A stretch of 64,000 bases of DNA, taken from positions 201,094 through 265,093 of the forward strand of contig CAWGRK010000001.1 of NCBI GenBank assembly GCA_963824995.1, read 5' to 3'. The notes under the pieces are model-generated. The model made no database searches and was not told the origin of the DNA. It saw nothing but the letters and a program-made list of their open reading frames with translations. This DNA is from an uncultured Actinomycetes bacterium. Its GTDB lineage: Bacteria > Actinomycetota > Acidimicrobiia > Spongiisociales > DATADW01. The position numbers and the translations under genes are program-made. Shown here in pieces: positions 1 through 64,000 of this stretch; the stretch's first letter is position 1; every line of letters begins with the position of its first letter.

Positions 1-658
1 GGTCCACGGCGCGGTGCGCGCCATCCTCGAATCGGTGCGGACCGCAGTCGAAACCGAGCTTGGGGGTCGCAACGACAACCCCCTGGTCGCCGTCGAGGAG
101 CGTGTGGTGGTTCAGTCGGCCAACTTCCACCCCATGCTGATGGCGCTCGGGTTCGATGCGCTCCGGCCCGGGTTGATCCACGTCGGTGCGATCAGCGAGC
201 GGCGGATGAGCCATTTGTGGGAACGGGTATTCGCCGGAGGCACACCCGACGCGGGGATGTTGGCCTCGATCTCGGGCGGACCGGGGTTGTGGTACGCGGC
301 GGCGGCGAGGTTCTCGGAGCTTCGGCCGCTGGCCGCTCCGGCAAGCCTCGCCGTCCCCCCACTCGACCTGAACCACGAGGACCATGCCACCGCCGCCCCG
401 GCCACGGTCGCCGCCACGCACCGGGCGCTCAACCTTCTCGATGACATCCTGGTATGCGAGTTGATCTTCGCCCGCGACGTGATCGTGGCAGCGGGCGACC
501 GCCGGGTGGATGCACTCGGCTCAGGGGTGCGAGCGGCAATTGGGCAGATCGAGTCCGTCCTGCGGACGATTCCCCGACCGTGGTCACCGGCCGCGGTCCA
601 CGCTGCGGTGTCAGCGGCGAGCAGCGACATCGTCGCAGTGGCCGATTCAGCCGGGTAG
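1..658 (+). CDS. Aromatic amino acid ammonia-lyase (HAL/PAL family), C-terminal part, truncated by window edge
   Basis: Frame is open from base 2 (VHGAVR...). NDNPLV, SANFH, ISERR and EDH motifs are typical of histidine ammonia-lyase family C-terminal halves. Confidence 0.7.
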   Translation, partial: VHGAVRAILESVRTAVETELGGRNDNPLVAVEERVVVQSANFHPMLMALGFDALRPGLIHVGAISERRMSHLWERVFAGGTPDAGMLASISGGPGLWYAAAARFSELRPLAAPASLAVPPLDLNHEDHATAAPATVAATHRALNLLDDILVCELIFARDVIVAAGDRRVDALGSGVRAAIGQIESVLRTIPRPWSPAAVHAAVSAASSDIVAVADSAG

Positions 659-748
659 GGAGTTGCTCAAACGGCGGGTCGCTTGCGGCCGGGTCGCCAT
701 GTAGTGGCCGCTGAACTCCTCGGAGCCTGCTGCCGTCCGCCGTCTCTC

Positions 749-3700
749 TCAAATGTTCCTGCGGTACTGCCCACCCACCTCGTACAGGGCATGGGTCGTC
801 TGGCCCAGCGAGGCCACCCTGGCAGTCTCGAGCAAGGCGTCGAAGAGGTTGCCGCCGCTCACCGCCGTCTCCTGGAGCGTACGCAGTGCTTCCGGGGCCC
901 TGTCGGCATTGCGCTGGTGAAAGGCGGACAGGTCGGAGATGAGGCGGTCCTTCTCGGCGTCGGTGGACCGGACCAACTCCTCGGGGACGACAAATGGCGA
1001 GCCCTCCGACGAGAGGAAGGTGTTGACCCCGATCAGCGGTAGCTCGCCCGACTCCTTCTTTCGCTCGTAGAGAAGGCTCTCCTCCTGGATCCTTGTCCGC
1101 TGGTACTGCCGCTCCATTGCCCCGAGGACCCCGCCGCGGGCATCGATCCGCTCGAACTCGGCGAGCACCGCCTCCTCCACCAGATCGGTCAACTCCTCGA
1201 CGACGAACGACCCCTGCGTCGGGTTCTCGTTCTTGGCCAGTCCGTACTCGCGGCTGATGATGAGTTGGACCGCCAGGGCGCGGCGCACCGACTCCTCGGT
1301 GGGGGTGGTGATCGCCTCGTCGTAGGCGTTGGTGTGCAGGCTCTGGGCGTTGTCGTAGATGGCGTAGAGCGCCTGGAGGGTCGTCCGGATGTCGTTGAAC
1401 CCGATCTCCTGGGCGTGTAGTGAGCGGCCCGAGGTCTGGTTGTGGTACTTGAGCATCTGCGACCGGGGGCTTCCCCCGTAGCGGTGTCTCATCGCCTTGG
1501 CCCATATCCGGCGCGCCACCCTCCCCAGGACCGAGTACTCGGCGTCCATCCCGATCGAGAAGAAGAAGGAGAGATTGGGGGCGAAGTCGTCGATGGCCAT
1601 CCCCCGCGTCAGGTAGTACTCGACGTAGGTGAACCCGTTGGCCAGGGTGAAGGCGAGTTGCGAGATGGGGTTGGCCCCCGCCTCCGCCATGTGGTAGCCC
1701 GAGATCGAAACCGAGTAGAAGTTGTCGACGTCACGGTCGACGAAGCTCTGCTGGATGTCACCCATCATCCGCAGGGCGAACTCGGTCGAGAAGATGCAGG
1801 TGTTCTGAGCCTGGTCCTCCTTGAGGATGTCGGCCTGGACCGTCCCTCGCACCGCCGAGAGCGTCTCGGACCTGATCCGTTGGTAGACCTCGGCAGGGAG
1901 CACCTCGTCGCCACTCACGCCGAGCAGCATCAGCCCGAGACCGCTGTGACCGGGCGGTAGCACCCCGTGGTAGCCGGGACGGGGCCGATCACCGTATATC
2001 GATGCGATGCGGTTCTCGATCTCCTCGCCGATACCCTGTTCGAGGATCCATTTCTCGCAGCCCTGGTCGATTGCGGCGTTCATGAAGAAGGCGAGGATCA
2101 TCGGGGCGGGGCCGTTTATCGTCATCGAGACCGAGGTTGCCGGGTCGGTGAGGTCGAACCCCGAGTAGAGCTTCTTGGCGTCGTCCACGGTGGACACCGA
2201 TACCCCGGAGTTGCCCACCTTCCCGTATATGTCGAGGCGGCGGTGGGGGTCCTCCCCGTAGAGGGTCACGGAATCGAATGCTGTGGAGAGCCGCTTGGCC
2301 GGCATGCCTCGGGCCAGGTAGTGGAACCGACGGTTGGTCTGCTCCGGCGGGCCTTCACCGGCGAACATCCGGGTCGGGTCCTCTGCTGTCCGCTTGAAGG
2401 GAAACACCCCGGCGGTGTAGGGAAACTCTCCGGGGATGTTCTCCTGGAGCATCCAGCGCAGGCGGTCACCCCAACCGCGGTAGCGTGGGGTCGCCACCTT
2501 GGGGACCCGGGTCCCCGACAGGGTGGTGTGGTAGAGCGGAACACGGATCTGGCGGCCCCGCACCAGATAGACGAAGTCCTCTCCGGCATACTCGGCGACC
2601 AGGCCGTCCCAGCGCTCCAATAGCTTGCGGCACTCCGGATCGAGCCGCTCCTCGGCTGCGGCCACGGCCTCATCCATCCGTTTTGGCGTCACTTGTTGCG
2701 GTCCTGCCGCGTCCAGCGACGCCAAAACCGATTTGGCGCCCTCGAGGCGGTAGAGGTCTTCGGCGGCATCGGACTGCTCCTCCACCCAGGCGTCGTAACG
2801 GCGGATCGACTCGACGATCTCTGCGAGGTAACGGGTGCGGGACGGTGGGACGACGTGCTGCTTGTCCGCCTGGTCCACCGGGAGGTTCAAGTTCACCGGG
2901 AACGAAACCCCGGTCTTGGTGGCCAGCGCCCCGGTGAGTGCCCGGTAGAAGAGGTTCGTCGCCGGGTCGTTGAAGTCCGACGCCACGGTGAGGTACACCG
3001 GCAGGTCTGCGTCGTCGCCGTCGAACTGGACCCGGTTGCGCCGCACCTGCTTGCGAACGTCGCGGAGGGCGTCGAGGGCACCCTGCTTGTCCGCCTTGTT
3101 GATGGCGACGAGGTCGGCGTAGTCGAGCATGTCGGTCTTCTCGAGTTGGGTGGCCGCCCCGTACTCGGGGGTCATCACGTACACCGAGAGGTCGCAGTGG
3201 TCCACGATCTCGGTGTCGGACTGGCCGATGCCCGAGGTCTCCAGGATGACGAGGTCGAAGCCGGCGGCGCGCACCACGTCCACCGCCGTCTGGACGTGGG
3301 GCGAGAGCGCCAGGTTGGGCTGACGAGTGGCAAGCGAGCGCATGTATGCCCTGGGATGGTGGATCGAGTTCATCCTGATGCGGTCGCCCAGCAGCGCTCC
3401 ACCGGAGCGGCGGCGCGAGGGATCGACCGACACCACGGCGATGGTCCGGTCTTCGTACTCGGCGAGGTAGCGGCGCACCACCTCGTCCACCAGCGAGGAT
3501 TTGCCCGATCCGCCGGTGCCTGTGACCCCGACCACCGGGGCACCGCTGTCGGCGGCCCGTCTCCGGATCTCCTCGAACACCTCGGGGTACTTGTCGGGGT
3601 AGTTCTCGGCGGCGGATACCAACCGTCCGACCAACTGCGGGTTGGATGTGCCCAGCTCGGCGAGGTCCGCCCCGTTCAACTCCCCGAGCGGGAAGTCGGC

Positions 3701-4126
3701 ACGGGCGATCATGTCGTCGACCATCCCCTGGAGACCGAGGCTGCGCCCGTCGTCGGGCGAGTAGATCCGGGCGACGCCGTAGCGGGCGAGCTCCTCGCCT
3801 TCCTCGGGGAGGATGGTGCCCCCTCCACCCCCGAAGATCCGGATGTGCTCGGCCCCGCGGTCCACGGTCAGGTCCCTCAGATACCGGAAGAACTCCATGT
3901 GGCCGCCCTGGTACGAGGTCACCGCGATCGCCTGGGCGTCCTCTTCGACCGCCGCATCGACTATCTCCTCGCCCGACCGGTTGTGCCCGAGATGGATGAC
4001 CTCGGCCCCCGAGGCCTGGAGGATCCTCCGGAAGACGTTGATCGAAGCGTCGTGCCCATCGAACAAGGTGGTGGCGGTGACGAACCGGACCTTGTGCGCC
4101 GGCCGCGCCTGTTCCCGGTCGCTCAC
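749..4126 (-). CDS. icmF: Fused isobutyryl-CoA mutase / MeaI GTPase (AdoCbl-dependent)
   Basis: 1125 aa. N-terminal B12-binding domain (FDGHDASIN), P-loop [15 protein letters not shown] and NKAD GTPase motifs, then a mutase barrel ([33 protein letters not shown]). Confidence 0.95.
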
Positions 4127-4170
4127 CGTATCTCTGCGATCATCGGGGACAATCCTGGCACCCCGAACGG

Positions 4171-4210
4171 GTCAACGCTGCCCAGTCAACGCTGCGCGGG
4201 TCAACGCGGC
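4171..4210. repeat. Three tandem GTCAACGC(T/G)GC direct repeats upstream of icmF
   Basis: Copies start at 4171, 4185 and 4200 in the intergenic region 5' of icmF. Confidence 0.7.
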
Positions 4211-4234
4211 GGAGCCGTCGCCCACCGCCACTGC

Positions 4235-5053
4235 TCACCCATACCTCTGGATCATCTCGTCGTTGAACCCGGGCCAGGTGGCCATCGCCCACTTGTCGAA
4301 GGGTCGGTCGGTTAGAGCGATGGACGCCAACCCCGCCACGGGGTCGACCCAGAGGAACGTCCCCGCCCCTCCGAAGTGCCCGAACGTGGCCGAGGAGTTC
4401 GTCGTCCCCGTCCAGTGCGGTTTCTTCGCACCGCGGATCTCGAAGCCGAGTCCCCACGGGTTCGGGTCGAACGAGCCGATGCCGGGGAGCACACCCTTCA
4501 ACTCGGGGAAGTGGGGTCGTGTGGCTTCAGCCAGCGTGCCCTGCCCGATCAGGGTCGGTGCGAGGAGCTCGCGGCCAAAGCGGAGAAGGTCGTCGAGAGT
4601 GCTGTAGATCTCGTGGGCCGGTGAGCCGCGCAACACCGTATCCGACAAGCCAAGCGGCTCGATGACGGCCTCGGCGAGATAGGTCTCGAACGGCATCCCG
4701 GCACGCAGTGCCACGTGGTCGGCGAGCTTCTCGATCCCGATGTTGGAGTAGATGCGACGCTCCCCGGGCTTGGCCAGCAGCCGGTCCTGGTCGGGCGCCA
4801 AACCCGAGGCGTGGGCCAGCAAGTGGCGAACCGTCGCCGGCCCGGCGGGTTCGTCGAGGGTGAGAGTGCCCTCCTCGAGTGCGACCAGGCAGGCAAGGGC
4901 CACGAGGAGCTTGCTCACCGAGGCGATGCGGGTCTGCCAGTCGAGCGGTCCCCCCGCGGCGACGGTCTCGGTGGTGGTGGTGACCGCGGCGGCGACGGTG
5001 TCGACGGGCCACTGGGCCAGAAGCGGACCAATGTCATCCATCGGTTTATCCAT
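4235..5053 (-). CDS. Serine hydrolase, beta-lactamase/esterase family
   Basis: SxxK (SVSK), LLAHASGL, YSN and FGHFG motifs; start placed at ATG 5053 (or 5041). Confidence 0.85.
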   Translation of the reverse strand: MDKPMDDIGPLLAQWPVDTVAAAVTTTTETVAAGGPLDWQTRIASVSKLLVALACLVALEEGTLTLDEPAGPATVRHLLAHASGLAPDQDRLLAKPGERRIYSNIGIEKLADHVALRAGMPFETYLAEAVIEPLGLSDTVLRGSPAHEIYSTLDDLLRFGRELLAPTLIGQGTLAEATRPHFPELKGVLPGIGSFDPNPWGLGFEIRGAKKPHWTGTTNSSATFGHFGGAGTFLWVDPVAGLASIALTDRPFDKWAMATWPGFNDEMIQRYG

Positions 5054-5130
5054 GGCCGGAGGTGCCGCGCTTCCTAGGGGCACAGCGGGCACTGTATGCA
5101 AGGTCCGACGCGCCCGTAGAATCCGAGACC

Positions 5131-5346
5131 GTGGAGGAACAGGCTCGCCACAGCGTTTTTGGGCCTCTGAACGGTGTTCGCACTGTTCTCGTGGTCGGAG
5201 CGGCCGTCGCCGCACTCATCGCAGCCGCTTTCGGGCAATGGGTGGTCACCATCGTCCTCGCCGTCGGCATCGCGGCACATGGCCTCCTTTGGGGGTACCT
5301 GTGGCGGAACCGCGAGCAGACCGACGACGGCGACCTCGAGATCTAG
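5131..5346 (+). CDS. Small hypothetical membrane protein (2 TM)
   Basis: Two hydrophobic segments; fills the gap between two minus-strand genes; GTG start assumed. Confidence 0.55.
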   Translation: MEEQARHSVFGPLNGVRTVLVVGAAVAALIAAAFGQWVVTIVLAVGIAAHGLLWGYLWRNREQTDDGDLEI

Positions 5347-5357
5347 CCCGCCTGCCC

Positions 5358-6305
5358 TCAGGCGGCGTCCACCATCTCCCTGACCTCGCCGGCGAACCGC
5401 TCCATCGTCTCGGCGTCATATGGCGCCGGCACCTCGGCGATGGCGGTGGCAAAGCCGAGTTCCTTGTAGGAGATGAGCCGCTCGGCGACCTGTTCGGCGG
5501 TGCCTACCCAGAAGGTGACGTCGTCCTCGACGTTGCTCATCGGAGTGCGGTTGTGCTCCATCTGCGACTCCCACACCCTCCTCGCCTCGGCGGGATCGTC
5601 GCGGATCACCGGCTTGCAGCCCACGGTCATCTCGATCTCCGATGGGTCCCTGCCCACCTCTTCGCAGTGCCGGCGCAACACGTCCACCTTGTGGGACAGC
5701 GTCTCCAGCGTCCCCATCCCGTTCCAGAGGTCGGCGTACTTGGCGACGGTGCGCAGCGTCTTCCGCTCCCCGGTCCCACCGATCATGATGGGAAGACGCT
5801 CTTGGAGCGGCAGTGGCTGGTGCTTGAGCTGCTCGAACTCGTAGTGGTCGCCCCGGTGGGTGACTTCCTCGCCGTCGAGGACCCTCCTCATGACGCTTAC
5901 GGCTTCGTCGAGCCAATCGAGACGGCGACCGGCGCTCGAGCCGAAGTCGATTCCATGGGCGACGTGCTCCAACTCGAACCAGGCTCCCCCGATCCCGAGG
6001 ATGGCGCGGCCCCCGCTTATGTGGTCGATGGTGGCGGCGAGCTTGGCCACCAGGGCCGGGTTGCGGAAGGTGTTGGCCCCGACGAGCAATCCCAACCGGG
6101 CACGCTCGGTCACTTTGGCCCATGCCGCCAGCGTGGACCATCCCTCGAATATCGGCTGGTAGGGGTCACCAAAGATGGCGTAGAGATGATCCCAAACCCA
6201 AACTTGGTCGTACCCGAGGCGGTCGGCGTCCACCGCAAAAGCCTCGACCTCCGGCCAAGAGGCCGACTGCGACCAGGGGAGTATGCCGAGCTTGAAGCCG
6301 CTCAT
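5358..6305 (-). CDS. LLM-class (probably F420-dependent) oxidoreductase
   Basis: WVWDHL, FRNPALVAKLAATIDHISGGR, GIGGAWFELEH and PIMIGGTGERKTL motifs. Confidence 0.88.
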   Translation of the reverse strand: MSGFKLGILPWSQSASWPEVEAFAVDADRLGYDQVWVWDHLYAIFGDPYQPIFEGWSTLAAWAKVTERARLGLLVGANTFRNPALVAKLAATIDHISGGRAILGIGGAWFELEHVAHGIDFGSSAGRRLDWLDEAVSVMRRVLDGEEVTHRGDHYEFEQLKHQPLPLQERLPIMIGGTGERKTLRTVAKYADLWNGMGTLETLSHKVDVLRRHCEEVGRDPSEIEMTVGCKPVIRDDPAEARRVWESQMEHNRTPMSNVEDDVTFWVGTAEQVAERLISYKELGFATAIAEVPAPYDAETMERFAGEVREMVDAA

Positions 6306-6418
6306 TCCCCGGCCACCTTGCTGACGAACGTGGGTTTCACCACTTGCTCACCTCCTGTAACCGACTATCACCGCTGCCCAATCGGGTGTCCACTCTGCCC
6401 GAGCGGAACGCGGCGTGC

Positions 6419-7631
6419 TCATCGGCTCACTCCAGCCTCGCCTTCGCTGAGGCGATCGGGAGTGACGACCCGGGCGATTGCGACGGTGAGCAACGCCACG
6501 GCGACCGCCGCCAGCAGGTAGGTCGCCCGCACGCCGCCTGTGCGGGCGATCGCTCCTCCTACGAGCGCTCCGATGGGGATGACGCCGTAGCCGAACAACC
6601 GGAACGTGGCCACTACCCGGCCGAGCAGCCGATCCGGAGTCACCGCCTGCCGGATGGAGCGCCCCACGACGTTGAAGACCCCGATAGAGGCTCCTGACAA
6701 CAGGACACCGACGCCTGCCAGGAGCACGCCGGATGCCAACCCGGTCGCTGCCAGCGCCGCGGCCTCCACCCCCATCGGAGCGATCAGCATCGCCCGCCGA
6801 CCGAAGCGGGTCACCAGACGCTGCGCGGCGAGCGACCCGGCGATCCCGCCCAGGGCGCCGACGCCGATGAGCACCCCGAATCCGACCTCGCTGAGGTCGA
6901 GTTGTTCGAGGGCCAACAACACCAGGAGGCTGCTGGCCGCAGTGGCCGCCAGATTCACCAGCGAGATGGTGATCATCAGGCCTCTCAACAGCGGATGGCC
7001 CCACAGGTACTTGAAGCCTTCAGCGATGTCGGCCGATAGCGATCTCGCCTCGCCGCTCTGTTCGGCGCGCAAAGGACGGCTGATCCCGGCCACCAGGGCG
7101 GCGCCGCCGAGGAAGGTGACCGCGTCCAGGCCAAACGGGATGGCGGCCGACATGGCGAACAGCCACCCTCCCAGCGGCGCACCCACCACGTCGTTGGTGA
7201 GGATCTCCACGGCGATCATCCGGCTGTTTGCCTGCTCCAACTGCCCGCTCGGAGCGACCATCGGGATCGCCGCCTGGCTGGCCGAGTCGACCAGCACCTC
7301 TCCGGCGCCGATCAAAAGCGCCACCAGGTAGATGGAAATCAGCGATTGGTTTCCGCCGACGACCAGCCAGGCGAAACCGGCCACGGCGAGCCCCCGCCCC
7401 AGTTGGCTCACCGCGATCAGCCACCTCCGATCGGATCGGTCGGCGATGACCCCGGCAACCGGCGAGAAGATGATCCACGGAAGAAAGCTGGCGGCGGTGA
7501 CCGCGCCGATGGCCACCGGGTCCCTGGTCAACGTGGAGGCGAGGAGGGGAAATGCGGTGATCCGCACCCCGTCTCCCAGGTTGGAGAGCGCCGAGCCACC
7601 CCACAGCAACCAGAAGTCGCCGCGACCTCAC
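6419..7631 (-). CDS. MFS transporter (MFS_3/EntS-like); 5' end probably affected by an indel
   Basis: About 12 TM segments, GVIADRSDRR motif A, PDRLLGRV. The N-terminal DFWLLW lies just after an in-frame TGA, while a GTG at 7631 is in another frame. Confidence 0.85.
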
Positions 7632-7642
7632 CGATCACCCCC

Positions 7643-8611
7643 TCACCCGATCGTGGCTTCGATCCGCTCCTTCACCTCATCGTCGAGTGCCTCGAGCACT
7701 TCGAGCGAAGCCATGTTCTCTTCCACCTGCTCGGGCCTGCTGGCGCCGGTGATGACCGAGGAGACGTTCGGGTTGGCGGCGCACCAGGCGATGGCGAGTT
7801 GAGCCATGGTGCAACCGAGGTCGTCGGCGATCCCCCGTAGCGCCTCCACTCGCTCAATCCGCTCCTGATCGGTGAGGCGATGCTGGAGCCACTCGTAACC
7901 GGGTAGCGCTCCCCGCGTCCCCTCGGGTATCCCCTCGCGGTACTTCCCGGTGAGGAGCCCGGAAGCGAGCGGGCTGAAAGTGGTCAACCCGAGGCCGATG
8001 TCGCCATACAGCCGGGCGAATTCCACCTCGACCTTGTTCCGGTCGAGCAGGTTGTACGACGGTTGCTCCATCTGCGGAGGGTGGAGGTGGTGGCGGCGGG
8101 CAACGTCCCAGGCAGCCTGGATCGCATCGGCCGGCCACTCCGACGTCCCCCAATAGAGGACCAGCCCCCGGTCGATCATGTCGTGCATCGCCCACACCGT
8201 CTCCTCGATCGGCGTCTCTGGGTCGGGGCGATGACAGAACACCAGGTCCACGAACTCCAACCCCAACCTCTCGATCGATCCCTCGATCGCCTGGCGGAGG
8301 TACTTCCGATTGAGTGTGTTGGTGGTGTTGACATCTTTGTCGAGGCCCCAGAAGAACTTCGTGGAGACCAGGTAGCTGTGCCTCGGCCACCCCAACTCGG
8401 CCAGGACCGACCCCATGATCCGCTCCGACTCTCCCCCGGCGTACACCTCGGCGTTGTCGAAGAAGTTGACGCCCGCCTCGTGGGCGGCCTCCATACAGGC
8501 GAGCGCCTTGCCCGTGTCCAACTGAGCGCCAAAGGTCACCCAAGATCCGAACGACAAGACGCTGAGCCGCACGCCGGCGCTGCCGAGCCTCCTGTACTCC
8601 ATCTCCGCCAT
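7643..8611 (-). CDS. Aldo/keto reductase (Kv-beta-like subfamily)
   Basis: [34 protein letters not shown] and [12 protein letters not shown] motifs. Confidence 0.92.
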
Positions 8612-8709
8612 CACACCACCTCTCGGTTTGGCATCAGCCTATGGGGGTGATGGGACGTCCGGTTCAAGTAGGGACTTTCGGCTGTTCCCTCGGTGGCAGC
8701 CGGTTGTCA

Positions 8710-8945
8710 TGAACCTGACCGGGCTCGCCTTTGTCTCGCGCGCCGCGGGTCGTCACATGGTGGAGCAGGGCTCTGGTGGCGCCATAATCAACATCGCCTC
8801 GATCGACGCCCTCCATCCCTCGATGGTGGGACTCGCCGCCTACGACTCCTCCAAAGGGGGAGTGCTCATGTTCACCCGGAGCCTCGCCCTCGAACTGGCG
8901 CCACACGGCATACGGGTCAACGCCATAGCCCCCGGCGGAATGAAT
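8710..8945 (+). pseudogene. Internal fragment of a short-chain dehydrogenase (SDR)
   Basis: IINIASI, YDSSK (YxxxK) and GIRVNAIAPG are present, but there is no TGxxxGxG N-terminus and the frame runs into the antisense strand of the neighbouring gene. Confidence 0.75.
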
Positions 8946-9805
8946 CAGTCCCCCGGCACGAGAGCGCCCCGAAGGCCGAAGACGCGCTCGGCGAGCGCGG
9001 TGTCACCTTCGAGCCGCGAATGCGAGCTCGCCTCGTTGCGGCCGATCATCCGAACGGCCCGCCGCCACAGGACCTCGGGATCGGCGCGCACCACGGCTGC
9101 GGGGTGCCGGCCCCGCTTGACCATCTCCCAATCGGTCCCGTTCGATGCCACCGCCCATTGGCGATCCACCGGATCGTCGGCGATCACATGCACTTCGGTG
9201 CCGGCCGGGGCCTCAACTCCATCGAAGGTGGCAGGTAGGGCCCTCATCATCGTGTCGAGCACCAACCTCGCCAGGTGGGGATCGGTCAGCGCCGGACGGT
9301 CGGTCGCCAGCCTGATCTGTTGCTGGTGGACCCATCGCTCGACCAGTTCTCGGGCGACATCGAGCCAACCAGGTGCCGGGGTGCCTGCCATCGCCCACGA
9401 CACCACCCACGCCGGACCGTTGGGCGGGAGCATCCGCAGATGCAACTCGGTCTTCGGCCCGAGCCAGGTGAGCAGATCGAGGCACAGCTTGTGGCTCCAG
9501 ACTTCGCTCGCCTCTACCTGGGTGTGGTTGCGGTGATCCAATTCGGTGATGATCTCCTCGAGCGGCTTGTCCACCGGGATCGCGTCGAGCACGTGGCCGT
9601 CGCGCTGCGCCGACAATCGGTTGAGGTCGTTGTGGATCAGATGCCTCACCACTGCGTGGACGTCCCACCCCGGACAGACGGTCTGCTTGGTCCAATCGTC
9701 GTCTTGAAAGCTGGAGATGAGCGCCAGCACGGCCGAGCGCTCCCGATTGAGATAGGGGCCGGCGCCGATCGGCTCTCCAAGTGCATCCCAGTCCAAGCGC
9801 CTCAT
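8945..9805 (-). CDS. Maleylpyruvate isomerase family (MDMPI/DinB superfamily) protein
   Basis: DWTKQTVCPGWDVHAVVRHL and ERWVHQQQIR motifs; ATGA overlap with the upstream permease stop. Confidence 0.8.
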   Translation of the reverse strand: MRRLDWDALGEPIGAGPYLNRERSAVLALISSFQDDDWTKQTVCPGWDVHAVVRHLIHNDLNRLSAQRDGHVLDAIPVDKPLEEIITELDHRNHTQVEASEVWSHKLCLDLLTWLGPKTELHLRMLPPNGPAWVVSWAMAGTPAPGWLDVARELVERWVHQQQIRLATDRPALTDPHLARLVLDTMMRALPATFDGVEAPAGTEVHVIADDPVDRQWAVASNGTDWEMVKRGRHPAAVVRADPEVLWRRAVRMIGRNEASSHSRLEGDTALAERVFGLRGALVPGD

Positions 9806-10983
9806 CCTTCCTCTGTACGGGCCGCCCTCCAGGCATCGGCGATGCGGACCCTCGCACCGGTGCGCAGGATGGCACCCCGGTAGAGCCGTGCCGCCAGTGG
9901 TATCAGGATGGCGATGCTGGCCAGGCAGACGACGACTGAGGCCACCACCTCCCACGGCGCAACCTCGCCAAGAGTGATCCGCGCCGGCATCACCATCGGG
10001 GCCACCGGTGGGATGAACGAGGCGACGCGGGCGAGGGTAGAACTCGGATCTTCGAGGGCGGCGAATGCCAGGAAGAAGCCCACCAACACGACCATGGTGA
10101 GTGGGGTGGTCACATTCTGCAGTTCCTCCTGGCGGGAGACGAGCGAGCCTGCCACGGCGAAGAGGGCTGCGTAGAAGGTGAAACCGATCACGAACCATCC
10201 CACCACCGCCCAGATGGCCGGCCAGGCCGCTTGGGGCAACTCGACGAATCCTGTCAGAACGACGGCGGCCAGCGCAGTGCCCACGGTGAGCAGCAACTGG
10301 AACATCGCCACCACACCGATACCCATGACCTTTCCCGCAAGCAGCTGGCGGGCGGTCACGGCGGAGAGGATGACCTCCACCACCCGGGTCGACTTCTCCT
10401 CGACCACACCGGCGGCAACGGCGAACCCGTAGCCGAAGATCTGCCCATAGAGCAGGAACACAGCGAAGAAGGCGATGGCCCCGGCGCCCTCCGCCTCGCC
10501 CGGTTGGGGGTCAAGCGCCCTCACGTCGAGCGGATCGGGTGTGAGCGCCGAGGTCACCTCGTCGGGCGCGAGCCCTGCCTCCCCTAGAGCCCCAACGACC
10601 TCCAATTGTGCCGAGGCAGCCTGCAGGGCGGTTTCGAGGGCTGGATCCAGTTCCTGATCCACCACGATCTCGTCCCCATCCACCACCACGGCGTCTACGT
10701 CGCCATCTGTCAGCGAGGCTTCGATCTGATCCGGTTCCAGGGACTGGGAGGTGACCACGATGCCGAACTCGGGCGCAGTGGCTTCCACCGTGTCAGCCAG
10801 CGCCGCCGAGCCCTCACCGACGACCCCGAGCACCAATTCATCGGGGTCTCCGAGACCGAGCAGCTGGGGGACGAAGGCGAAGGCGCCGAGGAGGACGATG
10901 CCAACGATGGTCGAGATGATGAACGATCGATCCCGCACCCGCTCGGTTATCTCACGGCGGGCGACGAGGAGCGTGGGGCTCAT
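9802..10983 (-). CDS. ABC-2 type exporter permease (NatB/YhaP-like)
   Basis: VARREITERVR, VVEEKSTRVVEVILS and LLAGKV motifs; multiple TM segments. Confidence 0.88.
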   Translation of the reverse strand: MSPTLLVARREITERVRDRSFIISTIVGIVLLGAFAFVPQLLGLGDPDELVLGVVGEGSAALADTVEATAPEFGIVVTSQSLEPDQIEASLTDGDVDAVVVDGDEIVVDQELDPALETALQAASAQLEVVGALGEAGLAPDEVTSALTPDPLDVRALDPQPGEAEGAGAIAFFAVFLLYGQIFGYGFAVAAGVVEEKSTRVVEVILSAVTARQLLAGKVMGIGVVAMFQLLLTVGTALAAVVLTGFVELPQAAWPAIWAVVGWFVIGFTFYAALFAVAGSLVSRQEELQNVTTPLTMVVLVGFFLAFAALEDPSSTLARVASFIPPVAPMVMPARITLGEVAPWEVVASVVVCLASIAILIPLAARLYRGAILRTGARVRIADAWRAARTEEG

Positions 10984-11888
10984 CACTCGTCGTCTCCGTC
11001 TGCGGCGACGACGCTCCGGAAGAGGTCGGCCAGCGACGGGCGGGCGCTGGAGAAGTACTTCACCCGCCCGGCGTCCCGTGCCGCCGCCAGCACGGTCTGA
11101 TCGTCCACATCTGGGCCGAGGCGCAGCAGCAGCGAACCGTTGGAGCGGCTCACGACTTCCACCTCCGGTATCGGGATCTCCCAACCGGGCGCCGCCCCTT
11201 CGACCTCCACCCTCAGGGTGCGATCGCTGCGCTCGGCCCGAACCTCATTGACCGGACCGCTAGCGACAACCCGACCCTTGTGGAGAATTACGACCGAGTC
11301 GCAAATTCTCTCCACCAACTCGAGCTGGTGGCTGGAGAACACCACCGGCACCCCGACATCGACACGTTCGCGCAACACCTCGGTGAGCACGTCCACACCG
11401 ACCGGGTCCAACCCGGAGAACGGCTCGTCGAGGATCATCACCTCGGGATCGTGGACCATGGCCGTGGCCAACTGCACCCTCTGCTGGTTGCCGAGAGACA
11501 GTGCCTCCACCCTGTCATCGGCACGCTCATCGATGCCGAGTCTGGCGAGCAGACGGCCGGCGGCTTCGAACGCCTCGTCCTTGCCCAACCCGTGGAGCCT
11601 GCCGAAATAGGCGACCTGGTTGGCCACGCGCATCTTGGGGTAGAGGCCGCGCTCCTCCGGCATGTAGCCAAACCGACGCCTGCTATCCCCATCCACCGGC
11701 CTGCCGTTCCACTCGACCTCGCCCCGATCGGGCTCGAGCAGCCCGAGAACGACCCGCATGCAGGTCGTCTTGCCCGCGCCGTTTGAGCCGACGAAGCCCA
11801 GCATCTCACCTGGATGCAGGGCAAAACTGACTCCGGCCGCAGCCACGATGTCGCCATACGACTTGGTTACGTCGCGCAGTTCGAGCAT
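10983..11888 (-). CDS. ABC exporter ATP-binding protein (with DUF4162-like C-terminus)
   Basis: GSNGAGKT, LSLGNQQRV, ILDEPFSGLD and SSH motifs. Confidence 0.92.
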   Translation of the reverse strand: MLELRDVTKSYGDIVAAAGVSFALHPGEMLGFVGSNGAGKTTCMRVVLGLLEPDRGEVEWNGRPVDGDSRRRFGYMPEERGLYPKMRVANQVAYFGRLHGLGKDEAFEAAGRLLARLGIDERADDRVEALSLGNQQRVQLATAMVHDPEVMILDEPFSGLDPVGVDVLTEVLRERVDVGVPVVFSSHQLELVERICDSVVILHKGRVVASGPVNEVRAERSDRTLRVEVEGAAPGWEIPIPEVEVVSRSNGSLLLRLGPDVDDQTVLAAARDAGRVKYFSSARPSLADLFRSVVAADGDDE

Positions 11889-11992
11889 CAGTCGGATCCC
11901 CTGGTCACGGCCCGACGGTACGACTTCGCGGCTTGAACCGAAAAGTCTCCCCACCCGTAAGATATTGGCGCGTACCAATCGACGAGGAGCAA

Positions 11993-12892
11993 GTGAGCAA
12001 ACCACGCGTCGCCGGGACCGGACTAATTGCTGCCATTGCCGTGGCGGGAGCATTGGCCACCGGTCTCGCCCTTGTCGCGGGGCAGATCATCGCTGGCGGC
12101 ACCGAGGGCACCGTTGTCAGCGCCGGCGAACCGGGCTCGGAGAGGTCGGCCGAAGACCAGACCTCGACGACGGCCGAGATCGAGAAGTCAGCCGCAGTAG
12201 CTGGCGGCACTGGCGCCGCCCCTATCCTCGCCGGGGCCTTACGAGCTGCTCCCACCACGACAGCGGGCGCGGTGGCAGACGAGTCGTCGACCACGACCAC
12301 GCTGGCCGGGGGCGCCACCACCACGACCAGCGCGGCACCGGATTCCACGACCACATCTGTACCCCCCGGTACGGCTGTCACAACGACGACCACACCGGCC
12401 GGCACCGGGTCGTCGACAACCACGACCACCACACCGTTCACAACGAGTACGACGGCGCCCCCGAGCACCGGTTCGACGACGACCACGACGACCACGCCGG
12501 AAACCACCACATCGAGCACGACGACGACGACCACCCCGGCAACCACGACAACCACCGAACCCCCCGTCCTCACCATGGCTGTGGCCTCGATCACCGGGGA
12601 GACCGATGGTGGCGGCGACGAGTGGGACGCCGAGGTCGAGGTTGTAATCGTCTCATCGGACGGCGAGCCGGTGAACCACGCCGATGTGGTCGGCTTCTGG
12701 TCGGTGGGACGGGAAGAGGTAGAGGACACCAACGGAAGCGGCAGGGCGGACTTCGACATCGAGATCGACGACGATGACGACGCCAGCGTCACCTTCACCG
12801 TGCTCTCGGTGTCGCACCCCGATCTGGTCTACGACCCTTCACGCAATGCGGCGTCCTCCATCGCCCTCGATGCACCGTATGACGACGACTGA
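11993..12892 (+). CDS. Membrane-anchored/secreted Thr/Ser-rich protein with acidic C-terminal beta domain
   Basis: GAGGAG RBS before GTG 11993; N-terminal hydrophobic helix; long poly-Thr linker. Confidence 0.7.
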   Translation: MSKPRVAGTGLIAAIAVAGALATGLALVAGQIIAGGTEGTVVSAGEPGSERSAEDQTSTTAEIEKSAAVAGGTGAAPILAGALRAAPTTTAGAVADESSTTTTLAGGATTTTSAAPDSTTTSVPPGTAVTTTTTPAGTGSSTTTTTTPFTTSTTAPPSTGSTTTTTTTPETTTSSTTTTTTPATTTTTEPPVLTMAVASITGETDGGGDEWDAEVEVVIVSSDGEPVNHADVVGFWSVGREEVEDTNGSGRADFDIEIDDDDDASVTFTVLSVSHPDLVYDPSRNAASSIALDAPYDDD

Positions 12893-12949
12893 CTCCGTTC
12901 CTGCGTGACTGAGCAACCGATTAGGTACTCCAGCCACGCCGGAACGGGG
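12893..12949. terminator. Long imperfect hairpin between convergent genes
   Basis: CTCCGTTCC-T-GCGTG-A-CTG pairs with CAG-C-CACGC-C-GGAACGGGG. Confidence 0.5.
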
Positions 12950-12962
12950 CAGCCGAAAGTGC

Positions 12963-13472
12963 CTAGTTGAGCCGCCAGATGGCCAGGTTGAGCGCCGAGG
13001 CGAAGCTCACCCAACCCACATAGGGGACCATCAGCCAACCGGGGAGCCGCCGCACCCGAAAGAAGCCGGCCGTGGTCGCAACCAGAGCCAGCCAGAGCAG
13101 CGCAATCACGATCAGACCTGCGACGGGACTCTCGAATGCGAAAAAGGCGACGTTCCATCCGACGTTGAGGACCAGTTGCAGCCACCACAGCGCCAAGGCC
13201 CCGCGGACGGGCGTCGCTTGACGGCGTTGCCAGACCAACCACGCAGCGACCGCCATCGCTGCGTAGAGCAGGGTCCACACCGGGGCGAAGACCTCGTCGG
13301 GCGGGGTCCACGACGGCTTCTGCAGCGTGCGGTACCAACCATCGATCGCCCGGGCGTTGACGATGGCGCCGACCGCGGCCGCCGAGAAGCTGGCCACGGC
13401 GTACCCGCCCAGAACCAGCCAGGATCGGGGATTGTCAGCTGTTTCGGGGCGCTCGATCTGTACGTGGGTCAT
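12963..13472 (-). CDS. tspO: TspO/MBR family tryptophan-rich sensory protein
   Basis: WYRTLQKPSWTPP..VFAPVWTLLY, LNVGWNVAFF and PYVGWVSFASALN motifs; GGAGG RBS. Confidence 0.92.
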   Translation of the reverse strand: MTHVQIERPETADNPRSWLVLGGYAVASFSAAAVGAIVNARAIDGWYRTLQKPSWTPPDEVFAPVWTLLYAAMAVAAWLVWQRRQATPVRGALALWWLQLVLNVGWNVAFFAFESPVAGLIVIALLWLALVATTAGFFRVRRLPGWLMVPYVGWVSFASALNLAIWRLN

Positions 13473-13528
13473 CGTGCCTCCATAGCTCTCACCCTGTGTA
13501 CGGTGCCCGACGACGAAAGGCTCAAAAG

Positions 13529-14083
13529 ATGGCTGTGACTTCGACGATGATCGCTCTCCGCACCCCCGCACCGGACTTCACCTTGCCCGACGTGGTTTCC
13601 GGAGGGATGGTTTCACTCTCCGACTGCACCGGTGACGGACTGCTGGTCATGTTCATCTGCAACCACTGCCCATATGTCCGCCACCTTCAGCAGGGCTTGG
13701 TCGAACTAGGCCGGGACTACGAGGACGGTCGCCTCGACGTGGTGGCCGTCGCCAGCAACGACCCCGTCATGTACCCCGACGACTCCCCCGAGAGGCTGGC
13801 CGAGACAGCACGACGGCTCGGGTACAGGTTCCCCGTCCTCTTCGACGAGACCCAGGATGTCGCCCGCGCCTATTCGGCGGTTTGCACGCCTGACTTCTTC
13901 CTGTTCGATGGCGACCACCTATTGGTGTACCGGGGTCAGTTCGACTCGAGCCGCCCCGGCAACGATCAACCGGTCACCGGCAGCGACCTCCGCTCGGCGA
14001 TCGACTCCCTGCTCGAGGGAAGGCCGATCGATACCGAGCAAAGGCCGTCTATGGGTTGCTCGATCAAGTGGCGGGACGGCTGA
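13529..14083 (+). CDS. Thioredoxin-like (AhpC/TSA, PRX-like1) protein
   Basis: APDFTLPD, FICNHCPYV, AVCTPDFF and SMGCSIKW motifs. Confidence 0.9.
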   Translation: MAVTSTMIALRTPAPDFTLPDVVSGGMVSLSDCTGDGLLVMFICNHCPYVRHLQQGLVELGRDYEDGRLDVVAVASNDPVMYPDDSPERLAETARRLGYRFPVLFDETQDVARAYSAVCTPDFFLFDGDHLLVYRGQFDSSRPGNDQPVTGSDLRSAIDSLLEGRPIDTEQRPSMGCSIKWRDG

Positions 14084-14086
14084 TCG

Positions 14087-14341
14087 TCAGGTGGTCCGAG
14101 CCCGGGCCATCCGCACGATGAGCAGCACGATTATCGCTCCGATGACCGACCCGATGATCCCAGCCGCGTCGATGTCGAATCGGGCGTCGAAGAGCAGGTT
14201 GCCAAGGAAACCACCTACCAACGAGCCACCGAGCCCGAGCAGCATGGTTCCCCAGAATCCCATCGAATCGTCCCCCGGCAACAACGCCCGGGCGATGAGT
14301 CCGGCCACCAATCCAACTATGAGCCAAATGATGATTCCCAT
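14087..14341 (-). CDS. GlsB/YeaQ/YmgE family stress-response membrane protein
   Basis: MGIIIWLIVGLVAGLIARALLPG...GSVIGAIIVL; GGAGGA RBS. Confidence 0.9.
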   Translation of the reverse strand: MGIIIWLIVGLVAGLIARALLPGDDSMGFWGTMLLGLGGSLVGGFLGNLLFDARFDIDAAGIIGSVIGAIIVLLIVRMARARTT

Positions 14342-14396
14342 GTCGTCCTCCAACTGATAGCCGCCAACGAGAGCGGCACTACCTGGCGAGGGTTGA

Positions 14397-14422
14397 GTAC
14401 CCGTTCAACTCCCCTGCCAAAC
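14397..14422 (-). promoter_or_regulatory. SigB/SigF-type promoter of the GlsB/YeaQ gene
   Basis: GTTT-N16-GGGTAC on the minus strand. Confidence 0.75.
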
Positions 14423-14451
14423 GGAAGCATCCGCCTGTAGGTTCGCCCGAG

Positions 14452-16074
14452 ATGCCCAACATGACCGACTACGACACGGTCCGTGCAGGGTTTCGTATCG
14501 AGGTTCCCGAGCGCTTCAACTACACGATCGACGTCGTCGACAAGCGCGCCGTCGAGACGCCATCGCATCCAGCGCTGGTCGCGCTCGCACCCGACGGGGT
14601 GACCGCCGAGCGGTACGACTGTGCCGCAGTTTCGGCGCTGGCCAACAGGGCGGCGAACTTCCTCGAAGCGATCGGGGTTCGTCGGGGCGACCGGGTGCTG
14701 GTCCAATTGCCGAGAATCCCCGAGTGGTACTGGGTGTTATTGGGCTGCTTCAAGCTCGGTGCGGTACCCCTGCCCGGGACCACGATGCTCACCGAGGGTG
14801 ACATCGAGTACCGCGTAAACCAAGCGGAGGCGACAACGGCGGTCGTTGATCCCGAAGGGGCCGACAAGGTCGACCGTGTGCTCTCCCGATGCCCGTCGCT
14901 CCGCTCGCTCGTCGTTGTCGGGCCGTCAAAGGGCGGATGGATCTCGTTCTCGGACGGGATGGAAGAGGCATCGGATGACGTCATCGCCCGTGGTCAGACG
15001 AGCGCCGACGACCCGCTGCTCATCTACTTCACGTCGGGGACCGTCGCCTACCCCAAGATGGTGCTGCATACCCACGCCTCGTATGGGATAGGACACGAGA
15101 TCACTGCACGTTTCTGGCACGACCTCGGTCCCGACGATCTCCACTGGACGGTGTCCGACACAGGATGGGCCAAGGCGGCGTGGGGCAAGCTTTTCGGGCA
15201 ATGGCGGGTCGGGGCCGCCGTGCTGCTCTGGGACATCAAGGGCAAGCCCGACCTGGATCGGATGTTGCGGATCATCGGCGAGCAGGGAGTCACCGGGTTC
15301 TGCGCCCCGCCGACCCTGTACCGCGGATTCGTCCAGATGGACCTCGATGCATACGACTGGTCCGCCCTCCGCCACTGCACCTCTGCGGGAGAGCCACTCA
15401 ATCCTGAGGTGATCGCCATATGGAAGAAGGCGACCGGGCTGACGATCTATGACGGGTACGGGCAGACCGAGACGGTCAACATCGTGGCCAACTATCCGGC
15501 GCTGCCGGTCAAGCCGGGTTCGATGGGACGCCCCGCGCCGGGGTTCGACGTGGGCATCGTTGACGACGACGGAAACGAACTGCCGCGTGGAGAGGAGGGC
15601 AACATCGGGGTCCGGGTGGAGCCGGACCGGCCGGTAGGGCTGTTCAAGGAGTACTGGAGGGACCCCGAGCAGACCGCCCGGGTCTTCCGCAATGGCTGGT
15701 ACCTCACCGGCGACCGGGGCACTGCCGACGACGACGGGTACATCTGGTTCGTCGGTCGCACGGATGATGTGATCATCTCGGCGGCGTACCGCATCGGGCC
15801 CTTCGAAGTCGAGTCGGCTCTGATCGAGCACCCCGCCGTGATGGAGGCGGCCGTGGTCGGCAAGCCCGACGCCGAAAGGGGTCAGATCGTCAAGGCATTC
15901 CTGATCCTCGCCCCCGGTTGGGAGGCGAGCGACGACCTTGCCGAAGAGATCAAGGCTCATTGCCGCCGGGTGACGGCCCCCTACAAGTACCCGAGGGAGA
16001 TCGAGTTCGTCGCCGAATTGCCAAAGACCATCTCGGGCAAGATCAGGCGGGTCGAGCTTCGAGAGCGAGCTTGA
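14452..16074 (+). CDS. Medium-chain acyl-CoA synthetase (ACSM-like AMP-binding)
   Basis: YFTSGTVAYPK, DTGWAK, YGQTET, GRTDDVI and LPKTISGKIRR motifs. Confidence 0.92.
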   Translation: MPNMTDYDTVRAGFRIEVPERFNYTIDVVDKRAVETPSHPALVALAPDGVTAERYDCAAVSALANRAANFLEAIGVRRGDRVLVQLPRIPEWYWVLLGCFKLGAVPLPGTTMLTEGDIEYRVNQAEATTAVVDPEGADKVDRVLSRCPSLRSLVVVGPSKGGWISFSDGMEEASDDVIARGQTSADDPLLIYFTSGTVAYPKMVLHTHASYGIGHEITARFWHDLGPDDLHWTVSDTGWAKAAWGKLFGQWRVGAAVLLWDIKGKPDLDRMLRIIGEQGVTGFCAPPTLYRGFVQMDLDAYDWSALRHCTSAGEPLNPEVIAIWKKATGLTIYDGYGQTETVNIVANYPALPVKPGSMGRPAPGFDVGIVDDDGNELPRGEEGNIGVRVEPDRPVGLFKEYWRDPEQTARVFRNGWYLTGDRGTADDDGYIWFVGRTDDVIISAAYRIGPFEVESALIEHPAVMEAAVVGKPDAERGQIVKAFLILAPGWEASDDLAEEIKAHCRRVTAPYKYPREIEFVAELPKTISGKIRRVELRERA

Positions 16075-16136
16075 TCGCAGATTTCTCACCCGTCCCGCTG
16101 TGGAACCATGGGACGACCAAGCAGAGGAGATCGTCC

Positions 16137-16693
16137 ATGACCACCGAACCCAGGTATCTAGTTCCAGGGATGACAACCGAGGAGTCGGTCAAGACACTCG
16201 AGGTGCTCAAGGACCGCATGATCGCTCTGGTCGATCTCGCGTTGACGCTCAAGCACATCCACTGGAACGTGGTGGGACCGCACTTCGTGGCGGTGCACGA
16301 GATGCTCGATCCCCAGCACGCCGCGGTCCAGGAGATGGTGGACAAGGTGGCGGAGCGGATCGCCACTCTCGGGGGCGAGCCGCGGGGAACCCCGGAGTAC
16401 ATAGCAAGCAACAGGGGATGGGACGACTACGAACTGGGTAGGGCCGCTACCAGCGAGCACCTCGCAGCGCTGAATCTCGTCTACGACGGCGTGATCACCA
16501 GCCACCGGGAGGCGCAGAGACGCTGTCCGAGCAGGACCCCGTCTCCGAAGACCTGATCATCGAACATCTCCGCAAACTCGAGCTTTTTCAGTGGTTCGTC
16601 CGGGCCCACCTGGAAAACTCCTCGGGCGAGTTGATATCCGCCGGCGTCGAAACCTTGGTGGAGGCGGCTGACAAGGCCGCGGTATTGGGCTAA
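16137..16693 (+). CDS. dps: DNA starvation/stationary phase protection protein Dps; frameshift near 16518
   Basis: LKHIHWNVVGPHFVAVHEMLD and AERIATLGG motifs; the C-terminus (DPVSEDLIIEHLRKLELFQWFVRAHLE...) continues in a shifted frame to TAA 16693. Confidence 0.9.
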
Positions 16694-17782
16694 CGCTCCA
16701 AGGAGTTGCGCAGAGCGTCGAGCGACCTGTCCAGCAGCCGGGAGACGTGCATCTGTGAGATACCGACCTGAGCGGCGATCTCAGACTGGGTGAAACCGCG
16801 AAAGAACCGGAAATAGAGGATGCGGCGCTCCCTCTCGGGTCAGCGCGGACAGTGCCGGAGCCACCTCCTGCCAGCGCTCTGCCAGCGCCAGATCCGCGTC
16901 CTCGCCGCCGAGTTGATCCAACAGGCTGGGACGTTCTTCATCACCTCCGGCGGGCGCGTCGAGAGACACCGCCCCAAAGGCGTCGCCCGCCTGGAGTGCC
17001 TCGATCACATCCTCCTCGGTCATGTCGGTGGCTGCGGCGAGGTCCGACACTGTGGGCGTGCGGCCGAGCCTCTGTCCCACCTCGCTGCTGGCCCGGCTCA
17101 CCTCGAGCGAGGCCTCCTTCAACCCACGAGGAACGCGGACAGACCACACCCGGTCTCGCAGGTGCCGCTTCAACTCCCCGAGGATCGTCGCCGAGGCGAA
17201 GGTGGAAAAGGTGGCGCCGTGCTCGGTGTCGAAGCGCTCCATCGCCTTTATCAAGCCGATCGACGCCACCTGCTCCAGGTCCTCGATCGATTCACCGCGT
17301 CCGGCGAACCGGCGGGCGAGATGGCGGGCGATCCCCGCATAGCGACCGAAGAGAGCATCCCGCGCCGCTCGGTCGGGAAGGGCGCCAAACAGCTCCGCTT
17401 CCTCCCAGTCAGAGACCGGTGTGAGGGGACCGGCGTCGATCTCGAACCAGACCCTCCCGCCGGGTGGTCCCTCGATCCCCCAACGATCGGAGAGCAACTC
17501 GACCAAGCGGAGACCCCATCCGGTTGCCGATTCGGCCACATCGGGATCGATCCCGGGCCCCAGGTCCGAAACTTCGACCCGCACCCTGCCGGGGCGGCTG
17601 ATCACGGCCACTTCGATATCGGCCGGCCCCGACTGACGGCCGTGGATCACGCTATTGCTCACCAGTTCGGAAACGAGCAGCAGCACGTCGGTACGGCGGG
17701 CGGCGGGAAAACCAGTGATGTGTTGCGACACAGCGGCCCTCGCCTGGCCGGGGACCGCCACCGAGGATTCGAATGAAACCAC
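16690..17782 (-). CDS. SigB/SigF/SigG-family sigma factor with N-terminal HATPase_c (anti-sigma-like) domain; frameshift near 16838
   Basis: N-terminal SELVSNSVIHG / VSDLGPG / GWGLRLV..LSDRWG / VWFEI. Sigma region 2 (EDLEQVASIGLIKAMERFD, ILGELKRHLRD). Region 4 (RERRILYFRFF..TQSEIA..VGISQMHVSRLL) lies in the shifted frame ending at TAG 16690. Start codon uncertain. Confidence 0.88.
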
Positions 17783-17789
17783 TATCGGA

Positions 17790-18155
17790 TCAGCCGACAG
17801 GGTCCCGCCTTCCCGCAGCGGCCAGCACGGTGAGAGCCACCTCGCCGTTTGCCGAGTCCACCTCGCACCCATCCACCAGCGCCTTGGCGATGTCCACCGG
17901 ATCGAACAGCTGGTCGGGGCGAAGCGGGGCGGTTGGAAGACGCACCACCAACCCGTCGCCGTCGAGTTCCGCAGTCACCTCGATGACCTCGGATCCTGAC
18001 TCCACCGCCGCCGTCGCCAGTTCGGATATGGCGAGCTTCAGGTCGGCCACACCCTCGTCGTCACAGCCTGCATGACGCGCCACACCGCCGACCAGCAGAC
18101 GGAGCGTCCCCACGTATCGGGGGATGCCGGGGACCGAAATGCGAATTGGCCCCAT
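17790..18155 (-). CDS. RsbW-like anti-sigma factor (degenerate HATPase)
   Basis: ISVPGIPRYVGTLRL..G.A...G..DEGVADLKLAISE pattern; N-box Asn and G boxes missing. Confidence 0.75.
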   Translation of the reverse strand: MGPIRISVPGIPRYVGTLRLLVGGVARHAGCDDEGVADLKLAISELATAAVESGSEVIEVTAELDGDGLVVRLPTAPLRPDQLFDPVDIAKALVDGCEVDSANGEVALTVLAAAGRRDPVG

Positions 18156-18168
18156 CTTTCGAACCCTC

Positions 18169-18504
18169 TCAGTCGGCAAGTGCCTCTTCGACAGTGTCGA
18201 ACACGGGAAAAGCCCCGTCGAGGCCTGTGATCTCGAGCAGCCTGGTGACCGGACCATCCTGGGCGACGAGCAACAACTCGCCATCCTCAGAGAGCCTCTG
18301 GCGGGTACCGATCACGAGACGAAGCCCGGTGGAGTCAATGAAACTCACCCCGCTCAGGTCGATGATCAGTCTCGAGCGATGCTTCAAGCACTGTTCGATC
18401 TGCTCCTCGAATGCGTCGACGGTGGAGATGTCCACCTCGCCCTGGAGGCACAGTATCGACCAGGTGCTGTCAAAGCGGGCTTGTATGTCGAGAGTGGCGG
18501 CCAT
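18169..18504 (-). CDS. STAS-domain anti-anti-sigma factor (RsbV-like)
   Basis: GEVDIST, IDLSGVSFIDSTGL and LLEITGLD motifs. Confidence 0.92.
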   Translation of the reverse strand: MAATLDIQARFDSTWSILCLQGEVDISTVDAFEEQIEQCLKHRSRLIIDLSGVSFIDSTGLRLVIGTRQRLSEDGELLLVAQDGPVTRLLEITGLDGAFPVFDTVEEALAD

Positions 18505-18546
18505 AGACGGATCCCACACTTGGGGGCGTAATCGTAGTATTGGTAG

Positions 18547-18933
18547 GTGAGCGAAAAGCCGTCCGAAGTGCGGGTCGAAATGCCCGCTCATCCGTCGATG
18601 GTGCACCTGCTCCGCACCACGGCCGTTTCACTGGCCCCGCCCACGACCGATGTCGATCGTCTCTCCGATCTGGCGCTGGCGGTGAGCGAGGCCGCGGTCG
18701 AACTGCTGAAACTCCGGGGTGCCGACCAGGTTGAGATGCGGGTATACGATCGATCCGACTCGCTGCATGCGGCGCTCACGGTGTCGGCCGAGGTGCCTGC
18801 GGGATGGGTGCAGGAATGGGAGAGCTCGATCTCGGCCTTGGTCCTGAACTCGGTGGTCGAGGATGTACGGGTGGACACGACAGGCGATCAGGCCCGGGTC
18901 GAGTTCGTCTTTCGGACCGCCCCGGTTCAGTGA
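18547..18933 (+). CDS. RsbW-like anti-sigma factor (degenerate HATPase)
   Basis: VEMPAHPSMVHLLR and LSDLALAVSEA pattern; no N-box Asn or G boxes. Confidence 0.7.
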   Translation: MSEKPSEVRVEMPAHPSMVHLLRTTAVSLAPPTTDVDRLSDLALAVSEAAVELLKLRGADQVEMRVYDRSDSLHAALTVSAEVPAGWVQEWESSISALVLNSVVEDVRVDTTGDQARVEFVFRTAPVQ

Positions 18934-19394
18934 TCGATCTCGAACCAGACGACCATGCCCTCGGACTGGGTGATCCCCCACCGGTCGGCGATGGTGTCGA
19001 CGATGGCCAGCCCGCGGCCGGCGGCGACGTCTGGTGCCGGAAGACCCGCCGGCGCCACGAACAGAGGCCCCGGATAGGAAACCTCCAGCCGGACACTGTG
19101 GGCGTTTGACTCGATTACTACGACCAGCTGGCTGTCCTCGGGGGCACCGCCGTGTCGCACGGCGTTGGTGACCAGTTCGCTAGCCCCCAGCAACAGGTCG
19201 GAGAGCCGCTGGTGACCCACCAGAACCTCTCGGACAAAGGCCCTCACTTCGGCGGGCGCCGCCAAGGTCGGAAGAATGACCAACCGCGTCGGGGTGACCC
19301 GCTCTCCGTTGGAGCCGCTAACGCGAACAGTCGGCGATGGCGCAGCATCCGGGGGTCCCCTAGTGGGCCCCTCCCTCATGTTCTGGTCTCTCAT
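18927..19394 (-). CDS. HATPase_c_2 ATP-binding protein (anti-sigma/switch kinase-like)
   Basis: SELVTNAVRHG, GRGLAIVDTIADRWG and VWFEI motifs; G1 box reads VSYPGP. Start uncertain. Confidence 0.85.
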   Translation of the reverse strand: MRDQNMREGPTRGPPDAAPSPTVRVSGSNGERVTPTRLVILPTLAAPAEVRAFVREVLVGHQRLSDLLLGASELVTNAVRHGGAPEDSQLVVVIESNAHSVRLEVSYPGPLFVAPAGLPAPDVAAGRGLAIVDTIADRWGITQSEGMVVWFEIDH

Positions 19395-19462
19395 GACCGG
19401 TCTCGTACCCCGCTTACCACAGATTCACACACAACCTCGAGGGCCGCGTGGATATTTGATTG

Positions 19463-19488
19463 GTTCCGTATCGGTTGGTTGTGGGTAA
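19463..19488 (+). promoter_or_regulatory. SigB/SigF-type promoter of the PP2C gene (near-leaderless)
   Basis: GTTC-N16-GGGTAA, 9 nt before ATG 19498. Confidence 0.6.
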
Positions 19489-19497
19489 GAGCCGGCG

Positions 19498-20643
19498 ATG
19501 ACGAACAGAGGGACTTCGAGCGGAGACCCGTCGCCCGCGGTGATCGAGTTGCTGGTCGCCCTCGATGGTGCCCCCTCGTATCAAATCCTCGACCAAACCC
19601 GCCGCGTCCTCAAACGTCATCACAAGCTGGGGGGGCTATCGGTTTACCTCCAGGACCACGGAGGACAAACCCTCCGCCAACTTGAGGGAACAGAGGAGAT
19701 TCCCATCGAGTACACGGCTGCCGGCGCGGCGGCCGAGGGAACCGAAACGGTCACCGAGGGTGACACGATGTGGGTCCCATTGGCGCACAGGGCAGAGCCA
19801 CTCGGGGTTCTCGAGTTGACCGAACCCGACCCTCAGTTGCAACAAGCGGCGCGTGCCATCGGGATCGCCCTCGGCTCCGCCTTGGTCAGCAGCACGCGCC
19901 AGAGCGACATGGTCGAAAGAACGAGAGGCGGAGGAAGGCTGCAACTTGCCGCCACCCTGCAACGGGCCATCCTCCCGAGTCCGGAGTATGTTGACAAGCG
20001 CCTCGAACTGTCCGGTTTGATCGAGCCCGCATTCGACATCGCCGGAGACTCCTTCGACTACGCCGTGGACCACACCGTCCAGGTGGGCATTTTCGATGCG
20101 GTCGGCCACGGGTTGCGGGCAGCCATTCTCTCGGCGCTGGCCACCGCCGCCTACCGATATTCCCGGAGACGGGAAGAGTCCCCCGAGCAGGCCTACAAGC
20201 TCATCGACGAGGCCGTCGCCATCGAGGGATTCTCCCACGAGTTCGTCACCGGCCTGCTATGCGTGATCGACACCGACCGGATGGAGGCAACCGTGGTGAA
20301 CGCCGGCCACATGCCGCCGCTCCTCTGGCGGAAGGGGAGTGTGAACTCCTTAGACCACGTCAAGCCGACGCTGCCCCTGGGGCTCGGCGGCACGCCATCC
20401 GAGGTGGCGATCGAACTCGAACCAGGCGACGTCCTGCTCCTCTACACCGATGGCATCGTCGATGCCACCCCCCTCCAAGGGAGCGCATGGGGTCTGGAGC
20501 GACTCATCGGACGGCTCACCAGCCACCCCGAGGCGGGCACGCTGAGCCGTTTCTGCCGGAGCCTGCTCGAAGAGCTCAAGGCGTACGTCGGGGCGGAACT
20601 TCGCGACGACGCCACGCTGTTGGCGGTACGCCTCGCCGGCTAA
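19498..20643 (+). CDS. PP2C/SpoIIE family Ser/Thr phosphatase (RsbU-like)
   Basis: LQRAILP, AGDSFDY, FDAVGHG, NAGHMPP, LYTDG and DDAT motifs. Confidence 0.92.
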   Translation: MTNRGTSSGDPSPAVIELLVALDGAPSYQILDQTRRVLKRHHKLGGLSVYLQDHGGQTLRQLEGTEEIPIEYTAAGAAAEGTETVTEGDTMWVPLAHRAEPLGVLELTEPDPQLQQAARAIGIALGSALVSSTRQSDMVERTRGGGRLQLAATLQRAILPSPEYVDKRLELSGLIEPAFDIAGDSFDYAVDHTVQVGIFDAVGHGLRAAILSALATAAYRYSRRREESPEQAYKLIDEAVAIEGFSHEFVTGLLCVIDTDRMEATVVNAGHMPPLLWRKGSVNSLDHVKPTLPLGLGGTPSEVAIELEPGDVLLLYTDGIVDATPLQGSAWGLERLIGRLTSHPEAGTLSRFCRSLLEELKAYVGAELRDDATLLAVRLAG

Positions 20644-20683
20644 AAGGGACGGAGTCGCGTCCACTGGTATACCCTCCGGTTTG

Positions 20684-21022
20684 GTGACTCACGCCGAGAT
20701 GGAAATCCACAGCAGCGACCAGTCGGGGGTGCCCGTCCTGGGTGTCAGTGGTGAGGTGGACCTGGCCACAGCACCAGCTCTGCAGACCGCCATGCTTGCG
20801 ATGATGGGACGCGGATCTTCCCGGCTCATAATCGACATGTCCGACGTCACCTTCATGGATTCATCGGGGCTGAGCGCGCTGCTCGCCGCCCGGGATGCGG
20901 GCGGCGAGGGCTGCGAGCTGATTCTGGTGGTCGTGCCGGGGATGGTGCGCCGTTTACTGGACACCACCGCCATCGGGACTCTGTTCACTGTTTTCGAGTC
21001 TCTCGACGGCGCCCTGTCTTGA
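20684..21022 (+). CDS. STAS-domain anti-anti-sigma factor
   Basis: GEVDLATAP and DMSDVTFMDSSGL motifs. Confidence 0.9.
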   Translation: MTHAEMEIHSSDQSGVPVLGVSGEVDLATAPALQTAMLAMMGRGSSRLIIDMSDVTFMDSSGLSALLAARDAGGEGCELILVVVPGMVRRLLDTTAIGTLFTVFESLDGALS

Positions 21023-21030
21023 CCTCAGGG

Positions 21031-21249
21031 TCAAATGGTGCTGCTGTCGTCGTCCGAGAGCATCTGGTCGAGCCGCTTCTCGATGTCGGCCTGGGTTTCG
21101 CCGGTGCGCTCCTTGATCGTGCCCACCAGCTGATCCCACTGACCCTTGGATCGGTCGAGGTCGTCATCGGTGAGCGAGCCCCAGGCTTCCTTCACCTTTC
21201 CCTTGACCTGGTCCCATTTGCCTTCCAGCTGCAAACGCTGCGCGTCCAT
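21031..21249 (-). CDS. csbD: CsbD family stress protein
   Basis: EGKWDQVKGKVKEAWGSLTDDDL...QLVGTIKERTG; GGAGG RBS. Confidence 0.92.
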   Translation of the reverse strand: MDAQRLQLEGKWDQVKGKVKEAWGSLTDDDLDRSKGQWDQLVGTIKERTGETQADIEKRLDQMLSDDDSSTI

Positions 21250-21282
21250 GGTGCCTCCTCTGGCTTGTTGGACATCTATGAG

Positions 21283-21308
21283 ATTCCCGGAGCGCACGCA
21301 CCCCAAAC
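21283..21308 (-). promoter_or_regulatory. SigB/SigF-type promoter of csbD
   Basis: GTTT-N16-GGGAAT on the minus strand. Confidence 0.75.
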
Positions 21309-21321
21309 CTTCCTGTCATCG

Positions 21322-21347
21322 GTTTGACACTCCCCGGGGGCGGGTAT
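21322..21347 (+). promoter_or_regulatory. SigB/SigF-type promoter of the 19-aa ORF
   Basis: Exact GTTT-N16-GGGTAT consensus. Confidence 0.8.
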
Positions 21348-21378
21348 GCGCCTCTGGACCGGAAGGAGAGGACTGAAC

Positions 21379-21438
21379 ATGTACATCGGATTGGGCGCTC
21401 TCATTCTTATCCTGATCATTCTTCTGCTCATCTTCTGA
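21379..21438 (+). CDS. 19-aa hydrophobic micropeptide MYIGLGALILILIILLLIF
   Basis: Own sigB-type promoter, AAGGAGAGGA RBS, ATG...TGA, followed by a terminator; below the ORF-track size cutoff. Confidence 0.75.
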   Translation: MYIGLGALILILIILLLIF

Positions 21439-21458
21439 TTCCGACCGCTTTCAACAGC

Positions 21459-21487
21459 AAGAAGCCCGGCGACCCGCCGGGCTTCTT
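21459..21487. terminator. Bidirectional intrinsic terminator
   Basis: Perfect 13-bp stem AAGAAGCCCGGCG-acc-CGCCGGGCTTCTT between two convergent small ORFs. Confidence 0.85.
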
Positions 21488-21503
21488 CTATGCCGGAGAT
21501 GGA

Positions 21504-21701
21504 CTACTTCGGGCGGTTGCGCCCTCTCATCCTCGGGAACCGAGGCGAGGCGTGGGCGTAGCAGAGGCTCCCAGGGTTGTACCTCGCCAGCAACGTGTTG
21601 CACCCGCGAGTGGCGCACACCCGCCCCGCGCCATGATCGAGGGGGGCGCTGCCCTTGGGCAGAGTGGTTCGTCCCCGTTCTACGGATTGTGTCAGTTCCA
21701 T
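21504..21701 (-). CDS. Small basic protein with C-x4-C-x12-C-x2-H motif (putative Zn finger)
   Basis: 65 aa, GGAGG RBS, upstream sigB-like promoter, downstream terminator. Confidence 0.7.
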   Translation of the reverse strand: MELTQSVERGRTTLPKGSAPLDHGAGRVCATRGCNTLLARYNPGSLCYAHASPRFPRMRGRNRPK

Positions 21702-21733
21702 TTGCCGCCTCCCTGACCTGTTTCACACCGTTC

Positions 21734-21759
21734 CTTCCCGACGATCGCCCAGCCGAAAC
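21734..21759 (-). promoter_or_regulatory. SigB/SigF-type promoter of the 65-aa gene
   Basis: GTTT-N16-GGGAAG on the minus strand. Confidence 0.6.
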
Positions 21760-21763
21760 ACCG

Positions 21764-21789
21764 GTTTGTCCTATTCCCGCGCTGGGTAA
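21764..21789 (+). promoter_or_regulatory. SigB/SigF-type promoter of the membrane protein gene
   Basis: GTTT-N16-GGGTAA. Confidence 0.75.
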
Positions 21790-21821
21790 TCAATGCGGAC
21801 AATCGTTGAGGAGGGCGGGCC

Positions 21822-22415
21822 ATGACAACAGCCAGCGTCGGGACAAGCCGGTGGGAGGAATTGCGCGAGCGATTCGGAGGAGTCGATACCCCAGCGGCGA
21901 TCGCAGGGATGTTCACCGCTATGGGCGTGTTCTTGTTCTTGGCCGGTCTCGGAGCCGCTGGCGTTGGCGGTCTGGCGTTTCAGGTAGACACGGTCGACGT
22001 AGAGGGTGCCGCAGAAGAGATCTCATTGGTTGGGGGCATCCTCGCCCTCGTAGGTCTCTTCGTGGCGTTCCTCGTAGGAGGTTGGGCGGCGGGACGAATG
22101 GCGCGTTACGACGGTGGGCTAAACGGTGCCATGACCGCCTTCTGGATGCTCTTGCTTATCGTGATATTTGCCGCTCTCGGCGCATGGATAGGCCAGGAAT
22201 ACAATGTCTTTGCCCAGATGAACCTCCCGGATTGGGCGGCCGGTTGGAGCGGTGACGAGATCACCGCCGCCGCTGTCATTGGTGGGGTACTGGGCCTAGT
22301 CGTGATGTTCCTCGGCGGGTTCGTCGGTGGAAAGTGGGGCGAGGCCTATCACCGCAAGGCTGATGCCGCTCTCGCCGATGCCGCTCGGAGTGAGCCGCCG
22401 CCCCCCATAGTCTGA
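21822..22415 (+). CDS. Hypothetical 4-TM membrane protein
   Basis: Hydrophobic helices, GGWAAGRMARYDG; GAGGAGG RBS. Confidence 0.75.
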   Translation: MTTASVGTSRWEELRERFGGVDTPAAIAGMFTAMGVFLFLAGLGAAGVGGLAFQVDTVDVEGAAEEISLVGGILALVGLFVAFLVGGWAAGRMARYDGGLNGAMTAFWMLLLIVIFAALGAWIGQEYNVFAQMNLPDWAAGWSGDEITAAAVIGGVLGLVVMFLGGFVGGKWGEAYHRKADAALADAARSEPPPPIV

Positions 22416-22464
22416 TCGCCACTCCGGCGGCGGGCAGAGATGGCCCGGCATACAATCGGACATC

Positions 22465-23478
22465 ATGACAACCACCGCTCCCGCCGCCGCGCCCCCTTTC
22501 GGCTCGGTGTTCGCCGGACAGATGGCGCTCACCACCTTCGAAGGAGACCGATTCGAACCGGCGAAGATCCGCAAGACCGGGCCCTTGGAGCTTCACCCCG
22601 GGGCTCACGTCCTCCACTACGGCAGTTCGTGCTTCGAGGGCCTCAAGGCCTACCGCGGTGCCGACGGCTCGGCGCGGATCTTCCGTCTCGACGCCCACGT
22701 GACCCGCATGCAGGAGAGCGCCCGGTTGCTCTGCCTACCGGTCCCTCCGGCGGAGTTGCTCGAGGCCATGGTGATCGACACGGTCACGGCAAATCGGGAG
22801 GAGATCCCGGAACCACCAGGCTCGCTATATCTGCGGCCAACCCTCATCGGGACCACTCCTAACGTGGGTGCGGCGGCATCGCCCGCCAGCAACGGTCTGC
22901 TCTACGTCATCGCCTGCCCGGGGGGGGACTACTTCGTCGGCGGAATCCGACCCCTCCGTCTGGTGATCGAAACCGAGGCGATGCGGGCAGTGCCCGGTTT
23001 TGGTGAGGCAAAGGCGGGAGCCAACTACGCGGCGGCCCTGCGCATCGTGGTGGCGGCCAGGGACGATCATCAGGCCGACCAGGTGCTCTTTGCCCCCGGC
23101 GGCGACGTCCAGGAGACCGGCGCCACCAACTTCCTCCTTCTCGACGACAGAAGAGTGATCACAAAGCCGCTCGACTCTTCCTTCCTCCACGGCGTCACCA
23201 GGTCGGCGGTCCTGACCATCGCCGCCGATCTCGGATACTCAGTGGCGGAGCGTCAGCTGGTCGTCGCCGAGGTGCTCGATTGGGCACGTCGCGGCGAAGC
23301 AGCGTTGTCGGGCACCGCTGCGGTGCTCTCCGGGGTGGGGACGCTGGTACTGGACGGCGAGGAGCGCCCCGTCGGAGATGGTCAAGTGGGGTCCAACACC
23401 CTCAGGCTCAGGTCGGCGCTGACCGACATCCAGTTTGGCACGGCCGATGACACCCACGGTTGGGTCACGACGGTCTGA
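22465..23478 (+). CDS. ilvE: Branched-chain amino acid aminotransferase (class IV)
   Basis: LHYGSSCFEGLKAYR, LYLRP, AKAGANYA, ETGATNF, FLHGVTR and SGTAA motifs. Confidence 0.9.
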   Translation: MTTTAPAAAPPFGSVFAGQMALTTFEGDRFEPAKIRKTGPLELHPGAHVLHYGSSCFEGLKAYRGADGSARIFRLDAHVTRMQESARLLCLPVPPAELLEAMVIDTVTANREEIPEPPGSLYLRPTLIGTTPNVGAAASPASNGLLYVIACPGGDYFVGGIRPLRLVIETEAMRAVPGFGEAKAGANYAAALRIVVAARDDHQADQVLFAPGGDVQETGATNFLLLDDRRVITKPLDSSFLHGVTRSAVLTIAADLGYSVAERQLVVAEVLDWARRGEAALSGTAAVLSGVGTLVLDGEERPVGDGQVGSNTLRLRSALTDIQFGTADDTHGWVTTV

Positions 23479-23480
23479 GG

Positions 23481-25070
23481 TCAACTCGGCGCGTCGAAAA
23501 CGGCCACCAACTCGGGAAGCCTCCGCCGCAAACTCCGCTCCGCCAAGGCCGAGCCAAACCGCCAGATCATCGCCCCGTAGAGGGCGGCCACCAGTGCGCC
23601 GACCCCCCCGAAAGCGGCCCCTCCCCTGAGGATGGCGAAGACAACTGCCGCCAGCGCAGGGATGAACAAGACGCCGGCCGCGAGCAGACCCAGCAGTCCG
23701 AAGACCGCCTGTCTCCCGTTGTAGGTCCTCTTCCCGAAGGCGGACCCCTCGGGCAACGGGTACCCGGCATAGATCGAGAGCACGTTCCCCACGCCGAGCC
23801 ACAGCAGGAACCCAGCCACCGATGCCAGGACCCCGCCAGGAAATGTCACCCAGGCGCTCCCCAGACCCGCACCGGCCAGCGACCCGATCAGAGCAGCGGG
23901 AAGCACCACGATCGCCAGGGCCAGGTTCTTCCCCCGCAGGACCGAGCCCATGGCGAGTGGCGCCACCGCGTATCCCCACAGGGTCCGTCCATCGGCGCCG
24001 AACTGGTTGCTCGCCAGAGTGATCATGGCCGACATGGCAATCACCGCACCGAGGTAGCCGCCGTAGCCGGAAGCGAAGAGCTCCGAGGCGGAGCCAAAGA
24101 GAAGAACGACCACCACCGTCACCGCCCCGAGTAACTGCTGTCGGATCCGCCCGTCCCTGGCGAAGTAGCGGAGTTCCTTGGCGGCGACTCCGCCCGCTGG
24201 GCCCGAAGGGAGCAGCCGTACCACGAACCGCGGTGGCAGGGCGAGGATGGCGCCGGTGGAGTGGACCCGCTCGGCACGAGCCGTCTCGGGCCTGGTGAGG
24301 AGGCGGTTGAGGGCCCTCCACCAGACCCATAGCCCAATCACCACCCAGACGAGGCCGTAGAAAAGCCACAGCACACCCACGGGTTGGCCCGCGGCGGACA
24401 GGGCGGCAGCTCGGCCAAGGGCGCCGGTCGGAAGCCATGCGAGCGCAGTCCGTAGCGCCGGGCTTTGCCAGTCGCCGAAACCCGAGATCATGGTCTCGAT
24501 CTGTTGCGACCCGAGGGCTAAGGCGGTCCCGAGCAGGGCTGCCAGGATCCCACCGAGTTCCCGTCCCCGGCGCGACGAGAGCACCGTTGCGAACGTGGTG
24601 GCGATCACCCTGGCCCACACCACGGACGAGACCAGCGCCACGGCGACCGCCGCTACCACCACCGCCACCGCCGGGCCGCCGGTGCCGAGACCTCTGACGG
24701 CTCCGCCGAGCGTCAGTGCCGTGGTCAGTGCTCCGGGGCCGACGAGGGCGGCCGCGGCCAAGCCGGTGGCGAGGTTGATGCCCGGCAAGGGAAACAGGGC
24801 AAACCGGCGGGGATCGAGGGTCTCATCGAGCGCGCCGGTGAACAGCGGTACCACTAGCCAGAGGGCGAAGACCATCGTGAAGACGAGCGAAGTCATCAAA
24901 ACCGGATCGGCCGAGGCGGCGATGAGTCCACCGGCACCGAGCCCAGCACCGACACCGAGCGCCACCGCCATGATCCACATCAGCAGGAAGAGGACGATCC
25001 CGACCAGACCGGAACGGGTGACGCCGCGGCGAAGGAGCCGCAGCTTCAGTCTGACGAATACCCCAACCAC
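23481..25070 (-). CDS. ABC-2 type transporter permease (large actinobacterial type)
   Basis: About 12 TM segments, DETLDPRRFALFPL and AAKELRYFARD; overlaps the ATPase gene. Confidence 0.8.
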   Translation of the reverse strand: MVGVFVRLKLRLLRRGVTRSGLVGIVLFLLMWIMAVALGVGAGLGAGGLIAASADPVLMTSLVFTMVFALWLVVPLFTGALDETLDPRRFALFPLPGINLATGLAAAALVGPGALTTALTLGGAVRGLGTGGPAVAVVVAAVAVALVSSVVWARVIATTFATVLSSRRGRELGGILAALLGTALALGSQQIETMISGFGDWQSPALRTALAWLPTGALGRAAALSAAGQPVGVLWLFYGLVWVVIGLWVWWRALNRLLTRPETARAERVHSTGAILALPPRFVVRLLPSGPAGGVAAKELRYFARDGRIRQQLLGAVTVVVVLLFGSASELFASGYGGYLGAVIAMSAMITLASNQFGADGRTLWGYAVAPLAMGSVLRGKNLALAIVVLPAALIGSLAGAGLGSAWVTFPGGVLASVAGFLLWLGVGNVLSIYAGYPLPEGSAFGKRTYNGRQAVFGLLGLLAAGVLFIPALAAVVFAILRGGAAFGGVGALVAALYGAMIWRFGSALAERSLRRRLPELVAVFDAPS

Positions 25071-25822
25071 TCCAAGTCACCTTTCTCGGTGATCATCCCG
25101 CCCACCAGTTCCACGAAGACACCCTGGAGGCGGCGACCGTCGGTCACCTCGTCCATCGTGCCGTGGACGAGCACCCGTCCGCGGTCGATGATGACCAATC
25201 GGTCGCATACCCGCTCGACCTGGTCGAGCACGTGGCTGGAAAATACGACCGTGCCCCCGGAGGCGGTGTGACGGTGCAGGACCCGTTCCATGATCTGCGT
25301 CGCCACCGGGTCGAGCCCCGAGAAAGGCTCGTCGAGGAAGATCACACGCGGGTTGTGGAGCAGGGCGCAACAGATGGCAATCTTGCGCCGCATCCCCGTG
25401 CTGTAATCGGCAACGAGGGTGTCGGCGTCGTCTTCGAGGTCCACCATTTTGAGCAGCTCATCGCGGCGGTGGGAGATGGTTGCCGGGTCCATGCGACGCA
25501 GCAGCCCGTTGAACTCGATCAGTTCCCGGCCGCTCAGTCGGTCGAAGAGAATCGGGTCATCGGGCACAACCCCGATGCGCGCCTTGGCGTGGATCGGGTC
25601 CTCCCAGACGGCGATCCCTTCGATGCGAACCTTTCCCGCGTCGGGCCGGAGCAGGCCGGTGGCCATCCGGATGAGGGTGGACTTGCCCGCGCCGTTGGGG
25701 CCGAGGATCCCGAACATCGACCCGGCCGGTATGTCGAAACTGATGCCGTCCACCGCGGTCTTCTCCCCGAATCGCTTGGTGAGAGCCTCGAACTGGACGG
25801 ATGCGTGCAACGTACCGGTCAT
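25046..25822 (-). CDS. ABC transporter ATP-binding protein
   Basis: GPNGAGKS, YSTGMRRK and FLDEPFSGLD motifs. Confidence 0.92.
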   Translation of the reverse strand: MTGTLHASVQFEALTKRFGEKTAVDGISFDIPAGSMFGILGPNGAGKSTLIRMATGLLRPDAGKVRIEGIAVWEDPIHAKARIGVVPDDPILFDRLSGRELIEFNGLLRRMDPATISHRRDELLKMVDLEDDADTLVADYSTGMRRKIAICCALLHNPRVIFLDEPFSGLDPVATQIMERVLHRHTASGGTVVFSSHVLDQVERVCDRLVIIDRGRVLVHGTMDEVTDGRRLQGVFVELVGGMITEKGDLEWLGYSSD

Positions 25823-25869
25823 GTGCTCGGTATTGGCAGGATCGTCCCGGGACTATTGAGGAGTAGGCG

Positions 25870-27378
25870 ATGAGCGAGTTGATGGACCTTCGACATGGCT
25901 TCACCCGTGATGACTTCGACGACCGGGGCATTCTGGTCGGGCAGGTGGACGATGCCAGAGTCGCGGTCGTAGCCGCCGGGGACCAGATCCACGCCATTGG
26001 CGCCTCCTGCACGCATTACCACGGCAATCTCGACCAAGGCGTCTTCGACGGCACCTGCCTCCGCTGTCCGCTCCACCACGCCAGGTACGACCTGGTGACC
26101 GGTGAGCCGACCGCGCCGGCCTTCGCCCCGGTGGCGGTGTACGACATCGAGGCCGACGGCCAGCGACTCCGGGTCAAGGGAAAGCGTCCGGCCCCCCCTC
26201 CCCCCCGGACCGAGGAGGAGAGCAACGTGGTGATCGTCGGGGGTGGTGGCGCCGCTTTCGCCGCCGCCGACAGACTCCGCAAGCGAGGGCACAAAGGCCG
26301 GGTTGTGATGATCAGCGACGACACCAGACCGGCATACGACCGGCCGAATGTGTCCAAGGACTATCTCGCAGGTGAGGCCCCTGACGAGTGGATGCCGCTC
26401 GCTTCCGATTCGGACCTGAGCGATCGCCAGATCGAGGTCCTGACCGGGGAGCACGTGACCGCAATCGACCGGGAACGCTCGGAGGTGGTCCTCGAGGGGG
26501 GTGATCGGATCGGCTACGACTCGCTGCTGCTCGCAACCGGAGCAGAGCCGATCCGGCTCCCGGTGCCGGGGGCGGAGCGTGGATACCTGCTCCGCACCAT
26601 GGACGACGCCGATCGGATCATTGCTGCCGCCTCTGAGGCGAGCAGTGCGGTGGTGGTCGGGGCCGGGTTCATCGGTCTCGAGGTGGCTGCATCGCTGAGA
26701 AACCGCGGGCTAGAGGTGACGGTGGTTGCGCTCGAGACCGAGCCACTCGAAGCGGTGATGGGACCCGAGTTGGGAGCCGCCATCCGGGCCGACCACGAAG
26801 CCAATGGCGTCCGCTTCCGGATGGAAGCCTCGGTCGAGCGGGTCGAGGAAGAAGCTGTCGTCGTCGACGACGGGTCGAGCATCCCCGCTGACCTGGTGGT
26901 GATCGGGATCGGGGTCAAACCCCGGACTTCACTCGCCGCCGATGCCGGACTCGAGGTGGACGACGGGGTGTTGGTCGACGAACGGCTGCGAAGCAGCGAC
27001 CCTGCGATCCTGGCGGCGGGCGACGTCGCCCGGTTCCCCTACGGTGACGACAGGATCAGGATCGAGCACTGGGTGGTTGCCGAGCGCCAGGGACAGGTCG
27101 CCGCCGACGTGATCCTCGGCGACGATTCGTCATTCTCCGACGCTCCCTTCTTCTGGAGCGTCCACTTCGGCGTCCGCATCCGCTTCGTCGGCTACGCGGG
27201 CGGGCACGAGGAGCGCACGATCGTAGGTGACCTGAGGTCGGATGGCGCCGTCTTCTACCGCCGGGCGGGGAGCATCGTGGCGGTGGCGACCGTGGGAAGG
27301 GACCGCCTTTCCCTCGAAGCCGAAGTCGCCCTCGAGCGGGGAGACCAGGACTCACTGGAGCGCATGGCTGCCGATTGA
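25870..27378 (+). CDS. Rieske [2Fe-2S] + FAD/NAD oxidoreductase fusion (AIFM3-like)
   Basis: CTHYHG..CPLHH Rieske motif; GGGGAA, LATGA, GAGFIG, AAGDVA, RIEHW and PFFWS motifs. Confidence 0.9.
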   Translation: MSELMDLRHGFTRDDFDDRGILVGQVDDARVAVVAAGDQIHAIGASCTHYHGNLDQGVFDGTCLRCPLHHARYDLVTGEPTAPAFAPVAVYDIEADGQRLRVKGKRPAPPPPRTEEESNVVIVGGGGAAFAAADRLRKRGHKGRVVMISDDTRPAYDRPNVSKDYLAGEAPDEWMPLASDSDLSDRQIEVLTGEHVTAIDRERSEVVLEGGDRIGYDSLLLATGAEPIRLPVPGAERGYLLRTMDDADRIIAAASEASSAVVVGAGFIGLEVAASLRNRGLEVTVVALETEPLEAVMGPELGAAIRADHEANGVRFRMEASVERVEEEAVVVDDGSSIPADLVVIGIGVKPRTSLAADAGLEVDDGVLVDERLRSSDPAILAAGDVARFPYGDDRIRIEHWVVAERQGQVAADVILGDDSSFSDAPFFWSVHFGVRIRFVGYAGGHEERTIVGDLRSDGAVFYRRAGSIVAVATVGRDRLSLEAEVALERGDQDSLERMAAD

Positions 27379-27529
27379 CTGGGCCGCGAAAGGTTCCCTT
27401 TCCGATACCAGCCGGGACAGGTCGGCCCGATCTACGCTCATCGAGCCGGTCCAACCGGTCCCTCTTCCCCACGGTATAGCCAGCCGCGTCAGAGCGCGAA
27501 AACTGAGTTCATTGCGAGGCTGGATACCA

Positions 27530-27559
27530 TTGACGTAATTACACCAATGGGAGTAGTGT
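27530..27559 (+). promoter_or_regulatory. Housekeeping-sigma promoter of nrdJ
   Basis: TTGACG-N18-TAGTGT immediately upstream of the NrdR boxes. Confidence 0.6.
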
Positions 27560-27571
27560 AATGGTCCCAAA

Positions 27572-27618
27572 CCACCACATCCTGTGGGTCGCTTCCCCCG
27601 AGCCACAACATGTTGTGG
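27572..27618. promoter_or_regulatory. Tandem NrdR boxes
   Basis: CCACCACATCCTGTGG (27572-27587) and palindromic CCACAACATGTTGTGG (27603-27618), 31 bp start to start, upstream of an RNR gene. Confidence 0.9.
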
Positions 27619-27740
27619 TCCAGCCTCCGGGCAGGATCATCTTGGGCAGCCCCGGCAAACACCGGCAACCTGCTGTCCATAGGTGGGGACGGGTCGCCTG
27701 AAGGGCGGTCGGAGACGTTGAGGCACGGGAGGCAGAAGAG

Positions 27741-30700
27741 ATGGCACGCCGCACCACCACCGGTCTTCGGATCGATCGCCGCTTCACCCAACCGGGTGTA
27801 GATCCCTACTCGACGATCGAGTGGTCGCCGTCGCGATTCGCGCATCACCAACCCCGACGGGTCGGTGGTGTTCGCCATGGAGGACGCCGAGATCCCGGCC
27901 TCGTGGTCGCAGGTGGCGGCGGACATCATGGTGTCGAAGTACTTCCGCAAGGCCGGCGTCCCCCGCGTGGACGAGTCGGGGAATCCGGTCCTCGACACCG
28001 AAGGCAACCCCGTCACCGGGCCGGAGACCTCGGCGCGTCAGGTGTTCGACCGACTCGCCGGTACCTGGCGGCGGTGGGGTGAGGAGAACGGGTACTTCGC
28101 CTCGGGCGACGACGCGGCCGCCTTCGAGGACGAGATCAAGTACATGCTCGCCAACCAAATTGCCTCCCCCAACAGCCCGCAGTGGTTCAACACCGGGCTC
28201 CACGACGCATACGGGCTCACCGGCCCCGCCCAGGGGTTCTGGTACATCGACCCCGACACCGAGGAAGCGGTCCCCTCCCCCGACGCCTACAGCCGCCCCG
28301 CCCCGCACGCTTGTTTCATTAATGCCGTCACCGACGATCTGGTCAGCCCCGGCGGGATCATGGACCTCTGGCTACGAGAGGCGCGGCTTTTCAAATTCGG
28401 TTCAGGTACTGGCTCGAACTTCTCTTCGATCAGAGCCGAGAACGAGCCCTTATCCGGTGGTGGGAAATCGTCCGGAGTCATGTCCTTCCTCAAAATCGGT
28501 GATCGGGCGGCGGGAGCCATCAAGTCGGGCGGCACCACCAGGCGCGCCGCCAAGATGGTGATCCTCGATCTCGACCACCCCGACATCGAAACGTTCATCG
28601 ACTGGAAGAAGATCGAGGAAGACAAGGCCAGGGTCCTCATCCAGCACGGCGGCTACCCGGCCGACTTCAACGGTGAGGCGTACGCCACCGTGTCCGGGCA
28701 GAACTCGAACAACTCGGTGCGGGTCCCCAATGACTTCGTGCGCAAGGTGATCGAGGACGGCGATTGGGAGCTCGTCGAGCGGACGACGGGCAAGGTACGC
28801 AAGACGATCAAGGCTCGTGAGCTCTGGCGTCGAGTCGCCGAGGCTGCGTGGTCGTGTGCCGACCCCGGTGTCCAGTTCGACACCATCATCAACGAGTGGC
28901 ACACCAGCCCCGCGGGGGGACGAATCCGCGCAACTAACCCGTGCGCGGAATATGTTTTTCTTGACGACACCGCCTGCAACCTCGCCTCGATAAACCTGGT
29001 GAAGTTCCTCGACGAGGAAACCGGTGTGGTGGACGTCGATTCCTACCGGCACGCCATCCGGCTGTGGACCATCGTCCTCGAGATCTCGGTGACCATGGCC
29101 CACTTCCCATCCGAGGAGATCGCCTGGGGGTCGTACTGGTATCGCACGCTCGGTCTGGGGTACGCCAACCTGGGCAGCCTCCTGATGCGGTCGGGGATCC
29201 CATACGACTCCGACGCCGGCCGCGCCATCGCCGGCGCCCTGACTGCCACCCTCACCGGTGTCGCCTACGCCACATCGGCCGAGATGGCGGCGGCGGTCGG
29301 ACCATTCGCCCGCTTTGCCGAGAACCGCGACGCCATGCTCCGGGTGATGCGCAACCACAGGCGCGCTGCATACGGCGCCGGGCAGGCGGAGTACGAGGGG
29401 TTGTCGCACCATGTGATGGGGATCGATCCGGCACACACCCCTGCCAACCTGCTGGAGGCGGCGCAGAGCAGTTGGGACCTCGCGTTGGAGTTGGGCGAGG
29501 AGCACGGCTACCGCAATGCCCAATCCAGTTGCATCGCGCCAACCGGAACCATCGGCCTCCAGATGGATTGTGACACCACCGGGGTCGAGCCCGACTTCGC
29601 ATTGGTCAAGTTCAAGAAGCTCGCCGGGGGCGGCTACTTCAAGATCGTCAACCAGTCGGTGGCGCCCGCACTCCGAACGCTCGGGTACGGCGAACAGCAG
29701 ATCGAAGACATGGTCCGCTACGTGATCGGCACCTCGATGTTGGAGGGTGCCCCGCACATAAACCGCCAGATACTCGGCGAGAAAGGTCTCACCGAGACCG
29801 AACTGGACCAGATCGACGCCACGCTCGGTGGGGTCTTCGAGCTGCGCCACGCCTTCAACGTCTTCGTCCTCGGGGAAGCGGTATTGCAGCGGCTCGGTTT
29901 CGAGGTGGACGACTACACCTCGTTCGATTTCGACCTGCTGCGCGAACTCGGGTTCACCCGCGAGCAGATCAGGAAAGCGACCGATCACATCTGCGGAACG
30001 CAGACGATCGAAGGCGCGCCTCACCTGCTGTCAGAGCATCTCCCCGTCTTCGACACTGCAAACAAGAACGGCCGACTGGGGGAGCGGTATATCCACCACA
30101 CCGGTCACATCAAGATGATGGCGGCAGTGCAGCCGCTGATCAGCGGGGCCACGTCGAAGACGATCAACCTCCCCCACGAAGCCACGATCGAGGACATCGA
30201 GGAGTCCTACATGCTGTCGTGGGAACTCGGGGTGAAGTGCATGGCGCTCTACCGCGATGGCTCCAAGGCCAGCCAACCGCTCAGTTCCGGCTCCGACGAA
30301 GGGCAATCAGACGAGGAGAGCGACGAGCTGGCGGCGGTCCACCAGGTGGAGAAGCAGATCCTCTGGGGACGGATCCCCGTCGGTCTCTCCCCCACCCAGG
30401 CGTACGCCCAGGGGATGCACCCGCCGCGGTTCATGCTCCCGGCGCGTCGTGCCGGTTGGACACAGGAAGCTCGTATTGGCGGGCACAAGCTCTACCTACG
30501 CACCGGCGAGTACGACGATGGGACCCTCGGCGAGCTGTTCATCGATCTGGCCAAAGAGGGCGCCACGCTGCGTGGGATCCTCTCCTGCTTCGCCATCGCC
30601 GTCTCCAAGGGTCTGCAGTACGGGGTGCCACTCGACGAGTTCGTAGACACCTTCACCTTCCAGACCTTCGAGCCGCGGGGCATGATCGAAGGCCATCCCA

Positions 30701-31182
30701 ACATCAAGATGGCCAACTCGATCGTGGACTACGTGTTCCGGGCGCTGGCCGTCGAGTACCTGCACAGGGACGAGCTTGCCCAGGTCCCTCCGCAGCGTGA
30801 CGGCGACCTGCCCGAACCACCCAAGGGCGTGGCCGCCGAGGCGGGTCTTCAGGTCGAGCTCTTCGACCATGCCGCCGAGCGCGACGTCGATGCCCTCAAG
30901 GCGGCGGCGTCCTTCGTTGATGGCCAGCCGTCCAACGGTCACTCCTCGGACCCATCCGTCGACGGCCGGGAGCCAGACGATCGGTCGCCCGACGTGGCGC
31001 ATCCGGTTCCAAGCCGCCAGACGGTGGCATTGGCGGCAGAAGCCGGGACCCGGGCGATGCAGGCGGCGTTGGAGGACATGATGGGCGACGCACCGTTGTG
31101 TGACGTGTGCGGCCACATCACCATCCGCAACGGCAGCTGCTACAAGTGCCTCAACTGCGGGAACTCCCTGGGGTGCAGCTGA
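27741..31182 (+). CDS. nrdJ: Vitamin B12-dependent (class II) ribonucleotide reductase; frameshift near 27828
   Basis: PNSPQWFN, ACFI, TNPCAEY, ACNLAS and IAPTGTI motifs, C-terminal TSCPD-like region and CxxC...CxxC tail. N-terminus MARRTTTGLRIDRRFT is in an adjacent frame with a GGGAGG RBS. Confidence 0.95.
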
Positions 31183-31260
31183 TGGAGAGCTTCGACTGAG
31201 CGGGAAGGTCCTGGCATGCGACGAGGTTGCACACTGCAATAATCCGTAGCTGGAGGCGAA

Positions 31261-32340
31261 GTGAAACCCGTGCTGGAGCTGGTCGAGCTCTCGATGCCGT
31301 GGATCGGGGTGGACCCATTCATCATGACCGTCCACCATGTGGATCATTACCCGGCAGGGAACGAGTGGCAGGGTCCGGCGGCCGACCTCGACGGGCGGCG
31401 TCTCAGCGCCGACTTCTCGTACCGCGACGGCTGGAGCATGTACCACGGGATCAGGGTTCCCGGCTTCCCCCAACACCCCCACCGCGGTTTCGAGACGGTC
31501 ACCGTGGTCCGCCGCGGGTACATCGACCATTCCGACTCGCTCGGGGCGACGGCTCGCTACGGCGAGGGCGACACCCAATGGCTCACCACCGGGTCGGGGA
31601 TCCAGCACTCAGAGATGTTCCCGCTGGTGAACGGAGAGGGGTCCAACGACCTCGAACTTTTCCAGATCTGGCTCAATCTTCCACCGGAGTCGAAGATGGT
31701 TCCGGCCCACTTCTCGATGCTTTGGTCAGAGGAGATACCGACCGTGGTCGCCGAGGGGGGCATGGTGACGGTGGATGTCATCGCCGGCACTCTCGACGGG
31801 CACCGTGCTCCTCCACCGCCGCCCGATTCGTGGGGATCGCGCTCCACATCAGACCTCGCAATCTGGCTGATCAGGGTGGCGCCCGGAGCAACATGGAACG
31901 TCCCCGCCGCCCCTGCCGGGGTGAATCGGGTGCTCCACTGCTACCTCGGCTCCGATGTCACCGTAGGAGGTGCCCCGGCCGCTGCCGGCATCGGGCTCCG
32001 GCTCGCCGACACGATCGACATCCCGATCGTCAACCGGGCGGGGCCTGCCGAGTTCCTGCTTCTCCAGGGCCGACCCATAGGTGCTCCGGTGTTCCAGATG
32101 GGACCGTTCGTGATGAACAGCGCCGAGGAGATCCAGCAGGCGTTGCTCGATTACCGGAGCACCGAGTTCGGCGGCTGGCCCTGGTCGAGCCGGGAGCCGG
32201 TGCACCACCGCACATCGGGTCGGTTCGCCCTCCACGCCGACGGCCGGGTGGAAGAGAGACCGGCCGATCAAGATCGGGGAGCCAGCCCGCTGAGCAATCC
32301 ACATGCTGCCGGCCTTCTTCGTGTAGACATGTCGGACTGA
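31261..32340 (+). CDS. Pirin family protein
   Basis: GFPQHPHRGFETVT, GIQHSEMFP, QIWLNLP and GPFVMN motifs. Confidence 0.92.
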   Translation: MKPVLELVELSMPWIGVDPFIMTVHHVDHYPAGNEWQGPAADLDGRRLSADFSYRDGWSMYHGIRVPGFPQHPHRGFETVTVVRRGYIDHSDSLGATARYGEGDTQWLTTGSGIQHSEMFPLVNGEGSNDLELFQIWLNLPPESKMVPAHFSMLWSEEIPTVVAEGGMVTVDVIAGTLDGHRAPPPPPDSWGSRSTSDLAIWLIRVAPGATWNVPAAPAGVNRVLHCYLGSDVTVGGAPAAAGIGLRLADTIDIPIVNRAGPAEFLLLQGRPIGAPVFQMGPFVMNSAEEIQQALLDYRSTEFGGWPWSSREPVHHRTSGRFALHADGRVEERPADQDRGASPLSNPHAAGLLRVDMSD

Positions 32341-33827
32341 TGGAGCAGGAGCCACCCGCTAACGAATCGGACGAACCACGGGCTGCCGAGCCGGTCGAAC
32401 CAACCGAGCCGGGCGAGCCTGTAGAGGTGACAGCCGATCCGAGCGAGCCAATCGAGCCGATCGAGGTACCAGCCGATCCGAGCGAGCCAATCTGGCCGGC
32501 AGACCCACCTGCCGATCCGATCGAACCGATCGAGCCAAGCGAACCGATCGAGCTCGAGGTGCAAGCAGGTCCAGGGCCGAGCGACCCGGCAACGGATGCT
32601 CCTGGGTCAGCGCCTGAGTCGGTGCCAGAGTCGGTGATTGCCGTGCCGGTTGCAGCCACCGGGCCAACCCGCCAAGAACTCGAGGCGAGGATCGCCCAGC
32701 TCTCGTCGGAGCTGGAGGAGGTCAAATCCGCCGGTCCCCCGCGTCACCCCGTTCGAACGACGATCAGCTGGGTTTTGCTGGTGCTGGCTTCGTTGGGGGT
32801 CGTGGCGTCGACCTTGTCGTTCTGGGTGCACGAGACGTTGTTCGACACCGATCGGTTCATGGCGGTTGTCGAGCCGGTACTGCGCGACCCCGCCGTAGAC
32901 AGAGCACTCGCCACCCGACTCGGTGACCAGGTGGTGACTGCACTCGATCCGGAGACCCGGGTCAACGACGCCCTGGACCGCATCCAGGAGAGAGTGGCCG
33001 AAGAGATCAGCCAGGACGTCGGTAGCGGCGGCGTGGTGCGAACCGCCATCGAACAGCGGCTGTCGGCGGCGCTCGACAACCTGGGAGCGAGCATCGCCGG
33101 CGCAGTCGAGGGGGCGCTACGCAGCGCAATCGATGCGATTGTCGGCTCCGATCAATTCGAGAACCTGCTGGTCGAAGTGACCGAAAGGGCGCAACCACGC
33201 GCCGTCGCTCTGCTCCGTGGCGATTACGACCAGCTTCCAAACACTGTTGTCGCCGAGGGCAAAGTCACCATCAACCTTCTGCCGCCGATAGCAGAGGCGT
33301 TGAGGAGTGTGGCCCAGCGCGGGCTGGACCTGCTTGGGATCGACGCCACCATCCCGACGATCGACCCCGGCGAGGAGCACGGGGCTGCGCTCCAGAAACT
33401 CTCGACCGCCCTCGGCTTCGAGCTACCTCCGGACTTCGGTCAGGTCACGGTGATGGACGCCGACACCCTTGCCGAGTACCAGGCGGTGATAAGGACCTTC
33501 GACCGGCTCGTCTGGCTGCTGGTGGTCATCACCATCCTCCTGATGGTGGCTGCGGTGCTGGTGGCGGTACGCCGCCTCCCCATGATCGGCTGGGTCGCTC
33601 TTGGCGCAGTGGTCGCCTTGGTCCTCACCGGCCTCTCCATCCGGTTGGTGGAGAGCAGGGTCCTCGAGGCCTTCACCCACCCCGAGGGTCAGGCAGCCGC
33701 CGAGGTGATCCTCGACCAGCTCATCGGCAGCCTGCGCGGCACCGGGATCCTCGTCGCAGCCGTGTTTGCGGTGATAGCCCTCGTGATCCTGGTGATGTCG
33801 CTGCGGAGGCGGACCGCCACCGCCTGA
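32340..33827 (+). CDS. Integral membrane protein with acidic Pro/Glu-rich repetitive N-terminus
   Basis: ATG overlaps the pirin stop; EPxEP/ADPSEPI repeats, one TM, a large helical domain and three C-terminal TM segments. Confidence 0.75.
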   Translation: MEQEPPANESDEPRAAEPVEPTEPGEPVEVTADPSEPIEPIEVPADPSEPIWPADPPADPIEPIEPSEPIELEVQAGPGPSDPATDAPGSAPESVPESVIAVPVAATGPTRQELEARIAQLSSELEEVKSAGPPRHPVRTTISWVLLVLASLGVVASTLSFWVHETLFDTDRFMAVVEPVLRDPAVDRALATRLGDQVVTALDPETRVNDALDRIQERVAEEISQDVGSGGVVRTAIEQRLSAALDNLGASIAGAVEGALRSAIDAIVGSDQFENLLVEVTERAQPRAVALLRGDYDQLPNTVVAEGKVTINLLPPIAEALRSVAQRGLDLLGIDATIPTIDPGEEHGAALQKLSTALGFELPPDFGQVTVMDADTLAEYQAVIRTFDRLVWLLVVITILLMVAAVLVAVRRLPMIGWVALGAVVALVLTGLSIRLVESRVLEAFTHPEGQAAAEVILDQLIGSLRGTGILVAAVFAVIALVILVMSLRRRTATA

Positions 33828-33855
33828 GTCCCGGGCGATCTCAAACTCCGCAGTT

Positions 33856-35619
33856 ATGGTCGACCGTATGCGGTCATCTCGGCTGATTCGGCGCGCCCTC
33901 GCGCTCACCGTTGCGCTGTCCTTGGCGCTGTCGGTCCCAACCAGTGCCGGGGCCGCGCCCTCCACCCCCTCGGAGTGTCTTGCCTACACCGGCAACCAGT
34001 TCGCCGAGCTGTTCGACACCGCCCAACTTCCCAACCTCGAGACCCTCGACCCGCTGCCGGCGATCACCGGCGACGCAACCCGCGACGCCGCCATCAGGGA
34101 GGCAGCCGAAGAGCGCGGTTACGAACTCCGTCCCGTCCCGGTCGAACCGCTCCCCTGGGCAGATGGGTTCCAACTCCAGGCCGAGGCGGCGGCGGCATGG
34201 GAGTCGCTCCAGTCGGCTTCGGCCGGCGCCGGCGTGCCGCTGCTCATCGTCTCCGGTTACAGGAGCGTGGACGACCAACGCGTCACCTTCCTCGACCGGG
34301 TGGGGAGATACGGCTCGGTGGAGGCGGCTCTGGCCTGGGTGGCACCGCCCGGCTACTCCAAGCACCAAACCGGATATGCGGTGGACATCACCCAATCGGG
34401 GTGGGACCGCACCGGGTTCGCCGGCAGCCCCGCCTTCGGCTGGCTCACCGCGGACAACTACGCGGTGGCCCAGGCTCACGGGTTCATCCCCAGCTATCCG
34501 CCCGACGCCGCCTGCCAGGGCCCGAACCCGGAGCCATGGGAGTTCACCTATGTCGGGGTCGGCCAGGTGGCATGTGGGGGTCTCAACATCGGGATCCCGC
34601 CCCGCATCCAGGCCGAGGGGACCGACGGATCTCTCGACGACCTGAGAGTCTGCCCCCACCAACCACTTGCCCGCGGGGCCATGTCCGACTTCCTCTCCAA
34701 TGCGCTCCGGCTCGGGCCATCGGCGGGGGACACCTTTGTCGATGACAACGGCCACTGGTACGAGGCTGGGGTGGAAGCGCTCGCTGCCGCCGGCATAACC
34801 GAAGGCTGCAATCCACCCGCCAACGACCGTTTCTGCCCGGACCGGTTGGTGACGCGGGGGTCGGTGGCGGCGTTCCTGGTACGCGCTCTCGGGCTGCCCG
34901 ACGCCACCGGCGACACATTCACCGACGACAACGGCTCCGTGTTCGAAGGTGAGATCGAGGCGCTGGCGGCCGCAGGGATCACCGAGGGGTGCACGCCGGC
35001 TGGAGACCTCTACTGCCCCGACGAACCGGTGACCCGCAACCAGATGGCCGACCTTCTGGAAAGGGCGCTCGGGATCACCATCGAAGGCCCGGGCACCTTT
35101 GTCGACGACGAGTCGTCGTCCTTCGAACCGGACATCGAGTGGCTCGCCGCCGAGGGCATCACGACCGGTTGCAATCCGCCCGAGAACGACCACTTCTGCC
35201 CCGATGAACCCGTCACCCGGGCGCAGATGGCCAGCTTCCTCGACCGAGCGCTCGACCTACCCAAGGCCGACGGCGACCGGTTCAGCGACGACGACAACTC
35301 GACCCACGAGGCGGCGATCGAACGTCTGGCCGCCGCCGCGATCACAACCGGGTGCGGCACCGGACTCTATTGCCCAGACGAACCGGTTACGCGGGCGCAG
35401 ATGGCCAGCTTCCTCGACCGAGCGCTCGACCTACCCAAGGCAGACGGCGACCGGTTCAGCGACGACGACAACTCGACCCACGAGGCGGCGATCGAACGTC
35501 TGGCCGCCGCCGGGATCACCGGCGGGTGCGACGCCGGCGGCACCCTCTACTGCCCCGACGATCCAGTGACCCGTGGGCAGATGGCGGCATTCCTCCACCG
35601 CGCCGCTCAACTCGGCTGA
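33856..35619 (+). CDS. Secreted M15B (VanY/LdcB-like) D,D/L,D-carboxypeptidase domain plus SLH-like repeats
   Basis: Signal peptide; SGYRS, APPGYSKHQTGYAVD and EPWE motifs; about five repeats of F.DD......IE.LA..GIT.GC....(F/Y)CPD..VTR.QMA.FL.RAL. Confidence 0.85.
   Translation: MVDRMRSSRLIRRALALTVALSLALSVPTSAGAAPSTPSECLAYTGNQFAELFDTAQLPNLETLDPLPAITGDATRDAAIREAAEERGYELRPVPVEPLPWADGFQLQAEAAAAWESLQSASAGAGVPLLIVSGYRSVDDQRVTFLDRVGRYGSVEAALAWVAPPGYSKHQTGYAVDITQSGWDRTGFAGSPAFGWLTADNYAVAQAHGFIPSYPPDAACQGPNPEPWEFTYVGVGQVACGGLNIGIPPRIQAEGTDGSLDDLRVCPHQPLARGAMSDFLSNALRLGPSAGDTFVDDNGHWYEAGVEALAAAGITEGCNPPANDRFCPDRLVTRGSVAAFLVRALGLPDATGDTFTDDNGSVFEGEIEALAAAGITEGCTPAGDLYCPDEPVTRNQMADLLERALGITIEGPGTFVDDESSSFEPDIEWLAAEGITTGCNPPENDHFCPDEPVTRAQMASFLDRALDLPKADGDRFSDDDNSTHEAAIERLAAAAITTGCGTGLYCPDEPVTRAQMASFLDRALDLPKADGDRFSDDDNSTHEAAIERLAAAGITGGCDAGGTLYCPDDPVTRGQMAAFLHRAAQLG
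35218..35512 (+). repeat. Recent intragenic duplication of an SLH-like unit (174-bp period)
   Basis: 35218-35338 and 35392-35512 are identical except for one synonymous change. Confidence 0.9.
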
Positions 35620-36233
35620 ATCTGCTCCCCGATCGATCCCACAGCCGGTGCCAGCAACCAGAGGGCAACGGCGGCGAGCACATGCCATACGGCGTGTCCC
35701 TGGAGCAGGCTGTCGGGGCGGCAGAACGGGGCACCGCTGCGTGTCAACGTCCCTATCAACGCCCCGACTCCGAGGGCGGCCATCGCGGTGACGATCGAGC
35801 GGCGCAGCGCCGGTCGCACCCGGGCGCGCTGTAAGGAGAGCGCTACCGCCGCGATCGCCAAACCCGCCTGAACGAGATCTCCCGACTCCGGTGCCACCGC
35901 CACCACCGGGGCCACCGCCGCCACCGGCAGGACCCACCACGCGGCGGAGAGCGGCCTTCCCGCCAGGTCCGAGGCCGCGTCCACGGCCACATATGCGGTC
36001 AGCGCCACCAGGGGAAGGTCGTGCGCCAGGTCGGCCCATGGCGGGTATGGACCGTGCAGCGCCAAAGACCCGGCACCGTTGAGGGCTACCAGGATCCCGA
36101 ATACGGGGTGGCTCGGCTTGCGGGCGAGAATGGCCACACCGGCGACGACGAAGGCCAGGCTGGAGACCGCGTTGACCGGCTGTCCGAGAAACCCTGTGCC
36201 GAACTGCTCGCAGTCGAAATCGGGCCCAGCCAT
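35607..36233 (-). CDS. Ceramidase-like (CREST superfamily) membrane protein
   Basis: DCE..., QPVNAVSSLAF, SxxxH (GSLALH), HD and HAVWH motifs; several TM segments. Confidence 0.7.
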   Translation of the reverse strand: MAGPDFDCEQFGTGFLGQPVNAVSSLAFVVAGVAILARKPSHPVFGILVALNGAGSLALHGPYPPWADLAHDLPLVALTAYVAVDAASDLAGRPLSAAWWVLPVAAVAPVVAVAPESGDLVQAGLAIAAVALSLQRARVRPALRRSIVTAMAALGVGALIGTLTRSGAPFCRPDSLLQGHAVWHVLAAVALWLLAPAVGSIGEQIQPS

Positions 36234-36344
36234 TCCGGCGTCAGTGAGCGCGGAATGCTGGGTGAAGCGGGTCTTGTCCACGTGACACCGTACCGCCCTG
36301 CCGATCACCCGTTGCGACCCCGCAACCTCGGGTTATGGTGGTCC

Positions 36345-36358
36345 TACAAACGATTGCG
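36345..36358. promoter_or_regulatory. Putative LacI-family operator
   Basis: TACAAACGATTGCG with central CG, just downstream of TTGCGA-N16-TATGGT. Confidence 0.55.
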
Positions 36359-36419
36359 CCTGCAATAGGTGATTCCCCACAGTGGGCGTCTCCGTGAGGG
36401 CGACGAAGGGAGGCCGTCG

Positions 36420-37355
36420 ATGTCGAGCCCGGTTCTCAGCCGGTCTGTCGGGTGGATCGGGACAGGTCGCATGGGTTTCGCCCTCGCCGGCCGTCTGCTC
36501 GATGCCGGTGCCGATCTGCGCGTGTGGAACCGAACCAGGTCCAAGGCGGAACCGCTTACGGAGAATGGGGCCAAGCTCGTCGATTCGCCGGCCGAACTCG
36601 CCGACGCCGACGTGGTGTTCACCATGGTGGCCGGTCCCGACGACGTCCTCGAGGTCACCATCGGGCCCAATGGGGTCCTGTCGCGGGACGACGTCAGGCC
36701 GTCTGTGCTCGTGGATTCGACCACCATCGACCCGGCGACCTCGGCCACGCTCCGCGAAGAAGCGTCGGCCCGGGGAACGGCAGTTCTGGCCGCACCCGTG
36801 TCGGGAAACCCCAAGGTCGTCGCGTCGGGGCGGCTGACGGTGGTGGTTTCGGGGCCGCAGGATGCCTACGAGATGGCCCGGCCCTACCTGGACCACTTTG
36901 GGCGGCGGGTCACCTACGTGGGACCGGGAGACGAGGCGCGGCTGGTCAAGATCTGCCACAACCTGATGCTGGGTGTTGTCACTCAGAGCATGGCCGAGAT
37001 CACCGTGCTCGCCGAGGCGGCCGGGGTGAGCCGGGCGTCGTTCCTCGAGTTCCTCAACGACAGCGTCATGGGTTCCACCTTCACCCGCTACAAGACGCCC
37101 GCATTCGTCAAGCTCGACTACTCGCCCACCTTCACCATGGAACTCCTCCGCAAGGACTTCGAGCTGGGTCTCGATACCGCACGCCAACTCGACGTCCCTC
37201 TGCCCCTCTCGGCGCTGGTCCACTCCATGGTGATGGAGGCAATAGGCCTCGGGTACGGTGATCAGGATTTCGCTTCGTTGTTGGACAAGGAGGCCCGGGC
37301 GGCGGGCCGAGAGCTCACACCCGAAGATGCCGACGTAGGTGACGGGCTGGGATGA
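36420..37355 (+). CDS. NAD(P)-dependent beta-hydroxyacid dehydrogenase (3-hydroxyisobutyrate DH family)
   Basis: GWIGTGRMG, VWNRT, APVSG, KICHN and LLRKDF motifs. Confidence 0.88.
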   Translation: MSSPVLSRSVGWIGTGRMGFALAGRLLDAGADLRVWNRTRSKAEPLTENGAKLVDSPAELADADVVFTMVAGPDDVLEVTIGPNGVLSRDDVRPSVLVDSTTIDPATSATLREEASARGTAVLAAPVSGNPKVVASGRLTVVVSGPQDAYEMARPYLDHFGRRVTYVGPGDEARLVKICHNLMLGVVTQSMAEITVLAEAAGVSRASFLEFLNDSVMGSTFTRYKTPAFVKLDYSPTFTMELLRKDFELGLDTARQLDVPLPLSALVHSMVMEAIGLGYGDQDFASLLDKEARAAGRELTPEDADVGDGLG

Positions 37356-37368
37356 AGGACGGTCGACG

Positions 37369-38826
37369 ATGCAGCTTCTGAAGGAACTGATCGAGGCCGG
37401 CGGCACCCGCCTCTGGATCGGCGGGGAGTGGCGCGAGGCGTCCGACGGGGTCGCCTTCGACGTCCTCGATCCCGCCACCGGTGAGTCGATCACCTCAGTG
37501 TCGTCCGGATCCGCCGATGACGCCGACGCTGCGGTGTCTGCGGCTGCCGCGGCAGCCGAGGAGTGGGCAACGACACCACCCCGCGACAGGGCCGAGATCC
37601 TGCGCCGCGCCTTCGAGTTGATGGCCGGTGAAGCTGATGGGTTCGCCGAACTGATCGTGGCCGAGATGGGCAAGGCATTGACCGAAGCGCGGGGCGAGGC
37701 GACCTACGCCGCCGAGTTCTTCAGGTGGTACTCGGGGGAGGCGGTTCGCAACGAGGGCTCACTGATGACCGCCCCCGCCGGTGACAAGCGGATCATCTCG
37801 ATCCACCAACCGGTTGGGGTCTCGCTGCTGGTGACACCCTGGAACTTCCCCGCCGCCATGGCCACCCGCAAGCTCGGCCCTGCCATCGCCGCCGGGTGCA
37901 CGACCATCCTCAAGCCTGCTTCGGACACGCCGCTGACGGCCCTGGCCATGGCACGCCTCCTCGACGAGGCCGGTCTCCCCCCGGGTGTGGTCAACGTCAT
38001 CCCCTCCAACCGGTCCTCGGAGGTCGTGCCCGCCATGCTCGCCGACGACCGGGTCCGCAAGCTTTCCTTCACAGGGTCGACCGAGGTGGGCCGGGGTCTT
38101 CTGGAGCATGCCGCCAAGAGGGTGGTCAACTGCTCAATGGAACTGGGGGGCAACGCCCCCTTCATCGTCTTCGGCGACGCCGACCTCGACGAGGCCGTAG
38201 CCGGTCTCATGGTCGCCAAGATGAGGAATGGCGGGCAGTCGTGCATCGCCGCCAACCGGATCTACGTCGAGGCTTCGGTGGCAGACGACTTCGCCTCCCG
38301 CTTCACCGCGGCGATGGCTGCGGTGAAGGTCGGGCCGGGGTTGGAACCCGGTGTAGACCTCGGGCCGGTGATCAACAAACGGGCCCGCGACGACATGAAG
38401 GAGATGGTGGAGAAATCGTCCGATGCAGGATCGGAGGTCGCACTTGGTGGAGCTCCTATCGACCGGCCTGGTTGGTTCTACCCGCCCACGGTGCTAACCG
38501 ATGTCGATCCATCCGACCCGATCCTCTCCGAGGAGATTTTCGGCCCGGTGGCGCCGCTGGTCCGGTTCGGTGACGAGGCGGAGGTGATCACCATGGCCAA
38601 CGAGACCGAGCACGGCTTGGCCTCTTACGTCTACACGTCGGACCTGAGCCGCGGGTTGCGGGTAGCAGAGGCACTGGAGGCAGGGATGGTCGGAGTCAAC
38701 CGGGGTCTCATCTCCGACCCCGCCGCACCTTTCGGCGGCGTCAAGCAGTCAGGGATCGGCCGTGAGGGCGGGCACCAAGGGCTGGCCGAGTTCCTCGAGA
38801 CCAAGTACGTGGCGGCATCGTGGTGA
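37369..38826 (+). CDS. gabD: NAD-dependent succinate-semialdehyde dehydrogenase-like ALDH
   Basis: TPWNFP, SFTGSTEVG, MELGGNAP, GQSCIAANR, EEIFGP and PFGGVKQSGIGREG motifs. Confidence 0.85.
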   Translation: MQLLKELIEAGGTRLWIGGEWREASDGVAFDVLDPATGESITSVSSGSADDADAAVSAAAAAAEEWATTPPRDRAEILRRAFELMAGEADGFAELIVAEMGKALTEARGEATYAAEFFRWYSGEAVRNEGSLMTAPAGDKRIISIHQPVGVSLLVTPWNFPAAMATRKLGPAIAAGCTTILKPASDTPLTALAMARLLDEAGLPPGVVNVIPSNRSSEVVPAMLADDRVRKLSFTGSTEVGRGLLEHAAKRVVNCSMELGGNAPFIVFGDADLDEAVAGLMVAKMRNGGQSCIAANRIYVEASVADDFASRFTAAMAAVKVGPGLEPGVDLGPVINKRARDDMKEMVEKSSDAGSEVALGGAPIDRPGWFYPPTVLTDVDPSDPILSEEIFGPVAPLVRFGDEAEVITMANETEHGLASYVYTSDLSRGLRVAEALEAGMVGVNRGLISDPAAPFGGVKQSGIGREGGHQGLAEFLETKYVAASW

Positions 38827-38837
38827 GGGTCGAGGCG

Positions 38838-39864
38838 TCAACCGGCCACCGGGCCGGTTGAGTCCCGAATCACCAGCGAGGGCGTCAGCCGCACCGAGAC
38901 CGCTTCATCCCGAGGTCCCGACTCGATCGCCTCGAGGACCGCCTCGGCCGATTTGACGCCGATCAGGTAGTGGGGGATCCGGATCGTGGTCAGAGCCGGA
39001 TCGAGCTTGTCGGCGAAGGGTATGTCGTTGTATCCCACCACGGACACGTCCTTCCCCACTCGAAGCCCGCGCTCCTTGAGGACGTCGTAGCAGCCGATGG
39101 CGATCAGGTCGTTGGCGGCAACAACCGAGGTGAACCGGGAACCACGGTCGAGCAGGGTGCGGAAGGCGGCCGCTCCCGGCTCCTCGGAGAACCAGGCTGC
39201 CTCGACGATGAGGTCCGGATCGACTTCCAACCCGGCGGTCTGCATCCAGGCCGTGAAGCTCTCGTGCCGGGCCAGGCCGGTGGAAACGCTGTGCGGGCCG
39301 GAGACATGGGCGATTCGCCGGTGCCCCAGCGATACGAGATGGCGGACCGCCAGCCCAATGCCGGCGTGATCATCACCCACCACCGAGGGGACCGAGGCGT
39401 CGTCCATGGTCCTGTTGACCAGGACCACGGGCACCCGTGAAGCGATGACCTCCTCGATTCCCGGATCGTTTCGCTCGGCTGTGGCCAGGATCAGTCCGTC
39501 CACGCGGCGGGTCAGCATCGTCTGCAGCATCTGCTTTTCCCTGGCCGGGTCGTTGTCGGTATTGGCCAGTATGAGCGTGTAGTCGGACCGCCCGAGGGTG
39601 TCCTCGATGCCCCTGGCGATGGGCGGGAACAGAGGATTGGTGAGGTCGGGGAGCAGCATCCCCACGGTGTACGTCTTGTTGGTCTTCAAGCCCGCGGGCG
39701 AGTGAGTTCGGCTGGTACCCGAGATCGCGGGCCGCCTTGATCACGCGTTCGACCGTGACTTCGCTGACCAGGGCTCGGGTAGACCTGTTGAGGGCGCGAG
39801 ATGCCGTCGAGGCGTGGACCCCGGCCTGCTCCGCCACATCGCGCAAGGTGACGGCCCGGATCAT
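38838..39864 (-). CDS. LacI family transcriptional regulator; frameshift near 39691
   Basis: HTH TLRDVAEQAGVHASTASRALN...YQPNSLARG, then the ligand domain (NPLFP, ANDLIAIG, VVGYND, LTTIR) in the next frame. Confidence 0.9.
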
Positions 39865-39984
39865 GGCCCGGATTCTAAGGCTGACCCCGGCGCGCCGTTC
39901 GGTGGCCCGAACTCTCTTCCGGATGGCCTAGCTCGAGCGACATCATCACAGGAAGGCTTGGCAAGGCGGTGGCGCCGGGTGGGC

Positions 39985-41577
39985 TCAACCCAATGCCATA
40001 CCCTCGACCGAACCGGTCGGGTCTGGCAATTTCATCATCCGGAACGAGTTGAAGAGCCCGACGAGCCCGGCGAGGATCGGGATGAGAAGGGCGACCTGGA
40101 GGGCAAAGGGTCTCGCCTCCGTGTTGATCCGGATCATCTCGTCTTGGATCACCTCGGGCTGGCCCACCAGCAGCTCGTCGAGCGCCGTGTTGCTCATCAA
40201 CTCCGCATCGTCTTCCAGCGCCTGCGCCACCTGCTCCTTCTCGTCCGGGGGAAGCACCGTGCTGTTTTGCGCCATGTCGGTGAAAGTGAGAGCAAGCGTC
40301 GCCAGCATGATGGCGCCGGCGAAGGCCAGCCCGAACGAGAGCCCGAACGACCCCGCCGCCGAGTTCACTCCCGCAGCCTCGCTGACCCGCTCCTCAGAAA
40401 TCGGGGACAGGGTGTAGTTGTTGAGCTGCGAGACCAACAGGCCGAGCCCCGATCCCGCGATCACCAATGGGATGACGAGGTACCAGCCAGAGTCTGCCCT
40501 CGGCACGATCGGGATCAGGACCGCCATTCCTATTGTGAGCAGGGCGAATCCCAGACGAATGATGCTCGCCGGACGTCTCGATCCAGCCTTCTTCCCGGCG
40601 AGGATGGCAACTCCGAACATGCTGAGGGAGAGCGGAGCCAGCGACAACCCAGCCCCCATCGCGTTGTACTCGAGCACCATCTGTAGGTAGATGGGAAGCG
40701 CGATCATGGCGCCCCCGAGCGAGATCTGCTGGAGCATCTGCTGGGAAACCCCGAACCTGAACATCTTGGATTTGAACAGATCCGGGTCAAGAAGCGTCGC
40801 CTTGTCTTGACGTTTGCGCCGAACCAACCAATAGACCAGCGCTCCCAGTGCAAAGGCACCAACCGCCAGTAGCGCAGCAACCGACTCACCGCCTTCCTGC
40901 CACACCAGGATGCTGAGCACGATGCCGCCCATGCCAAGGACGGAGAGGACCGAACCGACCGCGTCGACGCGGCGAGGTCCGGTGTAGGGAACGTCACGAA
41001 CGAGTCCCAGGCCGGACAGCACGATGGCGATCACCACTACCTCGAGCGCAAAGGCGACACGGTACGAAAGGTAGGTGGTGATGAAGCCCCCGATCAGCGG
41101 TCCGACGGCGGCGGCGATCGCAGCCGCTGCCCCAACGAGGGCGTAGACCCTCTTCTGAGCGGCGCCCTCGAAGTTGCCGTGGATGAGGGACTGCATCGAT
41201 GGCAGCAGGAGCGAGGCGCCCAGCCCACCCACTATTGCCCAGAAGATGATGATCGTGGTGAGGTCCTGAGCCAGCGTCATTGCCAGGGCACCGACGGCGT
41301 AGCCGAGTAGACCCAGGACGTATGCGCGTTTGCGCCCAAAGAGATCGCCGACCTTGCTCCCGATCAGGATGAAGGCGGCAGATACCAGCGCCTCGAGCGC
41401 GATCGCCGACTGGACGCCGCTGACCGTTGTGCCGAGATCCTGCACCACCGCCGAGATCGAGACGTTCATCAACGACGTGTCGACTACAAGCACGAACATC
41501 GCCATCGCCAGCAATAGGCCGAGCCGCCGATCGCCGGACGCTTCCTCAGGAACGACGGCTTCCGCTCCTTCGGTCAT
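39985..41577 (-). CDS. MFS transporter (DHA2-like, 14 TM)
   Basis: DTSLMNVSI, GSKVGDLFGRKR and GPLIGG motifs. Confidence 0.9.
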   Translation of the reverse strand: MTEGAEAVVPEEASGDRRLGLLLAMAMFVLVVDTSLMNVSISAVVQDLGTTVSGVQSAIALEALVSAAFILIGSKVGDLFGRKRAYVLGLLGYAVGALAMTLAQDLTTIIIFWAIVGGLGASLLLPSMQSLIHGNFEGAAQKRVYALVGAAAAIAAAVGPLIGGFITTYLSYRVAFALEVVVIAIVLSGLGLVRDVPYTGPRRVDAVGSVLSVLGMGGIVLSILVWQEGGESVAALLAVGAFALGALVYWLVRRKRQDKATLLDPDLFKSKMFRFGVSQQMLQQISLGGAMIALPIYLQMVLEYNAMGAGLSLAPLSLSMFGVAILAGKKAGSRRPASIIRLGFALLTIGMAVLIPIVPRADSGWYLVIPLVIAGSGLGLLVSQLNNYTLSPISEERVSEAAGVNSAAGSFGLSFGLAFAGAIMLATLALTFTDMAQNSTVLPPDEKEQVAQALEDDAELMSNTALDELLVGQPEVIQDEMIRINTEARPFALQVALLIPILAGLVGLFNSFRMMKLPDPTGSVEGMALG

Positions 41578-41694
41578 ATTTGGCTACCTGCGCTTGGCAC
41601 GCCCGAGATGCTAGGACTCCTTCGTTGGACAGCGGCGGTCATTCAACCACCGGACGGCGGCGTCACCCTGCCGGCTCATGCCCAATGGCGTCCG

Positions 41695-43200
41695 TCATGC
41701 GAGGAGCGCACCCACCCCTAGGACGACTATGGAAAGCGCCGCCAACATTGCCAGCAACGGCCAGACCCAACGCAGATACCTGCCATAGGGAACACGCGCA
41801 ATGGCGAGTCCGCCCATAACGACAGCGGACGTCGGTATGAACAAGTTCATCACCCCTGAGGCGCTCTGATACGCGGTTACGACCAGGCTTGCAGGCACAT
41901 CAACAAAGCCGGCCAGCGGTGCCATGATCGGCATCGCCACCGTCGCCAGCCCCGAGGTGGAAGGGATCAGGAAGGAGAGAGGGAGAAACAACACGTACAT
42001 CACGACCGCGAAAGCGGCCTGACCAACGCCTTCCAAAGCGACCTCGGCCCAATGGAGCACGGTGTCGGTGATCTGGCCATTGTTCATGATCACGGTGATT
42101 CCCCGGGCGATCCCGATGATCAATGCCACTCCGAGCAGTTCGCCCGCGCCGGTGACGAAGGTCGAGGTCAAGTCGCCCTCCCGCATCCTCCCGATCAGCC
42201 CGATCACGACCGAGAAGAGCAGGAACGATGCGGTCATCTCGGGAAACCACCACCACAGCGTCGGCAGGCCAATCCCGAGGTCCTCCCAGGGGATGACGCC
42301 GTAGATCATCACCAGGAACGCCAGCCCGAACACGACCAGGACCACCTTCTGAGTGCTGGTCATTTCCGTGGGGCCGTCTCCCTGGTCCGCCGCTCTGAAC
42401 CGCCGCTCGTTCTCCTCCTTCATGTCGGCGACCATCGAAAGCGCCGGCTCGTTCTTGACTCGGGCGGCGTACCGCATCACGAAGAAGATCCCGATGGCGA
42501 GGCCCACGATGAGGATCACCAATCGCCCGATGAGTCCGTCGCTTATCGGAATGCCGGCGAATCCGGACGCGATCCCGGTGGCGAACGGGTTGATGGTGGA
42601 ACCCAGAACCCCGATGCCGCACCCCAACAGGACGATTGCGGCACCGGTGAGGGCGTCGTAGCCGGCGGCGATCATCACGGTGATCACCAGCGCGAAGAAG
42701 GCGAGGCTCTCCTCCGCCATTCCGAAGGTGGTACCCCCGATGGCGAAGACGGTCATCAGGAGCGGGATCATCCACCTCTCCCGGCCCCGCAGCTTCGCCA
42801 CCAGCCTTCCGATACCCGCCTGTATCGCCCCGGTCTTCATGGTGACTCCGAGGAAGCCTCCGATCACGATGATGAACAGGGCGACGTCGATGGCACCGAA
42901 CAGCGTCCCGGTGTTGTAGTAGTTGATGTTCCCGGTCTCATCCTCGATCCCGTAGAGGCCGTTGATCGGAGCGGTGATCGAGTCGACGAGGATCCGCTGC
43001 GGGTTCGACTCCACCTCGTGATAGGTGCCCGGGATCGGCTCGCCCTCCTCGGTGACGTCGTAGTCGCCGGCGGGGACGATCCAAGTGGCGATCGCCGCCA
43101 GGACGATCAACGCGAACAGGATGGTGTAGGCCGAGGGAAGGGTGAAGCGTCCCTTCTTTGGGGCTTCTGCTTCGGGCTCGACTGCCGTCCCGTTACTCAT
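41695..43200 (-). CDS. YfcC/DcuC-family basic amino acid antiporter (probable Arg/Orn exchanger)
   Basis: LPSAYTILF, GGTTFGMAEE, STINPFATGIA and FLIPSTSGLA motifs; located in the arc operon. Confidence 0.88.
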   Translation of the reverse strand: MSNGTAVEPEAEAPKKGRFTLPSAYTILFALIVLAAIATWIVPAGDYDVTEEGEPIPGTYHEVESNPQRILVDSITAPINGLYGIEDETGNINYYNTGTLFGAIDVALFIIVIGGFLGVTMKTGAIQAGIGRLVAKLRGRERWMIPLLMTVFAIGGTTFGMAEESLAFFALVITVMIAAGYDALTGAAIVLLGCGIGVLGSTINPFATGIASGFAGIPISDGLIGRLVILIVGLAIGIFFVMRYAARVKNEPALSMVADMKEENERRFRAADQGDGPTEMTSTQKVVLVVFGLAFLVMIYGVIPWEDLGIGLPTLWWWFPEMTASFLLFSVVIGLIGRMREGDLTSTFVTGAGELLGVALIIGIARGITVIMNNGQITDTVLHWAEVALEGVGQAAFAVVMYVLFLPLSFLIPSTSGLATVAMPIMAPLAGFVDVPASLVVTAYQSASGVMNLFIPTSAVVMGGLAIARVPYGRYLRWVWPLLAMLAALSIVVLGVGALLA

Positions 43201-44761
43201 AGGAGCCTCCCTCTCGTGGGTCGATCGACGCGGGAAGGAGAGCGGTCTCGCCCTCCGGTGACGACGGCTGAAGCTGGGGGACCTTGAACCCGACATACCC
43301 ATAGATCACATCGAGGATCGGGCTCAGGATGTTGAAGAAGCAGTACGGAAGGTAGGCGGCAGTGGGAACACCGAGGACTCCCGAGATATAGGCACCGCAC
43401 GTGTTCCACGGGACCAACACCGAGGTCACCGTTCCCGAGTCCTCCACTGCTCTGGAGAGCACCTGAGGAGCCAGTCCGCGCTGCTGGAACTCATCACGGA
43501 ACATCCGGCTTGGCAGGACGTCGGCGACGTATTGATCGCCTGCGATCACGTTCAAGCCGATTCCACTGGCGTTGACCGCAAGGATCAAGCTGCCCCTCGA
43601 CCTCGCCCGGGAAACGATGGGGGACAACAGTCTCTCGAGAAACCCGGCGCGCTCCATGATCGAGGCGAACGCCAGCGCAGCCAGCACAAGCCACACCGTC
43701 GTGAGCAGGCTCGCCATCCCGCCGCGCGAGAACAACTCGTCAACGCCAGGAAGCCCTGGTGACGCGTCGACGTAGCCAGTGGCCATGGCGGCGTAGATCG
43801 CCTCGATGCCTGTTGCGACCGGTCCCAGAGCCGGATCTCCCACGAATGCCTCGACCGATTCCCTCTGGCGTGAAGACGGCGAGGATGCCTGCGAATAGAG
43901 CCGATCCCACGATGGCGAGAAACGGCGGCGCTTTCCTGACCGAGAAGAGGACAAGCAGGAGCAAAGGCAAGAGGGCGACCGGCGAGATGTTGAAGGCACT
44001 CTCCAGAGCCTCGACCGCTGCCTCCGAGCTCGCTTCACCCCCGGGAACCGCGGTCAGTCCCGAGTACGAGGAAGATGATGCAGACTGATCCCGATTGCCG
44101 GTCCGGCGGTCCAGAACATGTTGCGGACGTGTTCGCCGACGGTGAGACCTCCCCCCACCAGCTTCGGCACCAGGATGGTCGTCTCCGACAGAGGCGTCAT
44201 CTTGTCGCCGAAGTACGCCCCGCAGATGACAGCCCCGGCGGCGATCGCCTCGGACAGGCCGAGCACCCGTGCCATGGCGACGAAGGCGACCCCGAGCGTC
44301 CCCGCGGTGGTCCATGAGCTTCCGGTGACCATGCCGACCAGCGCACAGATCACCGCCGTCGCCAGGTAGAACCACTCCGGGCTCATGATGCTGATCCCAT
44401 AGGTGACCACCGTCGGGATCGTCCCCGCCATGTTCCAAGTCCCGATGAGCGCCCCAACCGCGAGAAGGATGAAGATGGCGCTCATCGCCGAAGAGACCCC
44501 GCCGACGATCGCCTCGGTGACCTCGGCCACGGTGTACCCGTTCTTGAAGGCAACCAGGGTGGCAAATGAGGCGCTCAACAGCAGGGCGACCTGCAACGGC
44601 CCGTCCGTAGCGCCGACTCCGAAGAGGGCGATGGTGAGGGCGATGAGGAGGATGAGGACGACGATCGGAGCCAGGGCGTCGAGCAGGCTTGGTGGACGAG
44701 GTCTTTGCGGCGAACCGGGACCGGGCCCAGCCGCCTCGTCCCCCGCCTGGGTGTCAGCCAA
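43193..44761 (-). CDS. nhaC: NhaC-family antiporter; about three single-base frameshifts (near 44081, 44060, 43865)
   Basis: GSSWTTAGTLG, GAYFGDKMTPLSETT, LFSRGGM and LSRAVEDSGTVTSVLVPWNTCG motifs are spread over several frames. Confidence 0.85.
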
Positions 44762-44915
44762 GGTCCCCGCCGAAGACGACCACCGTGGCGCCGCCCCGAG
44801 CGGACGACCCCACGTCGTCACCGCGCCGGTGCTCACCGCCCCGGGCGAATGCCACCAGACCCAGGACCAGCACCACCGCCACGATGATGATGACCCACCT
44901 CACGGAATCGCTCAT
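44754..44915 (-). CDS. Small single-TM protein (53 aa)
   Basis: AGGGAGGA RBS; MSDSVRWVIIIVAVVLVLGLVAFARG; stop overlaps the nhaC start. Confidence 0.65.
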   Translation of the reverse strand: MSDSVRWVIIIVAVVLVLGLVAFARGGEHRRGDDVGSSARGGATVVVFGGDLG

Positions 44916-44947
44916 CTCGTGTCCTCCCTTCCAGCAGAGGGCCCCAT

Positions 44948-46210
44948 CTATAGCGGGTCGCGCTCCAGCGGACATGTCATGCAGTGCCCTCCGCCCCGGC
45001 CCTTACCCAATTCGAAGCCCTCGATGGTGACCACCTCGACGCCGGCGCGGCGCATGGCATCGATGGTGTAGGTGTTCCGCTCGTAGGCGACGACCACGCC
45101 GGGCTCGAGGGCGACGACGTTGTTGCCGTCGTCCCACTGCTCGCGCTCCTGCTGGTACTCATTGCCCCCGGTCTCGACCACCTGGAGGTCGCTCACACCG
45201 AGGGCGTCGGCGACTGCAGGGATGAAGCCGTCCTCTTCGGTGACATGGAATTTTCCCGGCTCGGTTCCCGGGCGCAGGCTGATCGCCCGGACCTGATCCA
45301 TCACCTTCGGGTACACGGTCGCCTTGTCCCGGTCGAGCAGCGTGAACACCGTGTCGAGGTGCATGTGTGCACGGTCCTTGGTCATCACGACTGCAATGAC
45401 CCGTTCCGCCGCTCCCTTGGCAAAAAGGGCGCGGGCGATCTGTTCGATCATCCTTGCCTGCGTCCGCTCGCTGAGCCCGATCAGCACCGTGCCGTTGCCG
45501 ATCGGCTGCACGTCGCCACCTTCGAGCGAGGACCGCCCGAAGTCGGCCGCCTGGAAACGCCCATCGTCACCCAGTTCCGGATACCAGTACTCGAAATCGG
45601 CGTCGGCGAACATCGGGTGGTAGCGGTAGATGGCGGCGACGTTGTACGCCTCGAGACGTCTCGCCGGCCAATACATGGGGTTGACCGACACCCCCCCATA
45701 CATCCAGCATGACGAATCCCGTGTGAACAGCGTGTTGGGCAGCGGGGGGAGGATGAACGCACTGGTGTCGTCCAACGCCGCCGCACCGAGCGACGAGCCT
45801 CCCAGCTTGTCGAGGTCGAGGTCGGCTTCGGCGACCGTCATGCCGCCGATGAGGTGCCTGGCGAGGTCTTCTGGCTTGAGCGCCCAAAGCACGGCGCGCA
45901 CCTCATCGACCAGCGAGGTGCCCACGGTGTACTCCGACACCGTCAGTTCGATCAGGCGGCGGCGCCCCTCTTCGTCGGCAGCCAGCGCCTCGGCGAGCAG
46001 CTCGCGGAGGATGAATACCTCGACACCCCGCTCGCGCATCTTCGCCACGAACTGGTCGTGCTCGTATTGGGCACGCTCCACCCAGAGCACGTCGTCGAAG
46101 AGCAACTCGTCGTGGTTGGTGGGTGTCAACCTCTGCAGGCTCAGCTCTGGTCGGTGGACCATCACCCTCCGCAGCTTCCCGACCTCGGAGTGCACTCCGA
46201 ATGCGCTCAT
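44948..46210 (-). CDS. arcA: Arginine deiminase
   Basis: [28 protein letters not shown] and GGGHCMTCP motifs. Confidence 0.96.
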
Positions 46211-46226
46211 CTCTCGAACTCCTTCC

Positions 46227-47141
46227 TCATTCGGGCACCACCTGGGTCCCCGCTGCGCCGTCCACGATCTGTTCGATCTGCTCCAGGCTCCCGATCGCGG
46301 CACCCTTGCCGGTGCGCTCGACAAACCGCCTCGCCGCCTCGACCTTTGGCCCCATCGATCCGGCGGCGAAGTCCATGGCCTGCAACTCGCCCGGCGTGAT
46401 CCGGTCGAGGCGCCTTTGCGACTCGGTGCCCCAATCGGCGTAGACGCCGTCGACGTCGGTCACCATCACCAGCAGGTCGGCTTCGACCTCCCTGGCGAGC
46501 AGCTCGCTGGCCAGGTCCTTGTCGATCACGGCCTCGACGCCGACCAGCGTGCGCTCGGCATCCGGGTCGTACATGGTCGGGATGCCGCCACCGCCGGCAC
46601 AGATCACCACGACACCCCTCTCCAACAGCCAGCGGATGGGCCGGATCTCGAATATGCGCTTCGGCTCAGGGGAGGGCACCACCCGGCGCCAGCGATCACC
46701 GTCCTGCTTTACGATCCAACCCTTGTCGGAGGCGAGCTGGTCGGCCTCCTCCTTCTCGTACACGGGTCCCACGAACTTGGTCGGATCCTCGAATGCCGGA
46801 TCCGCCGGGTCCACCTCGATCATGGTGAGGATCGTGGCGAAAGGGACCTCGAAGGGCAGGCGATTCCCCAGTTCCTGCTCGAGGAAATAGCCGATCATGC
46901 CCTCGGTCTGCGCCCCGAGTACATCGAGCGGGTAGGCCTCGACCTCTTCGTATGCGGCACCTTGAAGGGCCAGCAGGCCCACCTGGGGACCGTTGCCATG
47001 CGATAGGACCAGCTGGTGCTTGGTCGCCACCGCGGCCAGCGCCGGGGCCGCCGTCCTCACGTTCCTCCGCTGCACGTCTGCCGTCATCGGTTCGCCCCGC
47101 TTCAACAGGGCGTTTCCTCCAAGCGCGAGCACCACTCTCAT
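46227..47141 (-). CDS. arcC: Carbamate kinase
   Basis: [35 protein letters not shown] and GSMGPK motifs. Confidence 0.96.
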
Positions 47142-47152
47142 TGCGGGTCCGA

Positions 47153-48154
47153 TCAGTCGCCCAGGGTGGCCACCATCACTGCCTTGATGGTGTGCATCCG
47201 GTTCTCGGCCTGGTCGAAGACGATCGAGTGCTCCGACTCGAAGACATCGTCGGTGACTTCCATCCCTTCGAGACCGTACTTCTCGAAGATCTCCTCGCCG
47301 ACCTTCGTCTCGCGGTTGTGGAATGCGGGGAGGCAGTGCATGAACTTGACCGCTGGGTTCTCGGTTCTACCGACGACGTCGGCGTTCACCTGGTACGGCT
47401 TCAGCAGTTCGATCCGCTCAGCCCACACACCCGGGTCCTCACCCATCGACACCCAGACGTCCGTGTAGAGGTAGTCGACACCCTGAACACCCTCATCGAC
47501 ATCCTCGGTCAGGGTGAGCCTCGCCCCGGTCTCCTCGGCGATCTCCCGGCATGTCTTCACAAGACCTTCTTCCGGCCAGAGGTGCTCGGGAGCGCATAAC
47601 CGGACATCCATCCCGAACTTGCACCCGCCGACCATGAGCGAGTTGCCCATGTTGTTGCGGGCATCGCCCAGATAGCAGAAGGCGATCTCCGACAGGTGCT
47701 TGTCGGAGTGCTCTGTCATCGTCAGCACATCGGCCAGGATCTGCGTGGGGTGGAACTCGGTGGTGAGCCCGTTCCAGACCGGTACACCGGCATGCTCCGC
47801 CAGCGTCTCGACGGTCTCCTGGCCGAAGCCGCGGTACTCGATCCCGTCGAACGTCCGTCCCAGGACCCGGGCCGTGTCCTTCATCGACTCCTTGTGACCG
47901 ATCTGCGATCCCGAAGGCTCCAGATAGGTGACGTGGGCTCCCTGGTCGTGAGCCGCGACCTCGAAGGCGGTCCTCGTCCGGGTGGACGTCTTCTCGAAGA
48001 TCAGCGCGATGTTCTTCCCGGCCAGCCGCTGCCGCTCGTAGCCACCGTATTTGGCAGCCTTGAGGTCTGCCGAGAGGCTCAACAGAAATCGCATCTCCTG
48101 CGGGGTGAAATCGAGTTCCTTTACAAAACTCCGGTTCCTCAGATTGAAGGCCAT
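47153..48154 (-). CDS. arcB: Ornithine carbamoyltransferase (catabolic type)
   Basis: STRTR, HPTQ and HCLP motifs; DGIEYRG has the Glu found in catabolic OTCs; arc operon context. Confidence 0.94.
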
Positions 48155-48162
48155 TGCTCCTC

Positions 48163-50940
48163 CTAACTCACGGCGACTGCATGACGTGGCGCCTCCTGGG
48201 CGGTCTCCCTTCGTCGGATCACGAACTTGATCAGCTCCTCGATGACAACGAGGGTCGCCGCCAAACCGACGCACACGGACCATTGGGAGAAGCTGAGGTC
48301 GACGGTTCCGAATATCCGCTGCAGGAAGCCGATCGTCGTGACCGCGATGATCGCCAAGAGGGCGATGCCATACCGGCGAAGTTGCGTCGCTCCTGGTAGC
48401 AGCCGTCGGTCGAAGATCGTGTTCCGTTGGTCTCGCGCCAGGTACCCGGCGGCGAGGTGGAAGACGGACAGCGTGGTGAGCAGCATGGTATTGGCTACGG
48501 CCGGTCCGAACGTCGGCTCGGCCCACTGGTAGGCGACAAGCGAGCCCACAGTCATCACGAATCCTTGGACGCAGAGTCGGACCCAGTTGGCACTGGAGAG
48601 GACCGGTGCCCCGACCGGGCGGGGAGCACGATCCATCAGCCCGACGGAGGGCACATCGAAACCGAGCGCGATTGCGATCGGGATGTCCACGACCATATTC
48701 AGCCACAGGATCTGCAGCGGGTTGAGTGGGATCCCGCCGGCTATGGCGAAGACTCCGGCGGCGATGAAGAGGGCGATGTAGGCGACCAGGGTCGACATCT
48801 GAAAACGCAGGTACTTGAGCAGGTTGTCGTACAGGCCCCGGCCGTACTCGACCGCGTTGACGATCGTGGCGAAGTTGTCGTCGGTGAGGATCATCACCGC
48901 GGCCTCCTTGGAGACCTCGGTGCCGGTGATGCCCATGGCAACGCCGATATCGGCTGCCTTCAGCGCCGGAGCGTCGTTGACGCCATCACCGGTCATGGCC
49001 ACGATGTTTCCGGTCTCCTGGAGCATGCGGACAAGACGAATTTTGTCCTCGGGAGCCACACGTGCCACCACACCGATGTTCCCGAGCTCTGCCTTCAGCT
49101 CGTCATCGCTCATCGCGGCAAACGCGGTGCCGGTGATCGCTTGTCCTTCGATCCCGAGCTCCTTGGCGATGGCTCCCGCCGTGGTGGCGTGGTCTCCGGT
49201 GATCATCCGAACCCGAATTCCCGCCTGTTTGCATTCGGCGATCGCAGCCTTCGCTTCAGACCGAGGCGGATCGACGATTCCGACCATCGCCAGGAGGGTG
49301 AGGTCATCCACGAGTTCTATGAGGCTGCCACCGCTGTCAAAGGACGATGGATCGAAGTCCTTCTGGGCAACCACCATCACACGATGGCCAGTCTCGGCCA
49401 TGGCATCGTTCGCATCGGACGCCAGGTGACGGTTGTCGTCTGAGACCGGGACGATGGTCCCGTCCGGAGCTCGAAAGGAACCCCCGCGCGAAATCAGGAC
49501 ATCGGGCGCTCCCTTGACATAACAGCGGAAAACCGGGGTGCCATCCGCTCCCTTCATCTCGTGGAAGGTCGCCATGAACTTGTATTCCGAGTCGAAGGGG
49601 ACTTCGGCAACCCGGGGATAGGTCTGGCGTGTGGTCTCTATGTCGAGCCCACCCTTGGCTCCGAGCACGATGAGAGCGCCTTCGGTGGGATCGCCGATCA
49701 GACTCTCTCCGTCCAAGACAGCATCGGCGCAGAGCACCATCGGGAGGAGGTAGGGATCGAGGTCGATGTGCTCGCCCCCGACGTGTTTGATCTCGCCATC
49801 GATGCCGTATCCCTCGCCGGAGACGGTGAACCGGTTCTGACCGGGGATGGCCATCTCTCGGGCCGTCATCTTGTTGAGGGTGAGCGTGCCTGTCTTGTCG
49901 GAGCAGATCGCCGATGTCGAACCAAGGGTCTCGACGGCCGGAAGCCGCTTGACGATTGCGTTGCGGCGTGCGATCTCCTGGGTTCCGATCGAGAGCAGCG
50001 CGGTGACGACCGCCGGGAGCCCGGTCGGTATGGCGGCGACCGCCAGAGCAACACCGGTGATGAACAGCGTGTCGAACGACTCGCCCCGCACCAACCCGAG
50101 GACCACGACAAGAACCAGCGCGATGCCGGCGATCGTTGCGATGATCTTGGAGAGGCCATCGAGCTGCTTTTGCAGCGGCGTCTTCTCCGATTCGGTACTG
50201 GCGAGCAGATCTGCAATCTTCCCGATCTCGGTGTTCATGCCGGTCCCGGTGACGATCATCTCGCCCCGGCCACGGGTAACCGAGGTGTTCATGTAAGCGA
50301 CGCACGTCCGGTCGCCGAGCGGTACTTCGTCCCCGATCACCGGTTCGGTGCCTTTGGCGACCGGCAGGCTCTCCCCGGTCAACGCCGCCTCCTCGATCTC
50401 GAGGTTGGCGGCAAGCGTGATCCGGCTGTCGGCGGGAACCACGTTCCCCGCCTCGACCAGCACCACGTCACCGGGCACCAGCTCGCCGGCATCGACCTCG
50501 AGCACCTGGCCGTCTCGGCGAACACGAGCAATCGTCTTCATCATCTGGGCGAGCGCCTTCACGCTCTCCTCGGCCTTCGACTCCTGATGCAGGCCCATCA
50601 CTGCGTTGAAGAGCGTGAGACCTACCAGCACCACCGTCGTGCCGGTATCCCCGGTGACGATCTGGTTGATCGCCGCCGCCCCCAGCAGCACGATCTGCAT
50701 GAAATCCTGGTACTGCCGGATGAATGCCTGGAAGCCCGACTCCTTCTTCGCCCCGGTCAGTTGGTTCGGGCCGTACTGCTCCAGCCGGCGTTGCACCTCT
50801 CCTGCGCTGAGACCTCGATTGACGTCAACACCGAGTGTCGCGGCCACCGCCTCCGCCTCGATCAGATGGGGCAACGACGAACCACTGAGGGCGCTACCTT
50901 CGACTTGCGTGGGTGTCAGGTCGGGGCCACCACTACTCAT
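48163..50940 (-). CDS. P-type ATPase, type II-like, with atypical TM4 motif (PTGL)
   Basis: [20 protein letters not shown] and GDGVND motifs; TM4 reads AAIPTGLP. Confidence 0.92.
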
Positions 50941-51250
50941 CGGTCCTCCGTTCGACTACAGACGTCTTATCCACCGGTATCCCCCTGAGGGAAGTCGACC
51001 TCATCATATGTCGGGGTGGCGATCCCGATATCCGGCTAGCGCGTTCATTCGCCAAGAGTTCGAGAGCCCGTCTCGTCTTTGTCTTCTTGCTCGAGGTCGG
51101 TCCCGGGCTCCCCGAGGAAGTCTCGGCGGCGAAGGCTTTGGCGAGCTTGCAATAGCGCGCCGGGATCTCGATGAAGCGCCCCTTGGTGCCTCTCATTCCG
51201 ACCGGCCCACTACACGACGACTCGAGCGATCAATCAACCTCGATGGATGA

Positions 51251-51556
51251 TCAGGCGAGAATTCGGGCCTTTTGGATAGCGAACTCCTCCTCGGTGAGGA
51301 TGCCCTGTGCCCTGAGCTCGCCGAGTTCGCGCAGCTGGGCCAGGGTGTCCTCGGTGCCGGCGGACGAGGCATATTGCGGTGCTGGCTGCGGGGGCGGAGC
51401 GACCGCCTGGTCGTAGGCCTGCTGGCGATCTGCGTAGATCTGTGCATCCCGGTCTGCGTAGCGCTCGGCCTGGCGGCGCTGAACCCGGCCACTGACTGCG
51501 GTCGCCGTACCGGCGACGACGGCTGTGCGCGCTATCCCGCGCATGAGTCCTGGCAT
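51251..51556 (-). CDS. SHOCT-domain protein
   Basis: C-terminal LRELGELRAQGILTEEEFAIQKARIL; AGGAG RBS. Confidence 0.88.
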   Translation of the reverse strand: MPGLMRGIARTAVVAGTATAVSGRVQRRQAERYADRDAQIYADRQQAYDQAVAPPPQPAPQYASSAGTEDTLAQLRELGELRAQGILTEEEFAIQKARILA

Positions 51557-51568
51557 TGCTTTCTCCTT

Positions 51569-52003
51569 TCAGTCAGCCGCCTCGGCGGCGTCCAGCGCGT
51601 CCATGATGTCCTGTGCGGAGAGGCGGGCGCTGGCGACCATCTGGCCATCCTCACCTCGAGCCGCGGCAACGAACGGGATCGCCCATGCGTTTTCGTAGAG
51701 CAACACCGCGGCGGCTTTGCCCGATTCGATTACCCCGGCCGCCTCGACCACATCGTCCGTCGTCAGCAGCCCAGATCGGGCTCCCGAGAACCTGGCGAGT
51801 GCGGACAGCGGCCCGTCGGACGACAGGTCGACTTCGGTGCAAGTGCCGTCGGCATCGGTGGTGACGACCATCAGGTCGTACAGCCGCACAGTCGCGCTGT
51901 CGATGAGATCGCCAAGTGCCTTGGCGGTATCGGCGCCGTCGGCACCGCCAGGAAACTCGATGACGAGCACGTCGACTGGCCCGTGGACATCGGGCTTGGT
52001 CAT
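51569..52003 (-). CDS. DUF6325/DUF1269-like protein
   Basis: GPVDVLVIEFPG, VRLYDL and AAVLLYENAWA motifs; GAGGAG RBS. Confidence 0.8.
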   Translation of the reverse strand: MTKPDVHGPVDVLVIEFPGGADGADTAKALGDLIDSATVRLYDLMVVTTDADGTCTEVDLSSDGPLSALARFSGARSGLLTTDDVVEAAGVIESGKAAAVLLYENAWAIPFVAAARGEDGQMVASARLSAQDIMDALDAAEAAD

Positions 52004-52041
52004 GACTCCTCCTAGATCGGGCTGCGCAGGATCTTCTGACT

Positions 52042-52425
52042 TCAGGCGAGGATCTTGGCCTTCTGAGCGGCGAACTCGTCGGCGGTGATGACCCCCGAGT
52101 CCCTCAACTGAGCCAGCTTGGTAAGTTCCTCGGCAGTCGAGGCACCACCAGTAGCGCTCACGTCCTGGATATACCGCCGTGTTGCCTTCTCCTGCTCAGC
52201 CGCCTGAGCAATGGCACGCTCCTGCATCGACTTCCCGCGGGCGATCAGATACACCAGCACACCGAGATAGGGGAGGATGATCACGAACAGCACCCAAAGC
52301 GCCTTGCCCCAGCCCGAGAGGTCGTCGCTGCGGAAGATGTCGGCGAAGACGGTGATCAGCAGCCAGATCCACACGAAGAACAAGAAGAACCACAGCATCG
52401 CCCAGAACAGATCCAACAACGGCAT
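52042..52425 (-). CDS. PLDc_N-like membrane hairpin + SHOCT protein
   Basis: DIFRSDDLSGWGKALW..PYLGVLVYLIARG, then ELTKLAQLRDSGVITADEFAAQKAKIL. Confidence 0.88.
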   Translation of the reverse strand: MPLLDLFWAMLWFFLFFVWIWLLITVFADIFRSDDLSGWGKALWVLFVIILPYLGVLVYLIARGKSMQERAIAQAAEQEKATRRYIQDVSATGGASTAEELTKLAQLRDSGVITADEFAAQKAKILA

Positions 52426-52641
52426 ACGAGCCACTCCTCTCAGACGCGTCGTCCCATGTGAACGACCGACAGAGGGTAACCGCCCGCCAGGACGCTCAGT
52501 CCGCCGGGCTGCGGTGGCCGCAGACAGGTTGCAAACGCTGGCTCACTCCTCATGCCCCGACGCTGACTGCCAGGTCACCCGCCGGAGGTCGCCGGATAGT
52601 GGTGGAGTAGTGTCTGGTTTCCCACCAACTAGGAGGTCACG

Positions 52642-52977
52642 ATGTCCGACATAAGCGATGTCGCCCGCGATATGCCGATTCTGCAAGAGGCGCTCTCGAT
52701 GACAGTTGACAGCTTCGAGCGATCGGGGCTCGATGATCGGACCTTCGTGATGGTGAGGATCGCCGCTCTCGCCGCCACCGGTGCCAATCCCGCTTCGTGG
52801 CTGTTCAATTTGGATGCCGCCGCCAACAGCGGTGTCAGCACCGACGACGTCCAGAGCGTCTTGGTAGCCGTGATGCCGATAATTGGAACCCCGCGGACGG
52901 TGGCGGCCATCGGAAACGCCATGCGGGGAGTTGGGATGGGCATCGCCGGATCGCAGATGGGTGAAGACGAGGTCTGA
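52642..52977 (+). CDS. Carboxymuconolactone decarboxylase/AhpD-like protein (no CxxC)
   Basis: SGLDDRTFVMVRIAALAA...PIIGTPR; AGGAGG RBS. Confidence 0.75.
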   Translation: MSDISDVARDMPILQEALSMTVDSFERSGLDDRTFVMVRIAALAATGANPASWLFNLDAAANSGVSTDDVQSVLVAVMPIIGTPRTVAAIGNAMRGVGMGIAGSQMGEDEV

Positions 52978-53026
52978 TCGGCAGCGCTCAGAGTTCGCAC
53001 ACAGAAAAGCCGAGGAAACCCGTAGG

Positions 53027-54322
53027 TCAATCGGTCGACACTGACGGGTCGCGCCGCCTCTTCCACGCCCAGTCGAGGACGACACTCAACGCCAATATCA
53101 CCACAATCGCCACCGCGGTAGCGGGCTCCTCTACCAGAGTCGTAAATGCGAAGGTCAAGAGCACACCAGCGGTGGTGACGACCCCCAGGATCAAGAGCCA
53201 GGCACTCGCTCCCGTTTCGGCGCGGACCCGTATGTGCCCTGCGGTGACCAATGTGAAGACCAGTAGGGCGATCGCACTACCGATAGAGGCGATCGCCGAC
53301 AGATCGAACCATACGGCCAAGACGATGGCCGCCAGGGCCGTGATGACCAATCCGGCTGGTGCCCTTCCTCCCAACCGGCGACCCATCAAGGGCGGGAACT
53401 GCCCGATGGTGGCCATCTGCTCGGACAGCCCGGCCGCCGGGTACAACCCGGCGTTGGTGGCGCCCGCTGTGGCGAACAGGGCGGTGACGCTCATCAACCA
53501 GTAGCCCGCCTGACCCAAGATCGGTTCGGCGGCGACCGCCAGGGCCGTGCCACCCGATTCGATCACCTCGTCAACCGTGAGGGTTCCGAACACACCGAGC
53601 GCCACCGCGACGTAGATCACCGTCGCGATGCCCAACGCCAGGAACACCGCTCGGGGGAGTTGGCGGGCCGGGTCGGACAGATCCTTGGCGGTGAATGTGA
53701 TCACACCGAATCCGAGAAATGCGAAGAAGGTCAGGGCAACGCTGGAGACGATGTCACCCAAGCCTGGGTATCCCGAAACGGCGAGAAGACCGGGCTCGAG
53801 GTTCGCCAGTGTGGCGACGGCGAACAGAATCAGGATCCCTATGACCACGAAAACCACGAGGCTCTGCACGCGAGCCACCGCCTGAGACCCCGCCAGATTG
53901 AGCCACGCCATGACCACGACGACCAGCACGGCAAAGCCTTTGATCCATCCGGCGCTTCCGTCGGTGAACATCGAGCTGGCGTAGCTGCCGAAGGAAACGG
54001 CAACCATGCCGGTGATGATGGCGTTGGTGGCAAATATCAGCCACGCGAGGATCCCTGTGACGTGGCCCTCACCGAATCCCCTCACCACGTATTCGAGGAG
54101 CCCACCGGCCGAGGGATAACGAGCACCGAACTTCGAAAAGGAATATCCCTGGAGGCCAGCAATCGCCCCGGCGATGAGAAACGAGAGCCAGACCGCGGCA
54201 CCGGCCACCTCGCCTGCCGCACCGAGTAGGGAGAATATTCCGGCGCCAACCATGGCCGCCACGCCGATGAACGCCGCCTGGCGGACCGACAGCCTCGCTG
54301 AAGGGGACCCCTCGCTCATCAC
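53027..54322 (-). CDS. APC family amino acid permease
   Basis: MVGAGIF, YPSAGG and FFAFLGF motifs; about 12 TM segments. Confidence 0.9.
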   Translation of the reverse strand: MMSEGSPSARLSVRQAAFIGVAAMVGAGIFSLLGAAGEVAGAAVWLSFLIAGAIAGLQGYSFSKFGARYPSAGGLLEYVVRGFGEGHVTGILAWLIFATNAIITGMVAVSFGSYASSMFTDGSAGWIKGFAVLVVVVMAWLNLAGSQAVARVQSLVVFVVIGILILFAVATLANLEPGLLAVSGYPGLGDIVSSVALTFFAFLGFGVITFTAKDLSDPARQLPRAVFLALGIATVIYVAVALGVFGTLTVDEVIESGGTALAVAAEPILGQAGYWLMSVTALFATAGATNAGLYPAAGLSEQMATIGQFPPLMGRRLGGRAPAGLVITALAAIVLAVWFDLSAIASIGSAIALLVFTLVTAGHIRVRAETGASAWLLILGVVTTAGVLLTFAFTTLVEEPATAVAIVVILALSVVLDWAWKRRRDPSVSTD

Positions 54323-54405
54323 TGCTCCTACATCAGGCCGCTGATCGACTACGCACCGTCTGATAGTTTTCTACTCGGCGGACTCCGGAAGTCGGGGGTG
54401 TGCGC

Positions 54406-55767
54406 ATGGCTGTAGATCGGCTGGATGTCTCTGACGTTTCGACCAAGGTGGAGACCCTTCTCCCAGACCTTATCAGTGACCTCAAGCACCTGACGGCGAT
54501 ACCCTCGATCGCCTTCCCCGGCTACCCGCCGGAGATGGTCGTCCAGGCTCACGACTTCGTGGTCGGACTGCTGCGCGATGTCGGAGTGGAGAAGATCGAG
54601 ACCATCGACCTTCCCGATACGTCACCGATCGTCTTCGCCGAGGTCGAAGGTCCTCCGAACTCGCCAACGGTCCTTCTGTACTCGCATTACGACGTTCAAC
54701 CGCCGGGCGACGAGTCCCTCTGGACTCATAAGCCGTTCGAGCCGGTTGAAGAGAACGGGGTCATCTACGGGCGGGGTGTCGCTGACGACAAGTCAAACCT
54801 GATGGCCCACATCGGGGCATTGCGCTACTTCGACGGCAAGCCGCCGGTCAACCTCAAGATCGTCTTCGAGGGCCAGGAGGAATACGGCAGCCCGTTCGAC
54901 TATTACCCCCCCACAGATCCGGAGAGGTTCGCATGCGATGCAATGGTCATCGCCGACATGGGCAATATCCGGCCGGGGGTCCCGACCTTCACCACTGCCC
55001 TACGCGGCGACGCCGAGGTGACGGTTGAAGTCCGCACGCTTCCCGAGCCCAAGCACAGCGGCGAATACGGAGGTCCGGCTCCGGATGCCCTCATCACGCT
55101 GATCCATGCTCTTTCCACCCTGCATGACGAGCGGGGTAGCCCGGCTGTGGAGGGTCTGCGGCGCGACAGGTGGGAAGGAGCACAACCCATCGACGAGGCG
55201 CTATACCGCCAAATGGCGGGCTTGGCGCCGGACAGCGCCCTCTTTGGCGAGGGCACCATTGCCGACCGACTCTGGGCCGGCCCGGCGCTGACGGTCGTCG
55301 GGCTCGACGCCCCGACCACGGAAGGAGCGGTGCTGGCCGTAGTGCCACATGCCAAGGCACTCATCAACATCCGTGTACATCCACTACAGAAAGCCAAGGA
55401 CGCCCAAGCCGCGGTCGTCGAGCATCTCCGACGGATCAGGCCATTCGGAATAGAGCTCATCGTCGAGCCCGTCGAGGCAGGCGATGGCTTCGAGACCACC
55501 ACGGACGGACCGGCATACGCTGCCGCCCGGGCGGCCCTTGCCTTGGCGTGGGGTCGGGAACCCATCGAGATCGGCAGTGGAGGGGCGATCCCTCTGGTCA
55601 GCGGCCTACAAGCTGCCGTACCGGAGGCAGAGGTCTTGCTCTTCGGCGCAGAGGACATGCTCTGCAACCTCCATGCTCCCAACGAGCGGCTTGTCATCGA
55701 CGAGTTCCGACGGACGGTGATCGCCATGGTCGATTTCTTCGAGAGGTTCGCCGCCCAGCACCGATGA
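54406..55767 (+). CDS. M20 family metallopeptidase (dipeptidase-like)
   Basis: HYDVQP, GRGVADDK, EGQEE, HSG and HAPNE motifs. Confidence 0.9.
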   Translation: MAVDRLDVSDVSTKVETLLPDLISDLKHLTAIPSIAFPGYPPEMVVQAHDFVVGLLRDVGVEKIETIDLPDTSPIVFAEVEGPPNSPTVLLYSHYDVQPPGDESLWTHKPFEPVEENGVIYGRGVADDKSNLMAHIGALRYFDGKPPVNLKIVFEGQEEYGSPFDYYPPTDPERFACDAMVIADMGNIRPGVPTFTTALRGDAEVTVEVRTLPEPKHSGEYGGPAPDALITLIHALSTLHDERGSPAVEGLRRDRWEGAQPIDEALYRQMAGLAPDSALFGEGTIADRLWAGPALTVVGLDAPTTEGAVLAVVPHAKALINIRVHPLQKAKDAQAAVVEHLRRIRPFGIELIVEPVEAGDGFETTTDGPAYAAARAALALAWGREPIEIGSGGAIPLVSGLQAAVPEAEVLLFGAEDMLCNLHAPNERLVIDEFRRTVIAMVDFFERFAAQHR

Positions 55768-55886
55768 AGACGAGTCGTGGGTCGTAGTCGGTACACCTGG
55801 TTGAATGGGACACCCCTTTGAGGGTGGTGTGATTGCCTCCGACGGGCGCGAACATCCGCCCTTTCGAGCCGAAGGAGCGCCCGGGT

Positions 55887-57144
55887 ATGAGGTGGATGGC
55901 TTATGGGCACCGGTCCGTAGCGGTACTGGCGGTTGTCGCCCTGATGATCTCGGCGTGCAGTCAGGGTGCCGGAGTGAACACGACAGGGGGCACCGGCACC
56001 GAAGCACCGGCGACGACCGAGCGGAGGGATCCAATAGCGGCAGCCGAGGCGCAGGTCGAGGCGGCTGAGTCGGGCGTCACCGAGGCCCAGGACGCCCTGA
56101 CCGCGGCCGGCGAGCAATTCTGCAGCGAAGCAACCGGCTATGTCGAAGCACTCGATCGCTACGGCAAGCTGTTCACCGACCAAGTAGCCACGGTCGGTGA
56201 TGTGACGACCGCCGGCACCGACCTCGTCGAGCCGCGCGAGTCGGTGGCGTCTGCGGCAGACGGCGTCGAAGAGGCCAAGACCGCTCTCGCCGACGCCGAG
56301 CAGGAGCTCATCGACGCTCAGGCCGCACTGGCAGCGGCGGTCGCCACCGCTTCCAGCGTGCCCACCACCTCGACAACTCCGGGGACGACGACCACGACGA
56401 CAATCGTGCCGGCGGCCACCATCGAGCGGGTGCAGCAGGCCGAGGACGATCTCGCCCAGGCAGCCAGGGGTATCACGGATGCCACCCCGCTGACGGAGGC
56501 GACGGCCGAGTACAACTCGGCGGCCCTCGCCCTCCAAATCGCCTGGCTGAGGCTGCTCTCAGACGCCGGTTGCCTCAGCGACGAGCAGCAGTCCGAGGCC
56601 GTCACCCAGGTGACCGCCTACACGACGACGCTGCAGACCGAGTTACAGCAGGTGGGCTACTACGACGGCGCCATCGACGGGATATACGGCCCACAGACCG
56701 TCGAGGCGGTGAAGCGACTGCAGGCCGACAGCGACTTACGCCGGACGGGATTCGTCGACGTGGCAACCACCCAGGCACTCGATGCCCTGTTGGCGGAGCT
56801 CGGGGAAGAGGCCGCGGCTGCGGAGATGACGCACACCGCGACGGTGCAGACCGTGCTCACACTGACCGGTCACTGGACCGGTCCGATCGACGGAATGTGG
56901 ACCGACGAGCTCACCGCCGCGCTGGTGGCGTTCCAGACGGAATTGGGCGTCGAGCCAACCGGAGAAGTAGACGCCGCCACCTTGGCCGCCTTCCAGCAGG
57001 CACTCGCCGCGCTCGAAGAGCGCGGTCACGTCGACGACACCGCCGGCAACCACCACCACGCCGGCAACGACCACTCCGCCGCCGGCCACGACCACGCCGC
57101 CGCCGGCCACGACCACGCCGCCGGCCACGACCACGCCGGGCTGA
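55887..57144 (+). CDS. Lipoprotein with two peptidoglycan-binding domains and coiled coil; probable frameshift near 57020
   Basis: Lipobox ISAC; DGIYGPQT..AVKRLQ and DGMWT....AALVAFQ..LGVEPTG PG_binding_1 repeats. A Thr/Pro tail in the shifted frame ends at TGA 57144; the unshifted frame ends at 57266. Confidence 0.8.
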
Positions 57145-57208
57145 GTACAAGTCGCCCGCATCTCCCTATGGTGGGACCGGCTACCGGATCCAGCGGTTCC
57201 CAGGTCGG

Positions 57209-57263
57209 TTGCAGGCTGCGGACCGTCGTTATATCGTTTGGTCCAGTCTCCGCAATCGATTGC
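57209..57263 (+). promoter_or_regulatory. Promoter plus LacI-type operator upstream of the ABC ATPase pair
   Basis: TTGCAG-N17-TATCGT followed by the perfect palindrome GCAATCGATTGC (57252-57263). Confidence 0.65.
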
Positions 57264-57390
57264 TGAGGATCGGAGAGGAGCCGGCGACTGGCTAACGGGG
57301 CCGATGGGATCGGCGTACCGGGGCGGGATGCAGCCGGCCGGCAAGCCTGCGGACTTGTTGCGGCAGTCTCTTCGGAGGTAGGTCGAGGCG

Positions 57391-58620
57391 ATGCGTGACG
57401 AGATTTGGATCGGGGGCATTACCACCGGTAATACGCACGCCCGGTCGGATACGAGGCCGCTCGTCGCCTCGGTGCGGGATCTCCGGGTCCACTTCAACTC
57501 CAAGGCCGGTGTCGTCCACGCCGTGGATGGCGTCTCCTTCGACATCAGAGACAACGAGACCCTCGGTCTCGTGGGAGAGACCGGTTGTGGCAAGAGCGTT
57601 ACCGCTCGGGCATTCATCCGCCTGATCCCGACGCCGCCCGGCATGTATGCCGGTGGCCAGATCGAATTCCTGTCATCGGAGGCTCGCAGGTACAACCACG
57701 ATCCGATCGATCTGCTCACGATTCCTCACGAAGAGATGCTCTCGATTCGGGGCGATCGCATAGCCATGATCTTCCAGGATCCGGGCAAGGCGCTCAATCC
57801 TGCCCTGTCGATTCGGAGCCAGATCGCCGAGGTCTTCTACCAGCACCGGTCCGATGAGATCCTCGAGGCTCTGGGTCCCGATGTGCCCGCCATCATCCGC
57901 AAGGCCGCCAGGCAGGAGACGAGCATCATCGACAGACTCCTGATGAGGGTCCCACCCTGGCGAGCGAAGGCAGCCAAGCTGAACGAGCGGGTGGACGAGC
58001 TCGTGATCCATGCCCTCGCCGAGACTCAGATCGCCAATCCACGAAAGATCATGGAGAGCTATCCCCACGAGCTCTCCGGGGGCATGAAGCAGCGCGTCCT
58101 AATCGCCCAGGCCCTGGCCTGCAACCCCGATCTGCTCATCGCCGACGAGCCGACCACGGCCCTTGACGTGACCATCCAGGCGAGGATCCTCGAGCTCCTC
58201 GCCGAGCTGCAGGAGCGCCTCGAGACATCCGTCCTCTACATCAGTCACGACCTTTCTCTGGTAAAGGAGATCTGCGATCGGGTGGCCGTCATGTACGCCG
58301 GTCGGATCGTCGAGACCGGAACCACCGAGGAGGTATTCCGCAACCCTCTGCACCCATACACGAGAGGGCTGATGGCTGCGGTTCCTTCGACCGCCCACAG
58401 ACGGGGTGAGCTGGCGGCCATCCATGGGAACGTGCCCGAGTTGGTGGATCCGTCGCCATCGTGTCGATTCAGCACCCGATGCCCCTACGCAGTAGAGATC
58501 TGCCGGACGACCGATCCCTCGCTGGTGACCGTGGAGGATGAGCACTCGGTCTCGTGCTTTGCCTACGACACGGTTGACGGCAACGTGCTGCTCCCGTCCG
58601 TGGAGAGGTGGGTCTCTTGA
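57391..58620 (+). CDS. Dpp/Opp-type ABC ATP-binding protein (DppD-like)
   Basis: [32 protein letters not shown] motifs and Cys-containing C-terminal domain. Confidence 0.92.
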
Positions 58621-59975
58621 CCTCGGTCACAACCAGGGCCGGAGCCCCACAATTGGCGAAGTCGGATCGGTCGGTCATATCGGTGCGTGAGGCCGAGAAG
58701 TACTTTCCCATCAGGGAAGGAACCCTGCAGCGGGTGGTGGGCAACGTGAAGGCCGTCGACGGGGTCTCCTTCGAGGTGCGCCCCGGAGAGACGGTGGGGC
58801 TGGTGGGTGAGTCGGGATGCGGGAAGACCACGCTCGGCCGCTGCATCACCGGGCTGGTCCCTACGACTGGCGGCAGCATCTACTTCAGGCTCTCCGACCA
58901 GGATGCCGCCTTCCTCGACTCGGTCGAGCCCATACCCGAGCCCGAGCGCAGCCGGGAACAGCAGGCGGAGTTGGAGAGGATCGACTCCAACCACCGCATC
59001 GGCCGAATGGGAAGACGTGCCTGGCGGACCTATCGCCGCAACTGCCAGATCGTCTTCCAGGACTCTTTCAGTTCGCTCAATCCGAGACACCTGGTCAAGG
59101 ACCTGGTGGGGCGACCCCTCCGGGTCTACAAGGAAGCGTCCGGCCAGGAACTGACCGACAGGGTGGTCGAGTTGTTGGAGAGCGTCGGTCTCGGGCGGCA
59201 GCATCTCTACCGCTTCCCACACCAGTTCTCCGGAGGTCAGAGGCAGCGGATCTCCATCGCCAGGGCCCTGGCGCTCGATCCCGAGTTCATCGTCCTCGAC
59301 GAGCCGACAAGCGCACTCGACGTGTCGGTGCAGGCGCAGATACTCAACCTGCTGCACGACCTGCAGACCGAACGCGGTCTCACCTATCTGTTCATCAGCC
59401 ACGACCTCGGCGTGGTGCGTTTGATGAGCGATCGTGTCGCAGTCATGTACCTCGGCAAGGTGGCCGAATACGGCACCGCCGAGGAGTTGTTCCAGGATCC
59501 CAGGCATCCCTATACAGATGCGCTCCTCGCCGCCAACCCCGACATCAACTCACAGCAGTCCGAGATGAAGGGTCTGCGGGGCACGGTCCCTGATCCTGCC
59601 AGCCCACCCGAAGGCTGCCGGTTCCACACTCGCTGCCCCGTAGCCACGCCGATATGCGGCTGGGAAGTTGACGACCTCGTTGCCTGGCTTCACGCCAACG
59701 ACCTGCTGCTCAGCGGTCTCGCCGACGTCGAGCGGCGGTCCAACTTCGACGCCACTCTCGTCTTCCAGGACGAGGCCGCCGCATCGATCGTGGCAACGTC
59801 CGCCGAAAGCGGCGACATGCCCCCTGCGATGAAGGCGGCGCTCGAAGACCTATCGATCGATGACCGGAAGATCCACATCCGGTTCGCGCCGGTCGAACCG
59901 GTCGAATTGGAGGACATCGGTGGTGGTCATCTCACCGCATGCGTCCTCCACACCAGCCGCGCCGCTACCCGCTAG
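58617..59975 (+). CDS. Dpp/Opp-type ABC ATP-binding protein (DppF-like) with insertions
   Basis: GESGCGKT, FPHQFSGGQ, LDEPTS, HPYT and GCRFHTRC motifs. Confidence 0.92.
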   Translation: MTSVTTRAGAPQLAKSDRSVISVREAEKYFPIREGTLQRVVGNVKAVDGVSFEVRPGETVGLVGESGCGKTTLGRCITGLVPTTGGSIYFRLSDQDAAFLDSVEPIPEPERSREQQAELERIDSNHRIGRMGRRAWRTYRRNCQIVFQDSFSSLNPRHLVKDLVGRPLRVYKEASGQELTDRVVELLESVGLGRQHLYRFPHQFSGGQRQRISIARALALDPEFIVLDEPTSALDVSVQAQILNLLHDLQTERGLTYLFISHDLGVVRLMSDRVAVMYLGKVAEYGTAEELFQDPRHPYTDALLAANPDINSQQSEMKGLRGTVPDPASPPEGCRFHTRCPVATPICGWEVDDLVAWLHANDLLLSGLADVERRSNFDATLVFQDEAAASIVATSAESGDMPPAMKAALEDLSIDDRKIHIRFAPVEPVELEDIGGGHLTACVLHTSRAATR

Positions 59976-60098
59976 GTGCCCGTTCGGGTGGTAGGTCGGC
60001 GGTGGCGGCGAGCCCGACGCCTACTGCTGGCCGATCGCTGACGAACGCGTCGGGCTACTTGGCCGCGCCCGGGACACCGGGCCACGGCCATGCCCGAA

Positions 60099-60581
60099 CT
60101 ACTCGGCTGAGAGATCGGGGGGGTTGAGACCGACCGCCCTGAGGAGGCCCAGTTCGTCCCCGAAGTACCAGGCCTCGACGATGACCCCCTCCTCGACTCG
60201 CCACAACCCGACCTCGATCACGTCGATGTGACGCCCGGTCGCAGGGATGCCGTACAACGATCCGGTGTGGGTCCCCACCACCCGGAAGATCCCCCACACC
60301 TTGTCGTTCTTGGCGGTCAGATCGAGGAGGATGTTCTGACGGTCACGCATCGAGTCGTCGTCCATTCCCTTGGGCCCTTCGGCCTCCCAGAGGTCGCCGA
60401 TATGCGTGAACCCCGCCCGGTGGCGTTTGAAGTCCGCTGCGAGGAAGGGGCGCCTCTCCGAGACCTTGGCAACCCTGTAGGAGGCGACCACGGCGAGAGC
60501 TCTCGCCTCCTCCTCGGTGCAGGTGCACTCGTTAGAGCCGAACATCGAGATGTGGGGGTGCTCCACCAGGGCCACGGTCAC
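60099..60581 (-). CDS. Ester cyclase / SnoaL-like (NTF2 fold) protein
   Basis: GTHTGSLYGIPATGR, WRVEEGVIVEAW..GDELGLL motifs. Confidence 0.8.
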   Translation of the reverse strand: MTVALVEHPHISMFGSNECTCTEEEARALAVVASYRVAKVSERRPFLAADFKRHRAGFTHIGDLWEAEGPKGMDDDSMRDRQNILLDLTAKNDKVWGIFRVVGTHTGSLYGIPATGRHIDVIEVGLWRVEEGVIVEAWYFGDELGLLRAVGLNPPDLSAE

Positions 60582-61630
60582 AACTCCACTATCGGCCGGA
60601 CCGCCTCACGGGACTCCAAGGCGGCCAGGGCTTCGCCGACGGAGTCGAGCGGGTATATGTGGGTGACGAGGGGGCCGAGATCCACCTTCCCCGAGCGCAT
60701 GAGGGCGATCATCGCCGGGTAGGCATTGGGGCTCGAACGGATCCCCATCAGGTCAACCTCATCCAACGTGATGCGGTCGATGTCGATCTCCGAGCGCTTG
60801 CCGCCGGTGAGACCGAGCACGGCGACCTTTCCTCCCCGTCGCACAGCGCCGATCGCCTGGGCGGGCACCTCAGGATTGCCGGTGCAGTCGAACACGTAGT
60901 CCACCCCGCGTCCCCCGGTGATGCGACGCACTCCGACATTTGGGTCCTCCTTCTCGTAGTCCACCACATCGTCACATCCCATCCGGGTGGCGAGTTCGAG
61001 CCGGCTGCCCCTCCCGACCATGATCAACTGCGACGCTCCCGAGGCCGCGGCCACCGCCGCCGTCAACAGCCCGAGGAGACCAGGGCCGAAGATGGCAACG
61101 GTCGATCCCGGGAGGAAGCCGACACGGCGAAGCGCGTGGACCGTCAACGATCCCTGGTTCACCAGGGCGCCCTCCAGCGGGCTGACCGAGTCGGGAAGCT
61201 TGTGGAGCATCTGGGCCGGTCTCACCGCGTACTCGGAAAGCGCACCCGGAGCGGTATGCCCGTAGAGCCGGTATCCGGGCGTCCCCGACTTCTCGCAGAG
61301 GTTGTACCGGCCCTGGCGGCACATGGGGCAACGACCACAGCCGACGTGGTTCTCGGCCACGATCTTGTCTCCTGGCCGCAGACCAAGATCGTCGAGGCCC
61401 TCGCCGAGGGCGACCACCTCCCCCGACCACTCGTGACCCATCACGAATGGCAAAGAGGGCGGCCACCCCCGCTCCTGGAACGCACCGCGCACCATCTTGA
61501 GGTCGGTGCCGCACAAGCCGCACGCCCTCACCCTGACCAGGACCTCACCAGCGGCGACCTCGGGCACCTCGACGTCCTCGACCGTGAGGTCGTTCCACGC
61601 TCTGAGCACGGCAGCCCTCATCGTGGTCAC
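60578..61630 (-). CDS. Zn-dependent alcohol/polyol dehydrogenase (MDR family)
   Basis: CGTD, GHEWSG, CGRCPMC...NLC and GPGLLG motifs. Confidence 0.9.
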   Translation of the reverse strand: MTTMRAAVLRAWNDLTVEDVEVPEVAAGEVLVRVRACGLCGTDLKMVRGAFQERGWPPSLPFVMGHEWSGEVVALGEGLDDLGLRPGDKIVAENHVGCGRCPMCRQGRYNLCEKSGTPGYRLYGHTAPGALSEYAVRPAQMLHKLPDSVSPLEGALVNQGSLTVHALRRVGFLPGSTVAIFGPGLLGLLTAAVAAASGASQLIMVGRGSRLELATRMGCDDVVDYEKEDPNVGVRRITGGRGVDYVFDCTGNPEVPAQAIGAVRRGGKVAVLGLTGGKRSEIDIDRITLDEVDLMGIRSSPNAYPAMIALMRSGKVDLGPLVTHIYPLDSVGEALAALESREAVRPIVEL

Positions 61631-62406
61631 AAGTCATCCTCCTCGGGGACCCGCTTCTCCAAGGCCTGCCACACCTCCTCCACCGAGCGGACGATGTAAT
61701 CCGCCACGGCGTCCATGATCTCCCCCGCTCGCGCATCGCCTACCGAGTCCGGTGTCCCATACCAGCCCTTCGGCGCCACCTCCCTGAAGTCCAACAGGAT
61801 CGGGAACACGTCGCGCCGCCGGAACAGGGCGTGTCCTTCGGACGCCTCATCCACCGGATCACCACCAATCCGCTGGTCGAGACGTACCAACCCGGGATCG
61901 TGGGCGAGAACCGCCGCCGTCTCCATCGATCCGGCGTGGGTGAATTCCATCTCGTCGGGAAAGAGCGAATTGGTGACCACGTGCGACTCGGCGACGAGGA
62001 CCCGCAACGGGAGTTGCTGCTGAGCGGTATCGGCGCCCAAGCGGATCGCCGTCGAGTTGCCCTCGTGCCAGTTGACGATGACCACCCGCTCAACGCCGGC
62101 AAGCGCCAGTCCCTCGCACACGTCGACGATCAGGGCGGCGAGGGTCTCGGGCCTGACACTGAGCGTTCCCGGCCAGGAGAGGTGATACGGAGCCACCCCG
62201 ACCGGCGTGAGCGGTAGGACGGGTGCCGCCAGGCGCTCACCGACCCGCAGGGCGATGGTGAGGGCGGCGAAAGCATCGGTCCCAAGTGGCAGGTGACCGC
62301 CGTGCTGCTCGATGCTCCCCGTCACCAGAACCGCCGTCCCCCGCGCCAGCGCCTCCTCGGCCTCGGGTTGCGTCATGTTCCCGAGAAGCACTGCGTCGTG
62401 ACTCAA
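61627..62406 (-). CDS. Creatininase family cyclic amide hydrolase
   Basis: GSIEQHGGHLPLGTD, NWHEGN and HAGSMET motifs; GGAGGGAG RBS before TTG 62406. Confidence 0.9.
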   Translation of the reverse strand: MSHDAVLLGNMTQPEAEEALARGTAVLVTGSIEQHGGHLPLGTDAFAALTIALRVGERLAAPVLPLTPVGVAPYHLSWPGTLSVRPETLAALIVDVCEGLALAGVERVVIVNWHEGNSTAIRLGADTAQQQLPLRVLVAESHVVTNSLFPDEMEFTHAGSMETAAVLAHDPGLVRLDQRIGGDPVDEASEGHALFRRRDVFPILLDFREVAPKGWYGTPDSVGDARAGEIMDAVADYIVRSVEEVWQALEKRVPEEDDL

Positions 62407-62436
62407 GTCCGATCTCCCTCCGCTCCCATCGCCTTG

Positions 62437-62450
62437 CACAAACGGTTGTT
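62437..62450. promoter_or_regulatory. Putative LacI-family operator
   Basis: CACAAACGGTTGTT between the LacI gene and the creatininase gene; resembles the sites at 36345 and 57252. Confidence 0.55.
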
Positions 62451-62466
62451 CAGAGACACTAACCCG

Positions 62467-63500
62467 TCAGGTTCGGGGCGGAGCCGTCGACCCCCTGACC
62501 ACCAACTCGGGTTCGACGAGTTGGGTCTCGGGCGGCATGGCCGGATCGGAGATCGTCGCCAGCAGACTCCTCGCCGCCATCGAGCCGAGCTCGTACTGCG
62601 AGATGCGCACCGTGGTCAGCGGTGGTGAGAACCGGTCGCTGTAGGGCATGTCGTTGAAGCCCACCACCGAGACGTCCCCTGGGCAGGTCTTGCCTCGTTG
62701 CCTGATGGCATCGATAGCACCCAGGGCGAGGCGATCGTTGGCTGCGACCACGGCGGTGGTCTCAGGCATTTCATCGAGCAGTTCACCCGTCACCCGGTAG
62801 CCCTCCTCCTCGGTGTGACGGTGAGCGAAGCCGCGACCCCCGGCCAGACCGGCTTCTCGGAGTATCTCCTCGAAGGCGCCGAGGCGGTTGACGGTGGAGG
62901 ACACGTCCTTCGGTCCCCCCACGTGCACGATGTTGCGATGCCCCAGCGAGAGGAGGTGTTCGACGGCCATCCTCGTCCCGGCATGATCGTCGGGTAGCAC
63001 GGCGCTGATGGAGGAGATGGCGGTGGCACGGTTGAACAGGATCACCGGTATCCCCTCATCGACCAGTCCGGCGAGCACCCGATCCTCGTCCCTTGCCACG
63101 CCGTACAGCAGTCCTTCGGCCTGGACGCCGAGCATGGCCGATACCTGCACCTCGGCATGGCCGGGGTCGTCGTCTGTACTGGCGAGTAACAGCGAGTAAC
63201 CGTCGGCGGAGAGGACATCACCTGCACCCGCGTGATCCCCGCCTGGTACAGGTTGGCCACATCCGGGACGACCATCCCGACGACGAGCGTCCGTCCGGTG
63301 CGCAGGGCGCGGGCGATGGTGTTCGGCCGGTAGCCCAACCTCCGGGCGACGTCCCGGATGCGATGCTCGGTGTCCTGGGTGATCCGACCGGCGGCCGCTC
63401 GGTCGTTGAGAACACGGGAGACGGTGGAGACGTGCACTCCCGCCTCGCGAGCGACATCACGCAGCGTCGGCTTGGTACCCCTGGTCTCGTTTTCAGACAC
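62467..63500 (-). CDS. LacI family transcriptional regulator; frameshift near 63228
   Basis: [21 protein letters not shown]...[10 protein letters not shown], then the ligand domain ([21 protein letters not shown]) in the next frame. Confidence 0.9.
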
Positions 63501-63594
63501 GGAGGCGAGCGTACCGAAGCGTGGTTCACCACCCATACGGAACGGACCGTCCCGTGGTTTCCTAGCTTGGGCAGCTCTAGGAAGGCCAGGAAAG

Positions 63595-64000
63595 ATGCAT
63601 CCCGAGGACACGTCCGGATTCCGACTCGTCGGCCACTCCGACCTTGGGGGCTATGGCGACGGAATGCAGGTCATGCCCCACGGAGATGTTCTCTTCGTCG
63701 GCCACTTCGGCCCCAGCGGCAAGGGAACCTCGATCCTCGACATCTCGGACCCCACGGCGCCGCAGATGATCCGGCAGTGGGATGCCCCCCCGGGGTCGCA
63801 CACCCACAAGGTGCAGGTGGCGGATGGCCTCTTGCTGGTCAACCACGAGCTGTTCCGGAGCGAGGGACCGGCGCCGGTGGGTATGGCGGTGTACGACCTC
63901 GATGACCCGGAGAGCCCGGCGCAGGTCGGCTTCTTCGACACCGGCGGGCGGGGCGTTCACCGGATCGTCTACGAGGGCGGCGACCTCGCCTACATCTCGG
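63595..64000 (+). CDS. LVIVD-repeat (beta-propeller) protein, truncated by window edge
   Basis: Translated by hand: MHPEDTSGFRLVGHSDLGGYGDGMQV...SILDISDPTAP...HTHKVQV...AVYDLDDPESP...GVHR; not in the ORF track because it has no stop. Confidence 0.8.
   Translation, partial: MHPEDTSGFRLVGHSDLGGYGDGMQVMPHGDVLFVGHFGPSGKGTSILDISDPTAPQMIRQWDAPPGSHTHKVQVADGLLLVNHELFRSEGPAPVGMAVYDLDDPESPAQVGFFDTGGRGVHRIVYEGGDLAYIS

Follow-up and report, generated by a model that had tools for sequence, protein, structure and literature searches.

What does a P2-type ATPase carry once the glutamate of its fourth membrane helix (M4) is gone, and what ties such a pump to the genes of arginine deiminase? Both questions are raised by a gene in a 64,000-nucleotide stretch of DNA from an uncultured Actinomycetes bacterium (the whole stretch is called the window below), in which a pump with threonine at the place of that glutamate stands directly ahead of arcB. 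The original prediction read it as a pump with a rewired ion-binding site, moving a substrate other than Ca2+ and linked to arginine deiminase metabolism.

The pump and its ion site

The reading frame opens with ATG at 50940, runs on the minus strand to 48163 and encodes 925 residues; its features, in positions of the window, are as follows.

48163..50940, minus strand: P2A/SPCA-like P-type ATPase of 925 aa with ten membrane helices, lacking the M4 glutamate (reading frame, family searches, model)
50023..50025, minus strand: Thr306, codon ACC, aligned with SERCA Glu309, LMCA1 Glu292 and KdpB Thr265 (alignments)
49885..49899, minus strand: DKTGT phosphorylation motif (Asp348)
48778..48804, minus strand: M5 segment 713-721 (FQMSTLVAY), SPCA-like, lacking the site I Asn/Glu
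48685..48699, minus strand: M6 Asn748 to Asp752 (in WLNMVVD), the remaining side chains of site II, both in 121/121 rows
48457..48459, minus strand: His828 of M8, at the site I position, where LMCA1 has Arg795 and SPCA1 an Asp (alignments)

The catalytic machinery is intact, as the original prediction had stated: TGES (188-191), DKTGT (348-352), KGAP (476), DPPR (557) and GDGVND (651) are all found in the alignment and are invariant across the aligned close relatives. Together with the fold and a score of 293.5 bits to TIGR01494 (cut-off 62.3), they place the protein in the P-type ATPase superfamily. Its scores to the specific NCBIfam pump models all fall short of the cut-offs: the best, TIGR01522 for SPCA/PMR1, gives 634 bits against 798.3, and the P2C (397/946), P2D (458/645) and P3B (347/611) models also stay below theirs. 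An alignment-based structural model (pLDDT 82; used in place of a single-sequence fold that, at pLDDT 37.6, was useless) has ten membrane helices and best matches SPCA1 (7yam; Z 41.2, rmsd 3.7, 853 aligned residues), further matches being LMCA1 (Z 38.8) and SERCA (Z 38.4). Among solved structures, the best whole-sequence match is LMCA1, a bacterial P2A pump of Listeria monocytogenes (PDB 6zhf; E 3.8e-158), with which the pump shares a single site between M4 and M6; the best match of its C-terminal part is SPCA1/PMR1 (human ATP2C1, PDB 7yam, 8iwp), with which it shares the fold, an RFQ-x-ST pattern in M5 lacking the site I ligands, and the M6 Asn/Asp. LMCA1, however, retains Glu292 and has Arg795 where the pump has His828, and compared with SPCA1 the pump has Thr for the M4 Glu, a different M6 GPP-A-Q segment and His at the site I position.

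In M4 the pump reads AIPTGLP, and its ACC codon differs from both glutamate codons at all three positions, which goes even further than the original argument against a simple miscall. Across the pump and its listed homologues, which were chosen by their match to its C-terminal part, 114 of the 121 rows cover M4; the position holds Thr in 113 of them, Val in one and Glu in none. Because threonine recurs in 113 of 114 rows, Thr306 is neither an error nor a chance replacement, and sequencing error or a pseudogene is ruled out as the cause of the missing glutamate. The M6 Asn/Asp pair was correctly predicted to be kept, and Asn748, Asp752 and His828 are each invariant in 121/121 rows; Asn112 in M2 is invariant in the close group. 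The M5 segment, on the other hand, had been counted as part of the rewiring since it lacks the usual Asn and Glu. It does read as predicted, but their absence from M5 is normal for single-site pumps: human SPCA1, with FVRFQLSTSIAA at the same position, lacks them as well, and site I, whose SERCA ligands in M5, M6 and M8 correspond here to Leu718, Tyr721 and His828, is specific to SERCA according to the accessible text of PMC7065118. M5 is therefore ordinary, and its status as a rewired feature is ruled out. Judged from its residues, the protein would work like a P-type cation pump and yet falls outside the Ca2+ pumps: the M6 Asn and Asp of the P2A site II are present as Asn748 and Asp752, while the M4 glutamate of P2A SPCA/PMR1 pumps is replaced by Thr306. 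According to the accessible part of PMC11977196, that glutamate, the equivalent of SERCA Glu309, is conserved throughout the P2 ATPases and indispensable to the binding and gating of Ca2+.

Extent and descent of the glutamate-less group

Of 6647 candidates searched with the C-terminal part, 1183 proteins matched at E <= 1e-20, and the homologues counted above are 120 of these. A scan of species-representative genomes matched at least 600 stretches, of which 581 were confirmed and 80 kept as close loci (Actinomycetota 74, Acidobacteriota 3, Chloroflexia 1); having been selected on the motif, these 80 carry it by construction. Among 400 genomes drawn evenly from the phylum, a group member is present in 25, two of them assigned from the C-terminal part of the pump alone, and the group as a whole draws on Actinomycetota, Anaerolineae and Methanoregulaceae. 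None of the 5000 best plasmid records exceeds 60% identity to the pump, and the clusters obtained from the ESM Atlas are all generic P-type ones.

A second lineage came from a genome of another family (G018, locus L007) where two such pumps stand in tandem at a distance of 3-6 kb from arc genes, and in one of the two Gln replaces Asp752. The search for homologues of one member of this sister lineage found 864, and in the 120 listed the Asp752 position is Gln (101) or Thr (19), never Asp. M4 reads PTGL in 91 and PTGM in 20, with nine rows not covering it, so that the M4 Glu is absent from all 111 that do; the lineage carries nothing acidic at the site positions of M4, M5 and M6, and its sources include Methanoregulaceae and Anaerolineae. 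Thr306 and Asn748 are found in all 45 rows of the close group and all 50 of the sister lineage, which is not true of Asp752, and the full set of residues common to the two comprises Thr306, Asn748, Gln714 and, in M1-M2, Gln82, Thr101, Thr109 and Asn112. More distant members show PTGM, PVGL, PAGL, PDAL, PMAM, PEAL or PEEL in M4 and M6 segments of very diverse sequence; as their M5 and M6 differ strongly, with Lys, His or in any case no Asn at position 748, one substrate may not fit all members.

Descent was assessed with two trees, their rows picked by likeness to the pump and including no P2C, P3A or P3B references. In the first, a quick search on 62 rows with the M4 and M5-M10 columns removed (18 of 80 rows left out as near-duplicate or short), all 31 non-PEGL rows form one clade (SH-aLRT 99) that sits inside the bacterial PEGL pumps of SPCA-like type. 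In the second and stricter one, with bootstraps on 43 rows and all membrane columns removed, the close group and the sister lineage join (100/99), and the glutamate-less forms fall into a main group of 20 rows (94/95) and a second of five divergent rows (100/100) whose placement is unsettled, a single clade of all of them appearing in 28% of bootstraps. With one clade in the first tree and two groups in the second, a strict single origin of all glutamate-less forms is no more than a possibility. The pump itself descends from single-site SPCA-like P2A pumps, nested among glutamate-bearing RFQ-type pumps.

The uncharacterised subfamily proposed in the original prediction is therefore real: the trees nest the pump, within a large and conserved group, among SPCA-like pumps. 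This uncharacterised P2A subgroup, and with it a P2A variant that breaks the supposedly universal glutamate rule, is apparently undescribed. We found no description of a glutamate-less bacterial P2 subfamily or of this M4 motif in what was mainly open literature, where an earlier mention is possible; more prokaryotic P-type families are expected according to the accessible text of PMC10654040, in which sections 3, 9 and 15 list no group like this one. The uncharacterised families 23 and 24 are CtpE- and CtpH/I-like in the available parts of PMC3924187, PMC3573892 and PMC5615198, and the pump, unlike these families as described, is neither. CtpE and the other Ca2+ uptake ATPases of P6 or family 23 resemble it as actinobacterial P2-like pumps with an incomplete site. 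The losses are opposite, however: CtpE keeps PEGL, lacks the M6 Asp and takes up Ca2+ nonetheless (PMC10654040, accessible part), whereas the pump shows the reverse of this pattern, having lost the M4 Glu, and a separate CtpE-like gene of the same genome falls on a very long branch of the tree. A large natural group has thus dropped an M4 glutamate that passes for universal and essential among P2 pumps (PMC11977196, accessible part), and one of its branches has also lost the M6 aspartate while keeping the catalytic machinery. Together these proteins provide a natural set of ion-site variants built on a single scaffold, from which it may be learned how P-type pumps come to change substrate and what is carried when carboxylates are missing; the substrate question for prokaryotic pumps is still called open in section 15 of PMC10654040, as far as its accessible text goes.

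Arginine deiminase and polyphosphate kinase genes beside the pumps

In the window, the pump stop (48165-48163) lies 8 nt before the arcB ATG (48154), the spacing originally reported, and is overlapped by a GGAG-rich sequence resembling a ribosome-binding site. The surrounding features are these.

51251..54322, minus strand: upstream module of a SHOCT protein, a DUF6325 protein, a PLDc_N-SHOCT protein, a 111-aa protein of no family and an APC amino-acid permease
51232..51252, no strand assigned: palindromic operator-like site with a TCA-N11-TGA core (score 17.9 with a de novo matrix), some 290 nt ahead of the pump start
47153..48154, minus strand: arcB, ornithine carbamoyltransferase, 8 nt after the pump (NF003286, 551.7 bits, cut-off 515)
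46227..47141, minus strand: arcC, carbamate kinase (TIGR00746, 416.1 bits, cut-off 358.25)
44948..46210, minus strand: arcA, arginine deiminase (NF002381, 527.1 bits, cut-off 414; TIGR01078, 467.6, just under 489.1)
43193..44836, minus strand: NhaC/ArcD-like antiporter gene, split (family search)
41695..43200, minus strand: YfcC/DcuC-family putative basic amino acid antiporter (PF03606, 388.6 bits; NF008611 under its cut-off)
39985..41577, minus strand: DHA2-like MFS transporter, a recurrent neighbour (26/80 close loci)

With arcA, arcB and arcC clustered on one strand with two candidate antiporters, this is an arginine deiminase operon, which differs from the known ones in having a P-type ATPase as its probable first gene. 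The NhaC/ArcD-like gene has two opposite frameshifts about 190-210 nt apart and a stop in the main frame, and is intact in a genome of the same genus. The pump likely heads the operon, as had been proposed, with the qualification that five genes on the same strand lie 310 nt upstream; the genes of this module recur beside pump relatives. No riboswitch was matched by Rfam in the window or upstream of four relatives, the only hits being three tRNAs at locus L078, and a search for sigma-70-type promoters found 0 against 1.9 expected. Four soil RNA runs from one study gave small shares and short contigs across the region, none of the listed pieces bridging the pump-arcB junction.

The survey of PTGL homologues that the original prediction called for did find an association with arc genes. 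The neighbourhood count covers 80 of at least 600 genome matches, and 75 of these 80 close loci have enough downstream DNA for arc genes to be counted: arcB directly follows the pump in 41/75 (at least one of them only a remnant), at a gap of 10-50 nt in 37/41, and some arc gene is present in 43/75 and none in 32/75. Clustered at 80% identity, 18 of 30 pump clusters include an arc locus, and as the upstream gene faces away in 16/37 arcB-adjacent loci, the pump is the first gene in these. By comparison, arc genes were found at 0/19 glutamate-bearing (PEGL) control loci of similar length. Arc genes are also present on 16/80 contigs of the sister lineage, which are mostly short and metagenomic, and on 12 of the 28 flanked by 500 nt at each end, preceding or following the pump with a gene order that varies; three of 22 distant loci (L156, L191, L164) adjoin deiminase clusters, the one at L164 having a very distant deiminase, OTCase and carbamate kinase. 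When 15 ArcAs linked to a pump and 20 unlinked ones were placed on a tree, in which that of L164 is a long branch, the linked ones did not form one clade (four changes needed, p-AU 0.0002). The predicted link to arginine deiminase metabolism stands in that it recurs with different ArcA lineages and gene orders; it is not obligatory. ArcA matches occur in 102/401 genomes, and by coordinates the pump lies within 10 kb in only 4 of the 101 other ArcA-bearing genomes of the phylum sample; 7 of 32 genomes with the pump away from arc genes have no ArcA match at all.

Polyphosphate kinase is the second partner. Of the 29 sister-lineage loci that could be evaluated, 17 have a PPK2 gene immediately upstream of the pump and 6 an arc-operon gene, and a PPK2 lies within 700 nt of 22/80 sister, 6/22 distant and 2/80 close pumps, against 0/19 controls; beside sister-lineage pumps it is as frequent as arc genes, and two PPK2 subfamilies adjoin pumps. 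The tie of the pump to arginine deiminase and polyphosphate kinase genes is thus strong but non-obligatory, and we found no paper, in mainly open literature, that places a P-type ATPase in an arc operon or with PPK2. Other recurring neighbours are Ppx, SulP, MFS, APC, SHOCT, DUF6325, DUF7144, DUF308 and MalT-like regulators. The label "CYTH-like" of one neighbour is weak (Pfam E 0.005; 14% of members in the Atlas).

The recurrence of these genes also suggests an account of the arc link, compatible with any substrate, in which pump and arc genes merely lie together in a stress island whose genes are shuffled and answer to one regulator, with no direct tie of the pump to arginine breakdown. SHOCT, DUF6325, DUF7144, MFS, APC and MalT-like LuxR genes do recur in varying order; the palindrome precedes 25/72 close relatives (shuffled mean 0.6; controls 0/16, the matrix having been trained on the relatives) whether or not arcB follows; and one ArcA subtype (at least 84% identical) accompanies the pump in 6/6 genomes of the phylum sample. 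Shared residence would not by itself lead one to expect the tight junctions with arcB, nor adjacency with four ArcA lineages, including the very distant L164 cluster, and with two PPK2 subfamilies, and we regard it as possible but rather doubtful.

Candidate substrates

What the pump carries and in which direction, its activity and its physiological role we infer from the site and the neighbourhood. Because the lost glutamate is described as general among P2 ATPases and indispensable for Ca2+, a substrate other than Ca2+ is likely, and to this extent the original prediction holds; H+, one of the examples that it gave, is weakened below. Replacement of the M4 Glu by Thr would remove the carboxylate that binds and gates Ca2+, and the cage left behind would consist mostly of neutral oxygens, from three M4 carbonyls, Thr306 and the M6 Asn748, which is the ligand set used by KdpB for K+. 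The canonical site of KdpB coordinates K+ through three M4 carbonyls together with Thr265 and Asn624, and relaxing the KdpA filter lets NH4+ and Rb+ pass through KdpB as well (PMC12629597, accessible part). A profile alignment to the KdpB of this genome, onto which the E. coli residue numbers were carried by inference, sets Thr306 on the Thr directly after the M4 proline and Asn748 on the M6 Asn, KdpB's K+-binding side chains. The likeness is convergent: the pump has ten helices, not seven, no M5 Asp/Lys pair, flanking genes that are not kdp genes and a score of 142 bits to TIGR01497 (KdpB) against a cut-off of 528.

Given a neutral, KdpB-like cage, the pump would most likely move a monovalent cation, with NH4+, the end product of arginine deiminase, as first choice because it best fits the deiminase link, and K+, Na+ or hydronium as alternatives. 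Our main reading, to which we give a probability of roughly 45%, is accordingly worded: a monovalent-cation pump, with NH4+ favoured among the ions, powered by ATP derived from arginine or polyphosphate. Neither carbamate kinase nor PPK2 needs respiration to make ATP. Presumably co-expressed with them, the pump would spend substrate-level ATP to hold pH and membrane potential when acidity or anoxia stresses the cell. The related idea that it replaces an ATP synthase unable to hydrolyse ATP, as in the mycobacterial case (PMC10049701), found no support, the alpha subunit here being 517 aa long with no evident long tail.

Several points speak against the monovalent-cation reading. A cytoplasm-facing, K+-like site would have to reject abundant K+; as one arginine yields one ATP, pumping would consume the whole ATP gain; KdpB also needs the M5 Asp/Lys that the pump lacks, and the genome also encodes Kdp and an Amt channel. 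The arc genes, too, are absent near 32/75 pumps, and most ArcA-bearing genomes have no adjacent pump. The bolder form of the reading, a first family of ATP-driven ammonium pumps that is derived from P2A, uses a KdpB-like neutral cage and exports the NH4+ of arginine deiminase, seems unlikely to us; if it were true, the family would span Actinomycetota, Chloroflexota and methanogenic archaea and draw its ATP from carbamate kinase or polyphosphate.

P3A pumps likewise lack the M4 Glu, and a P3A-like proton pump, with Asp752 as proton acceptor and its pKa tuned by His828 in the vacant site I, would be consistent with a neighbourhood for pH control. In P3A pumps the M6 Asp is the proton acceptor (PMC10654040, section 9, accessible text); like AHA2 and Pma1, the pump retains this Asp and the M2 Asn, and Asp752, His828 and Asn112 are invariant in the close group. 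The sister lineage with the same arc link, however, has Gln or Thr for the Asp in 120/120, which weakens H+ transport through it, the pump has no mid-M5 Arg (no Arg or Lys in 713-730), and TIGR01647 (P3A) gives 405 bits against 615.5, making proton transport of this kind distinctly unlikely.

About as unlikely is a pump for Ca2+ or Mn2+ whose site has relaxed, in which case the database labels would be correct. The closest solved relatives are indeed SPCA1 and LMCA1, Asn748, Asp752 and the carbonyls are retained, and CtpE takes up Ca2+ despite its incomplete site; one state of LMCA1 even holds Ca2+ without the Glu side chain (PMC11977196, accessible part). SERCA E309Q, on the other hand, is a loss-of-function mutant (PMC7313052), the sister lineage has no carboxylate at either position, and the arc/polyphosphate neighbourhood was never seen with glutamate-bearing relatives (0/19). 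Labels on named members, such as Ca2+-transporting ATPase, are probably wrong.

The sites of P4 and P5 pumps are poor in carboxylates, and the pump may have converged on them to move an organic solute (ornithine, citrulline or a polyamine) or to flip lipids. The sister lineage lacks any acidic residue at the M4, M5 and M6 site positions, conserved Gln82 (M1), Thr101 and Thr109 (M2) and Gln714 line the site, some distant members have Lys or His in M6, and the arc linkage persists across the different site types. Such transport is nevertheless unlikely: the operon already has two candidate arginine/ornithine exchangers, the P4 and P5 models score far below their cut-offs (61.6/431; 198.5/618), and the PPK2 link would be left unexplained. 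We consider it highly improbable that the protein is a largely uncoupled ATPase regenerating ADP and phosphate for carbamate kinase and the catabolic OTCase; both partner systems consume ADP, and the membrane-site residues drift between sublineages when the catalytic motifs do not, but each sublineage conserves its membrane helices strongly, and this is difficult to account for if no ligand is bound.

The ties to arginine deiminase and PPK2 narrow the candidate substrates to a short, testable list, and the whole operon is carried by cultured soil strains (Catellatospora; loci L053, L055, L058 and L099).

Variant pumps and their neighbours

Three pumps with the PEAL motif in M4 (L169, L185 and L190) are nested among the glutamate-less pumps, and their glutamate may have been regained. 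Their M6 carries His and lacks Asp; PPK2 adjoins the pumps of L169 and L185, SulP that of L169, and one of the three sits on a Streptomyces plasmid. On a Pseudonocardia plasmid (L189:5169-11778), V-type ATP synthase subunits F, A and B and then a pump of the glutamate-bearing PEGL type make up a single run; the stretch shown contains no further V-type subunits.

A divergent subgroup, made up of the pumps of L152, L154-L158, L160, L161 and L163 and the first pump of L007, reads GDAVND rather than GDGVND in the hinge; several members have Lys or Leu in place of Asn at position 748, in M6, and the subgroup possibly handles a different substrate. The pumps of L164-L168 carry PDAL or PAGL in M4, and His or Lys takes the place of their M6 Asn; opposite the L164 pump, which faces it, lies a very distant deiminase-OTCase-carbamate kinase cluster.

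In L007:3389-12405, two pumps lacking the glutamate form a tandem that shares 41% and 61% identity, respectively, with the window pump; after them come a weakly CYTH-like gene, Ppx/GppA, a putative TMEM175-like gene, and then arc genes. Two recurrent neighbour families had no Pfam match:

L123:13261-13755, membrane-like protein of 165 aa, in 18 loci, often paired
L127:12015-12776, protein of 254 aa with a faint CYTH signal, in 11 loci

A split gene and an operator-like palindrome

An NhaC/ArcD-like gene (window 43193-44836) is interrupted: two frameshifts of opposite sign split it, and its main frame contains one stop. The copy in L047, from the same genus, is open over 478 codons, and the gene is absent from two further same-genus loci, L008 and L010. 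Because many comparable indels occur across same-genus loci, the frameshifts are possibly an assembly error.

A palindrome of 21 nt, built around a TCA-N11-TGA core, occurs at two places:

window 51232-51252
window 8632-8652

It lies upstream of 25 of 72 close relatives, themselves the training set of the matrix, and 89 sites were scored across the window's genome. The MalT-like LuxR protein, whose genes are present in 24 of the 80 close loci, could be its binder.

Other P-type ATPases and other gene clusters

Besides the window pump, the P-type ATPases of the same genome (G000) are:

C9 22811-25168, CtpE-like PEGL pump
C10 350811-352151, CPC heavy-metal pump
C12 6460-8502, KdpB

This assembly, which is 85% complete, yielded no canonical SPCA- or SERCA-like pump. 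The window itself also contains:

752-4126, fused B12-binding/MeaB/mutase gene
16784-21019, Sigma-B-like cluster
27865-31179, class II B12-dependent ribonucleotide reductase

In the Sigma-B-like cluster, a sigma factor is fused to an anti-sigma kinase domain and accompanied by two more HATPase_c_2 genes, two STAS proteins and one SpoIIE phosphatase.
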